DNA of 64,000 bases from an uncultured virus (IMG/VR IMGVR_UViG_3300023371_000084) (Duplodnaviria; Heunggongvirae; Uroviricota; Caudoviricetes): the IMG/VR virus record IMGVR_UViG_3300023371_000084; one strand, 5' to 3'. A program made the position numbers and the translations under genes. The notes under the pieces are model-generated. The model did no database searches. It was not told where the DNA came from and saw only the letters and a program-made list of their open reading frames with translations. This document shows positions 1 to 64,000 of the stretch, piece by piece (position 1 is the stretch's first letter; each line of letters starts with the position of its first letter).

Positions 1-7
1 TGAAAGG

Positions 8-331
8 ATGATCAGCATGTTCAGGATTATGACAGAAGACAAGACACTTTACACGGATGCGATCAGATACATCCGACTGCACAAGAACGGCTGCTACGTC
101 GCATGCCCGCAGGAGCAGGCAGAGGGCGTTTGCGCCAAGGTACACGAGGAAATGGACGAGGTTGGCATGGTGCTGGACGACAGCGTATTCGTCTTCACAG
201 AGGGCGCTATGCACGGCACGGAATCCGTCTGCGTATCCCTTGAAGCGGATATTGAGATTACGACAGAAATGCTGCAGGAAGGTCACAACGCCAAGGAAGC
301 GCTGGCCGTCCTCATGGGCGAAAAGGAGTAA
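8..331 (+). CDS. hypothetical phage protein (tail module)
   Basis: ORF with AAGGA RBS, coupled to next gene. Confidence 0.6.
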   Translation: MISMFRIMTEDKTLYTDAIRYIRLHKNGCYVACPQEQAEGVCAKVHEEMDEVGMVLDDSVFVFTEGAMHGTESVCVSLEADIEITTEMLQEGHNAKEALAVLMGEKE

Positions 332-334
332 GCT

Positions 335-742
335 ATGACAAGAGAACAGGCACTGCACTACCGCAGAATTATTGAACAGGCGATGCAATCCGTTGAAGAC
401 AAGATTGCACTGACCGCCGTAACACTTTTCCCAGAATGGGCAAACGAAACTGAATACGCGGTGGACGCTCGCGTGAAGTACGCAGGCGTCCTTTATCGTT
501 GCCTGACGGCGCATACGTCTCAGGAGACATGGACTCCGGATGCTGCGCCGAGCCTTTGGGCGAAGGTGCTCATTCCGGACGAGAATATTGTTCCTGAGTG
601 GGAGCAGCCGGGCAGCACAAACCCGTATATGAAGGGCGACGTTGTGACGCATAATGGCGTGACCTATGAGAGCGCTGTTGACAACAACGTATGGGAGCCG
701 GGTGCGGTCGGCACTGAAGCGCTGTGGACTGTGAAGGAATAA
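335..742 (+). CDS. carbohydrate-binding (CBM5/12-like) domain protein, tail-associated
   Basis: two Trp-rich repeats: W..ETEY..DARVKY.G.LYRCLTAHTS..TW.P and Y.KGDVVTHNG.TYES..DNN.WEPG. Confidence 0.75.
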   Translation: MTREQALHYRRIIEQAMQSVEDKIALTAVTLFPEWANETEYAVDARVKYAGVLYRCLTAHTSQETWTPDAAPSLWAKVLIPDENIVPEWEQPGSTNPYMKGDVVTHNGVTYESAVDNNVWEPGAVGTEALWTVKE

Positions 743-928
743 TCCGCACAGATAAGGCAAGGTGATTCCAGTGATTCATTGGAGCTTTTTGATTCCCGCA
801 TTTCTTGTGGGAGCATTTGCCGGAGTGCTTGCGACATGCATGTGTGCAGCGGCGACACGCGGGGATGAAATTAAGGCGCAATAAAACATTCTTTTCATTC
901 CGGCATTTACAGGCTATGTAAAATTCAA

Positions 929-958
929 TTGACATACCAACTGAGAAGGGTGTATGCT
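929..958 (+). promoter_or_regulatory. sigma-A-like promoter
   Basis: TTGACA-18 nt-TATGCT (TG immediately before the -10 box) upstream of the protease gene. Confidence 0.45.
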
Positions 959-1111
959 ATGAAGAAAGAAGAAGTTGCTAAAACTGGCTTGATTGCCGAT
1001 CTTGATCCATCATGGAAAAACATACCTGTAATTGATTGCAGTCAATGGGAGTATCCAGAAATAGATCACGATTACAGGATTTACACCGAAGACTAATTAT
1101 CGGAGAAAACC

Positions 1112-1543
1112 ATGTCTCAAAGCAATGCTTGTACGCTTGTCTTGCCCGGAAAGGCGGATAGAATTTATGTAGATGTCCGCTTGTATGCAGGTGAAAGGTA
1201 TTATGATGCGAAAGCTTTATGGGACACAGGCGCAGGATCGTCTCATATATCAGAGACAGCCGTCAACGCCTTATTGCTCAAAGATTATGGTGTTTCTATG
1301 TGTACAAGTGCGTCCAATTGTTATTCTACAACGAGGCACATTGTAACAATACAGGTTTTCGACTTCGCTATATTTGAAGACGTTTTGGTTAGAAAACTGA
1401 GTCCTGAAAATACTGAGGATATGATTCTTGGTATGGATGTGATAAGACACTTCGATTCTGTAATCAGTTCAGAAAATGGGCGTGTGTTCTTTTCAATTAG
1501 ATATCCGTCCAAAGGTGCGATAGATTTTTGCGCTGAAACTTAG
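1112..1543 (+). CDS. retropepsin-like aspartyl protease
   Basis: ALWDTGA catalytic motif and C-terminal MILGMDVI motif. Confidence 0.85.
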   Translation: MSQSNACTLVLPGKADRIYVDVRLYAGERYYDAKALWDTGAGSSHISETAVNALLLKDYGVSMCTSASNCYSTTRHIVTIQVFDFAIFEDVLVRKLSPENTEDMILGMDVIRHFDSVISSENGRVFFSIRYPSKGAIDFCAET

Positions 1544-1566
1544 ACCGGTTAATTGCCGGTCTTTTT
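1542..1566 (+). terminator. intrinsic terminator
   Basis: AGACCGG-ttaattg-CCGGTCT followed by a T-run. Confidence 0.7.
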
Positions 1567-1631
1567 AATTACAACAAAAAATACGGCGGGGATCTCTTCC
1601 CCGCCTCCCTACTATAAGGAGGTTTGGGGAC

Positions 1632-2309
1632 GTGGTTGAATTCATTGAATACCTGAGCGGGCATATCGGAATGCCTGCTGCTTGGGTGACATTTCTGATT
1701 GGCGTATTCCTTTTAATGCAGGCAATCGGTGAACTTGTGGAGTTTAAGACGAAGATCGCCGTGCCTGAGATTATGAAGGTGCGCAAATACTTTGCGAGAA
1801 AGAAAAAGGAACGAGAAGCATTGCTCAAGGCGGCAGAGATCGTTGAAACATGCGATGATCTTGTGAATGAAATGCGCGATGTTAAATCGCTGTTTGTCGA
1901 GATTAGGCCGCATGTCAGTCAGGAAAGCCTGCAAAAGCGCAATAACTGGATGCACAGTGTAGACGATGATCTTGCGGAAAGCAAGAAAGATCGCGCTGAG
2001 ATTCACGTCATTTGGGAGAGCCTCGCAGAGCTGATTGAAAAGCTCAGAGTCCAGCTTGTGATGGTGCGCGTGGAACAGATGAGAAATGCGATCATCAATT
2101 TTGCGAGGATGGCAGCAGATGACAGTGTTCCACTTACGCGCGAGGAGTTCAACAGGATTTTCAAGCTGTATGATGCATATGAAAAACTGCTTGCAGAGAA
2201 TGACATGGAGAACGGCGAGATTGACATGAATATGGATATTGTGAGATCGGCCTATGAGAAGAGAACGATCAGCCATTCGTTTGTTGAGGATATGATGCAT
2301 CATGAGTAA
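1632..2309 (+). CDS. membrane-anchored coiled-coil protein (holin/lysis-region-like)
   Basis: N-terminal TM segment, AAGGAGG RBS, position after tail genes. Confidence 0.55.
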   Translation: MVEFIEYLSGHIGMPAAWVTFLIGVFLLMQAIGELVEFKTKIAVPEIMKVRKYFARKKKEREALLKAAEIVETCDDLVNEMRDVKSLFVEIRPHVSQESLQKRNNWMHSVDDDLAESKKDRAEIHVIWESLAELIEKLRVQLVMVRVEQMRNAIINFARMAADDSVPLTREEFNRIFKLYDAYEKLLAENDMENGEIDMNMDIVRSAYEKRTISHSFVEDMMHHE

Positions 2310-2349
2310 TGTCCCGAAAAGTATATGGGATTGGGAACAAAAAATACAA

Positions 2350-2380
2350 AAAGAGCCACATTACGTGGCTCTTTCATTTT
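2350..2380 (+). terminator. intrinsic terminator (possibly bidirectional)
   Basis: AAAGAGCCAC-atta-c-GTGGCTCTTT hairpin with A/T flanks. Confidence 0.7.
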
Positions 2381-2403
2381 GAGATAAGCAGAGGTGAAAA
2401 AAT

Positions 2404-2784
2404 ATGACAGAAATGAAGACGCTTACTATTGGTAATAAGACATACGAGGTTGTTGATGATACTGCACGAGAAAAGCTGGATAGTATAACTCAGGGCGAAA
2501 AGTATTATGTTGTTTTAACGATTAATAAAACGCTAGTTGCAGACGAAAACGGCAATATCACTATTACACCAGATGATATTGGCGCAGCTATTTCGGTTCA
2601 CACTCATGATGTCGCAACTACATCGGCTGCTGGCTTTATGTCCAAAACCGATAAAAACAATCTGAATTCGTTGCTTAGTCGTGTCAATCAAGGGTTATTA
2701 ACAACAAGCAGGCCAACCTTCGCCTCTGTGACAGCCACAGGAACGATTACGGCAGATAAAGTTGTTGGGGCGGTGTATGCGTAA
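2404..2784 (+). CDS. tail fibre-associated protein
   Basis: HTHDVATTSAAGFMS..DK tail-fibre repeat motif. Confidence 0.6.
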   Translation: MTEMKTLTIGNKTYEVVDDTAREKLDSITQGEKYYVVLTINKTLVADENGNITITPDDIGAAISVHTHDVATTSAAGFMSKTDKNNLNSLLSRVNQGLLTTSRPTFASVTATGTITADKVVGAVYA

Positions 2785-5363
2785 TGGCAACAAGAACAAT
2801 ATCAGCCAGTCTTACAAGTCCTACTTATACAACACTTACTGATGGCGATTATATATACTATTCTAGTTCAACAAGCCATAGCGGTGTTGTTTCTAATGGT
2901 ACTGTAAATAGCGCGTATGTTACTTTTACGAATTTCAGAGTGTATTCAGGAAGTTGCTATATGTCCATTTATGTTGGTGGAACCAAAGTTGGCGAAACAA
3001 TCGAAATGGATGGGGAAGATTACGGTAATGGATCAACAACAACGGTTGAGGTCGAAATGGAAGCGCTCAAAGCAGCCCTTTTGACTGCTACTGGCGAAAT
3101 TGAGATCCATTGTTATAACAACAACTCATCAACTGGAGATACATATGGAGTAAGAAATTCCGGTACATGTACAATTACGGTTAATTATACAGCACCATCA
3201 CTTAGCGCACCGGGTACGCCAAGCATTACTCAGAACAACGATGGCACATTTACAGCTACGTGGACTAAATCAACTTTGTCCGGAGCATCTGGAACAGTTT
3301 ACTATGGTTTATGGAGCGTAGACGACGGAGGGTTGGTTCAAGGAGGTATTACAGGGACTTCTGTAACCCGTAGTATCGGCGTATATAGCTCCTCTAGAAC
3401 TTACAAAATTGTTGCATATTATGGAAGCTCAGATTATTGGAGCGTAAGCGTAGAATCATGGTCTTCTAGTGCGTCAAAGACATTTTACCCGCCGAGCATT
3501 AGCACGCCAACGCTAACTCTTGGTTCTACATCTGGCTCAAGTGTTAGCTTATCATGGACTGCTGCATCACTTTCATATACAGGCGGATCTATCTCGTATG
3601 GCGTTTATATTAACAACACATTATTCAAAACGCAGACTACAAGGACACTGACGATTGCAGAAAGCGACTTGGCGAATCAGACAAGCCCGATGACGATCAA
3701 GGTGACGGCAACCGCTTCAAGCCTGACGAACACATATTCCGGCACAAGTCTCTCTAAGACAAGCAGCGGAAAAACGTTTATATACGTTCCAAGCACAACC
3801 GCGTGTACCGCACCGACAAGCGTAACGGTTGCATCCAACAACGTTGCTCCCGGCGCAAGCATCACTCTGTCATGGAGCGGCGCAAGCGCAGGAACAAACA
3901 ATGCAATCAGTGGATATGAGATTTATCGCGCAACTTCTGCAACCGGCACATATTCAAAGCTTACGACTGTCACCAGCAGCGCAACATCCGGCTCGACAAG
4001 CGTTACTGCACCGACAACGAACGGATCTTCATACTACTATAAGGTGCTTACGGTCGGTTCTGTATCCGGGTACAGCAGCGAACAATCAACCGTATATGCG
4101 ACGCTCACCTGTACGTACACAGCGCCAACAGCACCAACGACCATAACGATTGGCGGAAGTTCTTCTGCTTATGCAGCGTCTGGGGCAAATGTTACATTAG
4201 CATGGAGTGGTGCAAGTGCCGGTACAAACAATGCAATTACCGGATACCTGATTTATCGAGACGGAGTAAGTTATACAACCACAACATCAACGAGCATCAG
4301 CGTACCTGCGCACGCGACTGCGGGAAGCAAGTACACGTACACGGTGTATACGAAAGGCGCTCACTCAAACAGCGGTGCGTCTGCTGGGCGGAACGTATAT
4401 ACATATGGTAATCCGACAGCGCCTACTGCAATATCTGTTACAAATTCAACGCCGGATGCTGGAGTTGGCGTAACGCTTGTTTGGAGTGGTGCGGCTGCGG
4501 GAAGCTACAACTCTATTTCTGGATATCTCATTTATAGAGCAACTTCTGCATCTGGATCTTATTCAAAGCTAACTGAGATAGAATCAACATCAACAAGCGG
4601 CAGTTGTACGGTTACAGCTCCGTCTACGATGGGATCTAGTTATTACTATAAGGTTTACACAAAGGGTGCAAGAAGCAACAGTGCTATATCGAGTGTATAT
4701 GCAACCGTTACTGCAAAAACGTATACATCTTGTTCGGCTCCAACCACATTATCATTTGCTAAAACAGTGTCTGATGGAGAACCCGTTACACTATCGTGGA
4801 CTGGTGCTTCTGGAGGAACAAATAACTCAATTACACAGTATACAGTTTATGTCAGAGAAAGTTCAGATGGATTAAGTTGGGGCGATTGGCAACAATATCT
4901 TATTGTTGGATCGACAAGTACATCTGATGCATGCAGTGTAAACCCACCATCTACATATGGGAACTACTATCAAGCCTCTGTTATAGTAAACGGAAGTGCA
5001 GGAGAAGATTATTATTCTGGAAGAGAAATAAGTACGAACACTTTAAGAAGAAATCATGCCCCACTATCTAGTTTTACAGATGAAGAGCTAATTAGTGGAA
5101 CGACACATGTAAAAGCTGTTCATATGACAGAATTGCATGATCGAATTAATTCTTTACTCGAATACTATGGTCTTTCCAAAGTAACATTTTCTTCAATTGT
5201 ATCAAACAGCACAGATTTGAAAGATTGGACAAAACATGTTACTGAAATTCGAAACGCTATTGATTTGATTAGCACAAACCATTCGGATTGGTACAGTATA
5301 ACTGTAAACAGGCCAACCGCAAGTGTTATTCAGCAGATACGAGATATCATCTTAACCCTCTAA
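2784..5363 (+). CDS. Ser/Thr-rich FN3/Ig-like repeat protein (adhesin/tail appendage)
   Basis: repeated APT...VTL.WSGAS.GTNN.I.GY.IYR...YYYKV units. Confidence 0.75.
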   Translation: MATRTISASLTSPTYTTLTDGDYIYYSSSTSHSGVVSNGTVNSAYVTFTNFRVYSGSCYMSIYVGGTKVGETIEMDGEDYGNGSTTTVEVEMEALKAALLTATGEIEIHCYNNNSSTGDTYGVRNSGTCTITVNYTAPSLSAPGTPSITQNNDGTFTATWTKSTLSGASGTVYYGLWSVDDGGLVQGGITGTSVTRSIGVYSSSRTYKIVAYYGSSDYWSVSVESWSSSASKTFYPPSISTPTLTLGSTSGSSVSLSWTAASLSYTGGSISYGVYINNTLFKTQTTRTLTIAESDLANQTSPMTIKVTATASSLTNTYSGTSLSKTSSGKTFIYVPSTTACTAPTSVTVASNNVAPGASITLSWSGASAGTNNAISGYEIYRATSATGTYSKLTTVTSSATSGSTSVTAPTTNGSSYYYKVLTVGSVSGYSSEQSTVYATLTCTYTAPTAPTTITIGGSSSAYAASGANVTLAWSGASAGTNNAITGYLIYRDGVSYTTTTSTSISVPAHATAGSKYTYTVYTKGAHSNSGASAGRNVYTYGNPTAPTAISVTNSTPDAGVGVTLVWSGAAAGSYNSISGYLIYRATSASGSYSKLTEIESTSTSGSCTVTAPSTMGSSYYYKVYTKGARSNSAISSVYATVTAKTYTSCSAPTTLSFAKTVSDGEPVTLSWTGASGGTNNSITQYTVYVRESSDGLSWGDWQQYLIVGSTSTSDACSVNPPSTYGNYYQASVIVNGSAGEDYYSGREISTNTLRRNHAPLSSFTDEELISGTTHVKAVHMTELHDRINSLLEYYGLSKVTFSSIVSNSTDLKDWTKHVTEIRNAIDLISTNHSDWYSITVNRPTASVIQQIRDIILTL

Positions 5364-5367
5364 AAAA

Positions 5368-5400
5368 TAAAGGACTGCAAATCGCAGTCCTTATATTTTT
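5368..5400 (+). terminator. intrinsic terminator ending the + strand module
   Basis: AAGGACTGC-aaatc-GCAGTCCTT then T-run. Confidence 0.7.
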
Positions 5401-5503
5401 GCGCTTTGAATTTCAAAGCATTGTCTGTCCAAGAGTTTACACTTTCTCTTCCTCAGAAAAACTGTTTTCTCTAAATACTTGATAATACTGAATGGCTTAT
5501 AAT

Positions 5504-5733
5504 CTGTAGTCAAACTGTAGTCAAATGCTCATGTATACCCTTGATTTTTCTAGTAATAGCTAGATAAATCACTTGATGCTCTTCATCGTCGGGAAATCTG
5601 TGAGCAAGTCCCTAAGATTAAGTACCATCATATTTTATCAAGTATTCCTCAAATCTAAATTTTCTTCAAAAAAGTATTATCAGGTATTATCGCGTACTAC
5701 CCGACACTAATTTGCAGTAAAACTGTAGTCAAA
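5504..5733. other. attP-like site with integrase arm repeats
   Basis: CTGTAGTCAAA at 5504, 5515, 5723 (variant at 5712) flanking a core that encodes FPTMKSIK* on the - strand (5569-5595), next to the integrase. Confidence 0.75.
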
Positions 5734-5768
5734 AACTGGTCTTCTAACTAAACACAAAGTTTAGTATT

Positions 5769-7007
5769 TCAGCACAAGTCCAAACTCATAGACAGCGATT
5801 TAATCGTTGCTACCTTTCTTTCGGTAGTGACTTCTGCGTAGATATCCAACGTAGTCTGAGCATCCGCATGCCCCATAATTTCCTGAATCACCTTAATATC
5901 AGATACGTGCTCACACAATCTTGTGCAGAACGTATGCCTCATGTGATGGCAGGTGAAATATGGAACGATGATCGGTTCCCTACCCTCTTTGGCTGCGCAA
6001 GCCTCTTCCTCTGCATTGTAGCTGGTTCTGATTCTGTCAATAGCCAAGTTGATTGTACAGGCGCGATATACGTTGCCATTTCGATTCTGGAACACAAAAC
6101 CAGTCATCCCGTCCACTTCAGCAGTGTTGGAGCCAAACCGATCTTGATATTCCTTTTCCTCGACAAATGCCTCGTACACCTTGTCTGTCATGGGAACAAT
6201 TCTGGTTCCCGCCTCAGTTTTCGGCGTAGATACTTTCAACGGATTACAGCGTTTGCCATTTTCATCAATCACAGAATGATCACTCACTGTATGGTTGATG
6301 CTGATTAAACGATTTTCCATGTCGATATCTTGCCAAGTGAGGCCGACGATTTCGCCAACTCGACAGCCAGTTCCAAACATTACTGTAAGCAATGGATGCC
6401 ATCTCCAATAGGTTCGGCTTTTCCTACAGTAATTCATAAAAGCACGCTGCTGATCTGGCGTAAGCGCCCTTCTGACTCCCGCCCACTTATCAAAATCCTT
6501 TTTTAGCTCAACCATAATTCTATCAGTTGGATTCGATCTGATGATATTGTCTCGCACCGCCATGGTAAATGTCGGATGCAGAACAGTCTGAATGACATCA
6601 AGCGTATTAACCTTGAGCTTTTCAGCCAGAAGATCCTTGTAAAAGGTCATCACATCAGAATACTTGATTGTATCAAGTTGAAGCTTTCCAAAGGACTGCC
6701 GGACATACGTATCGTACATGTAGATGTAATTTGTCCGGGTTGTGTTTTTCAGCGAGGTCTTTGTTTTGATGTACCGATCAAAAAGGTCATTGAGTGTTAG
6801 GTTCCGTGCCGTGTAAGAGTCGATACCGTCAAGAGCATCTTTTGCAAGGGATTCTTCCTTTTTGCGAAGCTCCTGAAGGGTTTTTGCGTAAATTGATCGA
6901 CGTTCGCCGTATTTGTCAGTGTACATGTAGGCGTAACGGCCATCTCTGCGCTCTGTTTCTCCGGCTCTGAGAACACGGCCTTTGCTGTCTTTTCTGGACT
7001 TCGGCAT
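5769..7007 (-). CDS. int: tyrosine integrase (Tn916-like N-terminal arm-binding domain)
   Basis: RKDSKGRVL N-terminus; TGCRVGE, HHMRHTF, MGH, Y catalytic residues. Confidence 0.95.
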   Translation of the reverse strand: MPKSRKDSKGRVLRAGETERRDGRYAYMYTDKYGERRSIYAKTLQELRKKEESLAKDALDGIDSYTARNLTLNDLFDRYIKTKTSLKNTTRTNYIYMYDTYVRQSFGKLQLDTIKYSDVMTFYKDLLAEKLKVNTLDVIQTVLHPTFTMAVRDNIIRSNPTDRIMVELKKDFDKWAGVRRALTPDQQRAFMNYCRKSRTYWRWHPLLTVMFGTGCRVGEIVGLTWQDIDMENRLISINHTVSDHSVIDENGKRCNPLKVSTPKTEAGTRIVPMTDKVYEAFVEEKEYQDRFGSNTAEVDGMTGFVFQNRNGNVYRACTINLAIDRIRTSYNAEEEACAAKEGREPIIVPYFTCHHMRHTFCTRLCEHVSDIKVIQEIMGHADAQTTLDIYAEVTTERKVATIKSLSMSLDLC

Positions 7008-7064
7008 TACAATCCTCTCCTTTCATAAAAAGAAAAGAATTGTAAACTCTTGTTAGACATTGTT

Positions 7065-7093
7065 ATTTTACCACTTATGTGCTTCATAGTCAA
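7065..7093 (-). promoter_or_regulatory. integrase promoter
   Basis: TTGACT-17 nt-TAAAAT on the - strand. Confidence 0.55.
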
Positions 7094-7095
7094 GT

Positions 7096-7278
7096 TTACT
7101 CCTTCTTGATCCTAAATGTTTCTAGGTATTCTTCAAAAATATCGCAGTTCACAAGAACGAGCTTGTCAAGCTTGTATGTGGCCTCTGCATCTTTCGCCAT
7201 TCTTTCAAACTTGCTCTGGCTCATACTGTATAGCTCTGCACCCTCTTTGTAACGCACAAAACGCTTTCCAATTTTCAT
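7096..7278 (-). CDS. excisionase-like protein (DUF6462-like)
   Basis: KRFVRYKEGAELYSM HTH-like motif directly upstream of integrase. Confidence 0.75.
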   Translation of the reverse strand: MKIGKRFVRYKEGAELYSMSQSKFERMAKDAEATYKLDKLVLVNCDIFEEYLETFRIKKE

Positions 7279-7303
7279 ATCTGCTGTTCCTTCCTATTAA
7301 ATA

Positions 7304-7329
7304 ACCCCGCCCCTGAGATGGGACGGGGC
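7304..7329 (-). terminator. hairpin/terminator
   Basis: CCCCGCCC-ctgagat-GGGACGGGG stem with an A/T tail on the - strand. Confidence 0.5.
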
Positions 7330-7334
7330 AAGCT

Positions 7335-7727
7335 CTATTGTCTTACATAGCTTTTGAGTGCCTGTTCCGCTGCCTCCTGCGTACTAAATACCCTAGTGGA
7401 TAATCCGCCAATACTATACAGTATCAGATCAGGAGACGTAGTTCGCCCACTCAGGTATTCAGTAAAGCAGTAGCACAGCTTTGATTTTCTGCTGATCTTA
7501 TACAGGCGCATTTTTGTAATATACGGATAATTTTTATTATCTTCTTTGAACATAATCACGAAATACACACGATTTAGGACTAACTCTTTATCCATGAAGT
7601 CCTCCACCACTTGCAACGCATCTGCTAAACCAGCAACATAATATGTTTGGTTTTCATTCATTTCCGAGCATGATTGAAGATCAATCATGGTTCGCAGCTT
7701 TTCTGCAATTCTGCGCATAATCATCAA
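7335..7727 (-). CDS. hypothetical protein
   Basis: ORF in co-directional operon. Confidence 0.55.
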   Translation of the reverse strand: MMIMRRIAEKLRTMIDLQSCSEMNENQTYYVAGLADALQVVEDFMDKELVLNRVYFVIMFKEDNKNYPYITKMRLYKISRKSKLCYCFTEYLSGRTTSPDLILYSIGGLSTRVFSTQEAAEQALKSYVRQ

Positions 7728-7984
7728 ACCTCAACATCTGCGACGGCATTGAATTGTTCCATAGTGCCAGCAGACACGATTCGGATTTCCTTGCAGAACT
7801 TATGAACACCGTCTTCGTCATACGTCTTCTTGTAATACTCAATCTTGTTTGGCATGGACGCATGGCTGTTGACGATGAATTCTGTACCATCCTGACCGGG
7901 GATCGTCAGCTCAATATAGCCGTAACTTTGCCCGTGATGTCCCACATTTTCAAGGACAGCAATAACCTTTTCAAGTTTTGTCAT
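7724..7984 (-). CDS. hypothetical protein
   Basis: ORF with overlapping start/stop coupling. Confidence 0.6.
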   Translation of the reverse strand: MTKLEKVIAVLENVGHHGQSYGYIELTIPGQDGTEFIVNSHASMPNKIEYYKKTYDEDGVHKFCKEIRIVSAGTMEQFNAVADVEV

Positions 7985-8420
7985 AATCTTTCTCTCCCTG
8001 CAATTCGTTTCTGATCTTCATGAGGATCTTGCCTAGCTTGTTTTGCCCATAGTTAGATTTGAGGTCTACTCCCCAATAAATATCCTTCCATGTGTTACCT
8101 TCGACAAGCTCTGAGTCGCCAGTTTCCAGCAGTTTTTCTGCCAAATCTTTGTGACGGAAAAATTTATCTCTGACGATCTCTTCCATAACAGAATCCTTTA
8201 CGGATTCCCAATCAGGTCTTAGTTCAATATGCCTGCCAAGCCTTTTTGCAGCGCTTGGATTTAGGGAGGCGAACTGCTCACGCTCCCCTATATCCTTACA
8301 CTTTGCAGCTTGAAATGCACATTCTGAGCTTGCGTATTTGATACCTTCATAGACAACTGTTGCTGGATAGAAGTTGCTCAGGAATCTATACTGCCCATCA
8401 AATACATCAATCTTATCCAT
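7971..8420 (-). CDS. NADAR (YbiA-like) family protein
   Basis: FLSNFY, E..FQAAK, AKRLGR, W...K..VM, KF, L.EGN.W.D.YWG, N.LG.ILM motifs. Confidence 0.9.
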   Translation of the reverse strand: MDKIDVFDGQYRFLSNFYPATVVYEGIKYASSECAFQAAKCKDIGEREQFASLNPSAAKRLGRHIELRPDWESVKDSVMEEIVRDKFFRHKDLAEKLLETGDSELVEGNTWKDIYWGVDLKSNYGQNKLGKILMKIRNELQGEKDYDKT

Positions 8421-8422
8421 AA

Positions 8423-8854
8423 TTAAACCTTACCTGTTGAACCGAATCCACCACGACTCTTATCCTTGAGATGTTCAACCTCTACAAAGCCAACTTCCGG
8501 CTGCTTTTTCTCAATGCGGAACTGGCAAATGCGCTCGTTCTTCTTGATGGAAGTATCCTTCATAGCATATACCGGAAGCTTCCACTCGTCATCGTCTCCA
8601 CAATAAGACTCATCGACGATGCCCATACTGTTTGTCTGAATGACGAGGAAATTCTTATACGTACTGCTGCGCGGCAGAATATGCGCCTCATAGTCATCGG
8701 GCAGGATCATACCAACGCCAAGCGGGACAAGCGCGAAATCTCCCGCTTTCAGCTTCATATCCTTAGCTGCACGAAGATCAATCCAGTCACCCTTATCAAT
8801 CTTGGCAACCTTATCAATGTCCTTTGAGAAATACTTAATCTGGATCGTAAGCAT
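8423..8854 (-). CDS. dut: trimeric dUTPase
   Basis: [29 protein letters not shown] motifs. Confidence 0.93.
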
Positions 8855-8885
8855 ATCAATCAGTCCCCTTTATACTTTTTCTGTA

Positions 8886-9110
8886 TTAGTTGTTTTCGAT
8901 AGTGTTTTCATCCTTGCACTTCTTGCATGCAATGGAATCCGTGATCAGCACTGAGATGACTGCTGCAAGAACAGAATCGACTTCACTGTACATCTTGGCT
9001 CCACAAAGAGCAACTTCAAGTCCATACCATGCAAACATGATCACCCACAGCACAACGACAAACGTGACAAACCATTTCATTCTCTTGTGATTCATTGTTT
9101 TTACCTCCAA
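8886..9110 (-). CDS. small membrane protein
   Basis: two hydrophobic segments. Confidence 0.5.
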   Translation of the reverse strand: MEVKTMNHKRMKWFVTFVVVLWVIMFAWYGLEVALCGAKMYSEVDSVLAAVISVLITDSIACKKCKDENTIENN

Positions 9111-9128
9111 TAAAACCCATCTTTTATC

Positions 9129-9317
9129 TTAACCTTCAGGCTTTTCAAGCGTGAAAACCGCCCACCAGCAATGTTTATCGTTGGCAGAAACCGCTTTTTC
9201 AAAGGCGTTTTGCGCGTAGCCCGAAGAGGCCATCTTGTATCCGTTATTCAGATACAGCTCACATTCTTCCTGAAAGTCGAATTTATTGCTCTTCTTGATT
9301 GTTACAACCTTGAACAT
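9129..9317 (-). CDS. hypothetical protein
   Basis: GGAGG RBS, in operon. Confidence 0.55.
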   Translation of the reverse strand: MFKVVTIKKSNKFDFQEECELYLNNGYKMASSGYAQNAFEKAVSANDKHCWWAVFTLEKPEG

Positions 9318-9331
9318 TTTTATCGCCTCCG

Positions 9332-9760
9332 TCAGATGAGCGAAGCAATTGCATCAATCTCAAGCTCTGTGCGCTTATCGCTGGAAAGAAGAGAATCCAG
9401 TTGCTTTTCAAGCTTATCAAGCTTCGCTTTTTCTTCCTTAATCATCTTCGCTTCAATCAAGCCTTTCACGTCTTCAATCCAGTCTGCAAGACTGAAACCG
9501 GAGATTGTGAGCTTATAAATGCTTAGACCAAGATCGCTTGCTGACATCGCCAATGCATTGAGTTTGACCAGCAGCAGTTCATCACAGCATACATGCAGAT
9601 TATAGGTCTGCCCATCCATTTGTAGGATGCAGTTTGTGATTGGCGCAAAACGTGATGCGCGACCAACAATCTTCCTCTTTTCATCGATTTGCTTTTTAAG
9701 CGCTAGAATTCGTTCATCATTATTAGACATAGTAACCATACCTCCTACTGATGCTTCCAT
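9332..9760 (-). CDS. hypothetical coiled-coil protein
   Basis: ORF; likely start at MSNNDER after AGGAGG. Confidence 0.6.
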   Translation of the reverse strand: MEASVGGMVTMSNNDERILALKKQIDEKRKIVGRASRFAPITNCILQMDGQTYNLHVCCDELLLVKLNALAMSASDLGLSIYKLTISGFSLADWIEDVKGLIEAKMIKEEKAKLDKLEKQLDSLLSSDKRTELEIDAIASLI

Positions 9761-10904
9761 TCATAAGAATCTCCTCGCCATATACCGGAACAAGTTCTGT
9801 ATAGATTTTTTCCAAGTTTTCATATGTCACGTTACTATACTTTGTACAGTCGATGTGCCACTGTCCGTTTTTGTAATAAAAACGGTAACTATCTGGTCTT
9901 TCTTTGCCATTGTAAGCGTGAAATGATTTTCCAACTTCTTGTTCTACAGATTTGGAATAGAGGTGTCTGAAATCTTCAAATGACAGTTTTCTGATGCCGC
10001 TATTTTCGTAATCTATCGGGCAGTATGAACTATCACTTTTTAAAATGCTGAGATATCTTTCATACTCTTCTGTATTGGTACTTACACACTTAATAAACTT
10101 CTTGGAAACGGACGACATGCTTTCTGCGTAGTCATGCCCTTTTAGGTATTCTGAACGTGATTCGCCAAGGTTGATAAACCAGAATCTATCTTTGCCTTTC
10201 ACATTCCGCTCAAGGCGATGAAGATTGTATCCGAGTCTAAAATGATCTGCGTTGTACCATTTATTATGATCGTTGACTGGTTTTTCGTATGTTCCAAGAT
10301 ATCTCCTATTCCAGAACCATCCATCTGACTGCTGCTCATGGTTGAACTCTATCGTCCAATGAGGGGCTTTGCCCATATACACAAAACGCTGCCCATTCAT
10401 TTTTTCATAAGTAGCTCCGATGATGAGTTGGCTGGCTTTGATGAACCCATTGTCAAATGCAATATCTGCCTTTTCTTGAATCTCTTTATAATCAGGTGAT
10501 TCAACCGGAACAAGCACAAGATCCTTGTTATCCCATCCGTAAACAAACTGGCCGACCAAACCCTTACCCTTGATACAATCACAGTTTTCAAGAATCCATA
10601 AGAGGTTCGGAATCGTGATCTCAAATTCAAAACCTCTTGGATCGTAAACGCGGGCATACGTTTGACGAACGTTGTAATACCCAACGCCGCCGACCTTCTT
10701 GTTAATGACAAAACCTTCCGTTGGCTCATTATCAAATTCTTGCGGCTCAATTGTATTATCTCGCCAATTCTGCCATGACGTTTCTTTTCTGAGTTTCCCT
10801 TGTGCGTCGTAATAGATAACATAAGCCAGTTTCCCCGTATACGTATCTTTTCTATTGCAATACCCGACACACAGTTTTTTCGGGACGAATATGGATGTGT
10901 TCAT
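9723..10904 (-). CDS. conserved hypothetical phage protein
   Basis: long ORF, RVYDPRGFEFEITIPNL motif. Confidence 0.7.
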   Translation of the reverse strand: MNTSIFVPKKLCVGYCNRKDTYTGKLAYVIYYDAQGKLRKETSWQNWRDNTIEPQEFDNEPTEGFVINKKVGGVGYYNVRQTYARVYDPRGFEFEITIPNLLWILENCDCIKGKGLVGQFVYGWDNKDLVLVPVESPDYKEIQEKADIAFDNGFIKASQLIIGATYEKMNGQRFVYMGKAPHWTIEFNHEQQSDGWFWNRRYLGTYEKPVNDHNKWYNADHFRLGYNLHRLERNVKGKDRFWFINLGESRSEYLKGHDYAESMSSVSKKFIKCVSTNTEEYERYLSILKSDSSYCPIDYENSGIRKLSFEDFRHLYSKSVEQEVGKSFHAYNGKERPDSYRFYYKNGQWHIDCTKYSNVTYENLEKIYTELVPVYGEEILMNGSISRRYGYYV

Positions 10905-10907
10905 GCG

Positions 10908-11360
10908 TTACACGCTCATTTCATATGCCGACTGCATCTTATGATAAGCTTCCATTTCCGCAAGCCTCTTTGTCAGATTGCGTTTGCAGATTTCAATTGC
11001 AAGCTTTTCATTATAGCTATTTGCGTCAATGCAAGAAGAGGATTCTGTAATCTGAAAACCATTTGGCAGATTCAGTGTTACGACGGTTGTTCTATCAAAA
11101 ACCTTTTCAACATTGATATCTGCTCTCTGGATCATACGTTCGATTTCTTCCATATCGACGGGTTTAATTACTGGCTTGTCCATATGCTTGACAAAATACT
11201 TCTCAAACTCATCATGAGACATAAAGCCCAAATGCACCCGGCCAAATCGGAAACTAATCGTCTCTTCGTTTACATCGACAACATCACAGATTTCTCCGAT
11301 GTTCTGAAATGCGCCCATGGGTTTGACAAGCTTAATCTTATCGCCCTTATTTACCTTCAT
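10908..11360 (-). CDS. N4 Gp49/Sf6 gp66-family domain protein (possible Acb4-like sponge)
   Basis: TTVVTL.LPNGF.I.ESSSCID..Y...L..EIC...L.EMEAY motif. Confidence 0.65.
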   Translation of the reverse strand: MKVNKGDKIKLVKPMGAFQNIGEICDVVDVNEETISFRFGRVHLGFMSHDEFEKYFVKHMDKPVIKPVDMEEIERMIQRADINVEKVFDRTTVVTLNLPNGFQITESSSCIDANSYNEKLAIEICKRNLTKRLAEMEAYHKMQSAYEMSV

Positions 11361-12487
11361 GTCACTTTCTCCTTTTCTCTTTGCTCTAGTACATTTGCAT
11401 ACCATTCATTCCACTTGTTTACAACGTCGCGCTGCCCATCTGATATTTCATGATTGAATCGCTTTAGCGCCTGAACAATCTGACCGTTTCTAACCTCTAT
11501 GGTGATAAGGCTGACTTCAGGGAATGCCTTTCTTCTCATAAACAGAATATGGCAATGTCCATTGATCACGCTGTTGATATACGAGGATACGCAATTATTC
11601 TGCTGAACTGCTTCATCTTTAATATCCTGCGTTGACTTTGGATAAATGAATACATAATCTCCGATTGTGCGCTCCATGGACGTATCAATACGTTGTGCGA
11701 ACTTACTCTCATCATATGTCGTAGACAATCGATTAAAGTTTCTTGAAGCAATCTTCATGGTTGTCAAGAAATGCTTTGGATGTCGATCATACTTTGGGCT
11801 AATTTGTAATGCCATTCGTGCATAATCATATAGCTCTTTGACGACATACCTTGTATCATCCATTGCTTCGAGTGTTTTTAGCGTATCAATATACTTCATA
11901 AGGGATTTTGCATTGTATCCATAGTTCAGAATTAGATCATTAAAATATGGTCTATTTCTTCCATTTACATACCTAGATTCTTGAAGAACACGATTTATAT
12001 CTCTGTCAGTCAGAGAAATGTATTCCAATTTATAAGCAATCTGGTATGCGTCGGGGATCTCCTTATAGTATTCCAAGAAGTCATTGTATAACGTGATATT
12101 CCTTGTTTTACATATTTTGATAAGCGCCTTTGGAATATCATTAATGCTATATTTGAACCCAGATCCGACGATATCTTCAATTCCGGCAGAAAATATCTGT
12201 TCATAATTTGAATATTTCGGCAATCTGCTCAGAATTGTGCCGATATTCTCTAGCGGCCTGCAATTCGGAGATGCGTGTCTTGCCACGAAGCGAATGAATC
12301 TTCCATAACTTGCACTCTCGCAGCTTTCGATCATGTCGCTAACTGATAAATTACGAAGCTGTGTACGAAGATCCTTTACTTTCATTCCACTTCTGCCATA
12401 AGCGGTTTTTGTGGCAAAATCATACTTACATGTTTTTCCGTCCTCATACTCAAAAATGAGGAATTGTTTTTCTTTATAAATTTTCAT
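11357..12487 (-). CDS. PcfJ-like domain protein
   Basis: C-terminal P.S..DI.DEA.QQNNCV.SY, ILFMR, TIEV, Q...FN motif. Confidence 0.8.
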   Translation of the reverse strand: MKIYKEKQFLIFEYEDGKTCKYDFATKTAYGRSGMKVKDLRTQLRNLSVSDMIESCESASYGRFIRFVARHASPNCRPLENIGTILSRLPKYSNYEQIFSAGIEDIVGSGFKYSINDIPKALIKICKTRNITLYNDFLEYYKEIPDAYQIAYKLEYISLTDRDINRVLQESRYVNGRNRPYFNDLILNYGYNAKSLMKYIDTLKTLEAMDDTRYVVKELYDYARMALQISPKYDRHPKHFLTTMKIASRNFNRLSTTYDESKFAQRIDTSMERTIGDYVFIYPKSTQDIKDEAVQQNNCVSSYINSVINGHCHILFMRRKAFPEVSLITIEVRNGQIVQALKRFNHEISDGQRDVVNKWNEWYANVLEQREKEKVT

Positions 12488-13077
12488 TGTTCACCAAGCA
12501 ATTTTGTTATTCTACGGAGTGGCCTATATATGGTTTTATCAGACGGGTTTTCGCCCCACACAGTCCATGCGCATTCCATCGTAGGAGATCCGCCGCGTTT
12601 GCCAAATTCAAAATCTGGCCTCCATGTAAGAGGTAGTACATACATAGGACGATGCTTGTTAAATAAGGACATTCTGTTCTTTGAATGCCAATACTGCGAT
12701 TTCAGAAGAAGCGCAAAAGGCTTTTTGAGGCTTATTGCTTTTTCGATAAACTGTGATGAGAGCGAAAATGGCGGATTCGTTATGATCCAATCGCATTCTT
12801 TTCCTGAGCTTTGCAGGAAGTCTTCTACGTCATATCCGCATCCATAGTCCTCAATGTCTGTGCTGATGACACGATATCCACATTGCTCAAGCGCTCTTGA
12901 CATATGTCCCTGCCCACATGCAGGTTCCCAAATTGTTGACCCTTTGGGGATATTCAGATAGTCAACAAGAGTGATCGTACAATCCTCTGGTGTTGGATAA
13001 TAGTCACTCTTGTTTCTGCCTGATACTGATCTGTTTGCGAGTATATTCCCTTGCATTTCAATCACCATTCGTATCAT
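12484..13077 (-). CDS. N6-adenine-type DNA methyltransferase
   Basis: DYYPTP, WEPACGQG (SAM-binding) and IITNPPF motifs. Confidence 0.8.
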   Translation of the reverse strand: MIRMVIEMQGNILANRSVSGRNKSDYYPTPEDCTITLVDYLNIPKGSTIWEPACGQGHMSRALEQCGYRVISTDIEDYGCGYDVEDFLQSSGKECDWIITNPPFSLSSQFIEKAISLKKPFALLLKSQYWHSKNRMSLFNKHRPMYVLPLTWRPDFEFGKRGGSPTMECAWTVWGENPSDKTIYRPLRRITKLLGEQ

Positions 13078-13220
13078 TCGACGTTACAATTTTCTCAACG
13101 CCATCCATCATCGTATTGACAAGTGTTCTTGTCATGTCCTGCATGCTTACAACTTTGCAAGGATATGACACGCCGTCTTTGACGACAAAAAACTGAACAT
13201 ACAAACCATCTTTCATACGA

Positions 13221-13766
13221 TTACTCCACAACTTTCGTGTCATTAAGAAGAATTATCCTTTCTTCTCTAAATGTAGATTTCATATCAATTACACGCTGGT
13301 TTGTGCTGCCAGCAAACACGATTTCCTTGTTGAGCAAGTCCTGTTTGCCAAGCTCAAATTGGCCGTCTACCAGAACATCAATATGATCTAGGATATAACG
13401 TCTGCCGTGATCGGCAAGCGTGGAAGCATGGCGAAGAATATGCTCAATGGTATACCCGGTATATAGCCAAATCTTTTTTTCTGGATACTGGTTTTTAAGC
13501 TTTATACACAAATCAAATGTGCCAACAATGTTTTCATCGGCAAGCGGCTCGCCGCCAAGGATGGAGATACGCTTTACATACGGCTTGCCTGCAAGATCGA
13601 TGAACTTTCTTTCTACATCCTTTGTCCATTCTTTCCCGCCGCTAAAATCCCATGTTTCCGGGTTAAAGCAGCCCTGACAATGAAAATGGCACCCCTGAAC
13701 AAAGAGTGAAACGCCGACACCCTCTCCATTTGAGATATCCATTTCTCGAATTTTTGCATATCGCAT
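13221..13766 (-). CDS. nrdG: anaerobic ribonucleotide reductase activating protein
   Basis: NGEG.GVSLFVQGC..HC.GCFNPETW radical SAM motif; GS.NQR. Confidence 0.95.
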   Translation of the reverse strand: MRYAKIREMDISNGEGVGVSLFVQGCHFHCQGCFNPETWDFSGGKEWTKDVERKFIDLAGKPYVKRISILGGEPLADENIVGTFDLCIKLKNQYPEKKIWLYTGYTIEHILRHASTLADHGRRYILDHIDVLVDGQFELGKQDLLNKEIVFAGSTNQRVIDMKSTFREERIILLNDTKVVE

Positions 13767-13770
13767 ATTT

Positions 13771-14205
13771 CTATTCGCCTACCTTTACTTCGTGTACGCT
13801 GACGTAAAACTTGTCTGGTTTATAGTCTGCGTATGCAACAGTCTTTTTCTGCTTATAAATCTTGATATCGCTTCCATCTTCTATTGTGAGCCAGATATAT
13901 TTGCAGTTCTTGCTGTACCGTTCATCAAATACCCTGTATTCCTGCCCTTGCTTGATGGCAAAATTCAGATAAGGCATCGAAGAAAATTCGATAAAAGCGC
14001 CATAATCTCCGATAACAATGCGGTCATATCCATCACATATCGGGCTGTCATTCAAGGTAAGCAGGGTCTCTTTCCCGCCAGATTCAGAGAGACCATTTGG
14101 AATGTTCTCCCTGAAATACTGACGGTACTTTTGAGACAAGTCCTTTGAAAGCGGTTTATACTTATACTTTTGCGCAAGCAGCGCTTCAACTTTCAAAGTA
14201 TTCAT
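13771..14205 (-). CDS. hypothetical protein between nrdD and nrdG
   Basis: ORF, RIVIGDYGAFIE. Confidence 0.65.
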   Translation of the reverse strand: MNTLKVEALLAQKYKYKPLSKDLSQKYRQYFRENIPNGLSESGGKETLLTLNDSPICDGYDRIVIGDYGAFIEFSSMPYLNFAIKQGQEYRVFDERYSKNCKYIWLTIEDGSDIKIYKQKKTVAYADYKPDKFYVSVHEVKVGE

Positions 14206-14210
14206 GATGA

Positions 14211-16415
14211 TTATTCGCAGAGATCCATATCATCCACATGCAGGACGCGCTCTGCAATTTCCTGTGTGCGCCCCTGATTCCAGAAGTTCGTTCCGATGTA
14301 TCCGCATGTGCGACGAGCAACGCTCATCATTGCCTGATTGCGATTTCCGCAAGACGGGCATTCCCATGCGAGCTTGCCGCTTTCATCGGTAATGATCTTG
14401 ATTTCCTTATCATATCCGCAAGCCATGCAATAATCGCTCTTGCTGTTCAGCTCTGCATACATGATATTTTCATAGATGAACTGGATGAGCTGGACAACAA
14501 CATCAAGATTGTCGTTCATGTTGGGGATCTCAACATAGCTGATTGCGCCGCCCGGAGAAAGCTTCTGGAACTTGCTTTCCAGCGCCAGTTTATCAAATGC
14601 GTTGATCTTCTCAAATACAGGCACATGATAGGAGTTAGTGATATAATCCTTATCCGTGATGCCGGGGATGATTCCGAAGCGCTTCTTCAGACACTTGGCA
14701 AACTTATACGTTGTAGACTCAATCGGGCTTCCATACAGGCTGTAATCGATATGCTCAGAGTTCTTCCATTCAGCACACTTGTCATTGAGCGCCTGCATCA
14801 CCTTGAGGCCAAATGCTTCGCCAACCCCCTTATCCGTATGGCTATGACCAGTCATAAACTTGACGCATTCATAAAGTCCAGCATAACCAAGGGAAATGGT
14901 AGAATAGCCATTATGGAGGAGCTTGTCGATCTTCTCTCCCTTTTCAAGACGGGCAATTGCGCCGTGCTGCCAAAGGATTGGAGCGACATCAGATGGGGTT
15001 CCCTCAAGACGCTGATGTCGAAGCTGCAATGCCTTATGGCAAAGCTCTGTGCGCGTATCGAAAATCTTCCAGAAGGTGTCCATGTCTCCGCCAGAAGACA
15101 ATGCGATATCGGGCAGATTGATTGTAACAACGCCCTGATTGAAGCGGCCATAATACTTCGGATTGCCCTGTTCATCGACATACGGTGTCAAGAAGGAACG
15201 GCAACCCATACACGGATAGCAATGGCTATTGCCGTTCTTGTCAATCTTGTACTCAAGCATCTTCTTTTCAGAAATATAATCTGGCACAAGACGCTTTGCA
15301 GAGCACTCAGCAGCGAGCTTGGTCAGGTAGAAATACTTGCTGCCCTCGTATGTGTTATCCTTTTCAAGTACGTACAGGAGCTTCGGGAACGCCGGAGTTG
15401 TCCATACACCCTTTTCATTCTTCACGCCCTGAATGCGCTGACGCAGGACTTCTTCAATGATCAGCGCGAGGTCTGCCTTTGTCTTTTCATCTTTGGCTTC
15501 CCCAAGATACATGAAAACAGAAAGGAATGGGGCTTGACCATTGGTGGTCATGAGCGTCACAACCTGATACTGAATGGTCTGAACGCCGCGCTTAATCTCC
15601 TCGCGCAGCCGGCTTTCAACAATGCTGTCAATCAATGCAACCTTATCCATGCTCATTTCGTCGATGCAGGAAAGCTCAGATTCCACTTCCTTGCGGATCT
15701 TCTGACGGCTAACTTCAACAAACGGAGCAAGATGTGTAAGGGAGATGGACTGTCCACCGTACTGACTGCTTGCCACCTGAGCAATAATCTGCGTGGCAAT
15801 ATTACAAGCCGTAGAGAATGACTTCGGCTTTTCAATCATAACATTGCTGATGACGGTGCCTTTTTGCAGCATATCGTCGAGATCAACCAGATCGCAGTTA
15901 TGAAGTGTGCGCTGACCGAAATAGTCGATATCATGGAAATGAATGATGCCCTCATCGTTTGCCTGAATGACATCCGGTGTCAGCAGCATGCGCTTGCTGA
16001 TATCCTCGCTTTCAATTCCAGCCATGTAATCACGTTGAGTAGTGACCAGAACGGCGTTCTTGTTTGAGTTTTCGTCATTCCAGTATTCGCTCTGACCATT
16101 GAGCAATTCAATGATTGAATCGTCAGTTGAATTCTTCACGTCGCGCTGGAATTCACGGACGCTGCGATATCCCTCATACGCCTTTGCTGTGAGTGTTTCA
16201 CCCTTGCCAATCAGCTTTTCAAAAACCATAGCTTCTACGGCGTGGATATCCAAATCCTCAATATACCTTGCCTCTGTTTCAATCTCGGAGGCAATTTCTT
16301 TTGCGACGACGGGCTTAACAATACCACTGCCAAACTGCATCGCTTTCATGATCGCTTCATAGATTTTTGACTTGTCAAACTCTACTTCTGTACAGTCTCT
16401 TTTGATAATCTTCAT
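14211..16415 (-). CDS. nrdD: class III anaerobic ribonucleoside-triphosphate reductase
   Basis: ATP-cone, MGCRSFL, YITNSYH, RRTCGYIG glycyl-radical motif. Confidence 0.97.
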   Translation of the reverse strand: MKIIKRDCTEVEFDKSKIYEAIMKAMQFGSGIVKPVVAKEIASEIETEARYIEDLDIHAVEAMVFEKLIGKGETLTAKAYEGYRSVREFQRDVKNSTDDSIIELLNGQSEYWNDENSNKNAVLVTTQRDYMAGIESEDISKRMLLTPDVIQANDEGIIHFHDIDYFGQRTLHNCDLVDLDDMLQKGTVISNVMIEKPKSFSTACNIATQIIAQVASSQYGGQSISLTHLAPFVEVSRQKIRKEVESELSCIDEMSMDKVALIDSIVESRLREEIKRGVQTIQYQVVTLMTTNGQAPFLSVFMYLGEAKDEKTKADLALIIEEVLRQRIQGVKNEKGVWTTPAFPKLLYVLEKDNTYEGSKYFYLTKLAAECSAKRLVPDYISEKKMLEYKIDKNGNSHCYPCMGCRSFLTPYVDEQGNPKYYGRFNQGVVTINLPDIALSSGGDMDTFWKIFDTRTELCHKALQLRHQRLEGTPSDVAPILWQHGAIARLEKGEKIDKLLHNGYSTISLGYAGLYECVKFMTGHSHTDKGVGEAFGLKVMQALNDKCAEWKNSEHIDYSLYGSPIESTTYKFAKCLKKRFGIIPGITDKDYITNSYHVPVFEKINAFDKLALESKFQKLSPGGAISYVEIPNMNDNLDVVVQLIQFIYENIMYAELNSKSDYCMACGYDKEIKIITDESGKLAWECPSCGNRNQAMMSVARRTCGYIGTNFWNQGRTQEIAERVLHVDDMDLCE

Positions 16416-16448
16416 CAAACTACACCTCAATATACTTTTTCTGCATTA

Positions 16449-16883
16449 TTAATAAAGGCAAAATTTAGCAACAAAATCTGCTGCCGCAATGACATTCGGC
16501 TCCCACCTGAACAAAGAGAGCTTAATCCACGGATGAAGATCGCGCTTCCCGCCAAAGCCGACAACATAGATATGTTTATTGCCGAAGGAGTTGATTGCAT
16601 TGATGTAGCCAAGCTCGTAATGTGTGCCAATGCTATCTTCAATGCCATCCAGATTGATAACGACGACATCGCTGTCACGAATCTGCGCAAGATCCCATTC
16701 TTTTGCCTCTGCCTCCACGCTAGATGCATCCGGGTCGTTTGGGTCATAGAACAGCGGAGGATTAACTACTTTGACGCTAATGCCCATAACGTCATCGAGC
16801 AAAGAAGCAAACTCTGTGCGCCAGCCAAGCTGCTCTTCGCGCGTCAAACCGCTCATTTTCCCTGCCGTATAAATCTTCTTCAT
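16449..16883 (-). CDS. nucleoside 2-deoxyribosyltransferase-like protein
   Basis: KIYTAG.M.G, D...I..SD.VV, SIGT..ELGY motifs. Confidence 0.8.
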   Translation of the reverse strand: MKKIYTAGKMSGLTREEQLGWRTEFASLLDDVMGISVKVVNPPLFYDPNDPDASSVEAEAKEWDLAQIRDSDVVVINLDGIEDSIGTHYELGYINAINSFGNKHIYVVGFGGKRDLHPWIKLSLFRWEPNVIAAADFVAKFCLY

Positions 16884-17431
16884 TCTTTCTCCTTTTCGGC
16901 TGCTTTAAGAATCGCTTTCAGGCACATCAGCGTTTGATCCATCGTCATGTGATAGTTGGTATTGTCGATTACGTAATTCACTTCATCAACAACGCCATCA
17001 AACTGCCCCACATCGGAAAGACTTCTGCGATAAGCTTCTTCGATGTTGTCTCCGCGATTCAGGATCTGAATCAACCTTGAGCGCCTATCGACCATCAGAT
17101 AGATTGATACCACATCGATGTTCTCGCGCTTTAAGGCTCTAAGGCCAGCGGGAGTCATAACTGCGATCTTCTTCTTTGCGTTCATGCAGTCTTGCTTTGC
17201 CGTGCCATACTTCCATTCTCTGTAAGCATTCTGCTCAACAAAGAATCCGCGCTTTGACAATTCCTCAAATGCTGCGTCTGTGACAAAGTGATAGTCAATG
17301 CCATTCACTTCTCCATCACGCATCGGCCTTGTCGTATACGTTACAATTTTCTGATAACTTGGATCAGATTCAATCAGCATGTTCTGCAAAGTGGATTTAC
17401 CACTTGCAGATTCACCGATGATAACAATCAT
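16880..17431 (-). CDS. gmk: guanylate kinase
   Basis: GESASGKST, YTTRPMR.GE.NG.DYHFV. Confidence 0.9.
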   Translation of the reverse strand: MIVIIGESASGKSTLQNMLIESDPSYQKIVTYTTRPMRDGEVNGIDYHFVTDAAFEELSKRGFFVEQNAYREWKYGTAKQDCMNAKKKIAVMTPAGLRALKRENIDVVSIYLMVDRRSRLIQILNRGDNIEEAYRRSLSDVGQFDGVVDEVNYVIDNTNYHMTMDQTLMCLKAILKAAEKEKE

Positions 17432-17444
17432 ATGATCACTCTCC

Positions 17445-17684
17445 TTACTCATATGTACTATGTTCAATTTTCAGCATTTCGGCCTTTTCTGAAACAGAAA
17501 GATCATCCCATGCCCCATCAACATACTTCTTTGCGCACTCTTCGCACAAGTCCTGACCATCCATGGCGTGCATAGCGTAATCGCCGCATTCATCGCAGTA
17601 GACGACGGTTACGCTATAATACGGGCATCCGCTTTTCAAACATGGCAAACCACAATCGACACACAAGCTCTCTTTGGTTTTCAT
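17445..17684 (-). CDS. Cys-rich hypothetical protein
   Basis: multiple CxxC motifs. Confidence 0.55.
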   Translation of the reverse strand: MKTKESLCVDCGLPCLKSGCPYYSVTVVYCDECGDYAMHAMDGQDLCEECAKKYVDGAWDDLSVSEKAEMLKIEHSTYE

Positions 17685-18358
17685 GAGGATACCTTCTTTG
17701 GCATCTTACCACAAGACTTCTTTTCCGGGCAGTATCCAAGCACTTTGCACTTCGGAGCCATTTGCGTATCAACAATATACGCCCATTCATCAGAATAAGC
17801 CTTCAGCGCTTCACAGATATCATTGAACAGTTCTCGATACTCCCAATACGCGCGAGTACACATCCTCTGACGAGACATGTCAATCATATTTCTCGGATTT
17901 CGCTTGTCCACAATCTTCGTGGTCATGCCCAGCGGCAAAGCCATAGCGCTATCTTCACGCGGAATCTTCTCTTCCTCAAGCTGCTGGCACCCGTCGCTGA
18001 TCGCTTTCATAATGCCATCGTAAATCGCTTTGGCCTTTTCGTTGCGCTCAATGGTATGCGGCGTAACATACTCGAAGTTTTTGTAATTGATATAGCGCGT
18101 GCTTGCCTGAAGGCGAGACGGACTGCCGCCAACATGCGTATACCATTCGCGGATGACACGAGCTGAATATCCCTCAATAATCATCTCGATATTTGGGTAC
18201 TCAATCGTTCTGCCATGGCCGGACTCTAAGCAGTCCAGACCTCGCTTATAATTTTTCTCTTCGTTTGTGACATCTGCACCCCAGCACACGCCAGCTCTAT
18301 GACCGATGAGCGTAATGGGTTTCTTTGTTGTTTCTGGAAGAATTGTAATCTTGCCCAT
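17681..18358 (-). CDS. thyX: FAD-dependent thymidylate synthase
   Basis: SGH...IE, S.LQASTRY, LP...T, R.C.RAYWE.R; RHR motif diverged (THV). Confidence 0.85.
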   Translation of the reverse strand: MGKITILPETTKKPITLIGHRAGVCWGADVTNEEKNYKRGLDCLESGHGRTIEYPNIEMIIEGYSARVIREWYTHVGGSPSRLQASTRYINYKNFEYVTPHTIERNEKAKAIYDGIMKAISDGCQQLEEEKIPREDSAMALPLGMTTKIVDKRNPRNMIDMSRQRMCTRAYWEYRELFNDICEALKAYSDEWAYIVDTQMAPKCKVLGYCPEKKSCGKMPKKVSS

Positions 18359-18376
18359 ATATCTGTTCCTTTCTAT

Positions 18377-18416
18377 ATTCTACATCCATCTATTGATGAT
18401 GTCAATAGTTTTTCTG
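18377..18416 (-). promoter_or_regulatory. sigma-A promoter preceded by CAGAAAAACTA motif
   Basis: TTGACA-17 nt-TAGAAT (TG immediately before the -10 box). Confidence 0.7.
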
Positions 18417-18418
18417 CT

Positions 18419-18736
18419 TTATTTTTCAGAGGTTAAATAGTCATACAAATCGCGGATAGTCTTCATTGGAATTGCATTCCCATTTTCATCCTTCACGCTG
18501 CCTTGCGTATATTTCTTTCCGCAATCCAGCTCAAACACCCAATAGCTGATCCATTCATCCTGCGTATCTTCCATGATTATTGAAAGCAGCGCAACACATT
18601 CATCAATCAGCGTTGGATGTTTGATCTCGCACCAATCAAAGCCGGATATTCTGCAAGTATTCTGAATACTGTCTTCAAAATCAAGCAGTCGCGTGATTTT
18701 GCTCATGTATTTTTCAAACTCTTCATAGCTCATCAC
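18419..18736 (-). CDS. hypothetical protein
   Basis: WISYWVFELDCG..., LYDYL phage-type motif. Confidence 0.6.
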   Translation of the reverse strand: MMSYEEFEKYMSKITRLLDFEDSIQNTCRISGFDWCEIKHPTLIDECVALLSIIMEDTQDEWISYWVFELDCGKKYTQGSVKDENGNAIPMKTIRDLYDYLTSEK

Positions 18737-21700
18737 AAGTTCTCCACCTTTCTGTAGTTGGTTATCCAGCGCTCCGCTGTATTTGGCACCTCTTCAAATG
18801 TTCCATCTTCGCAGCGCCTCATTTTCGGCTTGGTCTTGCTTGAAAGAATTCTTACAATATCGCCAGCAGACAGTTTGTTTTTTGCAAACAGTTTCTTGTC
18901 AATCTTGAAATCAAGCGTCGTACCATTTTTGAGCGAGTACATTTTCATCTTAGGAGAATACTTTGCATCTACGCTCATTACAACGAGAATTCCAGCATAT
19001 TGCTCGCCGACAACATCCAGATAGCCAAGATGCATCGTCTGAGCGTTCAGCTTTTCTTTCAGACTTCGCTTTTGATACCGGATATGATCAACACAGGAAA
19101 GCATAACCATGCGGATATTGACTCCGGTGAACATCTTTTCTGTTTCTTTTTCTGCATACGGTCTGATTAGGTCAATCGGGAAACCCATGCTTTCAAGCGC
19201 CTGCTTCTTGAACTGACGCTTTCCATCAAGAGTGTCAAACACTTCATATTGCGCCATCAGAAAGTTTGCATCGCCGAATTCTTCAAAGAAGTCAAGCTCA
19301 ATCAGAATCTTGATCTGTCTTGAATTCAGACTTGTCTTTTCGCGCAGATCATAAAGAAGATGCATGAAATTCTTATACTGGTTATTCCTCAGCTCATACA
19401 TCTCATTGGCAACGGCAGCATTCATATATTTAATAGAAGAAATTCCTTTAAAGATTTGATTGCCACTCTTGTCAAAGTTATACTGAGCAATAGAATGCCT
19501 GAACTTGATTGGCGAAATCTTAATACCTACACTCTTTGCATATGCGATGATCGCAAGCGTCTTATCTTCCTTGGTTTCAAAGATGTTGAGCGCAGTTGTA
19601 ATGAATTCAAGCGGATAATGATATCTGAGATAGCCGCAGATATAGCCAATCCAAGAATACGGATCTGAATGGTTCTTTGAGAAAAGATATGAACTTGCAT
19701 CCTCGATAACCTTGATGAAATTAACAATAAGCTTTTCCGCTTCATCCTCAGATACGCCGTACTTTTCCTTCATCGTCTTAGAGAAGCCGGATTTAATCTT
19801 TGGAATGAATTTTTCTGTTCCTGTTTTCTTGGCAAAACCGCGTCGCACTACGTCTGCTTCGCCCATTGTATAGCCGCAGAACGAGTGCAGGAATTCGATA
19901 ATTTGTTCCTGATAGACCAGATATCCAAGCGTCGGTGCAAGGAAGTTATTAAGCGCTTCATGACCATTATCCTGATAGATTCCCTGAGCAAGCTTGTCAC
20001 GATATGATTCACCAGCAGGGCGAATTGCACCATTACCGATTGAAAGCAAGTCCATATAGGAGAAGTTAGGGTTCTTTTCCTTAATGGCTTCAATGGTCTT
20101 ATCGCTCATGAGTTGCTTTAAGTATGCTGTAGCGCTTCCAGATTCCCATTGGAAGATCATTGTTGTATCGTCACGAATGCTCCTCCAAACGGCCAAATCA
20201 TCAGACGGCGTGTTATCTGGTGTGAGGAATGGAATTCCTGCTAAATCGCACGTTTTATAAATCAGGCCGATGTTATCCAGACCAAGAATATCCAGCTTAA
20301 CAAAATTCAGAGAATCAATCTCTTTCATGTTGAGCATGGAAATTGGGTACTCATCCGTGGACGTGGTAAACGTGCCGAACCACTCATCAACCGGGATCGG
20401 AGAGACCACGCAGCCCGCAGGGTGATTGCCAACGGACACGATACAATCCTTCACCAGATCAACATACTTGAAGACTTTGGGATGCTTCTTTCTTGCCGCC
20501 TGCTCGTCAACCTCTGCAAGCGCAATAATCTCGTCTGCAATCTTCATGTAATTGCCGCCAGAAACCCTTTCAATCTCTTCCTTCAGGTCTTCCGGCATGG
20601 TAAATTCTGTACCTTGACCATTGAGCGCATCAGCAGTCCGCTTGTACTCATCGTATACCTTTTGCCACTTTGGACTGAGCTTTGATCGCGGATCGAGTTC
20701 TCTGTACAGGCCACGGCATACATCTTTGATCGCGCCTTTCAGCGCAATGGTATTAAAAGTGACGATATCACAGCAGTACAGGCCATGCTTGCTATACAGG
20801 TAATCCTTGACAACCTTTCTATCTTCGGATAGCCAGTCCGTATCGATATCGGCAAGGCTGACACGCTCCTTGTTCATGAATCGCTCAAAGTTCAGATTCA
20901 GGCGAACGCTGTCAACCTCCGTGATGCCAAGCAGGTACGCAATGATGCTGCCAGACACGGAACCACGGCTGTAACCAAATTTGATATTCCTACGGCGCAT
21001 TTCGGACTTGTAATCCTCTTCAAGCAGCATAAAATCAATGGCATTATTATGCTTATACGTATCAAATTCCTGATGGATTCGCTTTACGTATCTATCGTAG
21101 TCCGGGTATTTCATGATACCGCGACGGACAACGCCCTCGTTGATCTTCTTCTTGAATACACCTTCCGAATCGTCATACAGCTTTGGATACTTAGCGCTGT
21201 AATCCAGTTTGAACGGTTCAACCATATCTGCAAGAACATTCGTGTTTTCAATAGCTTCATATACCACATCCATAGGAAGTGATTTCTGAATCTCATAAGC
21301 GCGAATCAGTTGTTTGCAGGTTTTAAAAGTCAAATCCCAAGCATCTTCATTCGCAAAACGAACACCTTTTGATTTTTGGAGCAACGCTCTGCCGTCCATA
21401 TGTTCGTCATTAAGAGCATGTGTATCAGTTCCGGCGATCAGCGGAATGCCCGTCGTTTTGCTCAAATCATACAGCAGGCGATTATACTCAATCTGTTCTT
21501 CGCAGTTATGATGCTGGATCTCCAAGAAGCAGCGATGCTTGTTCATGGCAAGGAATCCAAGCATTTTTTCTTTTTCGATGACAGAACCGTTATGCAGCAC
21601 GCCACCAAGACAAGCGGTTGTTACAATGATGTTATCTGACGTTGCAAACAACTCTTCAAATGTAATTCGCGGCGTATAGTAAAAATGATTATCGTCGATT

Positions 21701-22041
21701 CTTCCAAACGATTTGGAAATGAGCTTGTTCAGCTCTTTTACACCATCATAGTTTTTTGCGATCAGAACGCAGTGGTAATTGTCCCTCACCTTTTCTGTGA
21801 TGGTGGATGTCAAATAGGTTTCGACGGCATGAATATACTTCATACCAGCCTTTTCGATTTCTTCTTTTTTATGTTTCCAGAAAAACAGATTGCCGTGCTC
21901 TGAAAACGCCATCGCTTTCATGCCGCAAGCTTTTGCCGCTTCGACGTACAAATCTGGAAATGTAATAGAATCGATATTGGTTGTGCCATTTGACAATTGT
22001 GAGTGCAGATGATACAGCACATACTGCATCGGTATTCTCAT
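18733..22041 (-). CDS. dnaE: DNA polymerase III alpha subunit
   Basis: PHP domain (HLHS, SEHG), RGS.SGS, FERF, DIDTD, KLDILGL, YQEQ, F.KNH. Confidence 0.97.
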   Translation of the reverse strand: MRIPMQYVLYHLHSQLSNGTTNIDSITFPDLYVEAAKACGMKAMAFSEHGNLFFWKHKKEEIEKAGMKYIHAVETYLTSTITEKVRDNYHCVLIAKNYDGVKELNKLISKSFGRIDDNHFYYTPRITFEELFATSDNIIVTTACLGGVLHNGSVIEKEKMLGFLAMNKHRCFLEIQHHNCEEQIEYNRLLYDLSKTTGIPLIAGTDTHALNDEHMDGRALLQKSKGVRFANEDAWDLTFKTCKQLIRAYEIQKSLPMDVVYEAIENTNVLADMVEPFKLDYSAKYPKLYDDSEGVFKKKINEGVVRRGIMKYPDYDRYVKRIHQEFDTYKHNNAIDFMLLEEDYKSEMRRRNIKFGYSRGSVSGSIIAYLLGITEVDSVRLNLNFERFMNKERVSLADIDTDWLSEDRKVVKDYLYSKHGLYCCDIVTFNTIALKGAIKDVCRGLYRELDPRSKLSPKWQKVYDEYKRTADALNGQGTEFTMPEDLKEEIERVSGGNYMKIADEIIALAEVDEQAARKKHPKVFKYVDLVKDCIVSVGNHPAGCVVSPIPVDEWFGTFTTSTDEYPISMLNMKEIDSLNFVKLDILGLDNIGLIYKTCDLAGIPFLTPDNTPSDDLAVWRSIRDDTTMIFQWESGSATAYLKQLMSDKTIEAIKEKNPNFSYMDLLSIGNGAIRPAGESYRDKLAQGIYQDNGHEALNNFLAPTLGYLVYQEQIIEFLHSFCGYTMGEADVVRRGFAKKTGTEKFIPKIKSGFSKTMKEKYGVSEDEAEKLIVNFIKVIEDASSYLFSKNHSDPYSWIGYICGYLRYHYPLEFITTALNIFETKEDKTLAIIAYAKSVGIKISPIKFRHSIAQYNFDKSGNQIFKGISSIKYMNAAVANEMYELRNNQYKNFMHLLYDLREKTSLNSRQIKILIELDFFEEFGDANFLMAQYEVFDTLDGKRQFKKQALESMGFPIDLIRPYAEKETEKMFTGVNIRMVMLSCVDHIRYQKRSLKEKLNAQTMHLGYLDVVGEQYAGILVVMSVDAKYSPKMKMYSLKNGTTLDFKIDKKLFAKNKLSAGDIVRILSSKTKPKMRRCEDGTFEEVPNTAERWITNYRKVENL

Positions 22042-22044
22042 GGC

Positions 22045-22854
22045 TTACCTCTCACTGTCTTCGTAAAGTTTGTATTCGCAGCTATTTCTAAATTCACATA
22101 GATTGTGGCAATAGAAATAATCCATTGTTTCCGGGAAATCCTTTTCCTTTCTGATACACTGAATCGTATCGACAAACCATGCGATTGCCTGATCGTATTC
22201 CTTTTGATCAAACGGAATCGTGACGAATTTCTGAGCCTTGAAATGATTCCAAACTATCCACTTGGGAAATCTTTTATAAAGCTGGTTGACTGCATTGCAA
22301 TACAGATACATCTGCTTTTTATAGGACATGAAGCTTTTTTCGTTGGCCTTTAGAAGTTTTCCCGTTTTACTTGAAAGCGGATATGCAGCAGACTTATGGT
22401 CAAGAACGACAAGTTCGCCTGTTTCCTTATGCTTTAAAAGCAGATCAATGAATCCCTTAAACGGATGCCCCTCAATCTTAAACTCCACTTCAAGCTCTAC
22501 GCCAATTACTTCGTATTCATCAAGCCAAGACAGGTCTTCCTCTTCAAGATAAGACAAACATGCATCGTATGTTTTCTCCATGATCGAAGACTTTGTGCCA
22601 TATAGCACATAGTCGTCATAATGATTGACAAAATACTCCGCAGCATCATCGATACACATTTCTCCCTTGAAAACACGTTCAAGGATTTCATGCATGAAAC
22701 TGCCAACTTCTGCCCAATAGTTTCCTTCAGCCAGATATTCGTCGTCGTTTTCTACGATATACTTCAAATAGAAGGAATAGCGGCACTGCTCAAATGTGCT
22801 TAAACGAGAATAAGACCAGACCATTTGGTTGATCTTGTCTTCGTAGTCATTCAA
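22045..22854 (-). CDS. PD-(D/E)XK exonuclease (RecB/Cas4-like)
   Basis: WSYSRL..F..C, G...HE.LE, G.IDLL, DHKS, Q..LY, C...C.F...C; TTG start. Confidence 0.85.
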   Translation of the reverse strand: MNDYEDKINQMVWSYSRLSTFEQCRYSFYLKYIVENDDEYLAEGNYWAEVGSFMHEILERVFKGEMCIDDAAEYFVNHYDDYVLYGTKSSIMEKTYDACLSYLEEEDLSWLDEYEVIGVELEVEFKIEGHPFKGFIDLLLKHKETGELVVLDHKSAAYPLSSKTGKLLKANEKSFMSYKKQMYLYCNAVNQLYKRFPKWIVWNHFKAQKFVTIPFDQKEYDQAIAWFVDTIQCIRKEKDFPETMDYFYCHNLCEFRNSCEYKLYEDSER

Positions 22855-22855
22855 T

Positions 22856-23878
22856 TTACACCACCTTCTTCCTCGATTGATATAGTTGCTCCCATATGTC
22901 ACGGCCAAGATCAACGGGGGCATTCTTCGCTTCTGTACCGCCAAGAAGCTTTTTACGGTCTTCGATGACGAATACATTGGTTACTCGTTTCAGGTATTCG
23001 ATGTTTTCACGAACATCTTTCTGCTTATAACTCACATCAGAATCGTAAGCGAAAACAACATTTACTCTGAGCTTAACCAGAAGGGAAATCTGTTCTGGCG
23101 TTAATGAGTGCTTTTCTGCTGACGCAGCATTCTTATATCCCCAGCCATATGCTTTCATGACAGACTTGACAGATTCAAAAATGATCACTTCGCCCTTTTC
23201 CTTGACATATGGGAGCGTAATGTCAAGCCCTTGAAAATAATCGACCACACCGACTGGATGATAGTTGATATACTTGGGCATATTGAGCGCCTTATAATTT
23301 TGATAGCGCGTTCTTCCTTTTACATTGATGAGCTTTCCATGAATGTCGCGGACAGGATATACAATGCGGTTTTGCCATGCATCGATTTTCACGCCGAACA
23401 AGTCCATAACACTTTGCTCGATACCTTCGTCAACCCATTCTTTCGCTGGCTGATCGTAGTATTTGTTCATTTCAGATTCAGGAAAAACTTCATGAACGAA
23501 TTTCTCCTGTTTTGATTTTTGAGCAAAGAGTTTTAGCTTCCGAAGAAAGATTACCGTTTCAGATCGGCACATCTTGCTCAAGTCCATGTTTGCGATCTTT
23601 GCCGCTTTTTCTACGGCTTCATCGAATCCCATCTTCTCATAATCGATCAGATAGCCGATAATTCCGCCGGAACGACCACATGAGAAACAATAGTATGAAT
23701 TCTTTTCAGGAGTAATGGAAAAAGAAGGGGTGATGTCCGTATGAAGCGGGCAGCTTGCCCAATAATCCCTTCCCTTCTTTTTCATTTCCATATGCTGACT
23801 TACATAGCCAAGCAGATCCGCGTTTTCATTGATTTGCAAGAGCATACCATCGTCATATTTGGTTTTGTCTTGTCGCAT
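22856..23878 (-). CDS. DNA primase
   Basis: CHC2 finger (CPLH.D.TPSF...CFSC) and Toprim (FES, YDSD). Confidence 0.9.
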   Translation of the reverse strand: MRQDKTKYDDGMLLQINENADLLGYVSQHMEMKKKGRDYWASCPLHTDITPSFSITPEKNSYYCFSCGRSGGIIGYLIDYEKMGFDEAVEKAAKIANMDLSKMCRSETVIFLRKLKLFAQKSKQEKFVHEVFPESEMNKYYDQPAKEWVDEGIEQSVMDLFGVKIDAWQNRIVYPVRDIHGKLINVKGRTRYQNYKALNMPKYINYHPVGVVDYFQGLDITLPYVKEKGEVIIFESVKSVMKAYGWGYKNAASAEKHSLTPEQISLLVKLRVNVVFAYDSDVSYKQKDVRENIEYLKRVTNVFVIEDRKKLLGGTEAKNAPVDLGRDIWEQLYQSRKKVV

Positions 23879-23898
23879 GATATACCCCTCCCAGATCA

Positions 23899-25251
23899 TC
23901 AATAGCCAACATTTCTGTCGTGCTTTTCTGCTTCCACGATGGTCATTCTGTCGCCATCGAAGACAAAATCGATGTAGTCCATCTCATCATCTTCTGCCAT
24001 TTGCTGACCAAGGCGATTGACGTAGATTTTGGCAAATGCATTTCCGCATTGCATGCCATCCCTTGCGATCATCTCTTGGCTCTTATACTCCCACTTGATG
24101 CCAACAGACAAATACCTATTGATCTTGATACTATCGGCAACCTCGCCATTTCGATTAAGCTGACAGGCTGCAAGCACGGCAAGATCAAGCTCTCCGGCGA
24201 TGTTGTTCTTCAGAAAATCACACTTTGCGCCAAGCACATTGTAGTTATCGCCCGTAGAAGTTTCATTGCTCTTCAGATAGTCAAAGACCATAAACGTAAG
24301 ACCCATCTTACGCTTGAGCATTTTGCAAATCGCATATAGCTTTTCATTGCTCACGTTTGTCTCATAGATATGGACAAACGGCTGCTTCTTGAGCCACTGT
24401 CTCCACTGCTCAATACGTTTGGCCTCTTCATTGGTGTAGTGGCCGTTTTTGATGCGTTTCATTTCAATGCCTGTCAGATGCGCAAGCAGACGTTCTACAT
24501 AAAGTCTTGTCGGCATTTCGCTATCGACAACCAATGTCGGGATGCCATTCTTGAGCTTATGGACAACCTCGTTCATGAGGAATACGGACTTGCCTTGCTT
24601 ATACTTGGCCTGAATGACGACAAGCTCGCCGGGTTCATAGGTGTAATAATCCATGAAGCTCTTATATTTGGACGGAATTCCATAGTTTCCATCCGTTGTT
24701 CGCCTGTTTTCAATCTCGCTCCAAATGTCGTCAATCTGATTGCCGAGCGTTTGGATGTCATCGCTGACCATATACTTTTGCGTTAAACGGTCAAGATCGC
24801 TGTATACGGCGTTGTTGAGTTTGTCGAGGTCGTAATCCGGCGAATAGCATTTTGCGATAATCTCATTGAGAGACTTATTGAGATCCCGCTTAAATGCGAG
24901 CGTAACGACATTGTTAGCGAGCATTTTATACTCTTCAATCGTATGTCTCGCAGTCTCCTTATACAGATCGACAAATTCCTGTACGGACGGCAGATTGTAT
25001 TTGTCGATTGTTTTTTGTACGCCGCTATGACTTTGCAACTTATTGGAGATGTTATAAGCGTCAATGTTCGTAATTCCATCGTTATACAGTGCCTGAATCG
25101 CCCAATAGATGCAGCCGTTTTCAACGCTGTAAAAATAACCGGGCTGGAGATACTCTGTATGCAGAATGAAATCTGGATGATAGATCAACGTTCCGATGAT
25201 TCCGCTTTCTGACTGGATATCGGATAGTTCAGAAATCTCTCTCATGCTCAT
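23899..25251 (-). CDS. replicative DnaB-like helicase
   Basis: Walker A AKYKQGKS, SEM, FDYLK, CQLNR. Confidence 0.9.
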   Translation of the reverse strand: MSMREISELSDIQSESGIIGTLIYHPDFILHTEYLQPGYFYSVENGCIYWAIQALYNDGITNIDAYNISNKLQSHSGVQKTIDKYNLPSVQEFVDLYKETARHTIEEYKMLANNVVTLAFKRDLNKSLNEIIAKCYSPDYDLDKLNNAVYSDLDRLTQKYMVSDDIQTLGNQIDDIWSEIENRRTTDGNYGIPSKYKSFMDYYTYEPGELVVIQAKYKQGKSVFLMNEVVHKLKNGIPTLVVDSEMPTRLYVERLLAHLTGIEMKRIKNGHYTNEEAKRIEQWRQWLKKQPFVHIYETNVSNEKLYAICKMLKRKMGLTFMVFDYLKSNETSTGDNYNVLGAKCDFLKNNIAGELDLAVLAACQLNRNGEVADSIKINRYLSVGIKWEYKSQEMIARDGMQCGNAFAKIYVNRLGQQMAEDDEMDYIDFVFDGDRMTIVEAEKHDRNVGY

Positions 25252-25733
25252 TTACCTCCTAGAATACTGGCAAATCCAGAAGGTTTCTTAGGTGCTGAAA
25301 ACACCGGAACATTATCGATGTCCTGCTTGACAACGAACTGAGCCTGCTTGACCACTGGTTTTGTTTTCTTTGTGTAAGCATCCCGAATGTTCTGGTTATC
25401 AACGTAGTATTTAAAACCCATTGGATATCTGAGTTTGCAGTGATTATCGATGACGTACTGCATAACGAACACCAGATACCCGGATGTTACTCCGGGAATA
25501 TCCAGTAGTTCAGACAGCACCTTATTAAGCTGAGAAATGACAACGGTTGCGCTGACATGCTTCATCCATAGGTCACGAATGAGCATCATATCCTTTTTCT
25601 CCTGAAAACAGGACTCATGATAATAGCCATTCTTTTCTTTGACGAACGGCTCTGAATCAATCAGAATCTTGCCGCCATGTTTGCAGCGCTTATTCTTACA
25701 AACCCTTGTCTTCTCACCTGATTTAGCGCTCAT
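25248..25733 (-). CDS. hypothetical replication-associated protein
   Basis: N-terminal Cys/His motif, upstream of helicase. Confidence 0.6.
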   Translation of the reverse strand: MSAKSGEKTRVCKNKRCKHGGKILIDSEPFVKEKNGYYHESCFQEKKDMMLIRDLWMKHVSATVVISQLNKVLSELLDIPGVTSGYLVFVMQYVIDNHCKLRYPMGFKYYVDNQNIRDAYTKKTKPVVKQAQFVVKQDIDNVPVFSAPKKPSGFASILGGK

Positions 25734-25736
25734 TGT

Positions 25737-26354
25737 TTATTCCTCTTTTTCAAGCAGATAGGTTGCTTCAACGTCCGCCTCATGAATGGCAAGAATCAAT
25801 GGATGCTTTTTCATGGCAAGACCGAGCGTATTCCAGCTTTCCTTTGGCTCAGTGAATCCCATATGCCAACGGATCGCGTAACGCTCAACGGGCTTGAGCC
25901 TGATATACTCTTCGATCATCATGACGGACTTTTCGCCATGACCATACGGAATTTTGTCATCCGTCGTATAGCCGGGAACGAGCTGCCAATCATAGCGACC
26001 ACCATTATCGACCTTGCTGCCCGTTTCGCTGTACACCTTCTTGTTCTTCATTTCTACCGCATAGTAATAACACTTGCAGAGATCATGAAGCAGAGCGGCA
26101 ATAACGATGCTCTCCGGCTCAACTTGAGAAAGCGCTTCTGCCCAAGTGGGGTTTTCAAGCTTTGCCATTAGGCAATCGTAAACGTTGAGGCTGTGCTCAA
26201 GCAGTCCGCCCTCGTGACAGGAATGATAGCGCGTGCTTGCAGGAGCCGTATAAAAATCGGACTTCTTAATAAAAGCCATCAGCGCAGGCATTCCTTCACG
26301 CTTGACGTTGGAAAGCAGATTTTCAAAGCGATCAATGTTCATCTGGTTATCCAT
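25737..26354 (-). CDS. HD-domain phosphohydrolase
   Basis: APASTRYH..GGLLEHSLNV, LLHDLCK, HG, WHMG, D. Confidence 0.9.
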   Translation of the reverse strand: MDNQMNIDRFENLLSNVKREGMPALMAFIKKSDFYTAPASTRYHSCHEGGLLEHSLNVYDCLMAKLENPTWAEALSQVEPESIVIAALLHDLCKCYYYAVEMKNKKVYSETGSKVDNGGRYDWQLVPGYTTDDKIPYGHGEKSVMMIEEYIRLKPVERYAIRWHMGFTEPKESWNTLGLAMKKHPLILAIHEADVEATYLLEKEE

Positions 26355-26393
26355 ATTATTACCTCGATATACTTTTTCTGCTTTGGTTATTTG

Positions 26394-26810
26394 TTAGAAC
26401 GGAAGCTCTTCTTCGTCAGCTTCGGTTGCTGCAGGAGCTGGCTTTGAAGCCTTTGGAGAAGACTTTGCTGCACTGCTGGACTTTCCACCAGTCTTGCCGC
26501 CACCGTTTGAATCCGGGAATTCGAAATCAAACACCATGTAATTGGTATACAGCTTCTTCTTATCCGCATCGTATCGGTTCTCTACATCGCAGGAGAGAAT
26601 CTTGATGGAAATACCGCCGTCGCCAACGGTAACGCCAGAAATCTTCTTGTGCGCTTCGCCAACAAATCGAGTGTATCCATCCTTGAAGACAACCTCGTAC
26701 TTTGATTCATCTTCCCTAGACTTACGGCTTACCGTAATATTTGCAGTGGAATAGTTTTCGTGCGCGGTTACGCTCCATACTCGCGCAAATGCATCCTGTC
26801 TAAAACCCAT
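26394..26810 (-). CDS. ssb: single-stranded DNA-binding protein
   Basis: OB-like body, flexible linker, acidic DEEELPF tail. Confidence 0.75.
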   Translation of the reverse strand: MGFRQDAFARVWSVTAHENYSTANITVSRKSREDESKYEVVFKDGYTRFVGEAHKKISGVTVGDGGISIKILSCDVENRYDADKKKLYTNYMVFDFEFPDSNGGGKTGGKSSSAAKSSPKASKPAPAATEADEEELPF

Positions 26811-26820
26811 AGTTTATTCC

Positions 26821-27459
26821 TCACTTTCTTACAGCCAGAAGCTGACGTTCCAGTTTTTCAAGAACACCCATGTCGTCAATGTTCTTATAGTTGCCAGTAA
26901 TCTCATCGTCTTCCATCTGCGGATTGGCGGATTTTTCTGCGGCTACGCAGTATTCCTTAACCTTTGCCTTTGCAGCATCAGACAATGCGCACTTCTTCTT
27001 GACCAGTTCTGCGATCTTTTCCTGCAGCTCAATGATCTTGGTAAGCTCTTCCGGCAGATCCTCAGATTCATAGATATACAGGCCAAGACCATGGAGGGCG
27101 ATACACTTGACAAGGCAACGCTTAATGGATTTATTTGCATCGACGGACGTAATATCCGCTGCCGGAATCGCCTTGTTCGCATGATTCATGATGGCAAGCG
27201 TTTCAATGATCTCTTCGCCATCGATGGTTACGCCGACCTCAACCCAACCAGACTTATCATCCGTATGCCACGGGCGGGTATTGCCACCATCATCCATGAT
27301 CTGCTTATACACATGAAACTTTGCATCAGGGTAGCGCTTCTTCACCTCTGCCCATGCAGATGCCCAAGAAATGTATCTCAGGTTATTCTTTTCTTTAATC
27401 TTTTCGCTGACATCAACGTTACTGAGCACGGCAAACGTGCTCTTTTTTTCTTCCGTCAT
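26821..27459 (-). CDS. Sak/Rad52-like single-strand annealing protein (DUF1071)
   Basis: L.YISWA.AW, N.SI.RCLVKC.ALHGLGLYIY.EDLP. Confidence 0.85.
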   Translation of the reverse strand: MTEEKKSTFAVLSNVDVSEKIKEKNNLRYISWASAWAEVKKRYPDAKFHVYKQIMDDGGNTRPWHTDDKSGWVEVGVTIDGEEIIETLAIMNHANKAIPAADITSVDANKSIKRCLVKCIALHGLGLYIYESEDLPEELTKIIELQEKIAELVKKKCALSDAAKAKVKEYCVAAEKSANPQMEDDEITGNYKNIDDMGVLEKLERQLLAVRK

Positions 27460-27462
27460 ATC

Positions 27463-27708
27463 TTAGTCTTCCTTTCCTGCCGAATTCGGCGGCATAATAT
27501 TTGCTCCGACCTCAAGAATCTCTTTCAGCTCACGCAGCTTATTCACGACATCGCGGTTATGCCTGCCAAGCTGGTTCTTGTATCCGGTTGTAGCCATTCT
27601 CAGGGGATTGATGTAGTTGAGCTGCTGCTCAATGATTTCTTCCATTTCTGCAAAGTCTTCATCGGTAATGCAAAGAATGGCTTCGCAAATCGTATTGATC
27701 TTCTCCAA
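27463..27708 (-). CDS. hypothetical protein
   Basis: ORF in operon. Confidence 0.5.
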   Translation of the reverse strand: MEKINTICEAILCITDEDFAEMEEIIEQQLNYINPLRMATTGYKNQLGRHNRDVVNKLRELKEILEVGANIMPPNSAGKED

Positions 27709-27713
27709 GGGAA

Positions 27714-28628
27714 TCAGCCTCCTCGTACATACTTATCGATATACTCACGGTCTTTTGTAAAAATTGGGATCTCCATATCAACAATCCATCTGGATCGCTG
27801 AATGGTTGGAACATCGAGTTCTGGTGCGATAGGAATGAATTCAATGTCCTGCCAGTTTTCAGGAGAATCCTTCTTTGGACGAACCTTTGTCATTGGAACC
27901 TTCGTTTCGTAGGTCTCCTTGATCACACAGGAACCGCGCTTCTTATGCGTTTCAATGTCGTTCCAGTTGATACCATACTTTTCAATGAGCATGTCCTGAA
28001 TCTGGCTGGTATTCTTGTCGTTCATCTCTTTATGAGAGAAATATGCTCTGCCAAGCATATTGATGGAATTCCTAGATGCGTCCTGCTGCCGCCAGATGAA
28101 GTAATTGCACACCTCTTCTTTGGGGAGAAGGAATGCACGGGCATCGAACATTGCCATGCCACATTTTGCTTTATACCTGTTCATTACTTCGGCATATGCC
28201 TTTTGACGATCTTCCGTAGTGTTATGCAATTCATCGTTGTAAGCATAATTTGCTGCATCAAAAGTTGCATCGGTAAATGCTTGGTTGAACGCCATAGTCG
28301 CCATACTTGCTGCGACGGACACCATCTTCTGCAAATTCTTGCTAAACCATGGCTGCGTATTGAACGTCTTATAATCCGTCAGAAGAAGTGAAATCTCGTC
28401 CGACTGCGTATAAGCAAGCTTGCACCCCTCGATGTTTTCGCACAGATACTTCGCTGTCTGCTGCATCGAAGAAATGAGAACGTTGTCATATGGCTGCGTA
28501 AAATTGCGGGTATAACTACGGAACGCCTTGCCATCAATACGGATAATCAGAGGCATGCGCCTAGTCAGATAAATGCGATGCACATTTTGATATGCTTTCA
28601 TTCGGTCGCCAAGTGCGTCTCTATTCAT
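27714..28628 (-). CDS. tRNA(His) guanylyltransferase Thg1-like protein (3'-5' polymerase)
   Basis: IRIDGKAF..YT, YTQSDEIS, FDAR, YF.WRQ.D..RNSI. Confidence 0.93.
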   Translation of the reverse strand: MNRDALGDRMKAYQNVHRIYLTRRMPLIIRIDGKAFRSYTRNFTQPYDNVLISSMQQTAKYLCENIEGCKLAYTQSDEISLLLTDYKTFNTQPWFSKNLQKMVSVAASMATMAFNQAFTDATFDAANYAYNDELHNTTEDRQKAYAEVMNRYKAKCGMAMFDARAFLLPKEEVCNYFIWRQQDASRNSINMLGRAYFSHKEMNDKNTSQIQDMLIEKYGINWNDIETHKKRGSCVIKETYETKVPMTKVRPKKDSPENWQDIEFIPIAPELDVPTIQRSRWIVDMEIPIFTKDREYIDKYVRGG

Positions 28629-28870
28629 AATGTGTTACTTCCTCTTCGTTGTAAGAATCGCTGTTTTTCAATACCTGTCCCGTTTCAATAACGTATCCGG
28701 CACCGCAGTTTGGACATTCCAGCGATTCAAGCAATGTATGTGTTGGACGGACTGCTATCCATCGCTTATAGCATTTGAGGCAGATTACCTTTGACACCAT
28801 ATGCGGAAGATAATCTGCAAGCTGTGCAACAAAGCACCCGTTTGATCTTGTTTCGCCTGATTGCATACGG

Positions 28871-29332
28871 CTAATCCCTCCACTGGACAGCAGCGATTTC
28901 ATCATCAGATGGCTTTTTCGTAAAGACAACATATCTTTTTCCGTATCCTTCACGCACAAAATCCATTTGATTCTGATCGTTGAAATTAATGCCATAAGTG
29001 ATTGAAACGACATGCTCCCATCCAGATTTACGCTTTGGATCGCGTGAAAGCCAATACAGAACGGGGACGCTGTTCTTATCCTGCACATAGGCAATCATCT
29101 CATCCACTGTGAGAGGCTTTAGAGGCTCTGGCAGGATCTTCATGTAATCTTCAAGCATCACAGCGGCTTGATCAAAGATGCAATCTTTATCCTTGTCAAA
29201 CCCGTCAGTACCGCTTTTGCACCAATTGTAAGCTGGGCATTTTGCGCCGCAGTTAAACGGGATATAAGAAGCCTGTGCTGCGCATTTCAGGCTATCAGCA
29301 ACGGAGGCAATTTCTTCCTTATTATATGTCAC
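28871..29332 (-). CDS. hypothetical protein, shared C-terminal KPL...YG.W..KP domain
   Basis: paralogous C-terminus with 33264, 39186, 53964. Confidence 0.6.
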   Translation of the reverse strand: MTYNKEEIASVADSLKCAAQASYIPFNCGAKCPAYNWCKSGTDGFDKDKDCIFDQAAVMLEDYMKILPEPLKPLTVDEMIAYVQDKNSVPVLYWLSRDPKRKSGWEHVVSITYGINFNDQNQMDFVREGYGKRYVVFTKKPSDDEIAAVQWRD

Positions 29333-29562
29333 TTAGAAGCCGCCGCCTTTTCTGCTGCCTGCTTGCGCCCGGATTCAAACTTTTCATAGGAACTATCGAC
29401 AAAAGCGATAATGGCATCAAGCTTCTCCTTGTCGCTCTTTGTCTCGTCGCTGTAAATAGACTTGATGATTCTGATGGTCATCAGAATGCCGGAGGCGGTT
29501 GCCGTCTTCTGCATCTTATCCATGATCTCATGCGCAGCTTTCATGTTCTTCTTGCTCTTCAT
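29329..29562 (-). CDS. hypothetical protein
   Basis: GAGGTG RBS, ORF. Confidence 0.55.
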   Translation of the reverse strand: MKSKKNMKAAHEIMDKMQKTATASGILMTIRIIKSIYSDETKSDKEKLDAIIAFVDSSYEKFESGRKQAAEKAAASK

Positions 29563-29573
29563 TCTATTTCACC

Positions 29574-30602
29574 TCAATGTGCAGCAATGTCGGCTTCATG
29601 AAGCGTCATAACATCGGCAAACATGTCCTCACCAATCAGGCGCATATCCCTGAGCTTCGCCTTTTCAGACTGCTTCCAGCTCATATAAGGATGCATGTGG
29701 TAATAGATCAGATTGGCGATATATGCGCGTTCATTATTGGTTAGTGCAAGATAAATCAGATAGAAAAGAGATTCATATGCGCCAACACAGTGATGCTGAT
29801 AATAATGATAGTCGCCGTCAAACTCTCTGCGCTTATTCATCTTGGTTTTCGTAAACGGCTTACCAATGTCATGAAGAAGGGCTGCAAGCTGCAAAAGCTT
29901 ATGGTTCGGCTTTGCAAAATACAGATACATCATAGCATTGAAGCAATGCACGCCAACCGTATCACGATGATGCTTATTCTCATGATCCAGATCGAAGAAA
30001 CCGCCCGGATGCTGAGAGAGATTGCACAGAGAATACTTCATAGGAGCGTCGCAGTCCAAATCGGCATGCTCAAAGTCGAAGTGGACATAATCGAATCCCT
30101 CATGGATATGAGGCGGCGCGTAGTTCATGAGCATTCTGCGAATGACGTATTCCGGCACCTTGCGGTCACGCTTCTTACAGCGCTCAAGGCAAACGTCATA
30201 CGGAGTCATCACAGCAATAGCGGTCTTAATGCAATCAATCTTCTTGATGGACTGCAAGAAATCGACGCGGCGCTTCTTATCGATGTTGGTCGCATCATAG
30301 ATGACGCTCACGCCATTTTGCAGATTCTCCTTGATGCGCTTGTGAAGCTCATCGAAAACCTGCGCATTATGGCTCTGATCTTCATCGTCTCCAAAGAGCT
30401 CCTTGCGGAGCTCATCGGAGGAGAGAATGACCGGATGGAGACCTTCAGGGTCAGCAGCAATCTCCTTGGCGTAAGTAGACTTGCCGCTGCCCGGAAGACC
30501 GATCATCATGAATAAAACGGGTGTTTTATCGTCAGAATTGCATTCTGAAACGCCCAAAGTTTGCGGAGTTTCAAGAGAGTGTTCATTCGTCTTGAACATC
30601 AT
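29574..30602 (-). CDS. polynucleotide kinase (P-loop) fused to HD phosphohydrolase
   Basis: GLPGSGKST, SSD.LR, YDATN; C-terminal H...LLHDIGKP...H...HM...D. Confidence 0.9.
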   Translation of the reverse strand: MMFKTNEHSLETPQTLGVSECNSDDKTPVLFMMIGLPGSGKSTYAKEIAADPEGLHPVILSSDELRKELFGDDEDQSHNAQVFDELHKRIKENLQNGVSVIYDATNIDKKRRVDFLQSIKKIDCIKTAIAVMTPYDVCLERCKKRDRKVPEYVIRRMLMNYAPPHIHEGFDYVHFDFEHADLDCDAPMKYSLCNLSQHPGGFFDLDHENKHHRDTVGVHCFNAMMYLYFAKPNHKLLQLAALLHDIGKPFTKTKMNKRREFDGDYHYYQHHCVGAYESLFYLIYLALTNNERAYIANLIYYHMHPYMSWKQSEKAKLRDMRLIGEDMFADVMTLHEADIAAH

Positions 30603-31896
30603 TTGTCATCTGCTCCTCAGCTTCTTCAATATCCGGGGCATCCGCTGTATCCTTGATGATTCCTTCAAGCACCTTAAAGCTGAAATTCTTGTGCTTATAG
30701 GCTGTAAAGTGCTCGCGGTTATCAATTCGCACAACTACGCCCTCTCGTACATGCGTCTTACCGATGGGATCTGCGCCGTCGTAATACTTTTCAACGCGCT
30801 CCATGAGGTCTTCCCAAGTGGTGAAAATGAACTTTTCAAATTCAGGAACACACTTCACACCCATCTTTTCACATTCGATCTTGACCTGCTCCCACGGGAT
30901 TTCAACTTCGTAACCATCCTCATTGCTCATAGTCATGCGATAGACATAGATATCGCTCTTGCCGATATCGCAGCCATAGGAGAAGACAGTCTCATCACCA
31001 TACTGCTTTGTGAACTCCTTATCCTTAACCAGCTTATTGGAGCAACGTCCCATAATGGTCTTGCTCTCATCAATCCAGCCAACGATCTCGTAGAACACGC
31101 ACATACCCTTGGGCAGACGATCTCGCAGCATCGCATGATACTGCTCTCTGAACGCATTGCTGCCATAGTATCCGCCGTCGTAATTCCTGAGCGTGGTACG
31201 GCGCGTACCGCTTACGCAGGAATAATGACGGGTTTCCTTGGGCTTTGTGCGGAAAAGATGATGATAGAAACGAGTCGGCTTGCGGCGAACCTCAATGGTG
31301 TTGGCCGTTCTTGCGGAAGTTCCATGCATCTTCAAGGTGATGTAGCATGTATCACCCGGCCTGAACGCGCCCTGATTATAGGCGAGCTGCGCCGTGTCGA
31401 TATGCTCCTTGAAGAATGGATAATTAACCTTATCCTCCGGCTTGCGCTTATCCTTATACTTTCCGTTACCGCCAGTCGTCTTCGCCGCCTGTCTGCGTGG
31501 AATATACTTACGGCAAATCAGATGCCCGTTGAGCTCGCTGATCTGCTGGCCATCGACAAGGGTATTGATGTCCACATACGGCTCAAGTACCTTAATCGGA
31601 AGAACCAGACCATCAGACTTTTCGCCGCGCAACTTGAGTGCTGTGATATTCCGCTTATCCGGGTCAAGATATCCGCCTGTGTTGTTTCCGTTTTCATCCT
31701 TGATTCGGACAAGGTTATTAGCCTTGGCAAACTCTTCACTGAGCTGACCATCGACCGGGAAATAGATTACGCGCTGACCGACCTGATAGCTCAGATCGAC
31801 AATGACGTTATTTCCGAAGATTGTTGCGCACTGCAGACGATCTGCGTTGCTGTGCTTTCTTAGATCCCGGATTGTTGTAATGTATGCGTTGTACAT
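30583..31896 (-). CDS. ATP-dependent RNA ligase (DRB0094/Rnl-like)
   Basis: HSNADRL N-terminal OB motif, KLRG.KS.GL, motif I LKMHGTS, YEIVG, REGVV, K.K. Confidence 0.85.
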   Translation of the reverse strand: MYNAYITTIRDLRKHSNADRLQCATIFGNNVIVDLSYQVGQRVIYFPVDGQLSEEFAKANNLVRIKDENGNNTGGYLDPDKRNITALKLRGEKSDGLVLPIKVLEPYVDINTLVDGQQISELNGHLICRKYIPRRQAAKTTGGNGKYKDKRKPEDKVNYPFFKEHIDTAQLAYNQGAFRPGDTCYITLKMHGTSARTANTIEVRRKPTRFYHHLFRTKPKETRHYSCVSGTRRTTLRNYDGGYYGSNAFREQYHAMLRDRLPKGMCVFYEIVGWIDESKTIMGRCSNKLVKDKEFTKQYGDETVFSYGCDIGKSDIYVYRMTMSNEDGYEVEIPWEQVKIECEKMGVKCVPEFEKFIFTTWEDLMERVEKYYDGADPIGKTHVREGVVVRIDNREHFTAYKHKNFSFKVLEGIIKDTADAPDIEEAEEQMTNDVQDE

Positions 31897-32130
31897 TTCC
31901 TTGCTCCTTTTTCTTTTCCGGTGGAGCAATCGCATTGTTCTGTTTATACTTTGTCTGCTTTGGTTTTAAACTAGGGAATTGAAAAGGTGTCTTTCTCGTT
32001 TCAAACCAGCAGATCGGGCAGCGATTGAATGTCACCGCCTTTTCCTTGGTAAACTGGACAACCACTTTCATCGGCTTAAAACATTTCTTACATAACATAC
32101 CGATCACTCCTATAAGTATTGATTGACATT

Positions 32131-32170
32131 ATTATACATCTAATCCACGTTTCAGTCAATACTTTTTCTG
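32131..32170 (-). promoter_or_regulatory. sigma-A promoter with CAGAAAAAGTA motif
   Basis: TTGACT-17 nt-TATAAT (TG immediately before the -10 box). Confidence 0.75.
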
Positions 32171-32172
32171 GA

Positions 32173-32922
32173 TTATTTGTTGTCATGAATTGCATCACGA
32201 ATTCGACGTTCTGCTATACTGAAATACCCTTCATCCTTTTCTATACCGATAAAACGCCTGCCTGTATTGACGCAGGCAATGCCCGTTGTGCCAGAACCCA
32301 TACAGTTATCCAGCACGATATGGTTTTCATCAGTATAGGTTTTGATCAGGTATTCACACAGCTCAACAGGTTTTTGAGTTGGATGAACCGTCTTAGAAGC
32401 GTGCGGCTTTTGAAAACGAACGATACTTCTTGGATGCTTCATACAGCCAAGCGATTCTGAATTATCAACAAAATCGAATGAGCCATAATTATGGTTTGCT
32501 CTATCCTTCTTTGCACCGCTGCTATGATTCTTCTCCCCTATCGTCTTCTGCGGATGATATACTGGCTGTTTATCATAGAAGACGCAGATTTCTTCATGGG
32601 ATCTGAGTGGCATACGGTTTGCATTCAGAAATCCAGTGACAAGCACCTTATCCCAAACGAGATTGTACCGCCACATTTTCGGATTGGAGAGCATCAGATT
32701 TGCTTCAAACATGCCGTCTGAAAACAGCACAATCGCAGCATTAGGCTTGATGATTCGCTTGTATTGCCTCCACAGCTCATCCAGAGGAAGCGCGGAGTCC
32801 CATTTGTTCTTGGTTACTCCGCCATATGGAAGATCGCACAAAACCATATCGATGCTGTGACTTGGGATCTCCTTCATCAGCTCAAGGCAGTCTCCTTGAT
32901 GCAATGTAACCCTATCCGTCAT
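32173..32922 (-). CDS. DNA methyltransferase (N4/N6, beta class)
   Basis: DLPY, HPTQKP, LDNCMGSGTT. Confidence 0.93.
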   Translation of the reverse strand: MTDRVTLHQGDCLELMKEIPSHSIDMVLCDLPYGGVTKNKWDSALPLDELWRQYKRIIKPNAAIVLFSDGMFEANLMLSNPKMWRYNLVWDKVLVTGFLNANRMPLRSHEEICVFYDKQPVYHPQKTIGEKNHSSGAKKDRANHNYGSFDFVDNSESLGCMKHPRSIVRFQKPHASKTVHPTQKPVELCEYLIKTYTDENHIVLDNCMGSGTTGIACVNTGRRFIGIEKDEGYFSIAERRIRDAIHDNK

Positions 32923-32923
32923 G

Positions 32924-33175
32924 TCAGGTTGTCAGATCGATTCCCTCGATCTTCGCTCGTTCAAGCAAAATGAACAGATACTTGTCCATCGCCTTGATCT
33001 GATCCATAAGCAGCTCCATCGGACACTTTGGCGTGAAACCAAGTGCGTCGCTTGCATAGGATTCAACCATCCTATAAAGCCTATCGCGCCTGATCTTGGT
33101 TTGATCGTATTCTGCCTTAAAACGCTGCTGATGGTCAACGCTGGTCATCATATCAATCGTGTCTTTAAGATCCAT
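32924..33175 (-). CDS. crAss001_48-like small helical protein
   Basis: RFKAEY.Q..IR..L, LL..Q..AM..YL.IL..R. Confidence 0.6.
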   Translation of the reverse strand: MDLKDTIDMMTSVDHQQRFKAEYDQTKIRRDRLYRMVESYASDALGFTPKCPMELLMDQIKAMDKYLFILLERAKIEGIDLTT

Positions 33176-33263
33176 ATTTATCCCTCTTTTCTATATAATT
33201 ATGGGATATATACCCCACTATGATAGTATTTTCGTGTGATTTGCAGAAATTGCTCTCCACAGA

Positions 33264-33809
33264 TCAAGATTCTGCTTTCTGTCTCCAAGCGTGCGCATCG
33301 CGCTCTTCCTTGGTCGGCTTGTCCTTCCATACGCGCCAAGTGCGGCCATAGTCTGCGAGCTTGTACACATTGCCATCCAGAATCTGCTCGCCATACTGGT
33401 GGTTACAATTTGTAATCACCATTGGGACAAGAGCGCCGCTGAAGAACTCGACCCAGACAGGACTTCCAAGGTCATCCACTTCATTCAGGATAAAGTCGAT
33501 TGAAAGCGGATGACGCATATCCTTCGTCTTCTCATCTTCCAAGATGAGATCATAGAGCTTCTGCATAGACTCCAGATAGCCGCGCATATGTTCGGCATTC
33601 TTAAACACGAGTCCAGTTACATGCACGCACTCTTTGGCCTCTTCCTCGGTCATCTCTTCAATCGCGCCAACATTCCTGCACTTGGGAGACGCATGAATGG
33701 AAATCGCGTAATAGTTGTTGTCCTTATCGCCATATCTGCCATGGGAAATCACGGCGCAACCCGGCTCGATAAACCACATCTTGTTATTATCAACATTCAC
33801 ATTAGCCAT
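33264..33809 (-). CDS. hypothetical protein, shared C-terminal domain
   Basis: DYGRTWRVWKDKPT C-terminus. Confidence 0.6.
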   Translation of the reverse strand: MANVNVDNNKMWFIEPGCAVISHGRYGDKDNNYYAISIHASPKCRNVGAIEEMTEEEAKECVHVTGLVFKNAEHMRGYLESMQKLYDLILEDEKTKDMRHPLSIDFILNEVDDLGSPVWVEFFSGALVPMVITNCNHQYGEQILDGNVYKLADYGRTWRVWKDKPTKEERDAHAWRQKAES

Positions 33810-34075
33810 TAGAAGGGTTCCTCCTCATCTGTCTTCACATCAAGCACAAGCATGCGCTCGATCTTATCTTTGAGACGCTGGATCTCTCTATCCTTTTCGT
33901 TCATCTTGGCATTGATCTTCTCGATCTCCTGATGCCTTGTTGCGTTCTTTTCAACAAGCTCACGATACTCGGCCAGCGTAATCGTCACCGTGATTTCATC
34001 CTGACTGATATAATCGTGCTTGTTTTCTCCGTATCCGGTCATCTCTTTGCCGTACTTCTTTTGAGTCTGTTCCAT
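33809..34075 (-). CDS. hypothetical coiled-coil protein
   Basis: VTITLAEYRELV motif. Confidence 0.6.
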   Translation of the reverse strand: MEQTQKKYGKEMTGYGENKHDYISQDEITVTITLAEYRELVEKNATRHQEIEKINAKMNEKDREIQRLKDKIERMLVLDVKTDEEEPF

Positions 34076-34254
34076 AGATTTACCTCATTTCGTTGTGCAT
34101 TAAAACGTAGGGCTTCGGGTCGTAACACCTGCAAAACATGCCTGTGAGAGAATACAAAGTAATGGGTTTACCCTTTACATTGCAGTAATGATTGATGATC
34201 AATGGTGAGCAATGCTTACACGTAGAACATCTCCTATGTTTCTGCCTGTATTCA

Positions 34255-35091
34255 TCAGGGCTCATATCTTTCATCCAGTCCATCTTTTACCTCGGATTCA
34301 ATTGCACACTTCATAACTTCAACAAGCGTTTTGTTCAGCAATTCTTCTACAGCATGATTGACGTATCTATCATGGACGACCTTATACGCCTCTACAGCGT
34401 CCGTCATCACATCGACGATCTCATCTGCTCTACGCACCGCATCGTGAAGTGGAAGTTCTTGCTTTTTCAGAGAAATCAGATAATCACGGTTCTGACTGAT
34501 CAAACACTCTTCATACGGAACGCCGTTTGTATACCGATAGAAGAATTCCAAGATGCGCTCCATATGATGAAGCTGTTTGCCATCATAACCATATTTCTTC
34601 ACAACCTCCGCTGCGGACGGATGCGGCTTCATGAGCATGCTGCGTTTCTGATTAACCATACCAAGCATGCAATGGAGAGCTGCATAATTGCTGTAATGCG
34701 CAATCTCTTCACGTCTAATGAACACATCGCTCATCTGCTCGTCATACTTTGGATTGACGATGTTCCATTTTGTAAACAGGATCTCAAGGAAGTTGATGTT
34801 TTGCTTCTTAAAGCAATCAAACATCAATCGGATATCCTTGACATCCACATGTTCATCGTTGGGCATGACAAGCGTAGTCGATATTGGCTGCTTATTAAGC
34901 GCAATATCCTCAAGAGATGGAAGAACAATGATCTTTGTGTCGATATCGCTGGTTTCATAATCCAGACCGTAGTTCTGAGATCCCTGAAGGAAAATGCCAA
35001 TCCAATCGTTTGGATATGTTTTCAGGTAATGATTCAAGTGCTCTCTCAGCCTTGACTCAATGATCATGTCTTTTCTTAGCTCTTCCGGCAT
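34255..35091 (-). CDS. DNA polymerase beta-superfamily nucleotidyltransferase (RlaP-like)
   Basis: GSQNYGL....SDIDTK, N.N.LE.L, YD.K.L.H..R. Confidence 0.85.
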   Translation of the reverse strand: MPEELRKDMIIESRLREHLNHYLKTYPNDWIGIFLQGSQNYGLDYETSDIDTKIIVLPSLEDIALNKQPISTTLVMPNDEHVDVKDIRLMFDCFKKQNINFLEILFTKWNIVNPKYDEQMSDVFIRREEIAHYSNYAALHCMLGMVNQKRSMLMKPHPSAAEVVKKYGYDGKQLHHMERILEFFYRYTNGVPYEECLISQNRDYLISLKKQELPLHDAVRRADEIVDVMTDAVEAYKVVHDRYVNHAVEELLNKTLVEVMKCAIESEVKDGLDERYEP

Positions 35092-35095
35092 TTAA

Positions 35096-35893
35096 TCACC
35101 CTCTTCGTAAAGTGAATTCAATTGGAATGCGAAATACCGGAATGGGCTTCAGCTTAAACTCGTTCTTTTTGTGGAGATAGTCAATCTTTGCCTTGATTGC
35201 AATATCTTTGCACTCTCCCGTCCTGATGTAATGATCAAGAACCGCATAAGAGAAGCCAAAGCTGTCTTCGTCCGTCTTGCCACACAGACCATCGCTGGGA
35301 ACCTTCCTGACCATCTCTTCCGGCAAACCAAGCGCAAGCCCAATCTGTACCACTTCGCTGCAAGTCAGTCCACCAAGCGGAGCAAAATCGCCTGCGCCAT
35401 CTCCATATCGGGTAGAATAACCAATCCAATCCTCGGAAAGATTGCATGTATTGGCTACGCGACCACCGATGCTCTGGCTGATTGCATACAAGGTTGCCAT
35501 GCGAATACGCGGAGGAAGATTGATCATCGCCTGCTCAGTCATACTGATCGCTCCAGACGTATAAGAATAGTCTGCTTGGCAACGATATAAGCTATATGGC
35601 ATACAGATTTCGGTTGCAATATCGTTACATGCATCTTCAATGTTGATCTGAACAAAATCAATACCAAGATGGTTCACAACATCTGCCGCATCATCGATAT
35701 CCGGCTGTTCACCATTGGGCATCAGCACACCAAACACACGATCACGGCCAAGAGCTTCTACACAAAGCGCCGCAACGACGGTGGAATCCTTGCCGCCTGA
35801 AATACCAATTACAGCTTTGCATCCGCTGCCGTTTTCTTCAAACCAATTGCGAATCCATTCTACGCACTGGTCTTTAAGTTTCATAGCGTCCAT
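35096..35893 (-). CDS. nadE: NH3-dependent NAD+ synthetase
   Basis: GISGGKDS, N..PRIRM..LY, TCNLSE..GYSTRYGD, PSDGL...TDE. Confidence 0.95.
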   Translation of the reverse strand: MDAMKLKDQCVEWIRNWFEENGSGCKAVIGISGGKDSTVVAALCVEALGRDRVFGVLMPNGEQPDIDDAADVVNHLGIDFVQINIEDACNDIATEICMPYSLYRCQADYSYTSGAISMTEQAMINLPPRIRMATLYAISQSIGGRVANTCNLSEDWIGYSTRYGDGAGDFAPLGGLTCSEVVQIGLALGLPEEMVRKVPSDGLCGKTDEDSFGFSYAVLDHYIRTGECKDIAIKAKIDYLHKKNEFKLKPIPVFRIPIEFTLRRG

Positions 35894-35897
35894 CTTA

Positions 35898-36362
35898 TCA
35901 GCCTCCGTTATATTCGCAGACAATGACATCATCTGAATCGTCGCAGAAGACTTCCTCGATCATCTGATACACGATAGACCAATCGCCGCCTCCACGATGA
36001 CAACCCATCAGATACGGAATGGCAATACGCTTGCCAACACAATTGGTTTTTACAGTTTCAAGACACTTGCGAAGAGCGTCATAGTCGGTATAACATGCGC
36101 CGTCATAGCCAAAGTTCTCCTGAGCAAACAGGTTTGCAATAAACATATTGGAATCAGCCATGACGATCTGGGCGATGCCAAGCAGATCACGTCGAGCGCC
36201 AGCCTTTGCATCGCATGCCTTTTTATAGGCATAGTAGACTCGCGGGAAACGCTTGCGAACTTGCAGGGCAACACCGCTGCCCATAGCGCCCTGACAATTG
36301 ACCTGATGTAGAACAACGTCTGCACCAGAGTCAAAAATGTTGCACTTTACATGCTGGATCAT
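35898..36362 (-). CDS. macrodomain (ADP-ribose processing, Poa1p/DarG-like)
   Basis: HQVNCQG.MGSGVA, IANLF.Q, IAIPY.MGC..GG.DW. Confidence 0.9.
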   Translation of the reverse strand: MIQHVKCNIFDSGADVVLHQVNCQGAMGSGVALQVRKRFPRVYYAYKKACDAKAGARRDLLGIAQIVMADSNMFIANLFAQENFGYDGACYTDYDALRKCLETVKTNCVGKRIAIPYLMGCHRGGGDWSIVYQMIEEVFCDDSDDVIVCEYNGG

Positions 36363-37879
36363 TAGAAATTTCCTCCATTCAGGATATCTCGCACTTCACT
36401 GAGCTTCTGTGTTCTGAGCATGCCGCCATTACAGAAGACCGGACGAAGAAGATTGGTGCTCGTACAAGATTCATTCCACGTATGACCATCTGTATAGACG
36501 AGCTTTCCGCTTTCATCGCGCCTGACGATACAGCATCCCTTCTGAGACTTCTTAAAGCCGCCGTCCTTGGGATTCTTGAAGATCGGGACGGGCTTACCGT
36601 CGATCTCGCAATATGTCGCCTTGATACAGGAAGAGAAGGTGTCGCGCGTAAACGGCTTGAGCACATTGGCATACATACCGCCACCCTCAATCCTATCCTC
36701 GATGAACTCATACTCTTCGATGCACTGCATAGAGAACGAGCCAACGCCGAGCGCCACATTACAGGCCGCAAAACCATTCTCTTTAAGAATCTCATAAATC
36801 TTCTCGCAACGCTGAATGGTAATGGAATCCCCATAAATCGCCTTGACATGCGGATCGAGCACCTTATAACCCTTGGAGTTGATCTTGCCGCCAAACATGT
36901 CCCAAAGCTTAAAGACAGTCTCAGTTACAACTTCGACGCAATCGCCAGAATCGCCGCGCATGAGCATACAGCCGTTGTGTGCAAGAATCTCCTCCTTAAT
37001 CTGCGGAAGGATATTGTCGATGACATTCCAGTAATCGTAACTATCCAGCACGCAGGAGAAGCTTGTATTTGGATAAATCTCCGTGAGCAAGCGCTTTAGC
37101 AGCGTCACTTCATCGCCATCGACGGCAAAGTTTGAACACATAACAGAATGCTCCGTGCTTGCACTGCCAAAGGCAACAGCTTCCTTTGTGCAATCACAAT
37201 CATACATCTGCTCAAGATATGGGATTGTCGGCACGGTTGCAGTATTGAGGAAGGACAGGCACCAGCCAGCGCCAGCCTTGACAGCAGACTGTAAGCACTC
37301 TTCTCCACGGAAATCAAACGCGCCAAGCGCCTTTGAACGAGAAATATTGTCGTCACACGTCTCGTCGTAATACTTATTGACAATCTGACGATAGGTGTGA
37401 CCAACCGTTGCTGCAATCATCGGATGCCACATTTCAGCGGAAATAAGGCTTTCCAGCGCCTGCGGGAGCCAAGCAAAATCATCATGCGTATTGGTAATAC
37501 CGAACATCGGCACATGCATAGGAACCTTGGTTCCTTCCGGCAGTGCAATGATCTTGATAGGCAGATATCCAAGAGCATGAAGCTTTTCGATCTTCTCAAT
37601 GCCGTAAACGCCCTTGCCAAGTGCAGCGTCCATAACGCGCTTATACTCGCCGACAGCCTCTTCATACGGCTTATTAAAGAATTCCTGATTGAAATAGTCA
37701 ATCAGATACGTCTTGATAAACGCCTGCAAGCCAAACATGACAACGCTATCCCACATCTTCACACGGCTCATACGTGGCGTGAAATAGGAAACGGATTTGG
37801 TAATGCCCTTGGGAAGCATTTCCGCATGGACAGCCTTATAAAAATCGATAAGGAGCATTGGATTCGTATTACATCTCAT
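36362..37879 (-). CDS. NAMPT-fold nicotinamide/nicotinate phosphoribosyltransferase (Namat-like)
   Basis: DFYK..H, FGLQ, F..RG, STEHSV, DSYD, R.DSGD, IYGDSIT, GVGS, KKS.KG. Confidence 0.9.
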   Translation of the reverse strand: MRCNTNPMLLIDFYKAVHAEMLPKGITKSVSYFTPRMSRVKMWDSVVMFGLQAFIKTYLIDYFNQEFFNKPYEEAVGEYKRVMDAALGKGVYGIEKIEKLHALGYLPIKIIALPEGTKVPMHVPMFGITNTHDDFAWLPQALESLISAEMWHPMIAATVGHTYRQIVNKYYDETCDDNISRSKALGAFDFRGEECLQSAVKAGAGWCLSFLNTATVPTIPYLEQMYDCDCTKEAVAFGSASTEHSVMCSNFAVDGDEVTLLKRLLTEIYPNTSFSCVLDSYDYWNVIDNILPQIKEEILAHNGCMLMRGDSGDCVEVVTETVFKLWDMFGGKINSKGYKVLDPHVKAIYGDSITIQRCEKIYEILKENGFAACNVALGVGSFSMQCIEEYEFIEDRIEGGGMYANVLKPFTRDTFSSCIKATYCEIDGKPVPIFKNPKDGGFKKSQKGCCIVRRDESGKLVYTDGHTWNESCTSTNLLRPVFCNGGMLRTQKLSEVRDILNGGNF

Positions 37880-38657
37880 ACTGAATTACCTCGATCTTTG
37901 GATGTGAAGCGGTGAAGATGGAGCCTGTGGTAAATACCTTTTCAATCAGGCCAGATTCAAGAAGTTCACCATCGAGAATGGTATTCTCACAATGGGTAAC
38001 GCACAGATAAATCTTGCCTGCGCCAAGCTCTTTGAGCTTCTTTGCGCTATGATAGAACGTTCCTCCACGGGAACAGATATCATCGACAATCAGAATATCT
38101 TTTCCCCTAATCTCATCGGCATCTCCAACGACATCCAGCCCAAGGATCTTTCCGGTTTTCCAATCGCGCTTTTTGATACCGAAAACATACTTGGCCTTTA
38201 CCTCTTCCGAATATCGCTTCATTGCTCCCTCATCGGGATAGAAGAATAGCGGTGCGCCGATTCTGCTTGCTACGTGAGCAATAAGATCGCTCGCCGATAC
38301 AATAACTGCGCGATCAATGAGCGCTTCGGAAACATGAGAATGCGGATCAAGGACAACAACTTCATTGAATCCAAGATCGTTGATCACTTCGGCAAAGTAT
38401 TTGAGCGTGAACACCTCGTCGCTATTCTTGATGCGATCCATACGTGCATTTGGCACGTAGGGCATAATCAAATGAATATCCTTATTACTACGCTCCTTGA
38501 TATGCTTGGTTAAGCAAATCAGCGTAAACAACTCTTCATTGCTCTCAAACAGCCACTTGATTGTGTGATGAGACTTGCCTGAACATGAGGCGTTAAAATG
38601 AATCGTACCATCCGGGAAATATCCGGGCTTAACGATTTCGCCATTATACTTAATCAT
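37869..38657 (-). CDS. PRPP synthetase-like pyrophosphokinase (Adps-like)
   Basis: FPDG, PY.PNAR.DR, DPHS, PD.GA.KR, K.RD, IVDDICS.GGTF. Confidence 0.9.
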   Translation of the reverse strand: MIKYNGEIVKPGYFPDGTIHFNASCSGKSHHTIKWLFESNEELFTLICLTKHIKERSNKDIHLIMPYVPNARMDRIKNSDEVFTLKYFAEVINDLGFNEVVVLDPHSHVSEALIDRAVIVSASDLIAHVASRIGAPLFFYPDEGAMKRYSEEVKAKYVFGIKKRDWKTGKILGLDVVGDADEIRGKDILIVDDICSRGGTFYHSAKKLKELGAGKIYLCVTHCENTILDGELLESGLIEKVFTTGSIFTASHPKIEVIQYEM

Positions 38658-38668
38658 GGCAAATCTCC

Positions 38669-39184
38669 TTACTCTCCAATCACATTGATCTGACAGGACT
38701 TCATGACGGTGAGCGCAGCATTATGTGCTTCAACAGAGGTTCCAGCACAACAGGAAGCATCAACAGTAATCTCAACTTCCGGGTACATCGCCTTGAGAAT
38801 CAATGCATTGGACACAACGCAGATGTCCGTGCATACGCCAATCATTTCAATCTGATCAAAGTCGCCAAGATCCCAGCCAAGATAGCCGAAAGTTGGCTTT
38901 GTGATGCACTGATGTGCATTTCCATTCAGGTTATTCAGATTCTGGACAACCATCCATCCATGTGCCCCGGCAATACAATGCTGCACCGGAAGCTTCTTGC
39001 CCTCCTGCGTCATCATGTAATCCGCATCGTGCGTATCAAGCGTGAAAATCACATGCGTACCTTCATTCTGCGCCTGCTCAATCTTCGCTTTTACGCCGTT
39101 ATAGATCGACTGCGCATTAGCACTGCCAAGCGCACCAAACACAAAATCGTTCTGATAATCGACAACAATAAGAACCTTGTTCAT
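38669..39184 (-). CDS. pncA: nicotinamidase (isochorismatase family)
   Basis: VVDYQNDF, DTH, HC, K.TFG, GVCTDICV Asp-Lys-Cys triad. Confidence 0.85.
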   Translation of the reverse strand: MNKVLIVVDYQNDFVFGALGSANAQSIYNGVKAKIEQAQNEGTHVIFTLDTHDADYMMTQEGKKLPVQHCIAGAHGWMVVQNLNNLNGNAHQCITKPTFGYLGWDLGDFDQIEMIGVCTDICVVSNALILKAMYPEVEITVDASCCAGTSVEAHNAALTVMKSCQINVIGE

Positions 39185-39185
39185 C

Positions 39186-39626
39186 TTAATATCTCCTTAC
39201 TCTTTTCTTTTCAAATTCAAACCGCCGCATTCTTTCTTCAGTTGGCTTTGACAACCAGCATCGCCATTCGATACCATATTTTTCTGTGTTTTCATCATCT
39301 TCAAGCCAATACTTTACGGAGCCATTGTCATCCCATCCGCTGTTTTCAGGATACGCGCAGTCTTCAATCCATAATGGAGATGGATCTTCCTCCCCGATGT
39401 GTTTCTTAACTTCATCAAGCGACATCGGTTTAAGTGGAGGATATTTCATGGCTGCTTCATAAGCATATTGCCTTTTATCTGCTTCGGTCATGGTGTCACA
39501 GCTTTCATCCCATATCACAATAGGCGAACTGCTGTAGCATTCCGGACAGCGCCAACAGTAGGAATCATCTTCCATTTCTGCGCCGCAATATCGGCACGTT
39601 GGAGTTGGTTTCTTTTCATTCTCCAA
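39186..39626 (-). CDS. Zn-ribbon protein with shared C-terminal domain
   Basis: CxxC...CxxC; YGIEWRCWLSKPT. Confidence 0.6.
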   Translation of the reverse strand: MENEKKPTPTCRYCGAEMEDDSYCWRCPECYSSSPIVIWDESCDTMTEADKRQYAYEAAMKYPPLKPMSLDEVKKHIGEEDPSPLWIEDCAYPENSGWDDNGSVKYWLEDDENTEKYGIEWRCWLSKPTEERMRRFEFEKKRVRRY

Positions 39627-39910
39627 ATAAACTCACCTGCCCATAAATCTTCGTTTGCTCTCTCTTCTTTGAGCTGGACTTCAGGATGTCAATGATCGGC
39701 CTTTGGTTTTGCGGAATCGGCCGATTATACAGACCGCAGGCCGTCCAGCTCTTTGCCCAATCCGTTGCTTCCGAACTGCTATTGCCATATGCCAAACACT
39801 TATACCAAATCCGGCTCTGTCTGTACCCGCACAAATGCTGGCAATCGGCGCATTTCTTATCCGGCAGCTCGCCATACAATTCATGCATGGCGGCGATTTT
39901 GCGAACAGAC

Positions 39911-40117
39911 TTATTCACTGCCAACCAAATCCAAACCATCTACAGCGTAGCCGCTGGTTCTTCCTTCCAGTTTTACAACCCATGAGCCGCAGACCATCCA
40001 TGGATCGCTGACAACCTTCCACACCTTCCCCTTGTTAGCGGGCAAAACACGGTAGTTATCGTTCATCGTTACGAGATCGCCGGGTTTCAGTTTTACTTTC
40101 ATCGTAATATCCTCCAT
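39911..40117 (-). CDS. small SH3-like hypothetical protein
   Basis: LKPGDLV..., GGAGG RBS. Confidence 0.5.
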   Translation of the reverse strand: MEDITMKVKLKPGDLVTMNDNYRVLPANKGKVWKVVSDPWMVCGSWVVKLEGRTSGYAVDGLDLVGSE

Positions 40118-40780
40118 ACTTTTTCTGCTTTGGTTGTTGATGATTTATATAAATTTCAATCCGCATTTCGGGCAAAACAAAGCATCAATCAGATTGAACT
40201 GACCAATTGGGTTTGGCGCACCCGAATTGTAAAGCTGACATTTACAATTAGAGCATTTTACAATGGTATGAATTCCAAATCGGCCAACCCTTTTAAATGC
40301 CCGATCGGATGGAAGCAGCCCCTTTTTATTCATATGATCATACATACGAAGTGTTTCACGATACGTAAGCCATTGAATCCACGCTCCACAATCACGGCAA
40401 TACAGCCCCGTCCTTTTATTGGCCTGCCTCACTTCGATGTTTTCAGAATTGCACTTTTTACATGCGTACAACACTTCTTGCACCACCGCTTTCATATCAA
40501 CTGATTCAATTATATTCTTTCTCTCGCTTGTTGTCAATACTTTATCTGCTTTATTTCTTAATGTTTTTGACAAATCACGGATTGATGTCAACATGGGCAT
40601 GCTCTCTATGGCTTTCCAGCGCATCAAGCAGAAACTGTTTCATCTCTTCATTCCATCCAAACGGAATAAACTGCGATCTCGCGTCATCACCAAGATAATC
40701 GAGTATGGTATCAAGCTGACGAATCAGACAATGGGCGCTGAGATACTTCGGAAAAAATTCTCGATTGTACTGCTTGATTG

Positions 40781-41362
40781 TCATGATATCTTCCTTTCTA
40801 CAAGGCTTCGCGCGAACTCATATGCCTCATTCCTCGTATCCCATTTTTCTACATCGCCATTTTTGAGTTGAACATCTCCAAGATACGCATACCAGTGATA
40901 CCGATAATCATATGGGCGCTTAATCCCGCGCTTTTTCTCCTCCAGCTCCCATGTTTTTACCCTGATGTCGTCCATGGTGTAATGCGGGAAAACAAGCTTT
41001 TCTCTGAATTCCGTAGCAACTGGTTCCCAAGAAAAAGAATTGCAGCCACCAACATGATTGATATTGATAAACCCATGCTGATCCAGCAGTTTAAAATACG
41101 TGTTATACCCCATCATCATGAGTTGTCCGGCCATTTCAAACAGATTCATGTCAGAATTCTTCCAAAGAATTTCAATCGCATCGGCCATCGGATAGCAACC
41201 ATGCTTATCCCGATCATCTAAGCCGTCTCTTACCCGCTTCGCCACACGAAGAGTGCTTCTCCCGTATCTCTCCTCGTCAGTTGCTCGCAGATAATCAAGG
41301 AGCTGATCGCCGCTTTCAATGCGCAGCCACCAAGCCTGCCCATTATGTACAAATTTCCACAT
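40781..41362 (-). CDS. hypothetical protein
   Basis: ORF; likely start MWKFV after GGAG. Confidence 0.55.
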   Translation of the reverse strand: MWKFVHNGQAWWLRIESGDQLLDYLRATDEERYGRSTLRVAKRVRDGLDDRDKHGCYPMADAIEILWKNSDMNLFEMAGQLMMMGYNTYFKLLDQHGFININHVGGCNSFSWEPVATEFREKLVFPHYTMDDIRVKTWELEEKKRGIKRPYDYRYHWYAYLGDVQLKNGDVEKWDTRNEAYEFARSLVERKIS

Positions 41363-42013
41363 GAATGTAACACTCCGATTTTCATGTAACAAATCAGATG
41401 TTAGATTGCTTGATGCTATCAAGATACAGCTCGATATCTTCAGACAAGCAATACCCATCGCAATCTGTTCCATCGTAGTACACGGTTTGCTCAAGCAAAT
41501 TCAGCACGCAATATGATTCTTTCTGCTTATTCAGCAGATCAAGACAAGCTCGCAGCAGAACTACAGAGCGCTCTTCGTTTTCCATATTTCTCATCCTTTA
41601 TCAATTGGAATTCTCGCAATAAGCGTCTTCGTAAACCTTCATTTCAAGATTCTTTTTTAAAAGTCCTAATTTATACGGCATACGCAAATATATAGGCGTA
41701 TGCCGAAGCAGACGAAGCATCCGTTTTTGATATGGAAGCAATTTAATGCAAAAATATTCCTCAAGAAAAATATCCGGGTTTTCTTTCCAGAATTTAATCC
41801 GATTTAATTCCAACTTAGTCAACTCAAAATTCATGGATCTAGATCACTTCCGCTTTCCCAACAATATACCTTCGTCTCCCAACAATAGAAGCTGTATTCC
41901 AACAATACGACGCTGCAAATCAACAATTGCACTGCCTTTTATTCCGAATATTGTTGGAGAAAACATCGTATTGTTCCGAATAATACCGCTTATCAGAACA
42001 ATTTGTCGTATTA

Positions 42014-42325
42014 TCAGAACAATCCATCGTTCCCGTTCACCTTATAATCCCACTTCAAATCAGAAATACGGTTTGAACCCAGCCTGCGCAGCAGCGTCCG
42101 ATACCACATTGCCTCCGCTTTTTCGAACGAATCAAACGTAAGCCTCAGATCGCCAACGCCATACATACCCCATCTACTCTCCTGATCATCAAGACACCGG
42201 AACAGAATAACGAATCCTACGCCCATTGGAGTCATCGCAATTTTCTCCGAATAGGCACGGCCATGATTAGTCTGATCAATAAACGTACAAGAAATCTCCC
42301 TGTCAAGACCCGTATAATCGATCAT
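42014..42325 (-). CDS. hypothetical protein
   Basis: GAGGTG RBS. Confidence 0.55.
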   Translation of the reverse strand: MIDYTGLDREISCTFIDQTNHGRAYSEKIAMTPMGVGFVILFRCLDDQESRWGMYGVGDLRLTFDSFEKAEAMWYRTLLRRLGSNRISDLKWDYKVNGNDGLF

Positions 42326-42346
42326 AATTTCACCTCATCAAAGCTT

Positions 42347-42958
42347 TTACCACAAAAGTCGGTGTCCTGTTTTTGCGTACCATTCGCACCAGCACATATT
42401 AAAGCGATACGGGCTTTCTTCTTTTGATTTCAGATAATGCCCAAACTTTCGTTTTAGCTTCTTCATCTCGTCGTAGATTTCATGGCTAGGATAATACCAG
42501 ATGTCCATGTAGATACAATCATACTTCTTATCCGGCTTCCAATCAAATACATCGGCGCAAATGATCTTCACCTTATCATTCAAAGGAAGCTGATGCTGGA
42601 TGGCATCAATGACATCTTGAGACTTTTCAATGACGGTTACAGAGCGAACGTCTTCTACATCCTGAATCGCCATGATGATCATGCCAAGGCCAAGACCGCC
42701 AATGAGCACATCGCCATGCGCATCACGAACAAAAACAAGATTCGTCCTATGCTCCATAGGCGTTTCAGACATCATGGTTTCACCGTCGATACGAAGCCTT
42801 GCATAGCGCTCATTCTGCAAACCGGAAATCGCTTCACGAAACCCAATCTCCCTTTGGGTATAATCCATGATATCAACCTCAACGCTGCCAACCTTAATCG
42901 GTTTGAGGATATCGGCCATTTTCTTAAAGTAAGACATTGGTATCTCCTGCCATTTCAT
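42347..42958 (-). CDS. class I SAM-dependent methyltransferase (spermidine synthase-like)
   Basis: MMS.TP.E, VLIGGLGLG, VTVIEK, D.F.W, YD.IY.DIW. Confidence 0.8.
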   Translation of the reverse strand: MKWQEIPMSYFKKMADILKPIKVGSVEVDIMDYTQREIGFREAISGLQNERYARLRIDGETMMSETPMEHRTNLVFVRDAHGDVLIGGLGLGMIIMAIQDVEDVRSVTVIEKSQDVIDAIQHQLPLNDKVKIICADVFDWKPDKKYDCIYMDIWYYPSHEIYDEMKKLKRKFGHYLKSKEESPYRFNMCWCEWYAKTGHRLLW

Positions 42959-42997
42959 CTATGTATTCATTATAGTGTAATGCTGCGCCTATTTCAA

Positions 42998-43933
42998 TTA
43001 CTCAATTGGAACATGAATATACTCAAGAACGTCTTTCATCCCCAGACCCCCATTTTCCCATGGGCGCATGCAGTAATCCCATAGATTTGGATGCGTGTCC
43101 TTTAGTTGTTGAAATCGATTCGGCTCTCCATCCAAATGACACCCAAAGCCACAAAATACACATCCTGTCCTCTTACATTTGGTTGTCTTAAACTTTCCTT
43201 TTTTGTCCGTAATAATATCGCCATATACGGATGCGTAAGGAATCTGAAACCTATGTAAATAATCCAGAATATCATTCTCTGTCCAAAAAGACATAGGTTT
43301 CGATCTGGGCTCTCTGTCAGAGAATGCATTGCAGCCATTAACCAGCCAATCATTCCTGCGGTGTACAGATTCACATGCCATCGTTGCAAACATTGGCACT
43401 CTTCCCGTCTCTTTTGCAAATTTCTTGTTTGGTCGCTTTTTCATAACCTCGCAGCAATAATCTGAAATACGAAATGGCGCATCGACAAGATATGCATATT
43501 TACCATTTGAGAAGCCAAACAATTTGCTATCCATTTCGCCACGTAAGTATTTCGCACGCATTGAATCAGGATTACGCCTCGCTGTTGCAACATATCCAGC
43601 AACCCTTTTGCTGATCATTGGGTATCCGAACTCTTCTATTACTTTGCGGAAATTCATTGCTGGCTTTAACCATACTACGTTTGGGATGGATTTTACAAAT
43701 TCCCTGAGTTCTGGAAATTCCAGTCCCGTATCAATAAACACTGCCGGGACATCTGGATATATCCTTCGCACAAGGTCAAGAAGAACGGTTGAATCCTTGC
43801 CACCGCTAAAGCTTACATAAACCTTACCGTTATAGTGATTGTACCACTCCATAATTCTGGTTTGTGTTACCTGAATCTTGCGTTCAAGCGGCCATGCCTG
43901 CATGATTTTCAAGTCCTCCGATGTATATGTCAC
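42998..43933 (-). CDS. PAPS reductase-family (PP-loop) protein
   Basis: SFSGGKDS, DTGLEFPE, CC..MKK.P, RTGC.FC. Confidence 0.88.
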   Translation of the reverse strand: MTYTSEDLKIMQAWPLERKIQVTQTRIMEWYNHYNGKVYVSFSGGKDSTVLLDLVRRIYPDVPAVFIDTGLEFPELREFVKSIPNVVWLKPAMNFRKVIEEFGYPMISKRVAGYVATARRNPDSMRAKYLRGEMDSKLFGFSNGKYAYLVDAPFRISDYCCEVMKKRPNKKFAKETGRVPMFATMACESVHRRNDWLVNGCNAFSDREPRSKPMSFWTENDILDYLHRFQIPYASVYGDIITDKKGKFKTTKCKRTGCVFCGFGCHLDGEPNRFQQLKDTHPNLWDYCMRPWENGGLGMKDVLEYIHVPIE

Positions 43934-44100
43934 ATCGTATGAACTTGACTTTTTATATCACAATGAACTTATAAAGCTCAAACATTGAGCTATTCTGCCA
44001 CCATTAACAATTCTTGAAAATGACAGCAGAATACAAAAGCTCAAACTATGGAGGTTACAGCAATGCAAATCGACGATAAAAAGTCAATTTGATCTGTTCA

Positions 44101-44397
44101 TTAAATCCAAACGATGTCGCTCAGTTTGCAGAGTAGCGTCGGATATACCAGACATCGAACATCTTCATTTTGCTTCAAATCTTCATCAATCCACACGCGC
44201 TCAATTCTCACGCCTCGCATATAGGGAGATGGCTTGATTGAAGAAAATGTATGCCCATCTGCAAAGAGAACCCTTCTTCCATAAGGCTGCGCCTTATCAT
44301 AGATAATGTTTTCCTTGCCAAGCTCGTCTTTGACAATAGAAAATACCTTTTCTATCTTTTCTGCATTGTCAGATATGACCGCCCAATTGTAACTCAT
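44101..44397 (-). CDS. hypothetical protein (paralog of 46709-47038)
   Basis: shared KPS...RG.R...D...DIVWI pattern. Confidence 0.55.
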   Translation of the reverse strand: MSYNWAVISDNAEKIEKVFSIVKDELGKENIIYDKAQPYGRRVLFADGHTFSSIKPSPYMRGVRIERVWIDEDLKQNEDVRCLVYPTLLCKLSDIVWI

Positions 44398-44406
44398 TTA
44401 TATACC

Positions 44407-44823
44407 TCAACAGAAAAGGCCATATCCAACAGAACCAATATGCCTGCGCTTTTCATCAAGACCATGGAAATGAATTCTTTCCAGATCCGTCAAGACGCGA
44501 ATACTCAAATCGGGATCGACCTGATTGAGAAGAAATGCCCAAAGCTTTGCAAGCTCGTGTTCGGACGGCATCATGGAATCGTCGTCAAACTCAAAACCCA
44601 GAGCGACGATCTGCTCAAAGATATCGTCATCAATCCAGTCCTCATCGTAATCGGAACAGATACTTTCGATATCAATTCCGGTCACTTCCTTAATCCGATA
44701 ATGCGCTTCACGAACGTCTTCAATCGGCTTGTTGCTGAAAAAGACAAAGTTCACAGACTCGCTATGACCATCGTCAGACCAATCGCCAATGGTCATGTTG
44801 TACATATACCTGCTATTGTCCAT
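44407..44823 (-). CDS. hypothetical acidic protein
   Basis: IGDWSDDGH, GYGLF motifs. Confidence 0.65.
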   Translation of the reverse strand: MDNSRYMYNMTIGDWSDDGHSESVNFVFFSNKPIEDVREAHYRIKEVTGIDIESICSDYDEDWIDDDIFEQIVALGFEFDDDSMMPSEHELAKLWAFLLNQVDPDLSIRVLTDLERIHFHGLDEKRRHIGSVGYGLFC

Positions 44824-44844
44824 ATCCTTTTACCTCTATTCCAT

Positions 44845-45408
44845 TTATAAGTGTTTCTCCATAATACAGTTTGTCTTGCCAAGCTCATATGTCTTGCGCA
44901 CAGCTTCCATAAAGAGCTGGATACCCACGCCGTAATCTTCAAGAGGATCGTTCAGGATCTTCTCAAGAACGTCTTTGTCAATCTCCTTGGTATTTGCTTT
45001 CCTTGTTGGGCTGCTCTGCCCATCTGAATTGGTAAATCCAGTCACTGAGCTTGCGCTAATATGCATGATGGACAGAGATTTCAGACCATACATGAGATTC
45101 AGCCAAATGGAATATGTCATTCCACGATACTTTACGTTTATGCTGCCGCAAAGAACATCACCCTTTACGGATATCTGAACGGTGCCAATCAGTGTGCTAT
45201 ACACATGATAGCCTCCGTTGACGGCATACATATAAGCTTCTACAGCCGAAACATTTGAAATCGTACCCTTATGTCCCTGCCAATACTGGTAATTCTCATA
45301 TGTATATGTATAGGACGGGATATCGCCATACTCAACGGCAACCATATCTTTATCAGATCGGTACATAAATGGAATGGCTTGTTTCAGTTCTGCCTCAGTC
45401 ATTCTCAT
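44845..45408 (-). CDS. hypothetical protein
   Basis: ORF in operon. Confidence 0.6.
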   Translation of the reverse strand: MRMTEAELKQAIPFMYRSDKDMVAVEYGDIPSYTYTYENYQYWQGHKGTISNVSAVEAYMYAVNGGYHVYSTLIGTVQISVKGDVLCGSINVKYRGMTYSIWLNLMYGLKSLSIMHISASSVTGFTNSDGQSSPTRKANTKEIDKDVLEKILNDPLEDYGVGIQLFMEAVRKTYELGKTNCIMEKHL

Positions 45409-45583
45409 GTGTCTGCTCCCTATCTTTCATCCACAAGTCAAACAATTCACCGGGAGTAATGTTGGATTCCCTTGCAATTGCAATCAATCTCTCTGAAAAC
45501 GTTTCAAAAACGAGCGCAAATCTATGGCTTCCGAAGATTTCCATAAACCTATTCAGCTCATTAAACTGCACTGTTAAATCCAT

Positions 45584-46291
45584 TCAAATCACTCTTTCTG
45601 TCCATTGCTCGGCCATGGCCGCTGCAATACCGGGGAATGTTTTGCTCCTATTTCTGGCTCTATCTGTTGTAAACATACCGCGATGCTGCTCTCCGTGACG
45701 CTTTGAATATGAGCCAGAAGGACACCATGTTCTTGTTGGTTCAACAATGTCCGTAGGAGTAAGAGGCGGAACGCCTATCTCCCACAGATTTGTTCGCTTC
45801 GTGAATGGATGCCCAAACTGCCAAGGCTGAATTGTCTGAGATGGCTTTGGCAGATCATAGATACGGCTCGGCGTTGGATTCTCAATTACAATCCTATCGC
45901 ATGGCGCATGATAGAACTGCATAAAGAATGCCTTGGCTTCAAGCCCTTTCTGATAGCGCTCCTGATTGAGCACATGCCCTTTCCAAAGATGACGCGCACC
46001 AGCATTGGTCAAATACGTACACGGCGGAAAAGCAATGATCATATCCCAACGGCCATGCACAGCATGCCGCTTCCCATCACACGTTGTAAATTCACAATTA
46101 CCGCCAAGCAAAGGAATTACATCCTGCTTGATATGCCACTGCGGATGATCGCCTGAACAATCCAGAATGTCACAGGAGAATGCGCGATGACCGCGCCTGC
46201 GTAGTTCTATCGTAACTACCTGAGACTCCTCGCAGGCCACCAAGATATTGAGCGGCTGCGCAGGAGCTAAAGTATTTCTTTTATCACTCAT
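45584..46291 (-). CDS. C5-cytosine DNA methyltransferase-like protein
   Basis: LVACEESQ, SCDI, FPPCTYL catalytic PC, IENP, QPWQFG, K.T.LW. Confidence 0.8.
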   Translation of the reverse strand: MSDKRNTLAPAQPLNILVACEESQVVTIELRRRGHRAFSCDILDCSGDHPQWHIKQDVIPLLGGNCEFTTCDGKRHAVHGRWDMIIAFPPCTYLTNAGARHLWKGHVLNQERYQKGLEAKAFFMQFYHAPCDRIVIENPTPSRIYDLPKPSQTIQPWQFGHPFTKRTNLWEIGVPPLTPTDIVEPTRTWCPSGSYSKRHGEQHRGMFTTDRARNRSKTFPGIAAAMAEQWTERVI

Positions 46292-46409
46292 CGAATAATC
46301 ACCTAAGTTTGCTGTATTTCTGAAAGCGCATCACAAATAAGATGCGCTGACGGTTTCTTTCAAGTCCTGAAAACCCCGATACTTTGGGCATCAGGATAAA
46401 AGAAATATT

Positions 46410-46691
46410 TTATCCTTCTTTATGCTCCGCCGGGATGCTGAAATGATAATACGCATAGGTGTTATCAAAATCATCGTCCCTGTCATACAGATAATGCGGA
46501 TTGCTGATCAGCGCCTTATTCTTAAAGTCTTCACGATTCAGACCGCCTGTGCGCGTCAGGATGACAATCTCGCCATCTTCGATAAAGCAATCCCGGAAAC
46601 GCTCAACGTCACCCTCTGTAAGACCAATCAACGCAAGAATATCCTTTGTATCAGGGTTCTTGCCGAAAACCATGTTGTATAAACTGCCCAT
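46410..46691 (-). CDS. hypothetical protein
   Basis: RFRDCF, TRTGG.NR, DDDFD.TYA motif. Confidence 0.6.
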   Translation of the reverse strand: MGSLYNMVFGKNPDTKDILALIGLTEGDVERFRDCFIEDGEIVILTRTGGLNREDFKNKALISNPHYLYDRDDDFDNTYAYYHFSIPAEHKEG

Positions 46692-46708
46692 ATCACATTC
46701 ATCTCCTT

Positions 46709-47038
46709 TTAGATCCAAACAATATCGTCCACAGAACAGCGGATATATGGCAAGACATAAGCGCGAATATATTCTACGGTCAGCTCATGATCGGCAAACA
46801 GCCTGTGAAAACGATACCCGCGCAATTCTTGGCTGGGCTTTAGCCAAACCAATAGCTCTCCGCTTTCAAACGTGAGACGCATATCGTTCTTTGTCATTCG
46901 CCTGTTTACAACCTTGCCCCACACCTCTGTAAACACTTCTTCAATTGCAGAAAACGCCCATTCAGCCTTTTCTCTGTCTTCTGTAAGCACTGCGTTGCAG
47001 TGATGTGCATTCATACTCATATTTTTTCTCGAAAGCAA
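46709..47038 (-). CDS. hypothetical protein (paralog of 44101-44397)
   Basis: shared motif pattern. Confidence 0.55.
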   Translation of the reverse strand: MLSRKNMSMNAHHCNAVLTEDREKAEWAFSAIEEVFTEVWGKVVNRRMTKNDMRLTFESGELLVWLKPSQELRGYRFHRLFADHELTVEYIRAYVLPYIRCSVDDIVWI

Positions 47039-47061
47039 TATACTTTTTCTGTCTTGGTTAT

Positions 47062-47101
47062 AATATATCTCCAGACATTCAGTTTGTCAATACTTTTACT
47101 G
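47062..47101 (-). promoter_or_regulatory. sigma-A promoter with CAGTAAAAGTA motif
   Basis: TTGACA-17 nt-TATATT. Confidence 0.6.
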
Positions 47102-47331
47102 ATTTGTTTTTATAATATCAGTAGTAACCTCCATAGCGGAATGTATCAACAAAATGATACTGCTGCAATTCGCAATACATCTGGAATACAGCGCATCGCT
47201 TGCATTCATGATAGTCATGTTCCTTACCCAAGAAATGATCACAATGTCCGCACGCCTGCTTCAATCTTTCGTCCTTGTGGATCTGGTTATGATAGGTCAG
47301 CATACGCTCCATGCCAGCCTGCATATACTCT

Positions 47332-47973
47332 CTATTCATTTCTCTTCCTTCTTCCAATAGGAATATACTTTCTTTCCTTCTTGATCTCTCTTGACTTCAG
47401 GATGAACGAACGGAAATCTTCATAGTCTGAAAAGGTTACGTACTTTCCGCTATGAACATCGAAGCACTGCTCACCACGGGCAAGCTCGTATTCATTGGCA
47501 GAAGCGACGATATAGACCGTCTTCCCTTTTTCCTTCAAAACCAGATTGAAGAAATTCTTTACATCGACAATATTGTCAATGCTCATGCCAGAATCTACAG
47601 CATCAAAGAAAATCCAGATTTCAGAATCATTCGGCTGCTGACGAATCATTTTGCCCAAACGCCCTGCAAATTCGCCGATGTTATTGACGATGTTTTCGCC
47701 CTCGCTGGACTGCATCAGCTTCGCCATGAGCTTAAAGTTTTCATTATATCCTGCAGCACTAAGCGCTCTATCGCCGCCATCTTGGAGGTTATCATACATG
47801 ATAGCCATGATTTTGCGCTCTTTTAGCGATTCCATCATTTGCGTGATAAGCGTCGTCTTCCCGGCTCCATTGCAGCCGACAAGCACCGTAACACCGGGCT
47901 TGATCTCAATTTCATCGCGCTCATAGATATCGCATTCGCCATAATAGTTTCTGTGAATACTAAACTTTCTCAT
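47332..47973 (-). CDS. ABC/AAA-type P-loop ATPase
   Basis: GCNGAGKTT, SSEGE signature, FFDAVDSGMS. Confidence 0.8.
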   Translation of the reverse strand: MRKFSIHRNYYGECDIYERDEIEIKPGVTVLVGCNGAGKTTLITQMMESLKERKIMAIMYDNLQDGGDRALSAAGYNENFKLMAKLMQSSEGENIVNNIGEFAGRLGKMIRQQPNDSEIWIFFDAVDSGMSIDNIVDVKNFFNLVLKEKGKTVYIVASANEYELARGEQCFDVHSGKYVTFSDYEDFRSFILKSREIKKERKYIPIGRRKRNE

Positions 47974-48340
47974 TGCTTACCTCCGCATCATCAAAGAATT
48001 CCGGTTTGAATCCGTTAATGTATTCTCCATCTTTCATCACTCGGACAAGCAGAAAACTTGTGCAAACCCTGTCCATAAATGTAAGCTCACGATCCTGCGG
48101 AACGGCAACTACGTCGGCCATCTGCCTGATAAACGCGCTAGGGCGATCACAAGAATCAAGATAGTCGCACATTGCATCAAGCAGAATCCGACTGAGAATG
48201 GCATCCGTGTAATACTCAACGGGGCAGGCGCACTCTTTCGACATATACATCCTAATCCTATCCGGCGCTTCTTGGACTTCGGGATACAGGTGTTTCTTAC
48301 AGCACCGGACAATATCGGCTGTTCTTTTCATCATCCGCAC
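47960..48340 (-). CDS. hypothetical protein
   Basis: ORF in operon. Confidence 0.55.
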   Translation of the reverse strand: MRMMKRTADIVRCCKKHLYPEVQEAPDRIRMYMSKECACPVEYYTDAILSRILLDAMCDYLDSCDRPSAFIRQMADVVAVPQDRELTFMDRVCTSFLLVRVMKDGEYINGFKPEFFDDAEVSNEKV

Positions 48341-48782
48341 ACACCCTCATTTCTTCTGCTCTGACGCAACATACGACATGATGAAACTCTTAATTCTGTT
48401 TGCCTCTTGAATCTCGCCATTGTTATGCGCACGCTCTACATCCTTATGCGCAATTTCTCTCTCCTGATAAGATAACTCAATCTCCTTATCAAGCTTCTGC
48501 ATCAGCAGATTGACAGGTATGCAAAGTTCCATTTTCATCCTCCGGCTTTCATGTTCACATAGGGTATGTTCATGATTCTTTTGACATTCAAATCCTTATC
48601 CACGCGATACATAGCGTAATTGAACCGCTTTAAATCGTATTCGTGCTTTTCCAACGCTGTGACATCCTTGGCGTGAGCTGTAAGGCTCGCATATGCACCT
48701 TCAAATGTATCATGGATTTCAGGCGGATGAATTAGCGCAAACCTATCCGTTACCATGATGAGGATATATTTTTCGTCCATCA

Positions 48783-49103
48783 TTATATTGCTTTTAACTC
48801 CTCTTCCTTCTCTGCAATCTTCCTTTTGAAGTACGCATGAACCATGTCCACAAATTCCTCATCAACATCAAACTCGATAGGGGATGAGAATTCATAATGA
48901 ACGGTCAACGCTGCCCTATTCTTTGATCTGAACTTAAACGATGCATACAAGCTATTTAGCCACTCATGGCGATGACCGGACTTGTTTCTATCCAAATCAC
49001 GCTTACGATGCCACACGGAGCTTTCGATAGAAGCTAACGTCTGCTTCATCTCGTCAAGCTCTTTTTTGATCAGGTTTGCCTTTTCTAATTGCTCTCTTGT
49101 CAT
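48783..49103 (-). CDS. hypothetical protein
   Basis: MTREQLEKAN start; C-terminal coiled coil. Confidence 0.55.
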   Translation of the reverse strand: MTREQLEKANLIKKELDEMKQTLASIESSVWHRKRDLDRNKSGHRHEWLNSLYASFKFRSKNRAALTVHYEFSSPIEFDVDEEFVDMVHAYFKRKIAEKEEELKAI

Positions 49104-49602
49104 TTTCTTATCCCTCAAAAATTGACCTAGAATACACACGCTGCACATACCCGCATTTCTTACAGCGATAAACCCTGAGATGATCACACGGATTGCCAGA
49201 TTTATTCGTTAGCACTTTATCGTCGATCATCTCAAATTCATGCTTACAAAACCCCGGTATCTACCTCGAAGCTTACCAAGTACATATTGAGGGTTTTAAC
49301 ATCGCCCATCATGCCGTCGCAATGTTGAAATTCATGTATCGTCATTATAATCACCCAATATATTTTTTCTGCTTTATTATTTGGCGAATTATAAAATGCG
49401 AGCAATGAAACCATCACAATCGATGTTTACTGTAAGCCTGCATTTCAATGGTCGTTTTTTATCCGACAGGTCTTGCTCGCCAGATATCGTAAAATCCTGA
49501 TCTGCAAAATCGGAAAGGCGAACCGTTCTTATCCTTTCTCCATCCTCAACCAGAATATCAATCGCCTTTATTCCAATGATTTTACCCATATTTATTAACT
49601 CA

Positions 49603-49905
49603 TTAAAACTTGATTGACTCATGATCTTTTCGCCACATGCGCACTTCTTCATCCGTAGCCTCGCGGCAGTCTGCCTTTGCGAAACGGATGTTGAAAAAGC
49701 CTAGACCTTCTGCATAATTACCAATCCAGTTTTCCTCATCCTCATTGGATATGCAGATGAGCTCGGCATCAAAATAGTCGCGCGAAATATCCATCCCGGT
49801 TCCTTGATGGACGGCTCTCCCGCCCTTCTTGATGAACATGAGCTTTCTAAACTTCGCATTTCCATCTACAAGAAACTGCGGAGCATTGATGTACACGATA
49901 CCCAT
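49603..49905 (-). CDS. hypothetical protein
   Basis: GAGGTG RBS. Confidence 0.55.
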   Translation of the reverse strand: MGIVYINAPQFLVDGNAKFRKLMFIKKGGRAVHQGTGMDISRDYFDAELICISNEDEENWIGNYAEGLGFFNIRFAKADCREATDEEVRMWRKDHESIKF

Positions 49906-49914
49906 CAGGCCACC

Positions 49915-50364
49915 TCACTGCAAAAGCTGAGAGGCAACCTTGCTGACAACAGCCATATCCGCTTTCCCCTTCAGCTCGGCGGACAGCGATTTCATCAGCA
50001 GCCCACGATTCTTCTTCTCAAGCTGGATATTGAGCTGCAAGGCAATGCCAACGATAAGCTGACGGATCTTCTCTTCGTCGTCAATCAGCTTGGGCGCAAA
50101 CTCATCGACAATATCGAACTGACGAACATACTCCGCCATGGTTTCAACACGCTCACCGGGGCAGGTGTCGATCATCTCCTGAACAGTCTTCTTGTATTTG
50201 ATGAGCACTTCATCGACAAGAGATTCTGAAACGTCATCACGGCATCCCTTATCAAGCGCAACCTTCTTGACGGACGCAATGATATCGGAAAGTACGGACT
50301 TACGGAACTTTTCGCCGGACTTCATGGCGGCGATCATTTCTTTTTGCAAAACTTCAAGCGTCAT
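49915..50364 (-). CDS. GatB/YqeY domain protein
   Basis: L..EMI.AMKS..K.R, F.PK, G.LMK...LKGKAD...V. Confidence 0.88.
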   Translation of the reverse strand: MTLEVLQKEMIAAMKSGEKFRKSVLSDIIASVKKVALDKGCRDDVSESLVDEVLIKYKKTVQEMIDTCPGERVETMAEYVRQFDIVDEFAPKLIDDEEKIRQLIVGIALQLNIQLEKKNRGLLMKSLSAELKGKADMAVVSKVASQLLQ

Positions 50365-50897
50365 TATGTTGTTTCTCCTTTCATCAGGCGAAGATATTCA
50401 CCCATCCAAGAATATTCATCGCACACAGGCAAACGGCGCAACCTGTAAAAAATGGAATCACTTTACCATATACCGCTGTTTTCATATCGGCTGTATTACA
50501 AGACAAGCCGAAAAAAATATTCCAACATCCACATGCCATAAGAACATATGCCATTACATGATTCATAAACGCTTTTCTCTCCTTTATCAGATTGCACACG
50601 GCACGCCAACCGGAATGCCGCAAAGTGTATGCTGGACAAACTTCTGTTCTTCTGTTTTATATCGTCCATTGATCAGAGGAACACAAGCGCCGCATGTTTC
50701 ACACGCCCTTCCCCAATCGGCACAGGATTCGCACACGTTTTCATAACCGTCTGCCACCTTCGTATGATTTAGATCCGGCACAAAACGCTTTTCAGTCCAT
50801 TCCATAGGCTCCACCCTTCTTTTGACGATAAAACAGTGTTTTTATCTACGATATTTCAGTTTGTACGTCCCAAACTTTGGGGCTTTCAACTGATAAA

Positions 50898-50938
50898 AGT
50901 ATAACTCCAGACATTATATTCTGTCAATACTTTTTCTG
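50898..50938 (-). promoter_or_regulatory. sigma-A promoter with CAGAAAAAGTA motif
   Basis: TTGACA-18 nt-TATACT. Confidence 0.6.
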
Positions 50939-50972
50939 CATTATTTTAAAAGGGGAAATTATGCATTTCCCC

Positions 50973-51386
50973 TTACACAATATGCCAATCGTCGGCAAGA
51001 ATATCCGCCAAGGCCGGGAACCACACATTCACAGCGCTATGGTTAGATTTTGCTGCAAGATAAGCATTATAAGCGACCTTTCCATCATCTCCGGCAATCG
51101 ATTTTCCAGCATCGGTATACGCATCATACCGCGAGGCAGGCACATAATACACAAACATGCCAGCATGCCAAGCCGAACGAGTTACACGCTTACCATCCTT
51201 CAGCGCCTTTACTGCGCCGCCAATATCCATAGACATCTTATCCTCCTTACTAACCTTACTCAGCCAAGCATTACACCATGGGCAACTGATTGGCTGCGTT
51301 GATGTGTCCACTCCGCCACCACAGCAGGAGCACTGAGATATTCGCCCATTGTTCGGCATGGGCAGCAATTTAGCTCTTACAATCAT
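50973..51386 (-). CDS. DUF2829 / Tad2-like protein (possible N-terminal Zn finger; internal start at 51236)
   Basis: G.A..ALK.GKRV.R.AW, W.P...DILA.DW. Confidence 0.8.
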   Translation of the reverse strand: MIVRAKLLPMPNNGRISQCSCCGGGVDTSTQPISCPWCNAWLSKVSKEDKMSMDIGGAVKALKDGKRVTRSAWHAGMFVYYVPASRYDAYTDAGKSIAGDDGKVAYNAYLAAKSNHSAVNVWFPALADILADDWHIV

Positions 51387-51550
51387 TGCTTATTTCTTCC
51401 TTCTGTGTGTTCTTGCTGCTATTGATATTGCAGCTAATCAGCGCACCGCCAAGCGGCGATACGATTACGGACACCAGCACCAGCGCACCCGCCCAATGCC
51501 AGAAATCCTGAAAAATGAATTCAAGAACTGCAAGCATATAATCCTCCTTC

Positions 51551-51916
51551 TTACGTACCCCACTCTTTAATCTGAATGCCATTCTCTCTAAACCAGTTAG
51601 CGACCAAATGACGATGACAGAAATCCTCCGGCTTCTCGTAGCAGACAAGCGCGATATTCTCAGCGCCGCCAGACAAAGCTTTCAGTTCTTCAAGAACGCG
51701 GTTTGCATCAAGCATCAGCAGCACCTGCTCGTTATAGCATTGCACGTAGTAATGGTTGTCTCTGGTTTCCTTCCATTTCTGGAAGAACGCATACATAGGC
51801 GCGAGCGTCTTATACTGCAAACCCTTGTATCCACCCGGCGCTTTCCCGCAAATACTGATGGGGATAATATCCGGCGGGAGCTTTTTCACATTTGCAAAAT
51901 AGGTTGTGTAGAGCAT
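51551..51916 (-). CDS. DUF488-like protein
   Basis: YTTYFA, LAP, LVCYEKP.DFCHRHLVA.W. Confidence 0.75.
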   Translation of the reverse strand: MLYTTYFANVKKLPPDIIPISICGKAPGGYKGLQYKTLAPMYAFFQKWKETRDNHYYVQCYNEQVLLMLDANRVLEELKALSGGAENIALVCYEKPEDFCHRHLVANWFRENGIQIKEWGT

Positions 51917-52341
51917 GGCTGCATATCCTTTCTGAGCATAATCTTTCTAAGCGCTTTGTTCATTTCCCAATAATCAGCAATACCAATATGGCATGCATGA
52001 GAATATTCATACGGGCATACATCCCATGTCTGAACGCCCTCATTCCAAGCGCAGAATTCACATCGACCACGGCTCTTAGACATCATGCTTACCAAAGCAT
52101 CTCTCTGATCGCATGCATACTTGAGCGCCTGTGTCAGAAGATCGATGGCCTGCGTCTGATGACAGGCAAACACAAAGATATTGCCCATATCGCTTGCTTC
52201 CATCATATCTGTAATCCGCTTACACAGTGCATTAAAGGATTCCGTATTGCACAGGATTTGCATTCCTGTTGGAAGATCCTTTACAGACATGCCAACCCGG
52301 TCAAGTTGCTCTTGTACATCATTCCGATTGGACGTTTCCAC
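51886..52341 (-). CDS. hypothetical protein
   Basis: ORF in operon. Confidence 0.5.
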   Translation of the reverse strand: METSNRNDVQEQLDRVGMSVKDLPTGMQILCNTESFNALCKRITDMMEASDMGNIFVFACHQTQAIDLLTQALKYACDQRDALVSMMSKSRGRCEFCAWNEGVQTWDVCPYEYSHACHIGIADYWEMNKALRKIMLRKDMQPCSTQPILQM

Positions 52342-53098
52342 TGATCAACACCTCCTCTTCGGGATTCAAAAGCCAGTCCGGTGTTACGATTACATCTGAC
52401 GGCTTGCCATTCGTCGGAGCCAAATCGCACCAACCATCGGGTTCTTCCGTGCGCTCAAACTCCACAGCCCACACCCACGGATTTGCATACCAGCCAAACC
52501 TGTCGATTTCGACGGGTTTAATCGTCGTATCCCAAAGCTCGGAGAAGCGCTCAAGCGGAGAATCTTCTCCTGCTTTACGATCTTCAAACCCTTCCGCGAT
52601 TGCATCTTCTTCGGTCATATCATTTAAATGATACAATTTGACGCTTTTCACGCGAAGGAAAAGGCGAGCCGCCCACTTGGGCATATGAATGGATGGAGTC
52701 CAGACAACATCATCCATGCCGAAATCATGCCGGATTGCCGCTTCTTTAAAGATGATATCATTCTCGCCAAGGCACTGAGAAATGTAATACTGACCGGGAT
52801 AACCATCCGGCTCATCAGTCATTTCGATACGGCCACGGGCAAACGTTTCGCGCACATAGAGAATATCGCCCACGGCAAACGGAGGCGGCGCTTCGACACA
52901 ATAAGTATTACCGTCTCCCCTATCCGGCAGAATACCACGATACACATTGATACCATGTTTGCCCGGTGTGCCATCCGGCGGGATGACCTTGACGATCTCA
53001 TCATCACACAGCTCTTTTGCGATTCTTCGCGTCACCGTTTTCTTACCATCTACAATGGCGGCGACCATCTGCGTATTGAACAAAATGGGTTTAATCAT
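52319..53098 (-). CDS. ASCH/PUA-like phage protein
   Basis: PILFN..MV.AI..G.KTVTRR, GD.LYVRETF, W.PSIHMP.WA.R, NPWVW..EF. Confidence 0.8.
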   Translation of the reverse strand: MIKPILFNTQMVAAIVDGKKTVTRRIAKELCDDEIVKVIPPDGTPGKHGINVYRGILPDRGDGNTYCVEAPPPFAVGDILYVRETFARGRIEMTDEPDGYPGQYYISQCLGENDIIFKEAAIRHDFGMDDVVWTPSIHMPKWAARLFLRVKSVKLYHLNDMTEEDAIAEGFEDRKAGEDSPLERFSELWDTTIKPVEIDRFGWYANPWVWAVEFERTEEPDGWCDLAPTNGKPSDVIVTPDWLLNPEEEVLISGNVQSE

Positions 53099-53564
53099 GA
53101 TCGTATCTCCTACATAGCGCTTGTACTTCCCTGATTGTAAGACGGGTAATAGTTTACCCTTGTATTTGACGTATACACGATTTCAGGTACATATCCGCAA
53201 TGGCTGCACTTCCACACGGGAATGTTATAGCTCAGATGCATAGTCAGAAGCGTCCCGCACCTTGGACAATTGTACATACTCATCCGTCATCCTCTCAATA
53301 TCCGTTGTGCCATAGCCATCACTACGCATCTTAAACCCTTCTTCATCCAAGTAAACAGAATTAACAAAGATGCATCCCACATTATCCGGGATCTCCACAA
53401 CAATTTTTCTCATCATTCATCGCTCCTTTTCAGCGGAATGCCGCAATTCGGGCAGAAATTCAGCGTTCCCCTTCTCCTGACGCTGCCTCTATCCACAACC
53501 GCTTTGCACCTTGGGCATACATTGCAAAACGGTACTTTATCTTCAATCCAATAGATTTCTTCCA

Positions 53565-53945
53565 TTACTCTGAACCCTTTCCATAAAGCTTGACGGCAAC
53601 CATCAGGCCGCGCCGCTTTGCCTCAGCAATCATGTGCTTTGTGCCAGTAGACTTTTCATCCCAGAAAGCAATGAGTGCATCTGCATTCTCGGCCATCTTG
53701 ACATTGCGGCGGATACCAGCGGATTTACCATAGATATCCCAATAAGCGGGATATAATCTTGCCTCATAACCGCTTTCCTGCGCATATCGCTCGCCCAGCA
53801 TATCAGCGCCCCTCGCATGACCACTGACAATGACAATCTTATGGTCGATACACATTCTTGAAAGCTTCTTATCGCAATACGCTTTCAGCAATTCATAGTC
53901 GTTGAACGTCCGTGTTCCTGCAATGATCACTCTGAACGTACCCAT
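53565..53945 (-). CDS. SLOG-superfamily protein (DUF2493/YspA-like)
   Basis: IIAG.R.F.DY, SG.ARGAD, W..YGK.AG..RN..M, AFWD..S.GT..MI. Confidence 0.85.
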   Translation of the reverse strand: MGTFRVIIAGTRTFNDYELLKAYCDKKLSRMCIDHKIVIVSGHARGADMLGERYAQESGYEARLYPAYWDIYGKSAGIRRNVKMAENADALIAFWDEKSTGTKHMIAEAKRRGLMVAVKLYGKGSE

Positions 53946-53963
53946 AAGCTGCCTCCCTCATCG

Positions 53964-54464
53964 TCAATTCTTCTCTGGTTTATTTGCCCAGCAGATCCAT
54001 TTTCTTCCATATTCGCTACGCCGCACGAACCGATTGAGCACGCCAATTCCATACCGCCAATATGCGACGAATTCAGTTTCTGGCTGATCCTCAAGGAGAA
54101 CAGGATATTCCTCATCCATAAAAGGCTTGTCCAAATTTTGCAGATAGACATGATCGGATGCAAGCGCCTGTTCAAGCGTCAGAGGTTTTTGCGGCGGGCG
54201 CACCATCAGTGCATCAATCGCGTCATCCTGCGTATCATATAGCCAAATCCCCTGTGTAGAGTTGTCACCTTCATGCGATGCGATAGGGCATTTCACATCA
54301 TCCGGCACATCCTGCTCTTCGTGCTGAATTGCGAATGACAGTCCAGACCAAGGATTTTTCAGGTATTTATCTGGGTCTTCTTTGATATTCCCTATATAAT
54401 CGCAGACAACAATTCTGAACTTGCCGCCGCAAAATGGGCAACATGGAACACGTTTTTCATCCAT
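53964..54464 (-). CDS. Zn-ribbon (Lar-like N-terminus) protein with shared C-terminal domain
   Basis: CPFCGG; KPLTLEQ...EYGRKWICWANKP. Confidence 0.6.
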   Translation of the reverse strand: MDEKRVPCCPFCGGKFRIVVCDYIGNIKEDPDKYLKNPWSGLSFAIQHEEQDVPDDVKCPIASHEGDNSTQGIWLYDTQDDAIDALMVRPPQKPLTLEQALASDHVYLQNLDKPFMDEEYPVLLEDQPETEFVAYWRYGIGVLNRFVRRSEYGRKWICWANKPEKN

Positions 54465-54475
54465 AGAAATTACTC

Positions 54476-55237
54476 CTATACGATACGCATAATCCGGCGA
54501 TACAAAACATTATATGTACAGAAAATGCGCAAATCCTTATGATAATGTCCGCAATACCACTGATCAAACTGCAATTTACGCGAAATGGAAAGAAAATATG
54601 ACGTTAGACGATCCGACTTATACTGCCCACCTGAAATAAGTGATGCAATATCCTGCGGAAGACAATGCGTAATGACAAAATCAACGCGGTTATCATGTTG
54701 CTTTAAGGAAATTAGACTACGATTTATTTCCTTAGCACTTGGAAGCTCCTGCTCCCACCAATCCATATGATTGACTCTGAATTTCTTGTTCAGATCGTTC
54801 ATCTTTGCGCACGTCTTGATAAAGGCTCGTCTACTTGGGAAATCCTTTTCATCCAGAATACCATCGTCAATATCATGGCTGCTGGCTCCGCCAAAGGCAA
54901 AAAATGTCTTGCCCTGCAAGGTAAACACATAACCACGCATCAGGTGATATACGCTATCCGCGATCTTATGCGCTTTACCGCCATGAAAATCAACAATCGG
55001 GAACTCATCGCTATATAGCCTATCGAAATTCTCATGGTTGCCATCGACAAACAGTGTGGTAAACGGCTTGTTACTAAGCCACTTCAGCCAATAAGATTCG
55101 CTCTTGCATGGATGCCACAAACCAAAGTCGCCAAGGACGATCACAAAATCATCCTTGGTCATTTCTTTTTGGTCTGGGAAGAATCTGGTATTGAACCTTG
55201 TAAAATCGCCGTGGCAATCGCCCGTTACATAGATCAT
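54476..55237 (-). CDS. calcineurin-like metallophosphoesterase
   Basis: GDCHG, GDFG, GNHEN, THC, GHYH. Confidence 0.92.
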   Translation of the reverse strand: MIYVTGDCHGDFTRFNTRFFPDQKEMTKDDFVIVLGDFGLWHPCKSESYWLKWLSNKPFTTLFVDGNHENFDRLYSDEFPIVDFHGGKAHKIADSVYHLMRGYVFTLQGKTFFAFGGASSHDIDDGILDEKDFPSRRAFIKTCAKMNDLNKKFRVNHMDWWEQELPSAKEINRSLISLKQHDNRVDFVITHCLPQDIASLISGGQYKSDRLTSYFLSISRKLQFDQWYCGHYHKDLRIFCTYNVLYRRIMRIV

Positions 55238-55941
55238 AGCGGCTTGTTCTGCATTTCGTTCATTGCGCGAATATATGCTTCCTTACGAAGTTCAATCTCG
55301 TATTCGCGCTTCTTGGCCTTACGGCGCTGTTTCTTTGCGGCAAGCTTCTTATGCTTTGCCTCAAGGCGCTTGGCTTCTTCCTTCGCCGCTTCCTCTTCAC
55401 GCACGCCATTTTCATAGACGCGATTGGCGTGCTTCACAAGCTTATTATAGATAGAGGTTTCGCAGCCTTCCGAAGCTCTGTTCAGCATATACTTCAGCAA
55501 GCAAATGGTGATGCCCTGATCCATGGAGAATACATCCATATCATCCACGGAGGCAGTAACACTTACGCCATTGTTAAAGGCCATAGTCATCGACTTCTGA
55601 TTGCCGTGCTTGTCGTTATACACCTTGATCGATTTGATGTCAGACATGATGCAAATATGCCTTGTAATATGAGTGCTAAGGTGCTTGAGCACGCTAATCT
55701 TGCCATCCTCATAGACGATCTTGCACTTGGTATCCGACTGCATGCCATTTTCGTAATGCTTCGTTGCCGCGCTTTCCACTTCACGATTATGACGTTCAAG
55801 AAGATTTGAATAGGAGCTTTCTGATGCGCAACTCATCGCGGAATCAGACCTTGAAATAGCAACCGCATTGGAGACAGATTCCGCATTTGTACAAGAGATA
55901 GCGGATTCATTAAACGGGAGCCTTTTCTTATCCATATACAT
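55234..55941 (-). CDS. hypothetical protein
   Basis: ORF, basic coiled-coil C-terminus. Confidence 0.6.
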   Translation of the reverse strand: MYMDKKRLPFNESAISCTNAESVSNAVAISRSDSAMSCASESSYSNLLERHNREVESAATKHYENGMQSDTKCKIVYEDGKISVLKHLSTHITRHICIMSDIKSIKVYNDKHGNQKSMTMAFNNGVSVTASVDDMDVFSMDQGITICLLKYMLNRASEGCETSIYNKLVKHANRVYENGVREEEAAKEEAKRLEAKHKKLAAKKQRRKAKKREYEIELRKEAYIRAMNEMQNKPL

Positions 55942-55983
55942 AGTTTATTTCCTCTTTTCTTATCTTTTTTGTGCCACGCACAA

Positions 55984-56057
55984 TGGTGCAAACAACGGGA
56001 ATCGAACCCGCATCCTCTGAATGGGAATCAGATATGTTTCCACTACACCATGTCTGC
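55984..56057 (-). tRNA. tRNA-Gly(CCC)
   Basis: cloverleaf, TCTGA-TTCCCAT-TCAGA, encoded CCA. Confidence 0.9.
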
Positions 56058-56177
56058 AAACAAAAGAGAAGCTGCGCAATCATCGGAATCGACAGACACT
56101 ATGCGAGGCTGGTCTGTCTGAGCCGCCAAGTCTTTCATGCGCTTATCCATCCAATGTTTTCGTAGCTTCTCTATATA

Positions 56178-56263
56178 TGGTGCCGGACGTGGGACTTGAA
56201 CCCACACGTCATAAGACAACGGATTTTGAATCCGCCGCGTCTGCCAGTTCCGACCAGTCCGGC
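56178..56263 (-). tRNA. tRNA-Leu(CAA)
   Basis: cloverleaf with long variable arm, CCA. Confidence 0.92.
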
Positions 56264-56270
56264 AAGAAAA

Positions 56271-56360
56271 TGGCGGGGAGTAAGGGATTTGAACCCTTGC
56301 GCGGGGTTGCCGCCTAGCGGTTTTCAAGACCGCCCCCTTCAGCCGCTTGGGTAACTCCCC
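56271..56360 (-). tRNA. tRNA-Ser(TGA)
   Basis: cloverleaf, long variable arm, GCCA end. Confidence 0.92.
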
Positions 56361-56404
56361 GTGAAATGCCCGCAGGGGAAGCGGGCAAGTGTCTATGTGG
56401 AAGA

Positions 56405-57337
56405 TTACTCTCCCACGTCGCCGATATCGATAATCGGCATGCCGCCAGACACCTTCGGCATTGCGCCATCCCATCGCTCGTACTTAATCTTCTCGATCAG
56501 CTCCGGCGTGAGAGATGCGGCAATCAGCTTGTTCGCATCCGCTTCGGCTCCTGCCTGAATCATCAGCGCATCTGCCTCGGCCTGCGCAGCGATGATCTGA
56601 CGCTCTGCATTCACAGAGGCCACATCTTTTTCCTTTTCCGCCGCAATTAGAGCAACCTGCTTATCCTTCTCTGCCTGAATCCTTGCAGTCTCAGACTGAA
56701 TACGCGCAAGTTCCTGTTCCTGCTGTGCGTTGACCTTCTGCTGAATAGCCTTTGCAGTCTCTTCATCCACGCGGATATCTGTGAAGTTCACCGTATCGAT
56801 AATGATGCCGTACTGGTCAAACTTCTCCTTCAGGTGAATATCCAGCTCATTGTTAATCACCGTTCGCTGATCGCCGAAGATATCGGCAACCGGATGATTG
56901 GCAGAAACTTCCTGTGTCCATGCCTTGATCTTCGGCTTAATAAACGTGGTCTTGATCGACTCGCCAGACTGTCCCTTGAAGAGCTTAAATGTGTCGGCAA
57001 TCCGCTCGCTATCAAAATAGTACGAGAACTCAAGGCTGACATTCACCGTCTTACCATCGCTGGTCGGAATGTTAAACGACTCATCGCCAGAGGAATCCTG
57101 TGTAGACTCCGCCGTGAGACCAGACTGCTCAAGGCCGATGGTGTACGTCGTTACCTTCTTCGTCGGAGCGACCAGCTTCCAGCCCTGCGTGAGAACTTCA
57201 TCGCCAACGCCGCCGTTCATGTCATAGACAATACCGACGTATCCAGCAGGAATGCGTACTGCACAGCCGATAAGCACGCCAGCAATGATCACAAGAATCA
57301 CAGCAAGCAGGATGCCGCCAATTTTTCCACTATTCAT
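56405..57337 (-). CDS. SPFH/Band-7/prohibitin family membrane protein
   Basis: N-terminal TM, I.AGYVGI, T.DG..V, coiled coil, E.WDG..P. Confidence 0.9.
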   Translation of the reverse strand: MNSGKIGGILLAVILVIIAGVLIGCAVRIPAGYVGIVYDMNGGVGDEVLTQGWKLVAPTKKVTTYTIGLEQSGLTAESTQDSSGDESFNIPTSDGKTVNVSLEFSYYFDSERIADTFKLFKGQSGESIKTTFIKPKIKAWTQEVSANHPVADIFGDQRTVINNELDIHLKEKFDQYGIIIDTVNFTDIRVDEETAKAIQQKVNAQQEQELARIQSETARIQAEKDKQVALIAAEKEKDVASVNAERQIIAAQAEADALMIQAGAEADANKLIAASLTPELIEKIKYERWDGAMPKVSGGMPIIDIGDVGE

Positions 57338-57519
57338 TCTTCTTTACCTCCGTCATTTTCGTTTGTGATTGATATATCCTTTGGATCTTCCGACGTCATA
57401 GCATCGTAGGAATCCTTGAATATCCGCTTAAAGAATCTGCCGATTGCCTTATACGCAAATGCGAGAAGGAACCATAGGACAATCAGCCCAAGAAATGCCA
57501 GAAACCAGAACACAGGCAT
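57334..57519 (-). CDS. small membrane protein
   Basis: hydrophobic N-terminus, AGGAG RBS, coupled to SPFH gene. Confidence 0.65.
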   Translation of the reverse strand: MPVFWFLAFLGLIVLWFLLAFAYKAIGRFFKRIFKDSYDAMTSEDPKDISITNENDGGKEE

Positions 57520-57812
57520 ATGACTACTTACTCTCCTTTGTACTTTTCTTCGATCTGCTTGTGATAATCAGATGGAAAGAATCGATTGACCATGCACGCA
57601 AGGGCAACCACTCCGGTAACCATTGCGCATGCGATTGCAAAATCGTTCATTCGCACGTCACCGCTTCCAGAGCTTCAAGCTTCCTCAGCTTTCGCTTCAG
57701 CTTGCCAATGATTCGCGCATTGACAACGGGATCGCGCTGCTCAAGCAGATTGATTCGCGCCTTGACTGATTCGATGAATGCCATAATGTGTACCTCCGAT
57801 GTTATTTATTTC

Positions 57813-57888
57813 TGGAGCTGGCGAAGGGAGTCGAACCCACAACCTGCGGATTACAAATCCGCTGCTCTGCCAATTGAGCTACGCCAGC
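57813..57888 (-). tRNA. tRNA-Thr(TGT)
   Basis: cloverleaf, GCGGA-TTTGTAA-TCCGC, CCA. Confidence 0.93.
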
Positions 57889-58470
57889 AAATAAACAAAA
57901 CTGATTTACAAGTAAACAAGGATTGCAACTTGGCCTGCCGCATACACGCGAAGCTTCGACATGATGATCAGAGATCGACTTCGCCCACGCCTCGTTCTTT
58001 GCCCTCCTCTGCCACACGACAAGAGGCAATCCATGTTTACCCTCGGAACTTTTCACCACAACGCCCTGCATGCGTCGTATCCGATTCATCCATTAAGATC
58101 CTGTGGTGGATTCGATACGGTGTCATGATCTGGTTAGTCCTGTATCGCATCATATATTGAAGCTTTCGCCCTCGCAGACACACATGCAGCAGCATCCGCA
58201 ATTCTCTGCAAGCCTCAATCTGCTGTCCGTCGGCATAAATCGCCAATCAGACGCTGATCTTACTCGCAGCCAGATCGAGCAAATTCCAGATTTTTTCGTT
58301 GTCCGCCAACTATCTGAGGTCATACGTCCCAGCACTGGAATGGGTTTATCGGCTCCATCCCGCCACTCCGGTTCCCTGAGCCCGGCATCTCTTTCGGATT
58401 ATTGTGATGTCTGGACACCGCCGCTTGATCTTACTTATTCATGCGCCACTGAGCGGCAGACAGGGCGCGT
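57889..58470 (-). ncRNA. candidate large structured ncRNA (ROOL-like)
   Basis: ~580 nt between tRNA-Gly and tRNA-Thr, many hairpins, no convincing RBS-led ORF. Confidence 0.5.
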
Positions 58471-58544
58471 TGGTGCAGCAGGCGGGAATCGAACCCGTTT
58501 CCGAAGAGTGGAAGTCTCCTATTTTACCAGTAAACTACTGCTGC
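58471..58544 (-). tRNA. tRNA-Gly(TCC)
   Basis: cloverleaf, GGAGA-CTTCCAC-TCTTC, CCA. Confidence 0.88.
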
Positions 58545-58547
58545 AAA

Positions 58548-58624
58548 TGGTCTGAGTGAAGGGATTCGAACCCCCGACTTCATGCTCCCAAAGCACGCGC
58601 TCTACCAAACTGAGCTACACCCAG
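58548..58624 (-). tRNA. tRNA-Pro(TGG)
   Basis: cloverleaf, CCA. Confidence 0.93.
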
Positions 58625-58629
58625 ATAGA

Positions 58630-58706
58630 TGGTTGCGAGAGGCTGGATTCGAACCAGCGATCTTCAGCTCATGAGGCTGACGAGATGACCACTTCTCTAC
58701 TCCGCA
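58630..58706 (-). tRNA. tRNA-Met(CAT), initiator-like body
   Basis: cloverleaf, TCAGC-CTCATGA-GCTGA, ends CGCAACCA. Confidence 0.85.
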
Positions 58707-58713
58707 ATATAAA

Positions 58714-58798
58714 TGGTGCCGACGATGGGACTTGAACCCACAAGCTTGATAGCAGCGGATTTTAAGTCCGCTCCGTTTGCCAATTCCGTCACGTCGGC
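58714..58798 (-). tRNA. tRNA-Leu(TAA)
   Basis: cloverleaf, long variable arm, CCA. Confidence 0.92.
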
Positions 58799-58802
58799 GA
58801 GA

Positions 58803-58879
58803 TGGTTGATCTTTAGGGGCTTGAACCCTAGACTTAGTGATTATGAGTCACTTGCTCTGACCAACTGAGCTAAAGATCA
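58803..58879 (-). tRNA. tRNA(CAT), probably Ile2 (or elongator Met)
   Basis: cloverleaf; body resembles Bacillota tRNA-Ile2 (CTTTAGCTCAGTTGGT.AGAGCA). Confidence 0.85.
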
Positions 58880-58888
58880 TTGGGAAAA

Positions 58889-58976
58889 TGGCGGCGAGTA
58901 CAGGATTTGAACCTGTGGGCGGTTTCCCGCCAATGGTTTAGCAAACCATCACCATAAACCACTCGGACAACTCGCC
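58889..58976 (-). tRNA. tRNA-Ser(GCT)
   Basis: cloverleaf, long variable arm, GCCA. Confidence 0.9.
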
Positions 58977-58979
58977 GTT

Positions 58980-59062
58980 TGGTGCGGGTGAAGGGATTTG
59001 AACCCATACGCTTTTGGCAACAGATCCTAAATCTGCCGCGTCTGCCATTCCGCCACACCCGC
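58980..59062 (-). tRNA. tRNA-Leu(TAG)
   Basis: cloverleaf, GCAGA-TTTAGGA-TCTGT, CCA. Confidence 0.92.
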
Positions 59063-59105
59063 AAGATGTGTTTATACTTTTTCTGCTTTGGTTTTTTAGG
59101 GAAGT

Positions 59106-59201
59106 AGATTCGCAATCATCGGAAATCAAAGGCTCTGCTTAGAAATCTTCAAAATATACCTAGTTAGAAGGATGAACCTTTCAGCCGAATCATGCGAATC
59201 T
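59106..59201 (-). ncRNA. Y-RNA-like repeat, copy C
   Basis: stem-GGCTG-AAAGGTT-CATCCTTCT...GAGCCTTT-GATTTCC-stem. Confidence 0.6.
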
Positions 59202-59209
59202 TATATGTA

Positions 59210-59348
59210 AATGTTGGAAATCGCTGCCTCGTTTCTATCTGTTGCTCTACCGACTGAGCTAACCGCCAGCACACGCCAGCGGTGCAGGACTCGAACCTGC
59301 GACACGCAGCTCCCAAAGCGAAGAAGGATGAAGCATCCAGCCAACATT
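59210..59348 (-). ncRNA. Y-RNA-like (YrlA-like) RNA with permuted tRNA domain, copy B
   Basis: terminal stem AATGTTGG/CCAACATT; T-arm, loop-closed acceptor stem, then D-arm. Confidence 0.75.
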
Positions 59349-59393
59349 GCAGATTATCCTCCGGCTTTATTCCTTTGGCCTCACTGCTCTTAC

Positions 59394-59433
59394 ATTATAC
59401 ATCATCAGATTGTATCTGTCAATACTTTTTCTG
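59394..59433 (-). promoter_or_regulatory. consensus sigma-A promoter driving Y-like RNAs B/C and the tRNA array
   Basis: CAGAAAAAGTA-TTGACA-17 nt-TATAAT (TG immediately before the -10 box). Confidence 0.8.
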
Positions 59434-59445
59434 ATTTATTTTTAG

Positions 59446-59559
59446 AAATTTCGGAAATCTGTCACCCGGTCTTGTTGTTATGAACACTTCGCAGCTTTTA
59501 GCTGCAAAGCACTCACTGTATAGAATTAGAAAGAAGGATGGACGACACAGCCGAAATTT
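59446..59559 (-). ncRNA. Y-RNA-like repeat, copy A
   Basis: stem-GGCTG-TGTCGTC-CATCCTTCT...long GU-rich hairpin...GGGTGACA-GATTTCC-stem. Confidence 0.6.
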
Positions 59560-59612
59560 GGGGAAATCCCCGTCTATATGAAGGGCGAACGCCCGGAGGC
59601 TGACACACAACC

Positions 59613-61880
59613 TTACAGCAGATTACCCATGATGTAATCCATGTCAAAGGCCGTAATGATTGGTGTGTCCTTTTCACGGTTCACCATTTCAAGCTGATGC
59701 TCAGAACCTTCCACCATCACACATTCGATGGGCTTGGTCGTGTCATTGCTGAAAATGATATCCGCTTCGTTGCGGTTGTCCGTGATTGTTCCTCTTGCTT
59801 TTGCATTGAGCGCAATCAGATCATACAGATTGGGCTTGTTGAGATGCATCATGGCATAACAGATGGCCTGAACCTGAGAGAAGTTGTTTTCAATGTTATT
59901 GCCTCTGCTGGAAGCAAAGCTGTCGATAGACAGGCACATATCCAACCAGACAAATCGCTTCTCCTTGCAGTCAAAGATGACTGGAATGGAAACCTTGCTG
60001 TCAGAGGACACATTCATACACATCTCTACCGTGCGCGGCTCAAAGATTTCGCCGGAATTCTGGCTCTCCCTCTCCATCCAACCGAATCGGCTATTTGGCA
60101 TAGACGAGAACGGCTGCTGCGTGAAGCTATACACTTGGAAGCAGACATAACGGCCATGCTTTGCAGCCTCATCAATATTGATGTCGAGAAATTCTGCTAC
60201 GCCCTTACCCTTTACGCTTCCGCCATCGACAATATCGCCGGAATGAACGGCCATACAGCCGGAACGCAGATTGGTATAGGATACATGGGATACATACTTG
60301 AAATCCTCATCGAGAATACAGGCAGAAAGATCGATATCTACGCGGTTTTCATCACCGCGCCAATAATTCAAATCTTCATCCTTGATCTGCTTATCCGTAT
60401 TTGTCCACCAGATGAACGCACGGACAAACTTTGCATCCTTGCTGATCGGGATTGAGCTACCACGAACCATGATCTTGCTGCCGCTGGACGCGCTGCGCTG
60501 GCTGAACGGAACCATGAAGTTTTCCAGCTCAGGATCGACATAAACCCTGCCCATCTCCGGCTTATCCTTTTTAAACTGCGCGATGATTGCATTATTGCAG
60601 ATCATGACAACGCGCCTGCAAATTTCGTAGTCGATGGGTTTGAGTTCATTTGGCTCAACGATGGCATGCGCTACGCTGCCCTTCGGGAAGAAGACACGAA
60701 TGGGCGCATCGTTCTTATGACGAGCAAGGAAATGCTGACGAACCTGCAAAAGAACCGGGACGGCCACACGATCTGCAACCTTTTCAAACATGTCCACAAT
60801 ATCCTTTTGCCAATCCGTATCGCGGATGAGCTTATCGAGCCTGCGTGCAAACTCGCCGGGACGCTCCATCAGGAGATTAGCTGCCCCGACCATATCGCCC
60901 TTGGCGATCATGGTTTCCACATAGCCCGGATAGAGAAGCGGCTTTTTATCGTTTCTAAGCGACCTGAAATAATCGCATACGCCGCGATATTTCGGTTTAC
61001 CGACATATTCTCCGACATGCAGGATTTCTGCAACGCGAATCCACTCATCACGATAGCGGAAGAGGTCTTCGTAAATATCCCCGCAATGCGCAAGGAGATC
61101 CAGAATCATCCGGCGCTCCGATCTCTTGAGCGACCTGAACTTCGTTTTATCAGCCAAGCTGATATCGCCATCAGACATGGAAACGATGAGTCGAAGAACA
61201 TCCGTCGCCGTGGAGAAATACCGCTCGATGCACTTGGACGACTTTAGCGGCGACTTTTCGATAATGAGCTTTGAAATGAACGCCACATTCTCCTTGAGCG
61301 GAATCTCTTCCGGCATATGCTTGACATGGCTGACATTGTTTAAAACAATCCATTCCACATCTGCTTTATCCTGCTCAGACAGAGAAGTCTTGCTTCTAAG
61401 AAGATTGGAGAAGATATCCATCAGGTCTGCACCGTTTTCATCGGCAAGCGTCAGAATTTTCGCCTTGCACGTATCAAGCATAGGAAGACGCTCTTCCTTA
61501 ACGTATTCCGGCAGATACTCGCCATCCGTCACGTAATGCATGAGCGCATTGAAGAACAGCTCGATCAGAGGCGCATCGATAACCTGCTGTGGGAAGTTCG
61601 GATACATCGGATGATACTCCACATCCGCGCCGACCAACTTCTTGAGCATTGGAATGAGCTGCTTATAGAAGTCTTCCAGCTCTTTGTCGTTGTAATACAG
61701 CAGACGAGTCGCCGTATCCATGGAGAATGCAAAACCTAACGACTCCACATTCTTCGCCATGGCAAGCACTAGATTGGCACGGTCTGGATTGTAGAACCCA
61801 GCGTGGCGCTCAGGAATGGTGAGCTTATTTCTTCGGCGCAGAACAATTTCGTTAATCACAATGGCCGGATTACTCATCAT
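59613..61880 (-). CDS. large helical (TROVE/Ro-like?) protein with C-terminal TerD-like domain
   Basis: TATDVLR, RPGEFARRLD helical region; C-terminal DIDLSA, HSGD, G.AEF.DI TerD motifs. Confidence 0.75.
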   Translation of the reverse strand: MMSNPAIVINEIVLRRRNKLTIPERHAGFYNPDRANLVLAMAKNVESLGFAFSMDTATRLLYYNDKELEDFYKQLIPMLKKLVGADVEYHPMYPNFPQQVIDAPLIELFFNALMHYVTDGEYLPEYVKEERLPMLDTCKAKILTLADENGADLMDIFSNLLRSKTSLSEQDKADVEWIVLNNVSHVKHMPEEIPLKENVAFISKLIIEKSPLKSSKCIERYFSTATDVLRLIVSMSDGDISLADKTKFRSLKRSERRMILDLLAHCGDIYEDLFRYRDEWIRVAEILHVGEYVGKPKYRGVCDYFRSLRNDKKPLLYPGYVETMIAKGDMVGAANLLMERPGEFARRLDKLIRDTDWQKDIVDMFEKVADRVAVPVLLQVRQHFLARHKNDAPIRVFFPKGSVAHAIVEPNELKPIDYEICRRVVMICNNAIIAQFKKDKPEMGRVYVDPELENFMVPFSQRSASSGSKIMVRGSSIPISKDAKFVRAFIWWTNTDKQIKDEDLNYWRGDENRVDIDLSACILDEDFKYVSHVSYTNLRSGCMAVHSGDIVDGGSVKGKGVAEFLDINIDEAAKHGRYVCFQVYSFTQQPFSSMPNSRFGWMERESQNSGEIFEPRTVEMCMNVSSDSKVSIPVIFDCKEKRFVWLDMCLSIDSFASSRGNNIENNFSQVQAICYAMMHLNKPNLYDLIALNAKARGTITDNRNEADIIFSNDTTKPIECVMVEGSEHQLEMVNREKDTPIITAFDMDYIMGNLL

Positions 61881-62175
61881 CGTCTTCACTCCACTCTTCA
61901 TCGTCTTCATCATCTTCGGCGTACTCAGACAGGCGATCAAGAATCTTGGATACCAGCGCAAGCGCATCAACCTGACCCATGTCGCTTTGATACATCCACT
62001 CTCCGCCGCAGCTCAACGCAAGATCGTGCTTAGAAGCGTACTTATCAATCTCGTCGATTACGCGAACTGCAACATCAAGAGCATGCTTTTGCTCATCGTT
62101 TGCAACGCTGCGCACAGACAGAAGATGGGCGCACAGCTCCGTTTTCAGTCGAGTTCCCTTAACGGTGTTTTCCAT
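61870..62175 (-). CDS. hypothetical protein
   Basis: AGGAAGG RBS, acidic tail, coupled to TerD-like gene. Confidence 0.6.
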   Translation of the reverse strand: MENTVKGTRLKTELCAHLLSVRSVANDEQKHALDVAVRVIDEIDKYASKHDLALSCGGEWMYQSDMGQVDALALVSKILDRLSEYAEDDEDDEEWSEDDDE

Positions 62176-62212
62176 ACTTCACCTGTTCCTTCCTATTTGT
62201 ATAGGCAGGATT

Positions 62213-62500
62213 TTACTCCTCGCCGATAATCTCCAGAATCTTTTCACGAACCTTGTTATTGTCCTCGATTGCGCGGACACACTCTTCTCGCTTACCCTTT
62301 GCGAAGTTTTCCAGAATGGTAAAGCGCTCAACGGAAGCCTGAAGCTCCTCGTTATTGGCCTGCAAGCTCTGCGCAGTCTGTCTAAACGTCCTGACGGCAT
62401 TCTCGCGCATCAGGTTCAGATGAGCGACGTCATCTGAAATCTTGGTAGTGGCCGCAGAAATGACTTGCTCGGTTGTCTTCTTCTTATTCATCATACCCAT
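62213..62500 (-). CDS. hypothetical coiled-coil protein
   Basis: AAGGAG RBS. Confidence 0.6.
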   Translation of the reverse strand: MGMMNKKKTTEQVISAATTKISDDVAHLNLMRENAVRTFRQTAQSLQANNEELQASVERFTILENFAKGKREECVRAIEDNNKVREKILEIIGEE

Positions 62501-62521
62501 TTTCTTTTTCTCCTTTTTTCA

Positions 62522-62812
62522 TCAATATGCGTACAAAAGTACCTCGACCTTGCAAGAAAACGCACGCTTGAGCATTTCCTTGATCTCCTGAACGGCACCC
62601 TTGCAATAAGCGCTCGTATATCCTTCCGCCATACTGGTGGCAAGGACTTGACCTGCTGCATCCCGCTCAAGCCTTAGAGCGATATCATGCTGATTGGCAA
62701 AATCAATGACTGGCTGTGCCGTCTTCATGATCGAATCCGCATCAAATACTTTGGTGTGAATCTTCACGATCAATTTGCTGAACTTCTTTTCTCCCATACA
62801 CATTTCTCCCAT
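62522..62812 (-). CDS. hypothetical protein
   Basis: ORF in operon. Confidence 0.55.
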   Translation of the reverse strand: MGEMCMGEKKFSKLIVKIHTKVFDADSIMKTAQPVIDFANQHDIALRLERDAAGQVLATSMAEGYTSAYCKGAVQEIKEMLKRAFSCKVEVLLYAY

Positions 62813-63054
62813 TTATCCAGCGTCACAGGCGTAAGCCCACCATCCACATAGGCAATGCCACGGAGCCAGCCAAGGAAGTAAGCAAGCTTGATGAAGCTGA
62901 AAATACGCTTTGACTTGGTTTTGTGACTGAGCTTATCCAGATAAGGCGGATCAAGATCCTCCGCATTAAACCCCTGCTTGATGGCCGTCTCTTTTACCCA
63001 TTCGTACTGGCGCTTCAAGTTTTCACTGTTCCATCTGTGCGCCATGATCACCAC
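62770..63054 (-). CDS. hypothetical protein
   Basis: ORF in operon. Confidence 0.55.
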   Translation of the reverse strand: MVIMAHRWNSENLKRQYEWVKETAIKQGFNAEDLDPPYLDKLSHKTKSKRIFSFIKLAYFLGWLRGIAYVDGGLTPVTLDKWEKCVWEKRSSAN

Positions 63055-63290
63055 TCCATGTAGCGGATAATCTCATCGCCACACTCGCTGCAAACGTAAT
63101 GGCTGTAACCCTTCCTCACGCCACGCAGCATATAGCCTGTATAGCAATCCGGGCAAACACCCTCGTTCCACTTTCCTTCGTTGACCATGTTGATGCCAAA
63201 CGTCAGAAAGAACAGAATGATTAAGGCAATCGCACTGCCAAGGATATCCGGCGGAATGCTTTGAAGAAAAGATTTGATTTTCGACACTTG
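63048..63290 (-). CDS. small membrane protein with CxxC motifs
   Basis: TM segment then WN.G.CP.C...C..CG; probable GTG start. Confidence 0.5.
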   Translation of the reverse strand, partial: QVSKIKSFLQSIPPDILGSAIALIILFFLTFGINMVNEGKWNEGVCPDCYTGYMLRGVRKGYSHYVCSECGDEIIRYMEW

Positions 63291-63399
63291 ATCACCCCAT
63301 AAAATGCTCGTTTTATTGTGTATAAATAGCGCATATATTATCCATACATGCCTATATTTGCGCATTATGGATCGTATATTATACGCATAAATGCATAGA

Positions 63400-63476
63400 T
63401 GGTGGAGCTGAAGGGAATCGAACCCTCGACCTCCTGCTTGCAAGGCAGGCGCTCTAGCCATCTGAGCTACAGCCCC
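63400..63476 (-). tRNA. tRNA-Ala(TGC)
   Basis: cloverleaf, G3:U70, CCA. Confidence 0.95.
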
Positions 63477-63486
63477 ATGAAAATCT

Positions 63487-63557
63487 GCATCCACTCTGGA
63501 GTCGAACCAGAATCGTATCCTTTGGAGGGATCGGCACTGCCATTATGCTAATCGATG
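63487..63557 (-). tRNA. tRNA-Trp(CCA)-like, atypical (no encoded CCA end)
   Basis: GATCC-CTCCAAA-GGATA anticodon arm, TCTGG-TTCGACT-CCAGA T-arm. Confidence 0.6.
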
Positions 63558-63692
63558 CAGAGACTATTTTGCGGCATATCGTTTCAGCTTTCAAATACCC
63601 ACTACTCACCATCGTGGATGCCGCTGCAAGGTTGTCGTCCTGTAAGATGGCTTTTTGTTGAGAACAGGGCTATCTTACCAGTAACCTGCCTT

Positions 63693-63769
63693 TGGTGCGC
63701 CATCGGGGGATCGAACCCCGGACTCCGTGATTAAAAGTCACGTGCTCGTACCGACTGAGCTAATGGCGC
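63693..63769 (-). tRNA. tRNA-Lys(TTT)
   Basis: cloverleaf, CCA. Confidence 0.94.
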
Positions 63770-63772
63770 AAG

Positions 63773-63998
63773 CTCAATCCGCCACAACGAAATCCCAAAG
63801 CGATGCACGCTCCGCGATCTCGCGGCCTAGAAGATAAAGCTCAAACGAAGCAAGGAACTGAGGCCAAGAAGCGAACTTCTTCTGCGCTTCCGGGTAATCA
63901 TGGATGCATGCACGCCAGATCAGATAATCCATACGCAATGATGTCATCTGCACATGATAGTGCTTGTGATTGCTCGACGAGCTGCTATGATACAGCGT
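63773..63998 (-). CDS. 3' end of a hypothetical CDS running off the window
   Basis: open frame ...RASLWDFVVAD* up to the window edge. Confidence 0.45.
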
Positions 63999-64000
63999 GT

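Follow-up and report, generated by a model that had tools for sequence, protein, structure and literature searches.

Six tightly packed genes on one strand

The DNA analysed here is a 64-kb stretch from a large phage (the window), whose minus strand carries six tightly packed genes for a PncA-type nicotinamidase, a Prs-like enzyme of predicted Adps type, a transferase of predicted Namat type, a macrodomain protein, an NAD synthetase (NadE) and a pol-beta nucleotidyltransferase (Table 1). Junctions range from a gap of 11 nt at the widest to an overlap of 35 nt, the Prs-like and transferase ORFs sharing 11 nt, and all six ORFs lie where an earlier note had described five tightly coupled genes and a nucleotidyltransferase. 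Megablast comparison of the 4.9-kb module with GenBank phages returned no match.

Table 1. Genes and sequence features of the module, with window coordinates
Feature	Position	Strand	Basis
PncA-type nicotinamidase, isochorismatase-fold hydrolase, 171 aa	38669..39184	-	PF00857, phrog_19305
Adps-type Prs-like enzyme (predicted ADP-ribose pyrophosphokinase), 262 aa	37869..38657	-	Adps HMM, Adps-specific residues
Namat-type transferase with remodelled base pocket (predicted nicotinate ADP-ribosyltransferase), 505 aa	36362..37879	-	9w5x match
Ala214 codon, at the position of nicotinamide-binding Asp215 (SPbetaL1)	37238..37240	-	HMMER alignment
Ser241 codon, at the position of pocket residue Ala242 (SPbetaL1)	37157..37159	-	covaries with Ala214
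23-residue insertion I387-P409 inside the Namat clamp helix motif	36653..36721	-	alignments
Adpp-like macrodomain (predicted ADP-ribose-1''-phosphate phosphatase), 154 aa	35898..36362	-	phrog_335
NH3-dependent NAD synthetase NadE, 278 aa, without glutaminase domain	35096..35932	-	PF02540, TIGR00552
RlaP-like pol-beta nucleotidyltransferase, 278 aa	34255..35091	-	PF10127, below cut-off

The two outer enzymes of the predicted route are readily recognised. PncA matches PF00857 (3.6e-23) and phrog_19305 (120.8 bits), its closest solved relatives are nicotinamidases/pyrazinamidases, and residues D9, K96 and C122, together with D50, H52 and H69, are invariant in all 57 unique homologues from related loci; from PncA structures, we take the first three to be the catalytic triad and the others to be metal ligands. 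NadE matches PF02540 (NAD_synthase, 1.7e-49) and TIGR00552 (166.7 bits), and its SGGKDS loop (PP-loop motif SGGxDS) begins at residue 45.

A Namat-type transferase lacks the nicotinamide-binding aspartate

The transferase matches the solved Namat of phage SPbetaL1 (9w5x) with an E-value of 6.7e-118 (HMMER), at 46% identity in a five-sequence alignment and 43.1% by tblastn, and further matches PF04095, PF18127 (N-terminal domain), NF006629 (427.8 bits) and phrog_448 (524.8 bits). Identity at this level to a protein of solved structure settles its predicted fold as that of Namat. All eight residues of the Namat catalytic core are present (D12, Y14, F188, R191, H244, R308, D310 and R412, read against D13, Y15, F189, R192, H245, R306, D308 and R399 in SPbetaL1 numbering). 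The base pocket differs: N212-T213-A214-T215 aligns onto SPbetaL1 G213-T214-D215-T216 (HMMER), so that the nicotinamide-binding Asp215/Ala242 pair is absent and Ala214/Ser241 stands in its place. The alanine that the earlier note had read at the Asp position of the nicotinamide pocket, and its codon, are thus confirmed. Human NAMPT Asp219, with its motif, is presumably equivalent to the Ala214 position, going by the Figure 4A legend of the Namat paper and the earlier note. According to PMC12774641, Asp215 of SPbetaL1 Namat hydrogen-bonds nicotinamide and the D215A substitution cuts NAD+ output 8.1-fold.

Pocket residues were then compared across 153 Namat-like sequences (the window protein, two reference Namats and 150 cluster representatives), using profile alignment, since a regular-expression reading of the motif left 54 of the 150 representatives unassigned. 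The pairs at the Asp215/Ala242 positions comprised D/A (96 sequences), E/A (1) and D/G (1) and, without an acidic residue, A/S (32), S/S (18), V/S (1) and A/G (1), three further sequences being fragments without one or both positions. Among unique loci with flanking sequence, Ser occupies the Ala242 position in 86/86 Ala-type sequences and Ala does so in 201/201 Asp/Glu-type sequences. The pocket pair, Asp/Ala versus Ala-or-Ser/Ser, offers a simple sequence marker for Namat types.

A second region of the transferase, the adenine clamp, is only partly conserved. In NARP1 Namats the clamp combines a stacking residue (Arg, Lys or Tyr) of the beta1-beta2 loop with a helix motif, GSX-Phi-X-Phi-X-Phi-TRD, whose positions 3 and 7 are aromatic. 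The window protein retains R39 and F382 (position 3), carries Cys386 at position 7 (Tyr396 in SPbetaL1 Namat), and has 23 residues inserted before TRD, of which about 9 are common to the Ala-type clade and 14 are extra. Across the clade, Arg40 and Phe/Tyr392 are retained in 86/86 sequences and the adenine-stacking Tyr396 is replaced by Cys in 61/86. These residues set the transferase apart from five Nampt-like genes that have no Adps next to them; those carry T, L or E at position 40 and, for the most part, H at 392 with R at 396. For SPbetaL1 Namat, PMC12774641 reports that R40A/F392G lowers ADPR-PP-driven synthesis 16.6-fold and keeps PRPP activity, and that the wild-type enzyme also takes PRPP in vitro. 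By analogy, the Ala214/Ser241 transferase may also accept PRPP; given the interrupted helix and the Cys at Tyr396 in 61/86 sequences, its preference for ADPR-PP could be relaxed or abolished.

These clamp changes and the in vitro PRPP activity count in favour of a rival, plain Preiss-Handler salvage, in which PncA would give nicotinic acid, the Prs-like enzyme PRPP and the transferase NaMN. Conversion of NaMN to NaAD would fall to NadD of the host or, in phages that have one, to their own NadM-like enzyme, and NadE would finish the route. The pocket switch fits this scheme as well as it fits a transferase acting on ADPR-PP, and so does the linkage to pncA and nadE described below. The identity of the Prs-like partner speaks to the choice between them.

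The Prs-like partner belongs with Adps

On an HMM trained with 176 Adps genes adjoining Asp-type Namats, the Prs-like gene scored 243.4 bits, between the verified Adps of ICP1 (248.8 bits; its genome record served as our Adps reference) and that of SPbetaL1 (240.0 bits), compared to 130-136 bits for housekeeping Prs. It also matched phrog_619 (233.5 bits) and passed the Prs model TIGR01251 at 116.6 bits (cut-off 113), on which the true Prs found in all five bacterial genomes with the module scored 346-416 bits. Furthermore, its C195, G198 and F201 are the Adps-specific residues at ICP1 positions 215, 218 and 221; the corresponding residues of five housekeeping Prs are I/C, A and I/L. By sequence, then, the gene is of the Adps lineage and not a housekeeping Prs. 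The ADPR-adenine residues of ICP1 Adps (F18, R87, H121, D161 and K185) were dropped as discriminators because they are conserved in true Prs too, and a PDB sequence search with the protein returned Prs entries only and no Adps structure.

The Adps-like score, the C/G/F residues and the true Prs of module-bearing bacteria argue for ADPR, rather than R5P, as the probable acceptor. The same evidence weighs against Preiss-Handler salvage, since a second PRPP synthetase would be redundant in bacteria that own a true Prs.

Ala-type Namats are linked to pncA and nadE

To describe gene content around Namats, 384 Namat-like loci were collected, of which 309 were flanked by 2.5 kb or more on each side and 287 were unique (86 Ala-type and 201 Asp/Glu-type). 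Ala-type loci carry pncA in 83 cases, nadE in 77, either gene in 86, both in 74 and Adps in 86. Asp/Glu-type loci carry Adps in 192 cases and neither pncA nor nadE in any, as judged by HMMs that derive from the Ala-type clade and might overlook highly divergent genes next to Asp-type Namats. The earlier note had proposed to test whether loss of the Asp co-occurs with pncA and nadE; in these loci it does. Gene order is PncA-Adps-Namat-NadE in phages, Adps-PncA-Namat-NadE-NrtR in Clostridium and Adps-Namat-NadE-x-NrtR in Sphingobacterium; the pncA/nadE linkage outlasts gene-order rearrangement across all three. Tad3, a Thoeris inhibitor, adjoins one Ala-type module (L247).

In a tree with the five coherent Nampt-like genes as root (the full set of loci lacking an Adps neighbour is mixed and unfit for rooting), Ala/Ser-type Namats form a single clade with support of 0.997, nested within Adps-linked Asp-type Namats. 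Because the Ala type arose once, the 86 loci amount to a single evolutionary event as evidence for its association with pncA and nadE. For the deepest Ser/Ser lineage (the P0040 group), a search of viral contigs found no close relative and a search of metagenomes found one truncated locus (L361). Surveys of isolate genomes would overlook the clade, which is common among uncultured viral contigs and near-absent from isolated phages: among 2039 GenBank phage records with a match, a single one exceeds 60% identity.

The linkage bears on another account, in which the Ala-type enzyme would still use nicotinamide in an ordinary NARP1 pathway, with pncA and nadE travelling along for general NAD metabolism. 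The intact catalytic core is compatible with this, as is the residual activity of SPbetaL1 D215A, whose 8.1-fold loss is not total (PMC12774641). Yet PncA would then destroy the enzyme's own substrate, the two pocket residues covary without exception, and pncA or nadE accompanies every Ala-type locus and none of the 201 Asp/Glu-type loci; we regard this account as very improbable.

The macrodomain resembles a published phosphatase and the nucleotidyltransferase stands apart

The macrodomain matches PF01661 (22.9 bits) and phrog_335, annotated 'phosphatase' (142.5 bits), is 35% identical (E 3e-23) to a macrodomain encoded between Adps and an Asp-type Namat at another locus (L088), and has DarG macrodomains (1.1e-10), yeast Poa1p (2.7e-6) and TARG1 as PDB relatives; against NF048014 it reaches 73.6 bits, under the cut-off of 250. 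In NARP1-AP (Adps, Adpp and Namat; Vibrio phage Gary), Adpp is a macrodomain ADPR-1''-phosphate phosphatase of the NARP1 operon that feeds ADPR to Adps (bioRxiv 10.64898/2026.01.28.702374). The window likewise has, within a NARP1 operon, a Poa1p/TARG1/DarG-type macrodomain homologous to Poa1p-like phosphatases, so that its product is most likely the counterpart of Adpp. It differs from NARP1-AP in lying after Namat and before NadE and in being nearer in sequence to DarG macrodomains than to Poa1p, and a DarG-like role in removing ADP-ribose from DNA is possible. The earlier note had cast the macrodomain as a supplier of free ADPR, a role that we correct to the one published for Adpp and predicted here, a phosphatase feeding ADPR to Adps. 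A macrodomain gene is present within 3 kb in 13/86 Ala-type loci, an arrangement like that of NARP1-AP, and such Adpp-like proteins would make sense in the operon only with ADPR use, a further point against Preiss-Handler salvage.

The nucleotidyltransferase falls just below the cut-off of PF10127 (RlaP; 22.8 bits against 23), has RlaP-like phage clusters as atlas neighbours, and returned no PDB relative. Of 79 related loci searched by tblastn, one has a relative, some 6.5 kb away from Namat; the gene thus adjoins the operon, as the earlier note had it, but does not belong to the conserved module. As a candidate substitute adenylyltransferase it was rejected, being RlaP-like, without a PDB relative and unlinked to the module.

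NadM-like genes in related phages keep a mononucleotide route alive

A HIGH-motif adenylyltransferase is indeed missing from the window, as the earlier note had observed: PF01467 was unmatched in Pfam (75 ORFs) and PHROGs (83 ORFs) scans, and neither a PncB-type enzyme nor NadD was found there. The argument that it drew from this absence is weak. A NadM-like PF01467 gene is present in 6/13 related phage contigs, among them the relative that comes nearest to the window in its DNA polymerase, although it lies far from the module in each; its best NCBIfam match is NMN adenylyltransferase (54 bits, below cut-off), and the genes flanking it have no homologue in the window. Among six related contigs that are 99-100% complete, two carry the NadM-like gene and four have no PF01467 gene.

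With a NadM-like gene, those six phages could run a mononucleotide route unaided, and Preiss-Handler salvage stays a live rival. Against it stand the absence of PF01467 from four of six complete relatives, its distance from the module elsewhere, and an Adps-type gene that groups with verified Adps, bears Adps-specific residues and is linked to Ala-type Namats in 86/86 loci; we consider it unlikely, though worth keeping in view. The NadM-like gene also suits a scheme of Francisella type, in which nicotinic acid and PRPP would yield NaMN, the NadE homologue would turn NaMN into NMN, as an NMN synthetase does, and an enzyme of NadM type would complete NAD+. The second-best solved relative of NadE, 3fiu (92.5 bits; labelled NAD synthetase in the search), is presumably the Francisella tularensis NMN synthetase, but the best, 2e18, scores higher at 128.7 bits. 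The NadM-like gene is absent from 7/13 contigs, including four of the six complete ones, yet nadE is kept in 77/86 modules, and the Adps evidence counts against this scheme as it does against Preiss-Handler salvage. We give it little credence.

A predicted route through nicotinic acid

A Namat without the nicotinamide-reading Asp, encoded alongside a nicotinamidase and an NAD synthetase, suggests that NAD+ is probably rebuilt via nicotinic acid. We lean towards reading the operon as a nicotinate-type variant of NARP1, equipped with the accessory phosphatase of NARP1-AP. Host defence enzymes would cleave NAD+ into ADP-ribose (or ADPR-1''-phosphate) and nicotinamide. PncA would convert nicotinamide to nicotinic acid, the Adpp-like macrodomain would strip the 1''-phosphate where needed, and the Adps-type enzyme would pyrophosphorylate ADP-ribose to ADPR-PP. 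The Ala214/Ser241 Namat variant would then join nicotinic acid and ADPR-PP directly into NaAD, which NadE would amidate to NAD+. Gene content, homology, residue states and linkage form the observed frame of this route, within which every substrate is predicted, above all those of the step from nicotinic acid and ADPR-PP to NaAD and PPi. The core of the earlier proposal (PncA, an Asp-less Namat and NadE as a nicotinate branch of NARP1) thus survives on comparative grounds as the best-supported reading, shorn of its adenylyltransferase argument, its macrodomain role and its nucleotidyltransferase. The earlier note further suggested that a deamidated pool might evade host NADases. Counting against the nicotinate route, the detour would cost the phage a second ATP.

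Discussion

NAD+ depletion is a common bacterial means of stopping phages. Published phage pathways for rebuilding NAD+ number three: NARP1 (Adps and Namat), which forms NAD+ out of ADPR, ATP and nicotinamide and is described from phages SPbetaL1, Bas63 and ICP1 and from Paenibacillus foliorum (bioRxiv 10.1101/2024.02.11.579819; PMC12774641; PMC13586617), NARP2 (Nampt and NMN adenylyltransferase; phage KVP40) and NARP3 (PnuC and NadR; PMC13464706). In common with NARP1, the operon has adjacent Adps and Namat genes; it retains the Namat catalytic core, Arg40 and Phe392 of the clamp, and the residues specific to Adps. It departs from SPbetaL1 Namat in Asp215 to Ala, Ala242 to Ser, Gly213 to Asn and the clamp-motif insertion, and from NARP1 at large in its obligatory linkage to pncA and nadE, with nicotinic acid as the predicted base and NaAD, not NAD+, as the predicted product. 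Like NARP2 and NARP3, it would be a phage-encoded means of rebuilding NAD+ against NAD+-depleting defences; unlike it, both pass through NMN, need an adenylyltransferase, and involve no nicotinic acid, Adps or NadE. The NARP2-type arrangement (a PRPP-dependent Nampt with an NMN adenylyltransferase and no Adps partner) is absent here, where Adps is present and PF01467 is unmatched in the window. Bacterial Preiss-Handler salvage (PncA, PncB, NadD and NadE) resembles the predicted route in beginning with PncA, passing through NaAD and ending with NadE; it differs in its PncB and NadD, whereas the transferase here is of Nampt/Namat lineage and paired with an Adps-type enzyme. Our literature search found no paper on a nicotinate-type route; the supplements of NARP1/aRES preprints that list NARP1-operon genes may mention pncA or nadE.

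There is about an even chance, in our estimate from the comparative evidence, that the Ala/Ser-type Namat is a nicotinate ADP-ribosyltransferase whose self-contained route, without an adenylyltransferase, serves as a widespread counter-defence in large phages of anaerobes and as an NrtR-linked chromosomal NAD-recycling operon in Clostridium, Oscillospiraceae and Sphingobacterium. If true, the nicotinate variant would bring NAD biochemistry a new enzyme reaction and account for pncA and nadE in these phages, and it would constitute a fourth type of NAD+ reconstitution pathway in phages together with a new branch of bacterial NAD salvage. It would also be a counter-defence tuned to host metabolism, as hosts with an active nicotinamidase would leave an ordinary Namat little nicotinamide.

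The NAD+ gene run and the base pocket of its transferase

The window, which belongs to a large phage or prophage, encodes an integrase, a PolIII-alpha-type polymerase, a primase, a helicase, the anaerobic ribonucleotide reductase NrdD/NrdG and several DNA methyltransferases, and no near DNA match to it was found among GenBank phages. Six ORFs on the minus strand, the first starting at 39184 and the last ending at 34255, have junctions between an 11-nt gap and a 35-nt overlap, and profile searches confirmed the gene run read by an earlier note: PncA, a Prs-like enzyme (a predicted Adps, which would make ADPR-PP from ADPR), a NAMPT-like transferase (Namat type), a macrodomain, NadE and then a pol-beta nucleotidyltransferase. 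PncA residues D9, K96 and C122, together with D50, H52 and H69, are kept in all 57 unique homologues; NadE has the SGGKDS loop and lacks a glutaminase domain, its closest solved structures being 2e18 (128.7 bits) and 3fiu (92.5 bits). The nucleotidyltransferase, for which no solved relative was found and which has a relative at just one of the 79 related loci, is a neighbour outside the module. With the tRNA genes and a Thg1-like gene, it suggests a theme of tRNA supply or repair.

Among solved structures the transferase is closest to 9w5x/9w5w (E 6.7e-118), the Namat of Bacillus phage SPbetaL1, whose nicotinamide pocket is described as Phe189, Arg192, Asp215, Ala242, Arg306, Asp13′ and Tyr15′; nicotinamide forms a hydrogen bond with Asp215, and NAD+ output falls 8.1-fold in the D215A mutant (PMC12774641). 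In human NAMPT, substrate specificity is defined by Asp219, according to a review citing Khan et al. (PMC7096376). HMMER aligned N212-T213-A214-T215 of the window with G213-T214-D215-T216 of SPbetaL1, which places Ala214 on Asp215, the Asp-to-Ala change that had been proposed earlier. A second pocket residue is also changed: whereas SPbetaL1 Namat has Asp215 and Ala242, the window has Ala214 and Ser241, with the remaining catalytic core intact.

Features of the window and of homologous loci (L) or related phage contigs (G)
Feature	Position	Strand	Remarks
ORF 1, PncA-type isochorismatase-fold hydrolase		-	Pfam, NCBIfam, PHROGs
ORF 2, Prs-like enzyme		-	Pfam, NCBIfam, PHROGs
ORF 3, Nampt/Namat-like transferase		-	Pfam, NCBIfam, PHROGs
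ORF 4, macrodomain		-	Pfam, NCBIfam, PHROGs
ORF 5, NH3-dependent NAD synthetase		-	Pfam, NCBIfam, PHROGs
ORF 6, RlaP-like pol-beta nucleotidyltransferase	34255-35091	-	Pfam, NCBIfam, PHROGs
Ala214 codon	37238-37240	-	Position of SPbetaL1 Namat Asp215
Clamp-helix insertion of Namat	36653-36721	-	14 residues more than nearly all clade members
NADAR-domain protein	7971-8420	-	PF08719, 102 bits; also weak match to T4 gp30.3
Thg1-like tRNA-His guanylyltransferase	27714-28628		
tRNA cluster	55984-63769	-	14 genes in three groups
Further nucleotide-related genes	16449-16883, 17681-18358, 42998-43933, 51551-51916, 53565-53945	-	Nucleoside 2-deoxyribosyltransferase-like, ThyX, PAPS-reductase-like, DUF488, YspA/SLOG-family
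NrtR-type Nudix regulator	L281 9230-10129, L249 10279-10983, L246 4730-5527		Beside chromosomal Ala/Ser-type modules
Tad3-family Thoeris inhibitor	L247 4607-5398	+	PF25185, 5.2e-13
NadM-like ORF	L080 1480-2073; contigs G005-G008, G012	+ (L080)	PF01467, 37-57 bits; tens of kb from NAD module

Linkage of the Ala-type transferase to pncA and nadE

Scanning viral contigs with the window protein gave 79 loci (46–80% identity), and 78 of the 79 aligned sequences, the window included, carry Ala at the pocket site, the single outlier reading GTDT. Further scans of viral contigs, bacterial genomes and metagenomes were seeded with SPbetaL1 Namat and divergent Ala/Ser-type representatives. All scans combined yielded 384 loci with a Namat/Nampt-like gene. 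We removed 75 loci in which a flank fell short of 2.5 kb or the pocket position was gapped, and then 22 duplicate protein sequences, which left 287 unique sequences. Using pncA and nadE profiles that came from the Ala-type clade itself (cut-off E 1e-5) and flanks of 6–10 kb depending on the scan, we found pncA beside 83 of the 86 Ala-type genes, nadE beside 77, both beside 74 and at least one of the two beside all 86, as against neither gene beside any of the 201 Asp/Glu-type genes. An Adps-like gene accompanied 86 Ala-type and 192 Asp/Glu-type genes. Position 242 is Ser in every Ala-type and Ala in every Asp/Glu-type sequence. Among 153 sequences (the 150 top-ranked cluster representatives from a 1.84-billion-protein library, plus the window and two reference Namats), residue pairs at 215/242 were D/A (96), E/A (1) and D/G (1) versus A/S (32), S/S (18), V/S (1) and A/G (1), with three fragments missing one or both positions.

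There is good support for a module that rebuilds NAD+ by way of nicotinic acid, a reading that we consider probable. Term searches, with terms that varied by paper, found no such route in the NARP1 preprint of Osterman et al. (NARP1 being NAD+ reconstitution by Adps and Namat), in the preprints on aRES and on RyDEP, or in a published overview of NAD+-ADPr systems of viruses (PMC9503650); the preprints' supplements may list operon-associated genes. The NARP3 paper treats nicotinic acid as general background only. Among the papers searched from 2023 on, none was found joining phage, nicotinamidase, NAD synthetase and ADP-ribose, none of the matches listed combined ADPR-PP with NaAD, PncA or NadE, and by title or abstract no Namat variant tied to nicotinic acid was found.

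Adenylyltransferase genes and the choice between ADPR-PP and PRPP

The earlier note had also argued from the lack of an adenylyltransferase. None of the window ORFs scanned matched PF01467; the argument is weakened by six of the 13 related contigs searched, which encode a NadM-like ORF (~190–207 aa) well away from the module. NCBIfam ranks nicotinamide-nucleotide adenylyltransferase first for this ORF, with a score of 54 bits against a cut-off of 127; its substrate may be NMN or NaMN, and it bears on the route used by its carrier phages. Mononucleotide routes to NAD+, which use an adenylyltransferase, are therefore live rivals to direct NaAD formation. The window polymerase is closest (50–55% identity) to that of G002, a contig carrying the NadM-like gene, so the window's own genome may hold one too. 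Two of the six carriers are among the six relatives rated 99–100% complete, yet the other four complete relatives keep the module without a NadM-like gene.

The choice between ADPR-PP and PRPP is the less certain half of the reading. Scored against a profile built from 176 Adps genes of Asp-type loci only, the window Prs-like protein reached 243.4 bits, beside 248.8 for the biochemically verified ICP1 Adps and 240.0 for SPbetaL1 Adps, which favours ADPR-PP; true Prs from five module-bearing bacteria scored 130–136. On the Prs model TIGR01251, the corresponding scores were 116.6, 98.3, 106 and 346–416. The donor-ATP site of ICP1 Adps is described as a PP loop (Cys215–Ser220) with Phe221/Phe223 (PMC13586617). 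Position 215 is Cys in 192/210 Asp-linked and 77/89 Ala-linked Adps (Ile in four Prs, Cys in one), position 218 is Gly in 207/210 and 89/89 (Ala in all five Prs) and position 221 is Phe in 207/210 and 83/89 (Ile/Leu in all five); the window has C195, G198 and F201. All five of these bacteria encode a true Prs at another locus, so making PRPP is not what the Prs-like paralogue is for.

Also favouring ADPR-PP, all 86 Ala-type genes retain Arg40 and Phe/Tyr392 of the Namat clamp, and the R40A/F392G double mutant is reported to lose ADPR-PP-driven synthesis 16.6-fold while keeping PRPP activity (PMC12774641); a macrodomain within 3 kb (13/86 Ala-type, 15/201 Asp/Glu-type) points the same way. Against it, the clamp helix motif is interrupted by ~9 extra residues in clade members and 23 in the window, the stacking Tyr396 is Cys in 61/86 Ala-type genes, and PRPP is usable by Namat in vitro. 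The clamp-helix loop tolerates large additions, since two further clade members have long insertions there that differ from the window's. On balance, the evidence best fits a transferase that couples nicotinic acid directly to ADPR-PP and so yields NaAD, a prediction from sequence that we favour slightly. Separately, many Namat-like representatives (P0002, P0024, P0065 and others) reach 800–1100 aa and match the 505-aa query in 2–4 separate stretches, as large insertions, possibly inteins or homing elements, would explain; at L244, an HNH/NUMOD4 endonuclease gene sits between Namat and NadE.

ADP-ribose-related genes

The macrodomain protein Adpp, reported in 15% of NARP1 operons, converts ADPR-1′′-phosphate, a product of aRES defence proteins, to ADPR in the extended pathway NARP1-AP (bioRxiv 10.64898/2026.01.28.702374). 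At 35% identity (E 3e-23), the window macrodomain resembles one that is encoded between an Adps gene and an Asp-type Namat gene. Because DarG macrodomains match it better (1.1e-10) than does yeast Poa1p (2.7e-6), a DarG-like, DNA de-ADP-ribosylating role is conceivable. Phage NADAR proteins of this type, named AdfN, are reported to strip DarT1 ADP-ribose off phage DNA (PMC11825919), and the window's NADAR-domain protein is a candidate anti-DarTG1 factor in a phage that also carries an NAD module.

Single origin and rearranged gene orders

When the Namat tree is rooted on five Nampt-like genes that have no Adps next to them, the 45 Ala/Ser-type taxa all fall into a single clade (support 0.997), which is nested seven nodes deep among the Asp-type, Adps-linked Namats, with several intervening nodes weak. 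The Asp-to-Ala switch therefore happened once, and the linkage counts are not independent events. Linkage kept through divergence and rearrangement nevertheless speaks for function: PncA identity among close relatives is only 40–60%, and gene order runs PncA-Adps-Namat-(macro)-NadE in phages, TetR-Adps-PncA-Namat-NadE-NrtR in Clostridium intestinale, Adps-Namat-NadE-x-NrtR in Sphingobacterium and NrtR-PncA-Adps-Namat in one Oscillospiraceae genome. At L247, a Tad3-family gene lies directly upstream of PncA-Adps-Namat(Ala/Ser)-NadE, and a T4 Rnl1-type RNA ligase gene downstream. NrtR is an ADP-ribose-responsive regulator of NAD genes, and the NrtR-type regulators flanking the modules of these three bacteria suggest that bacteria have this pathway in a regulated, housekeeping form.
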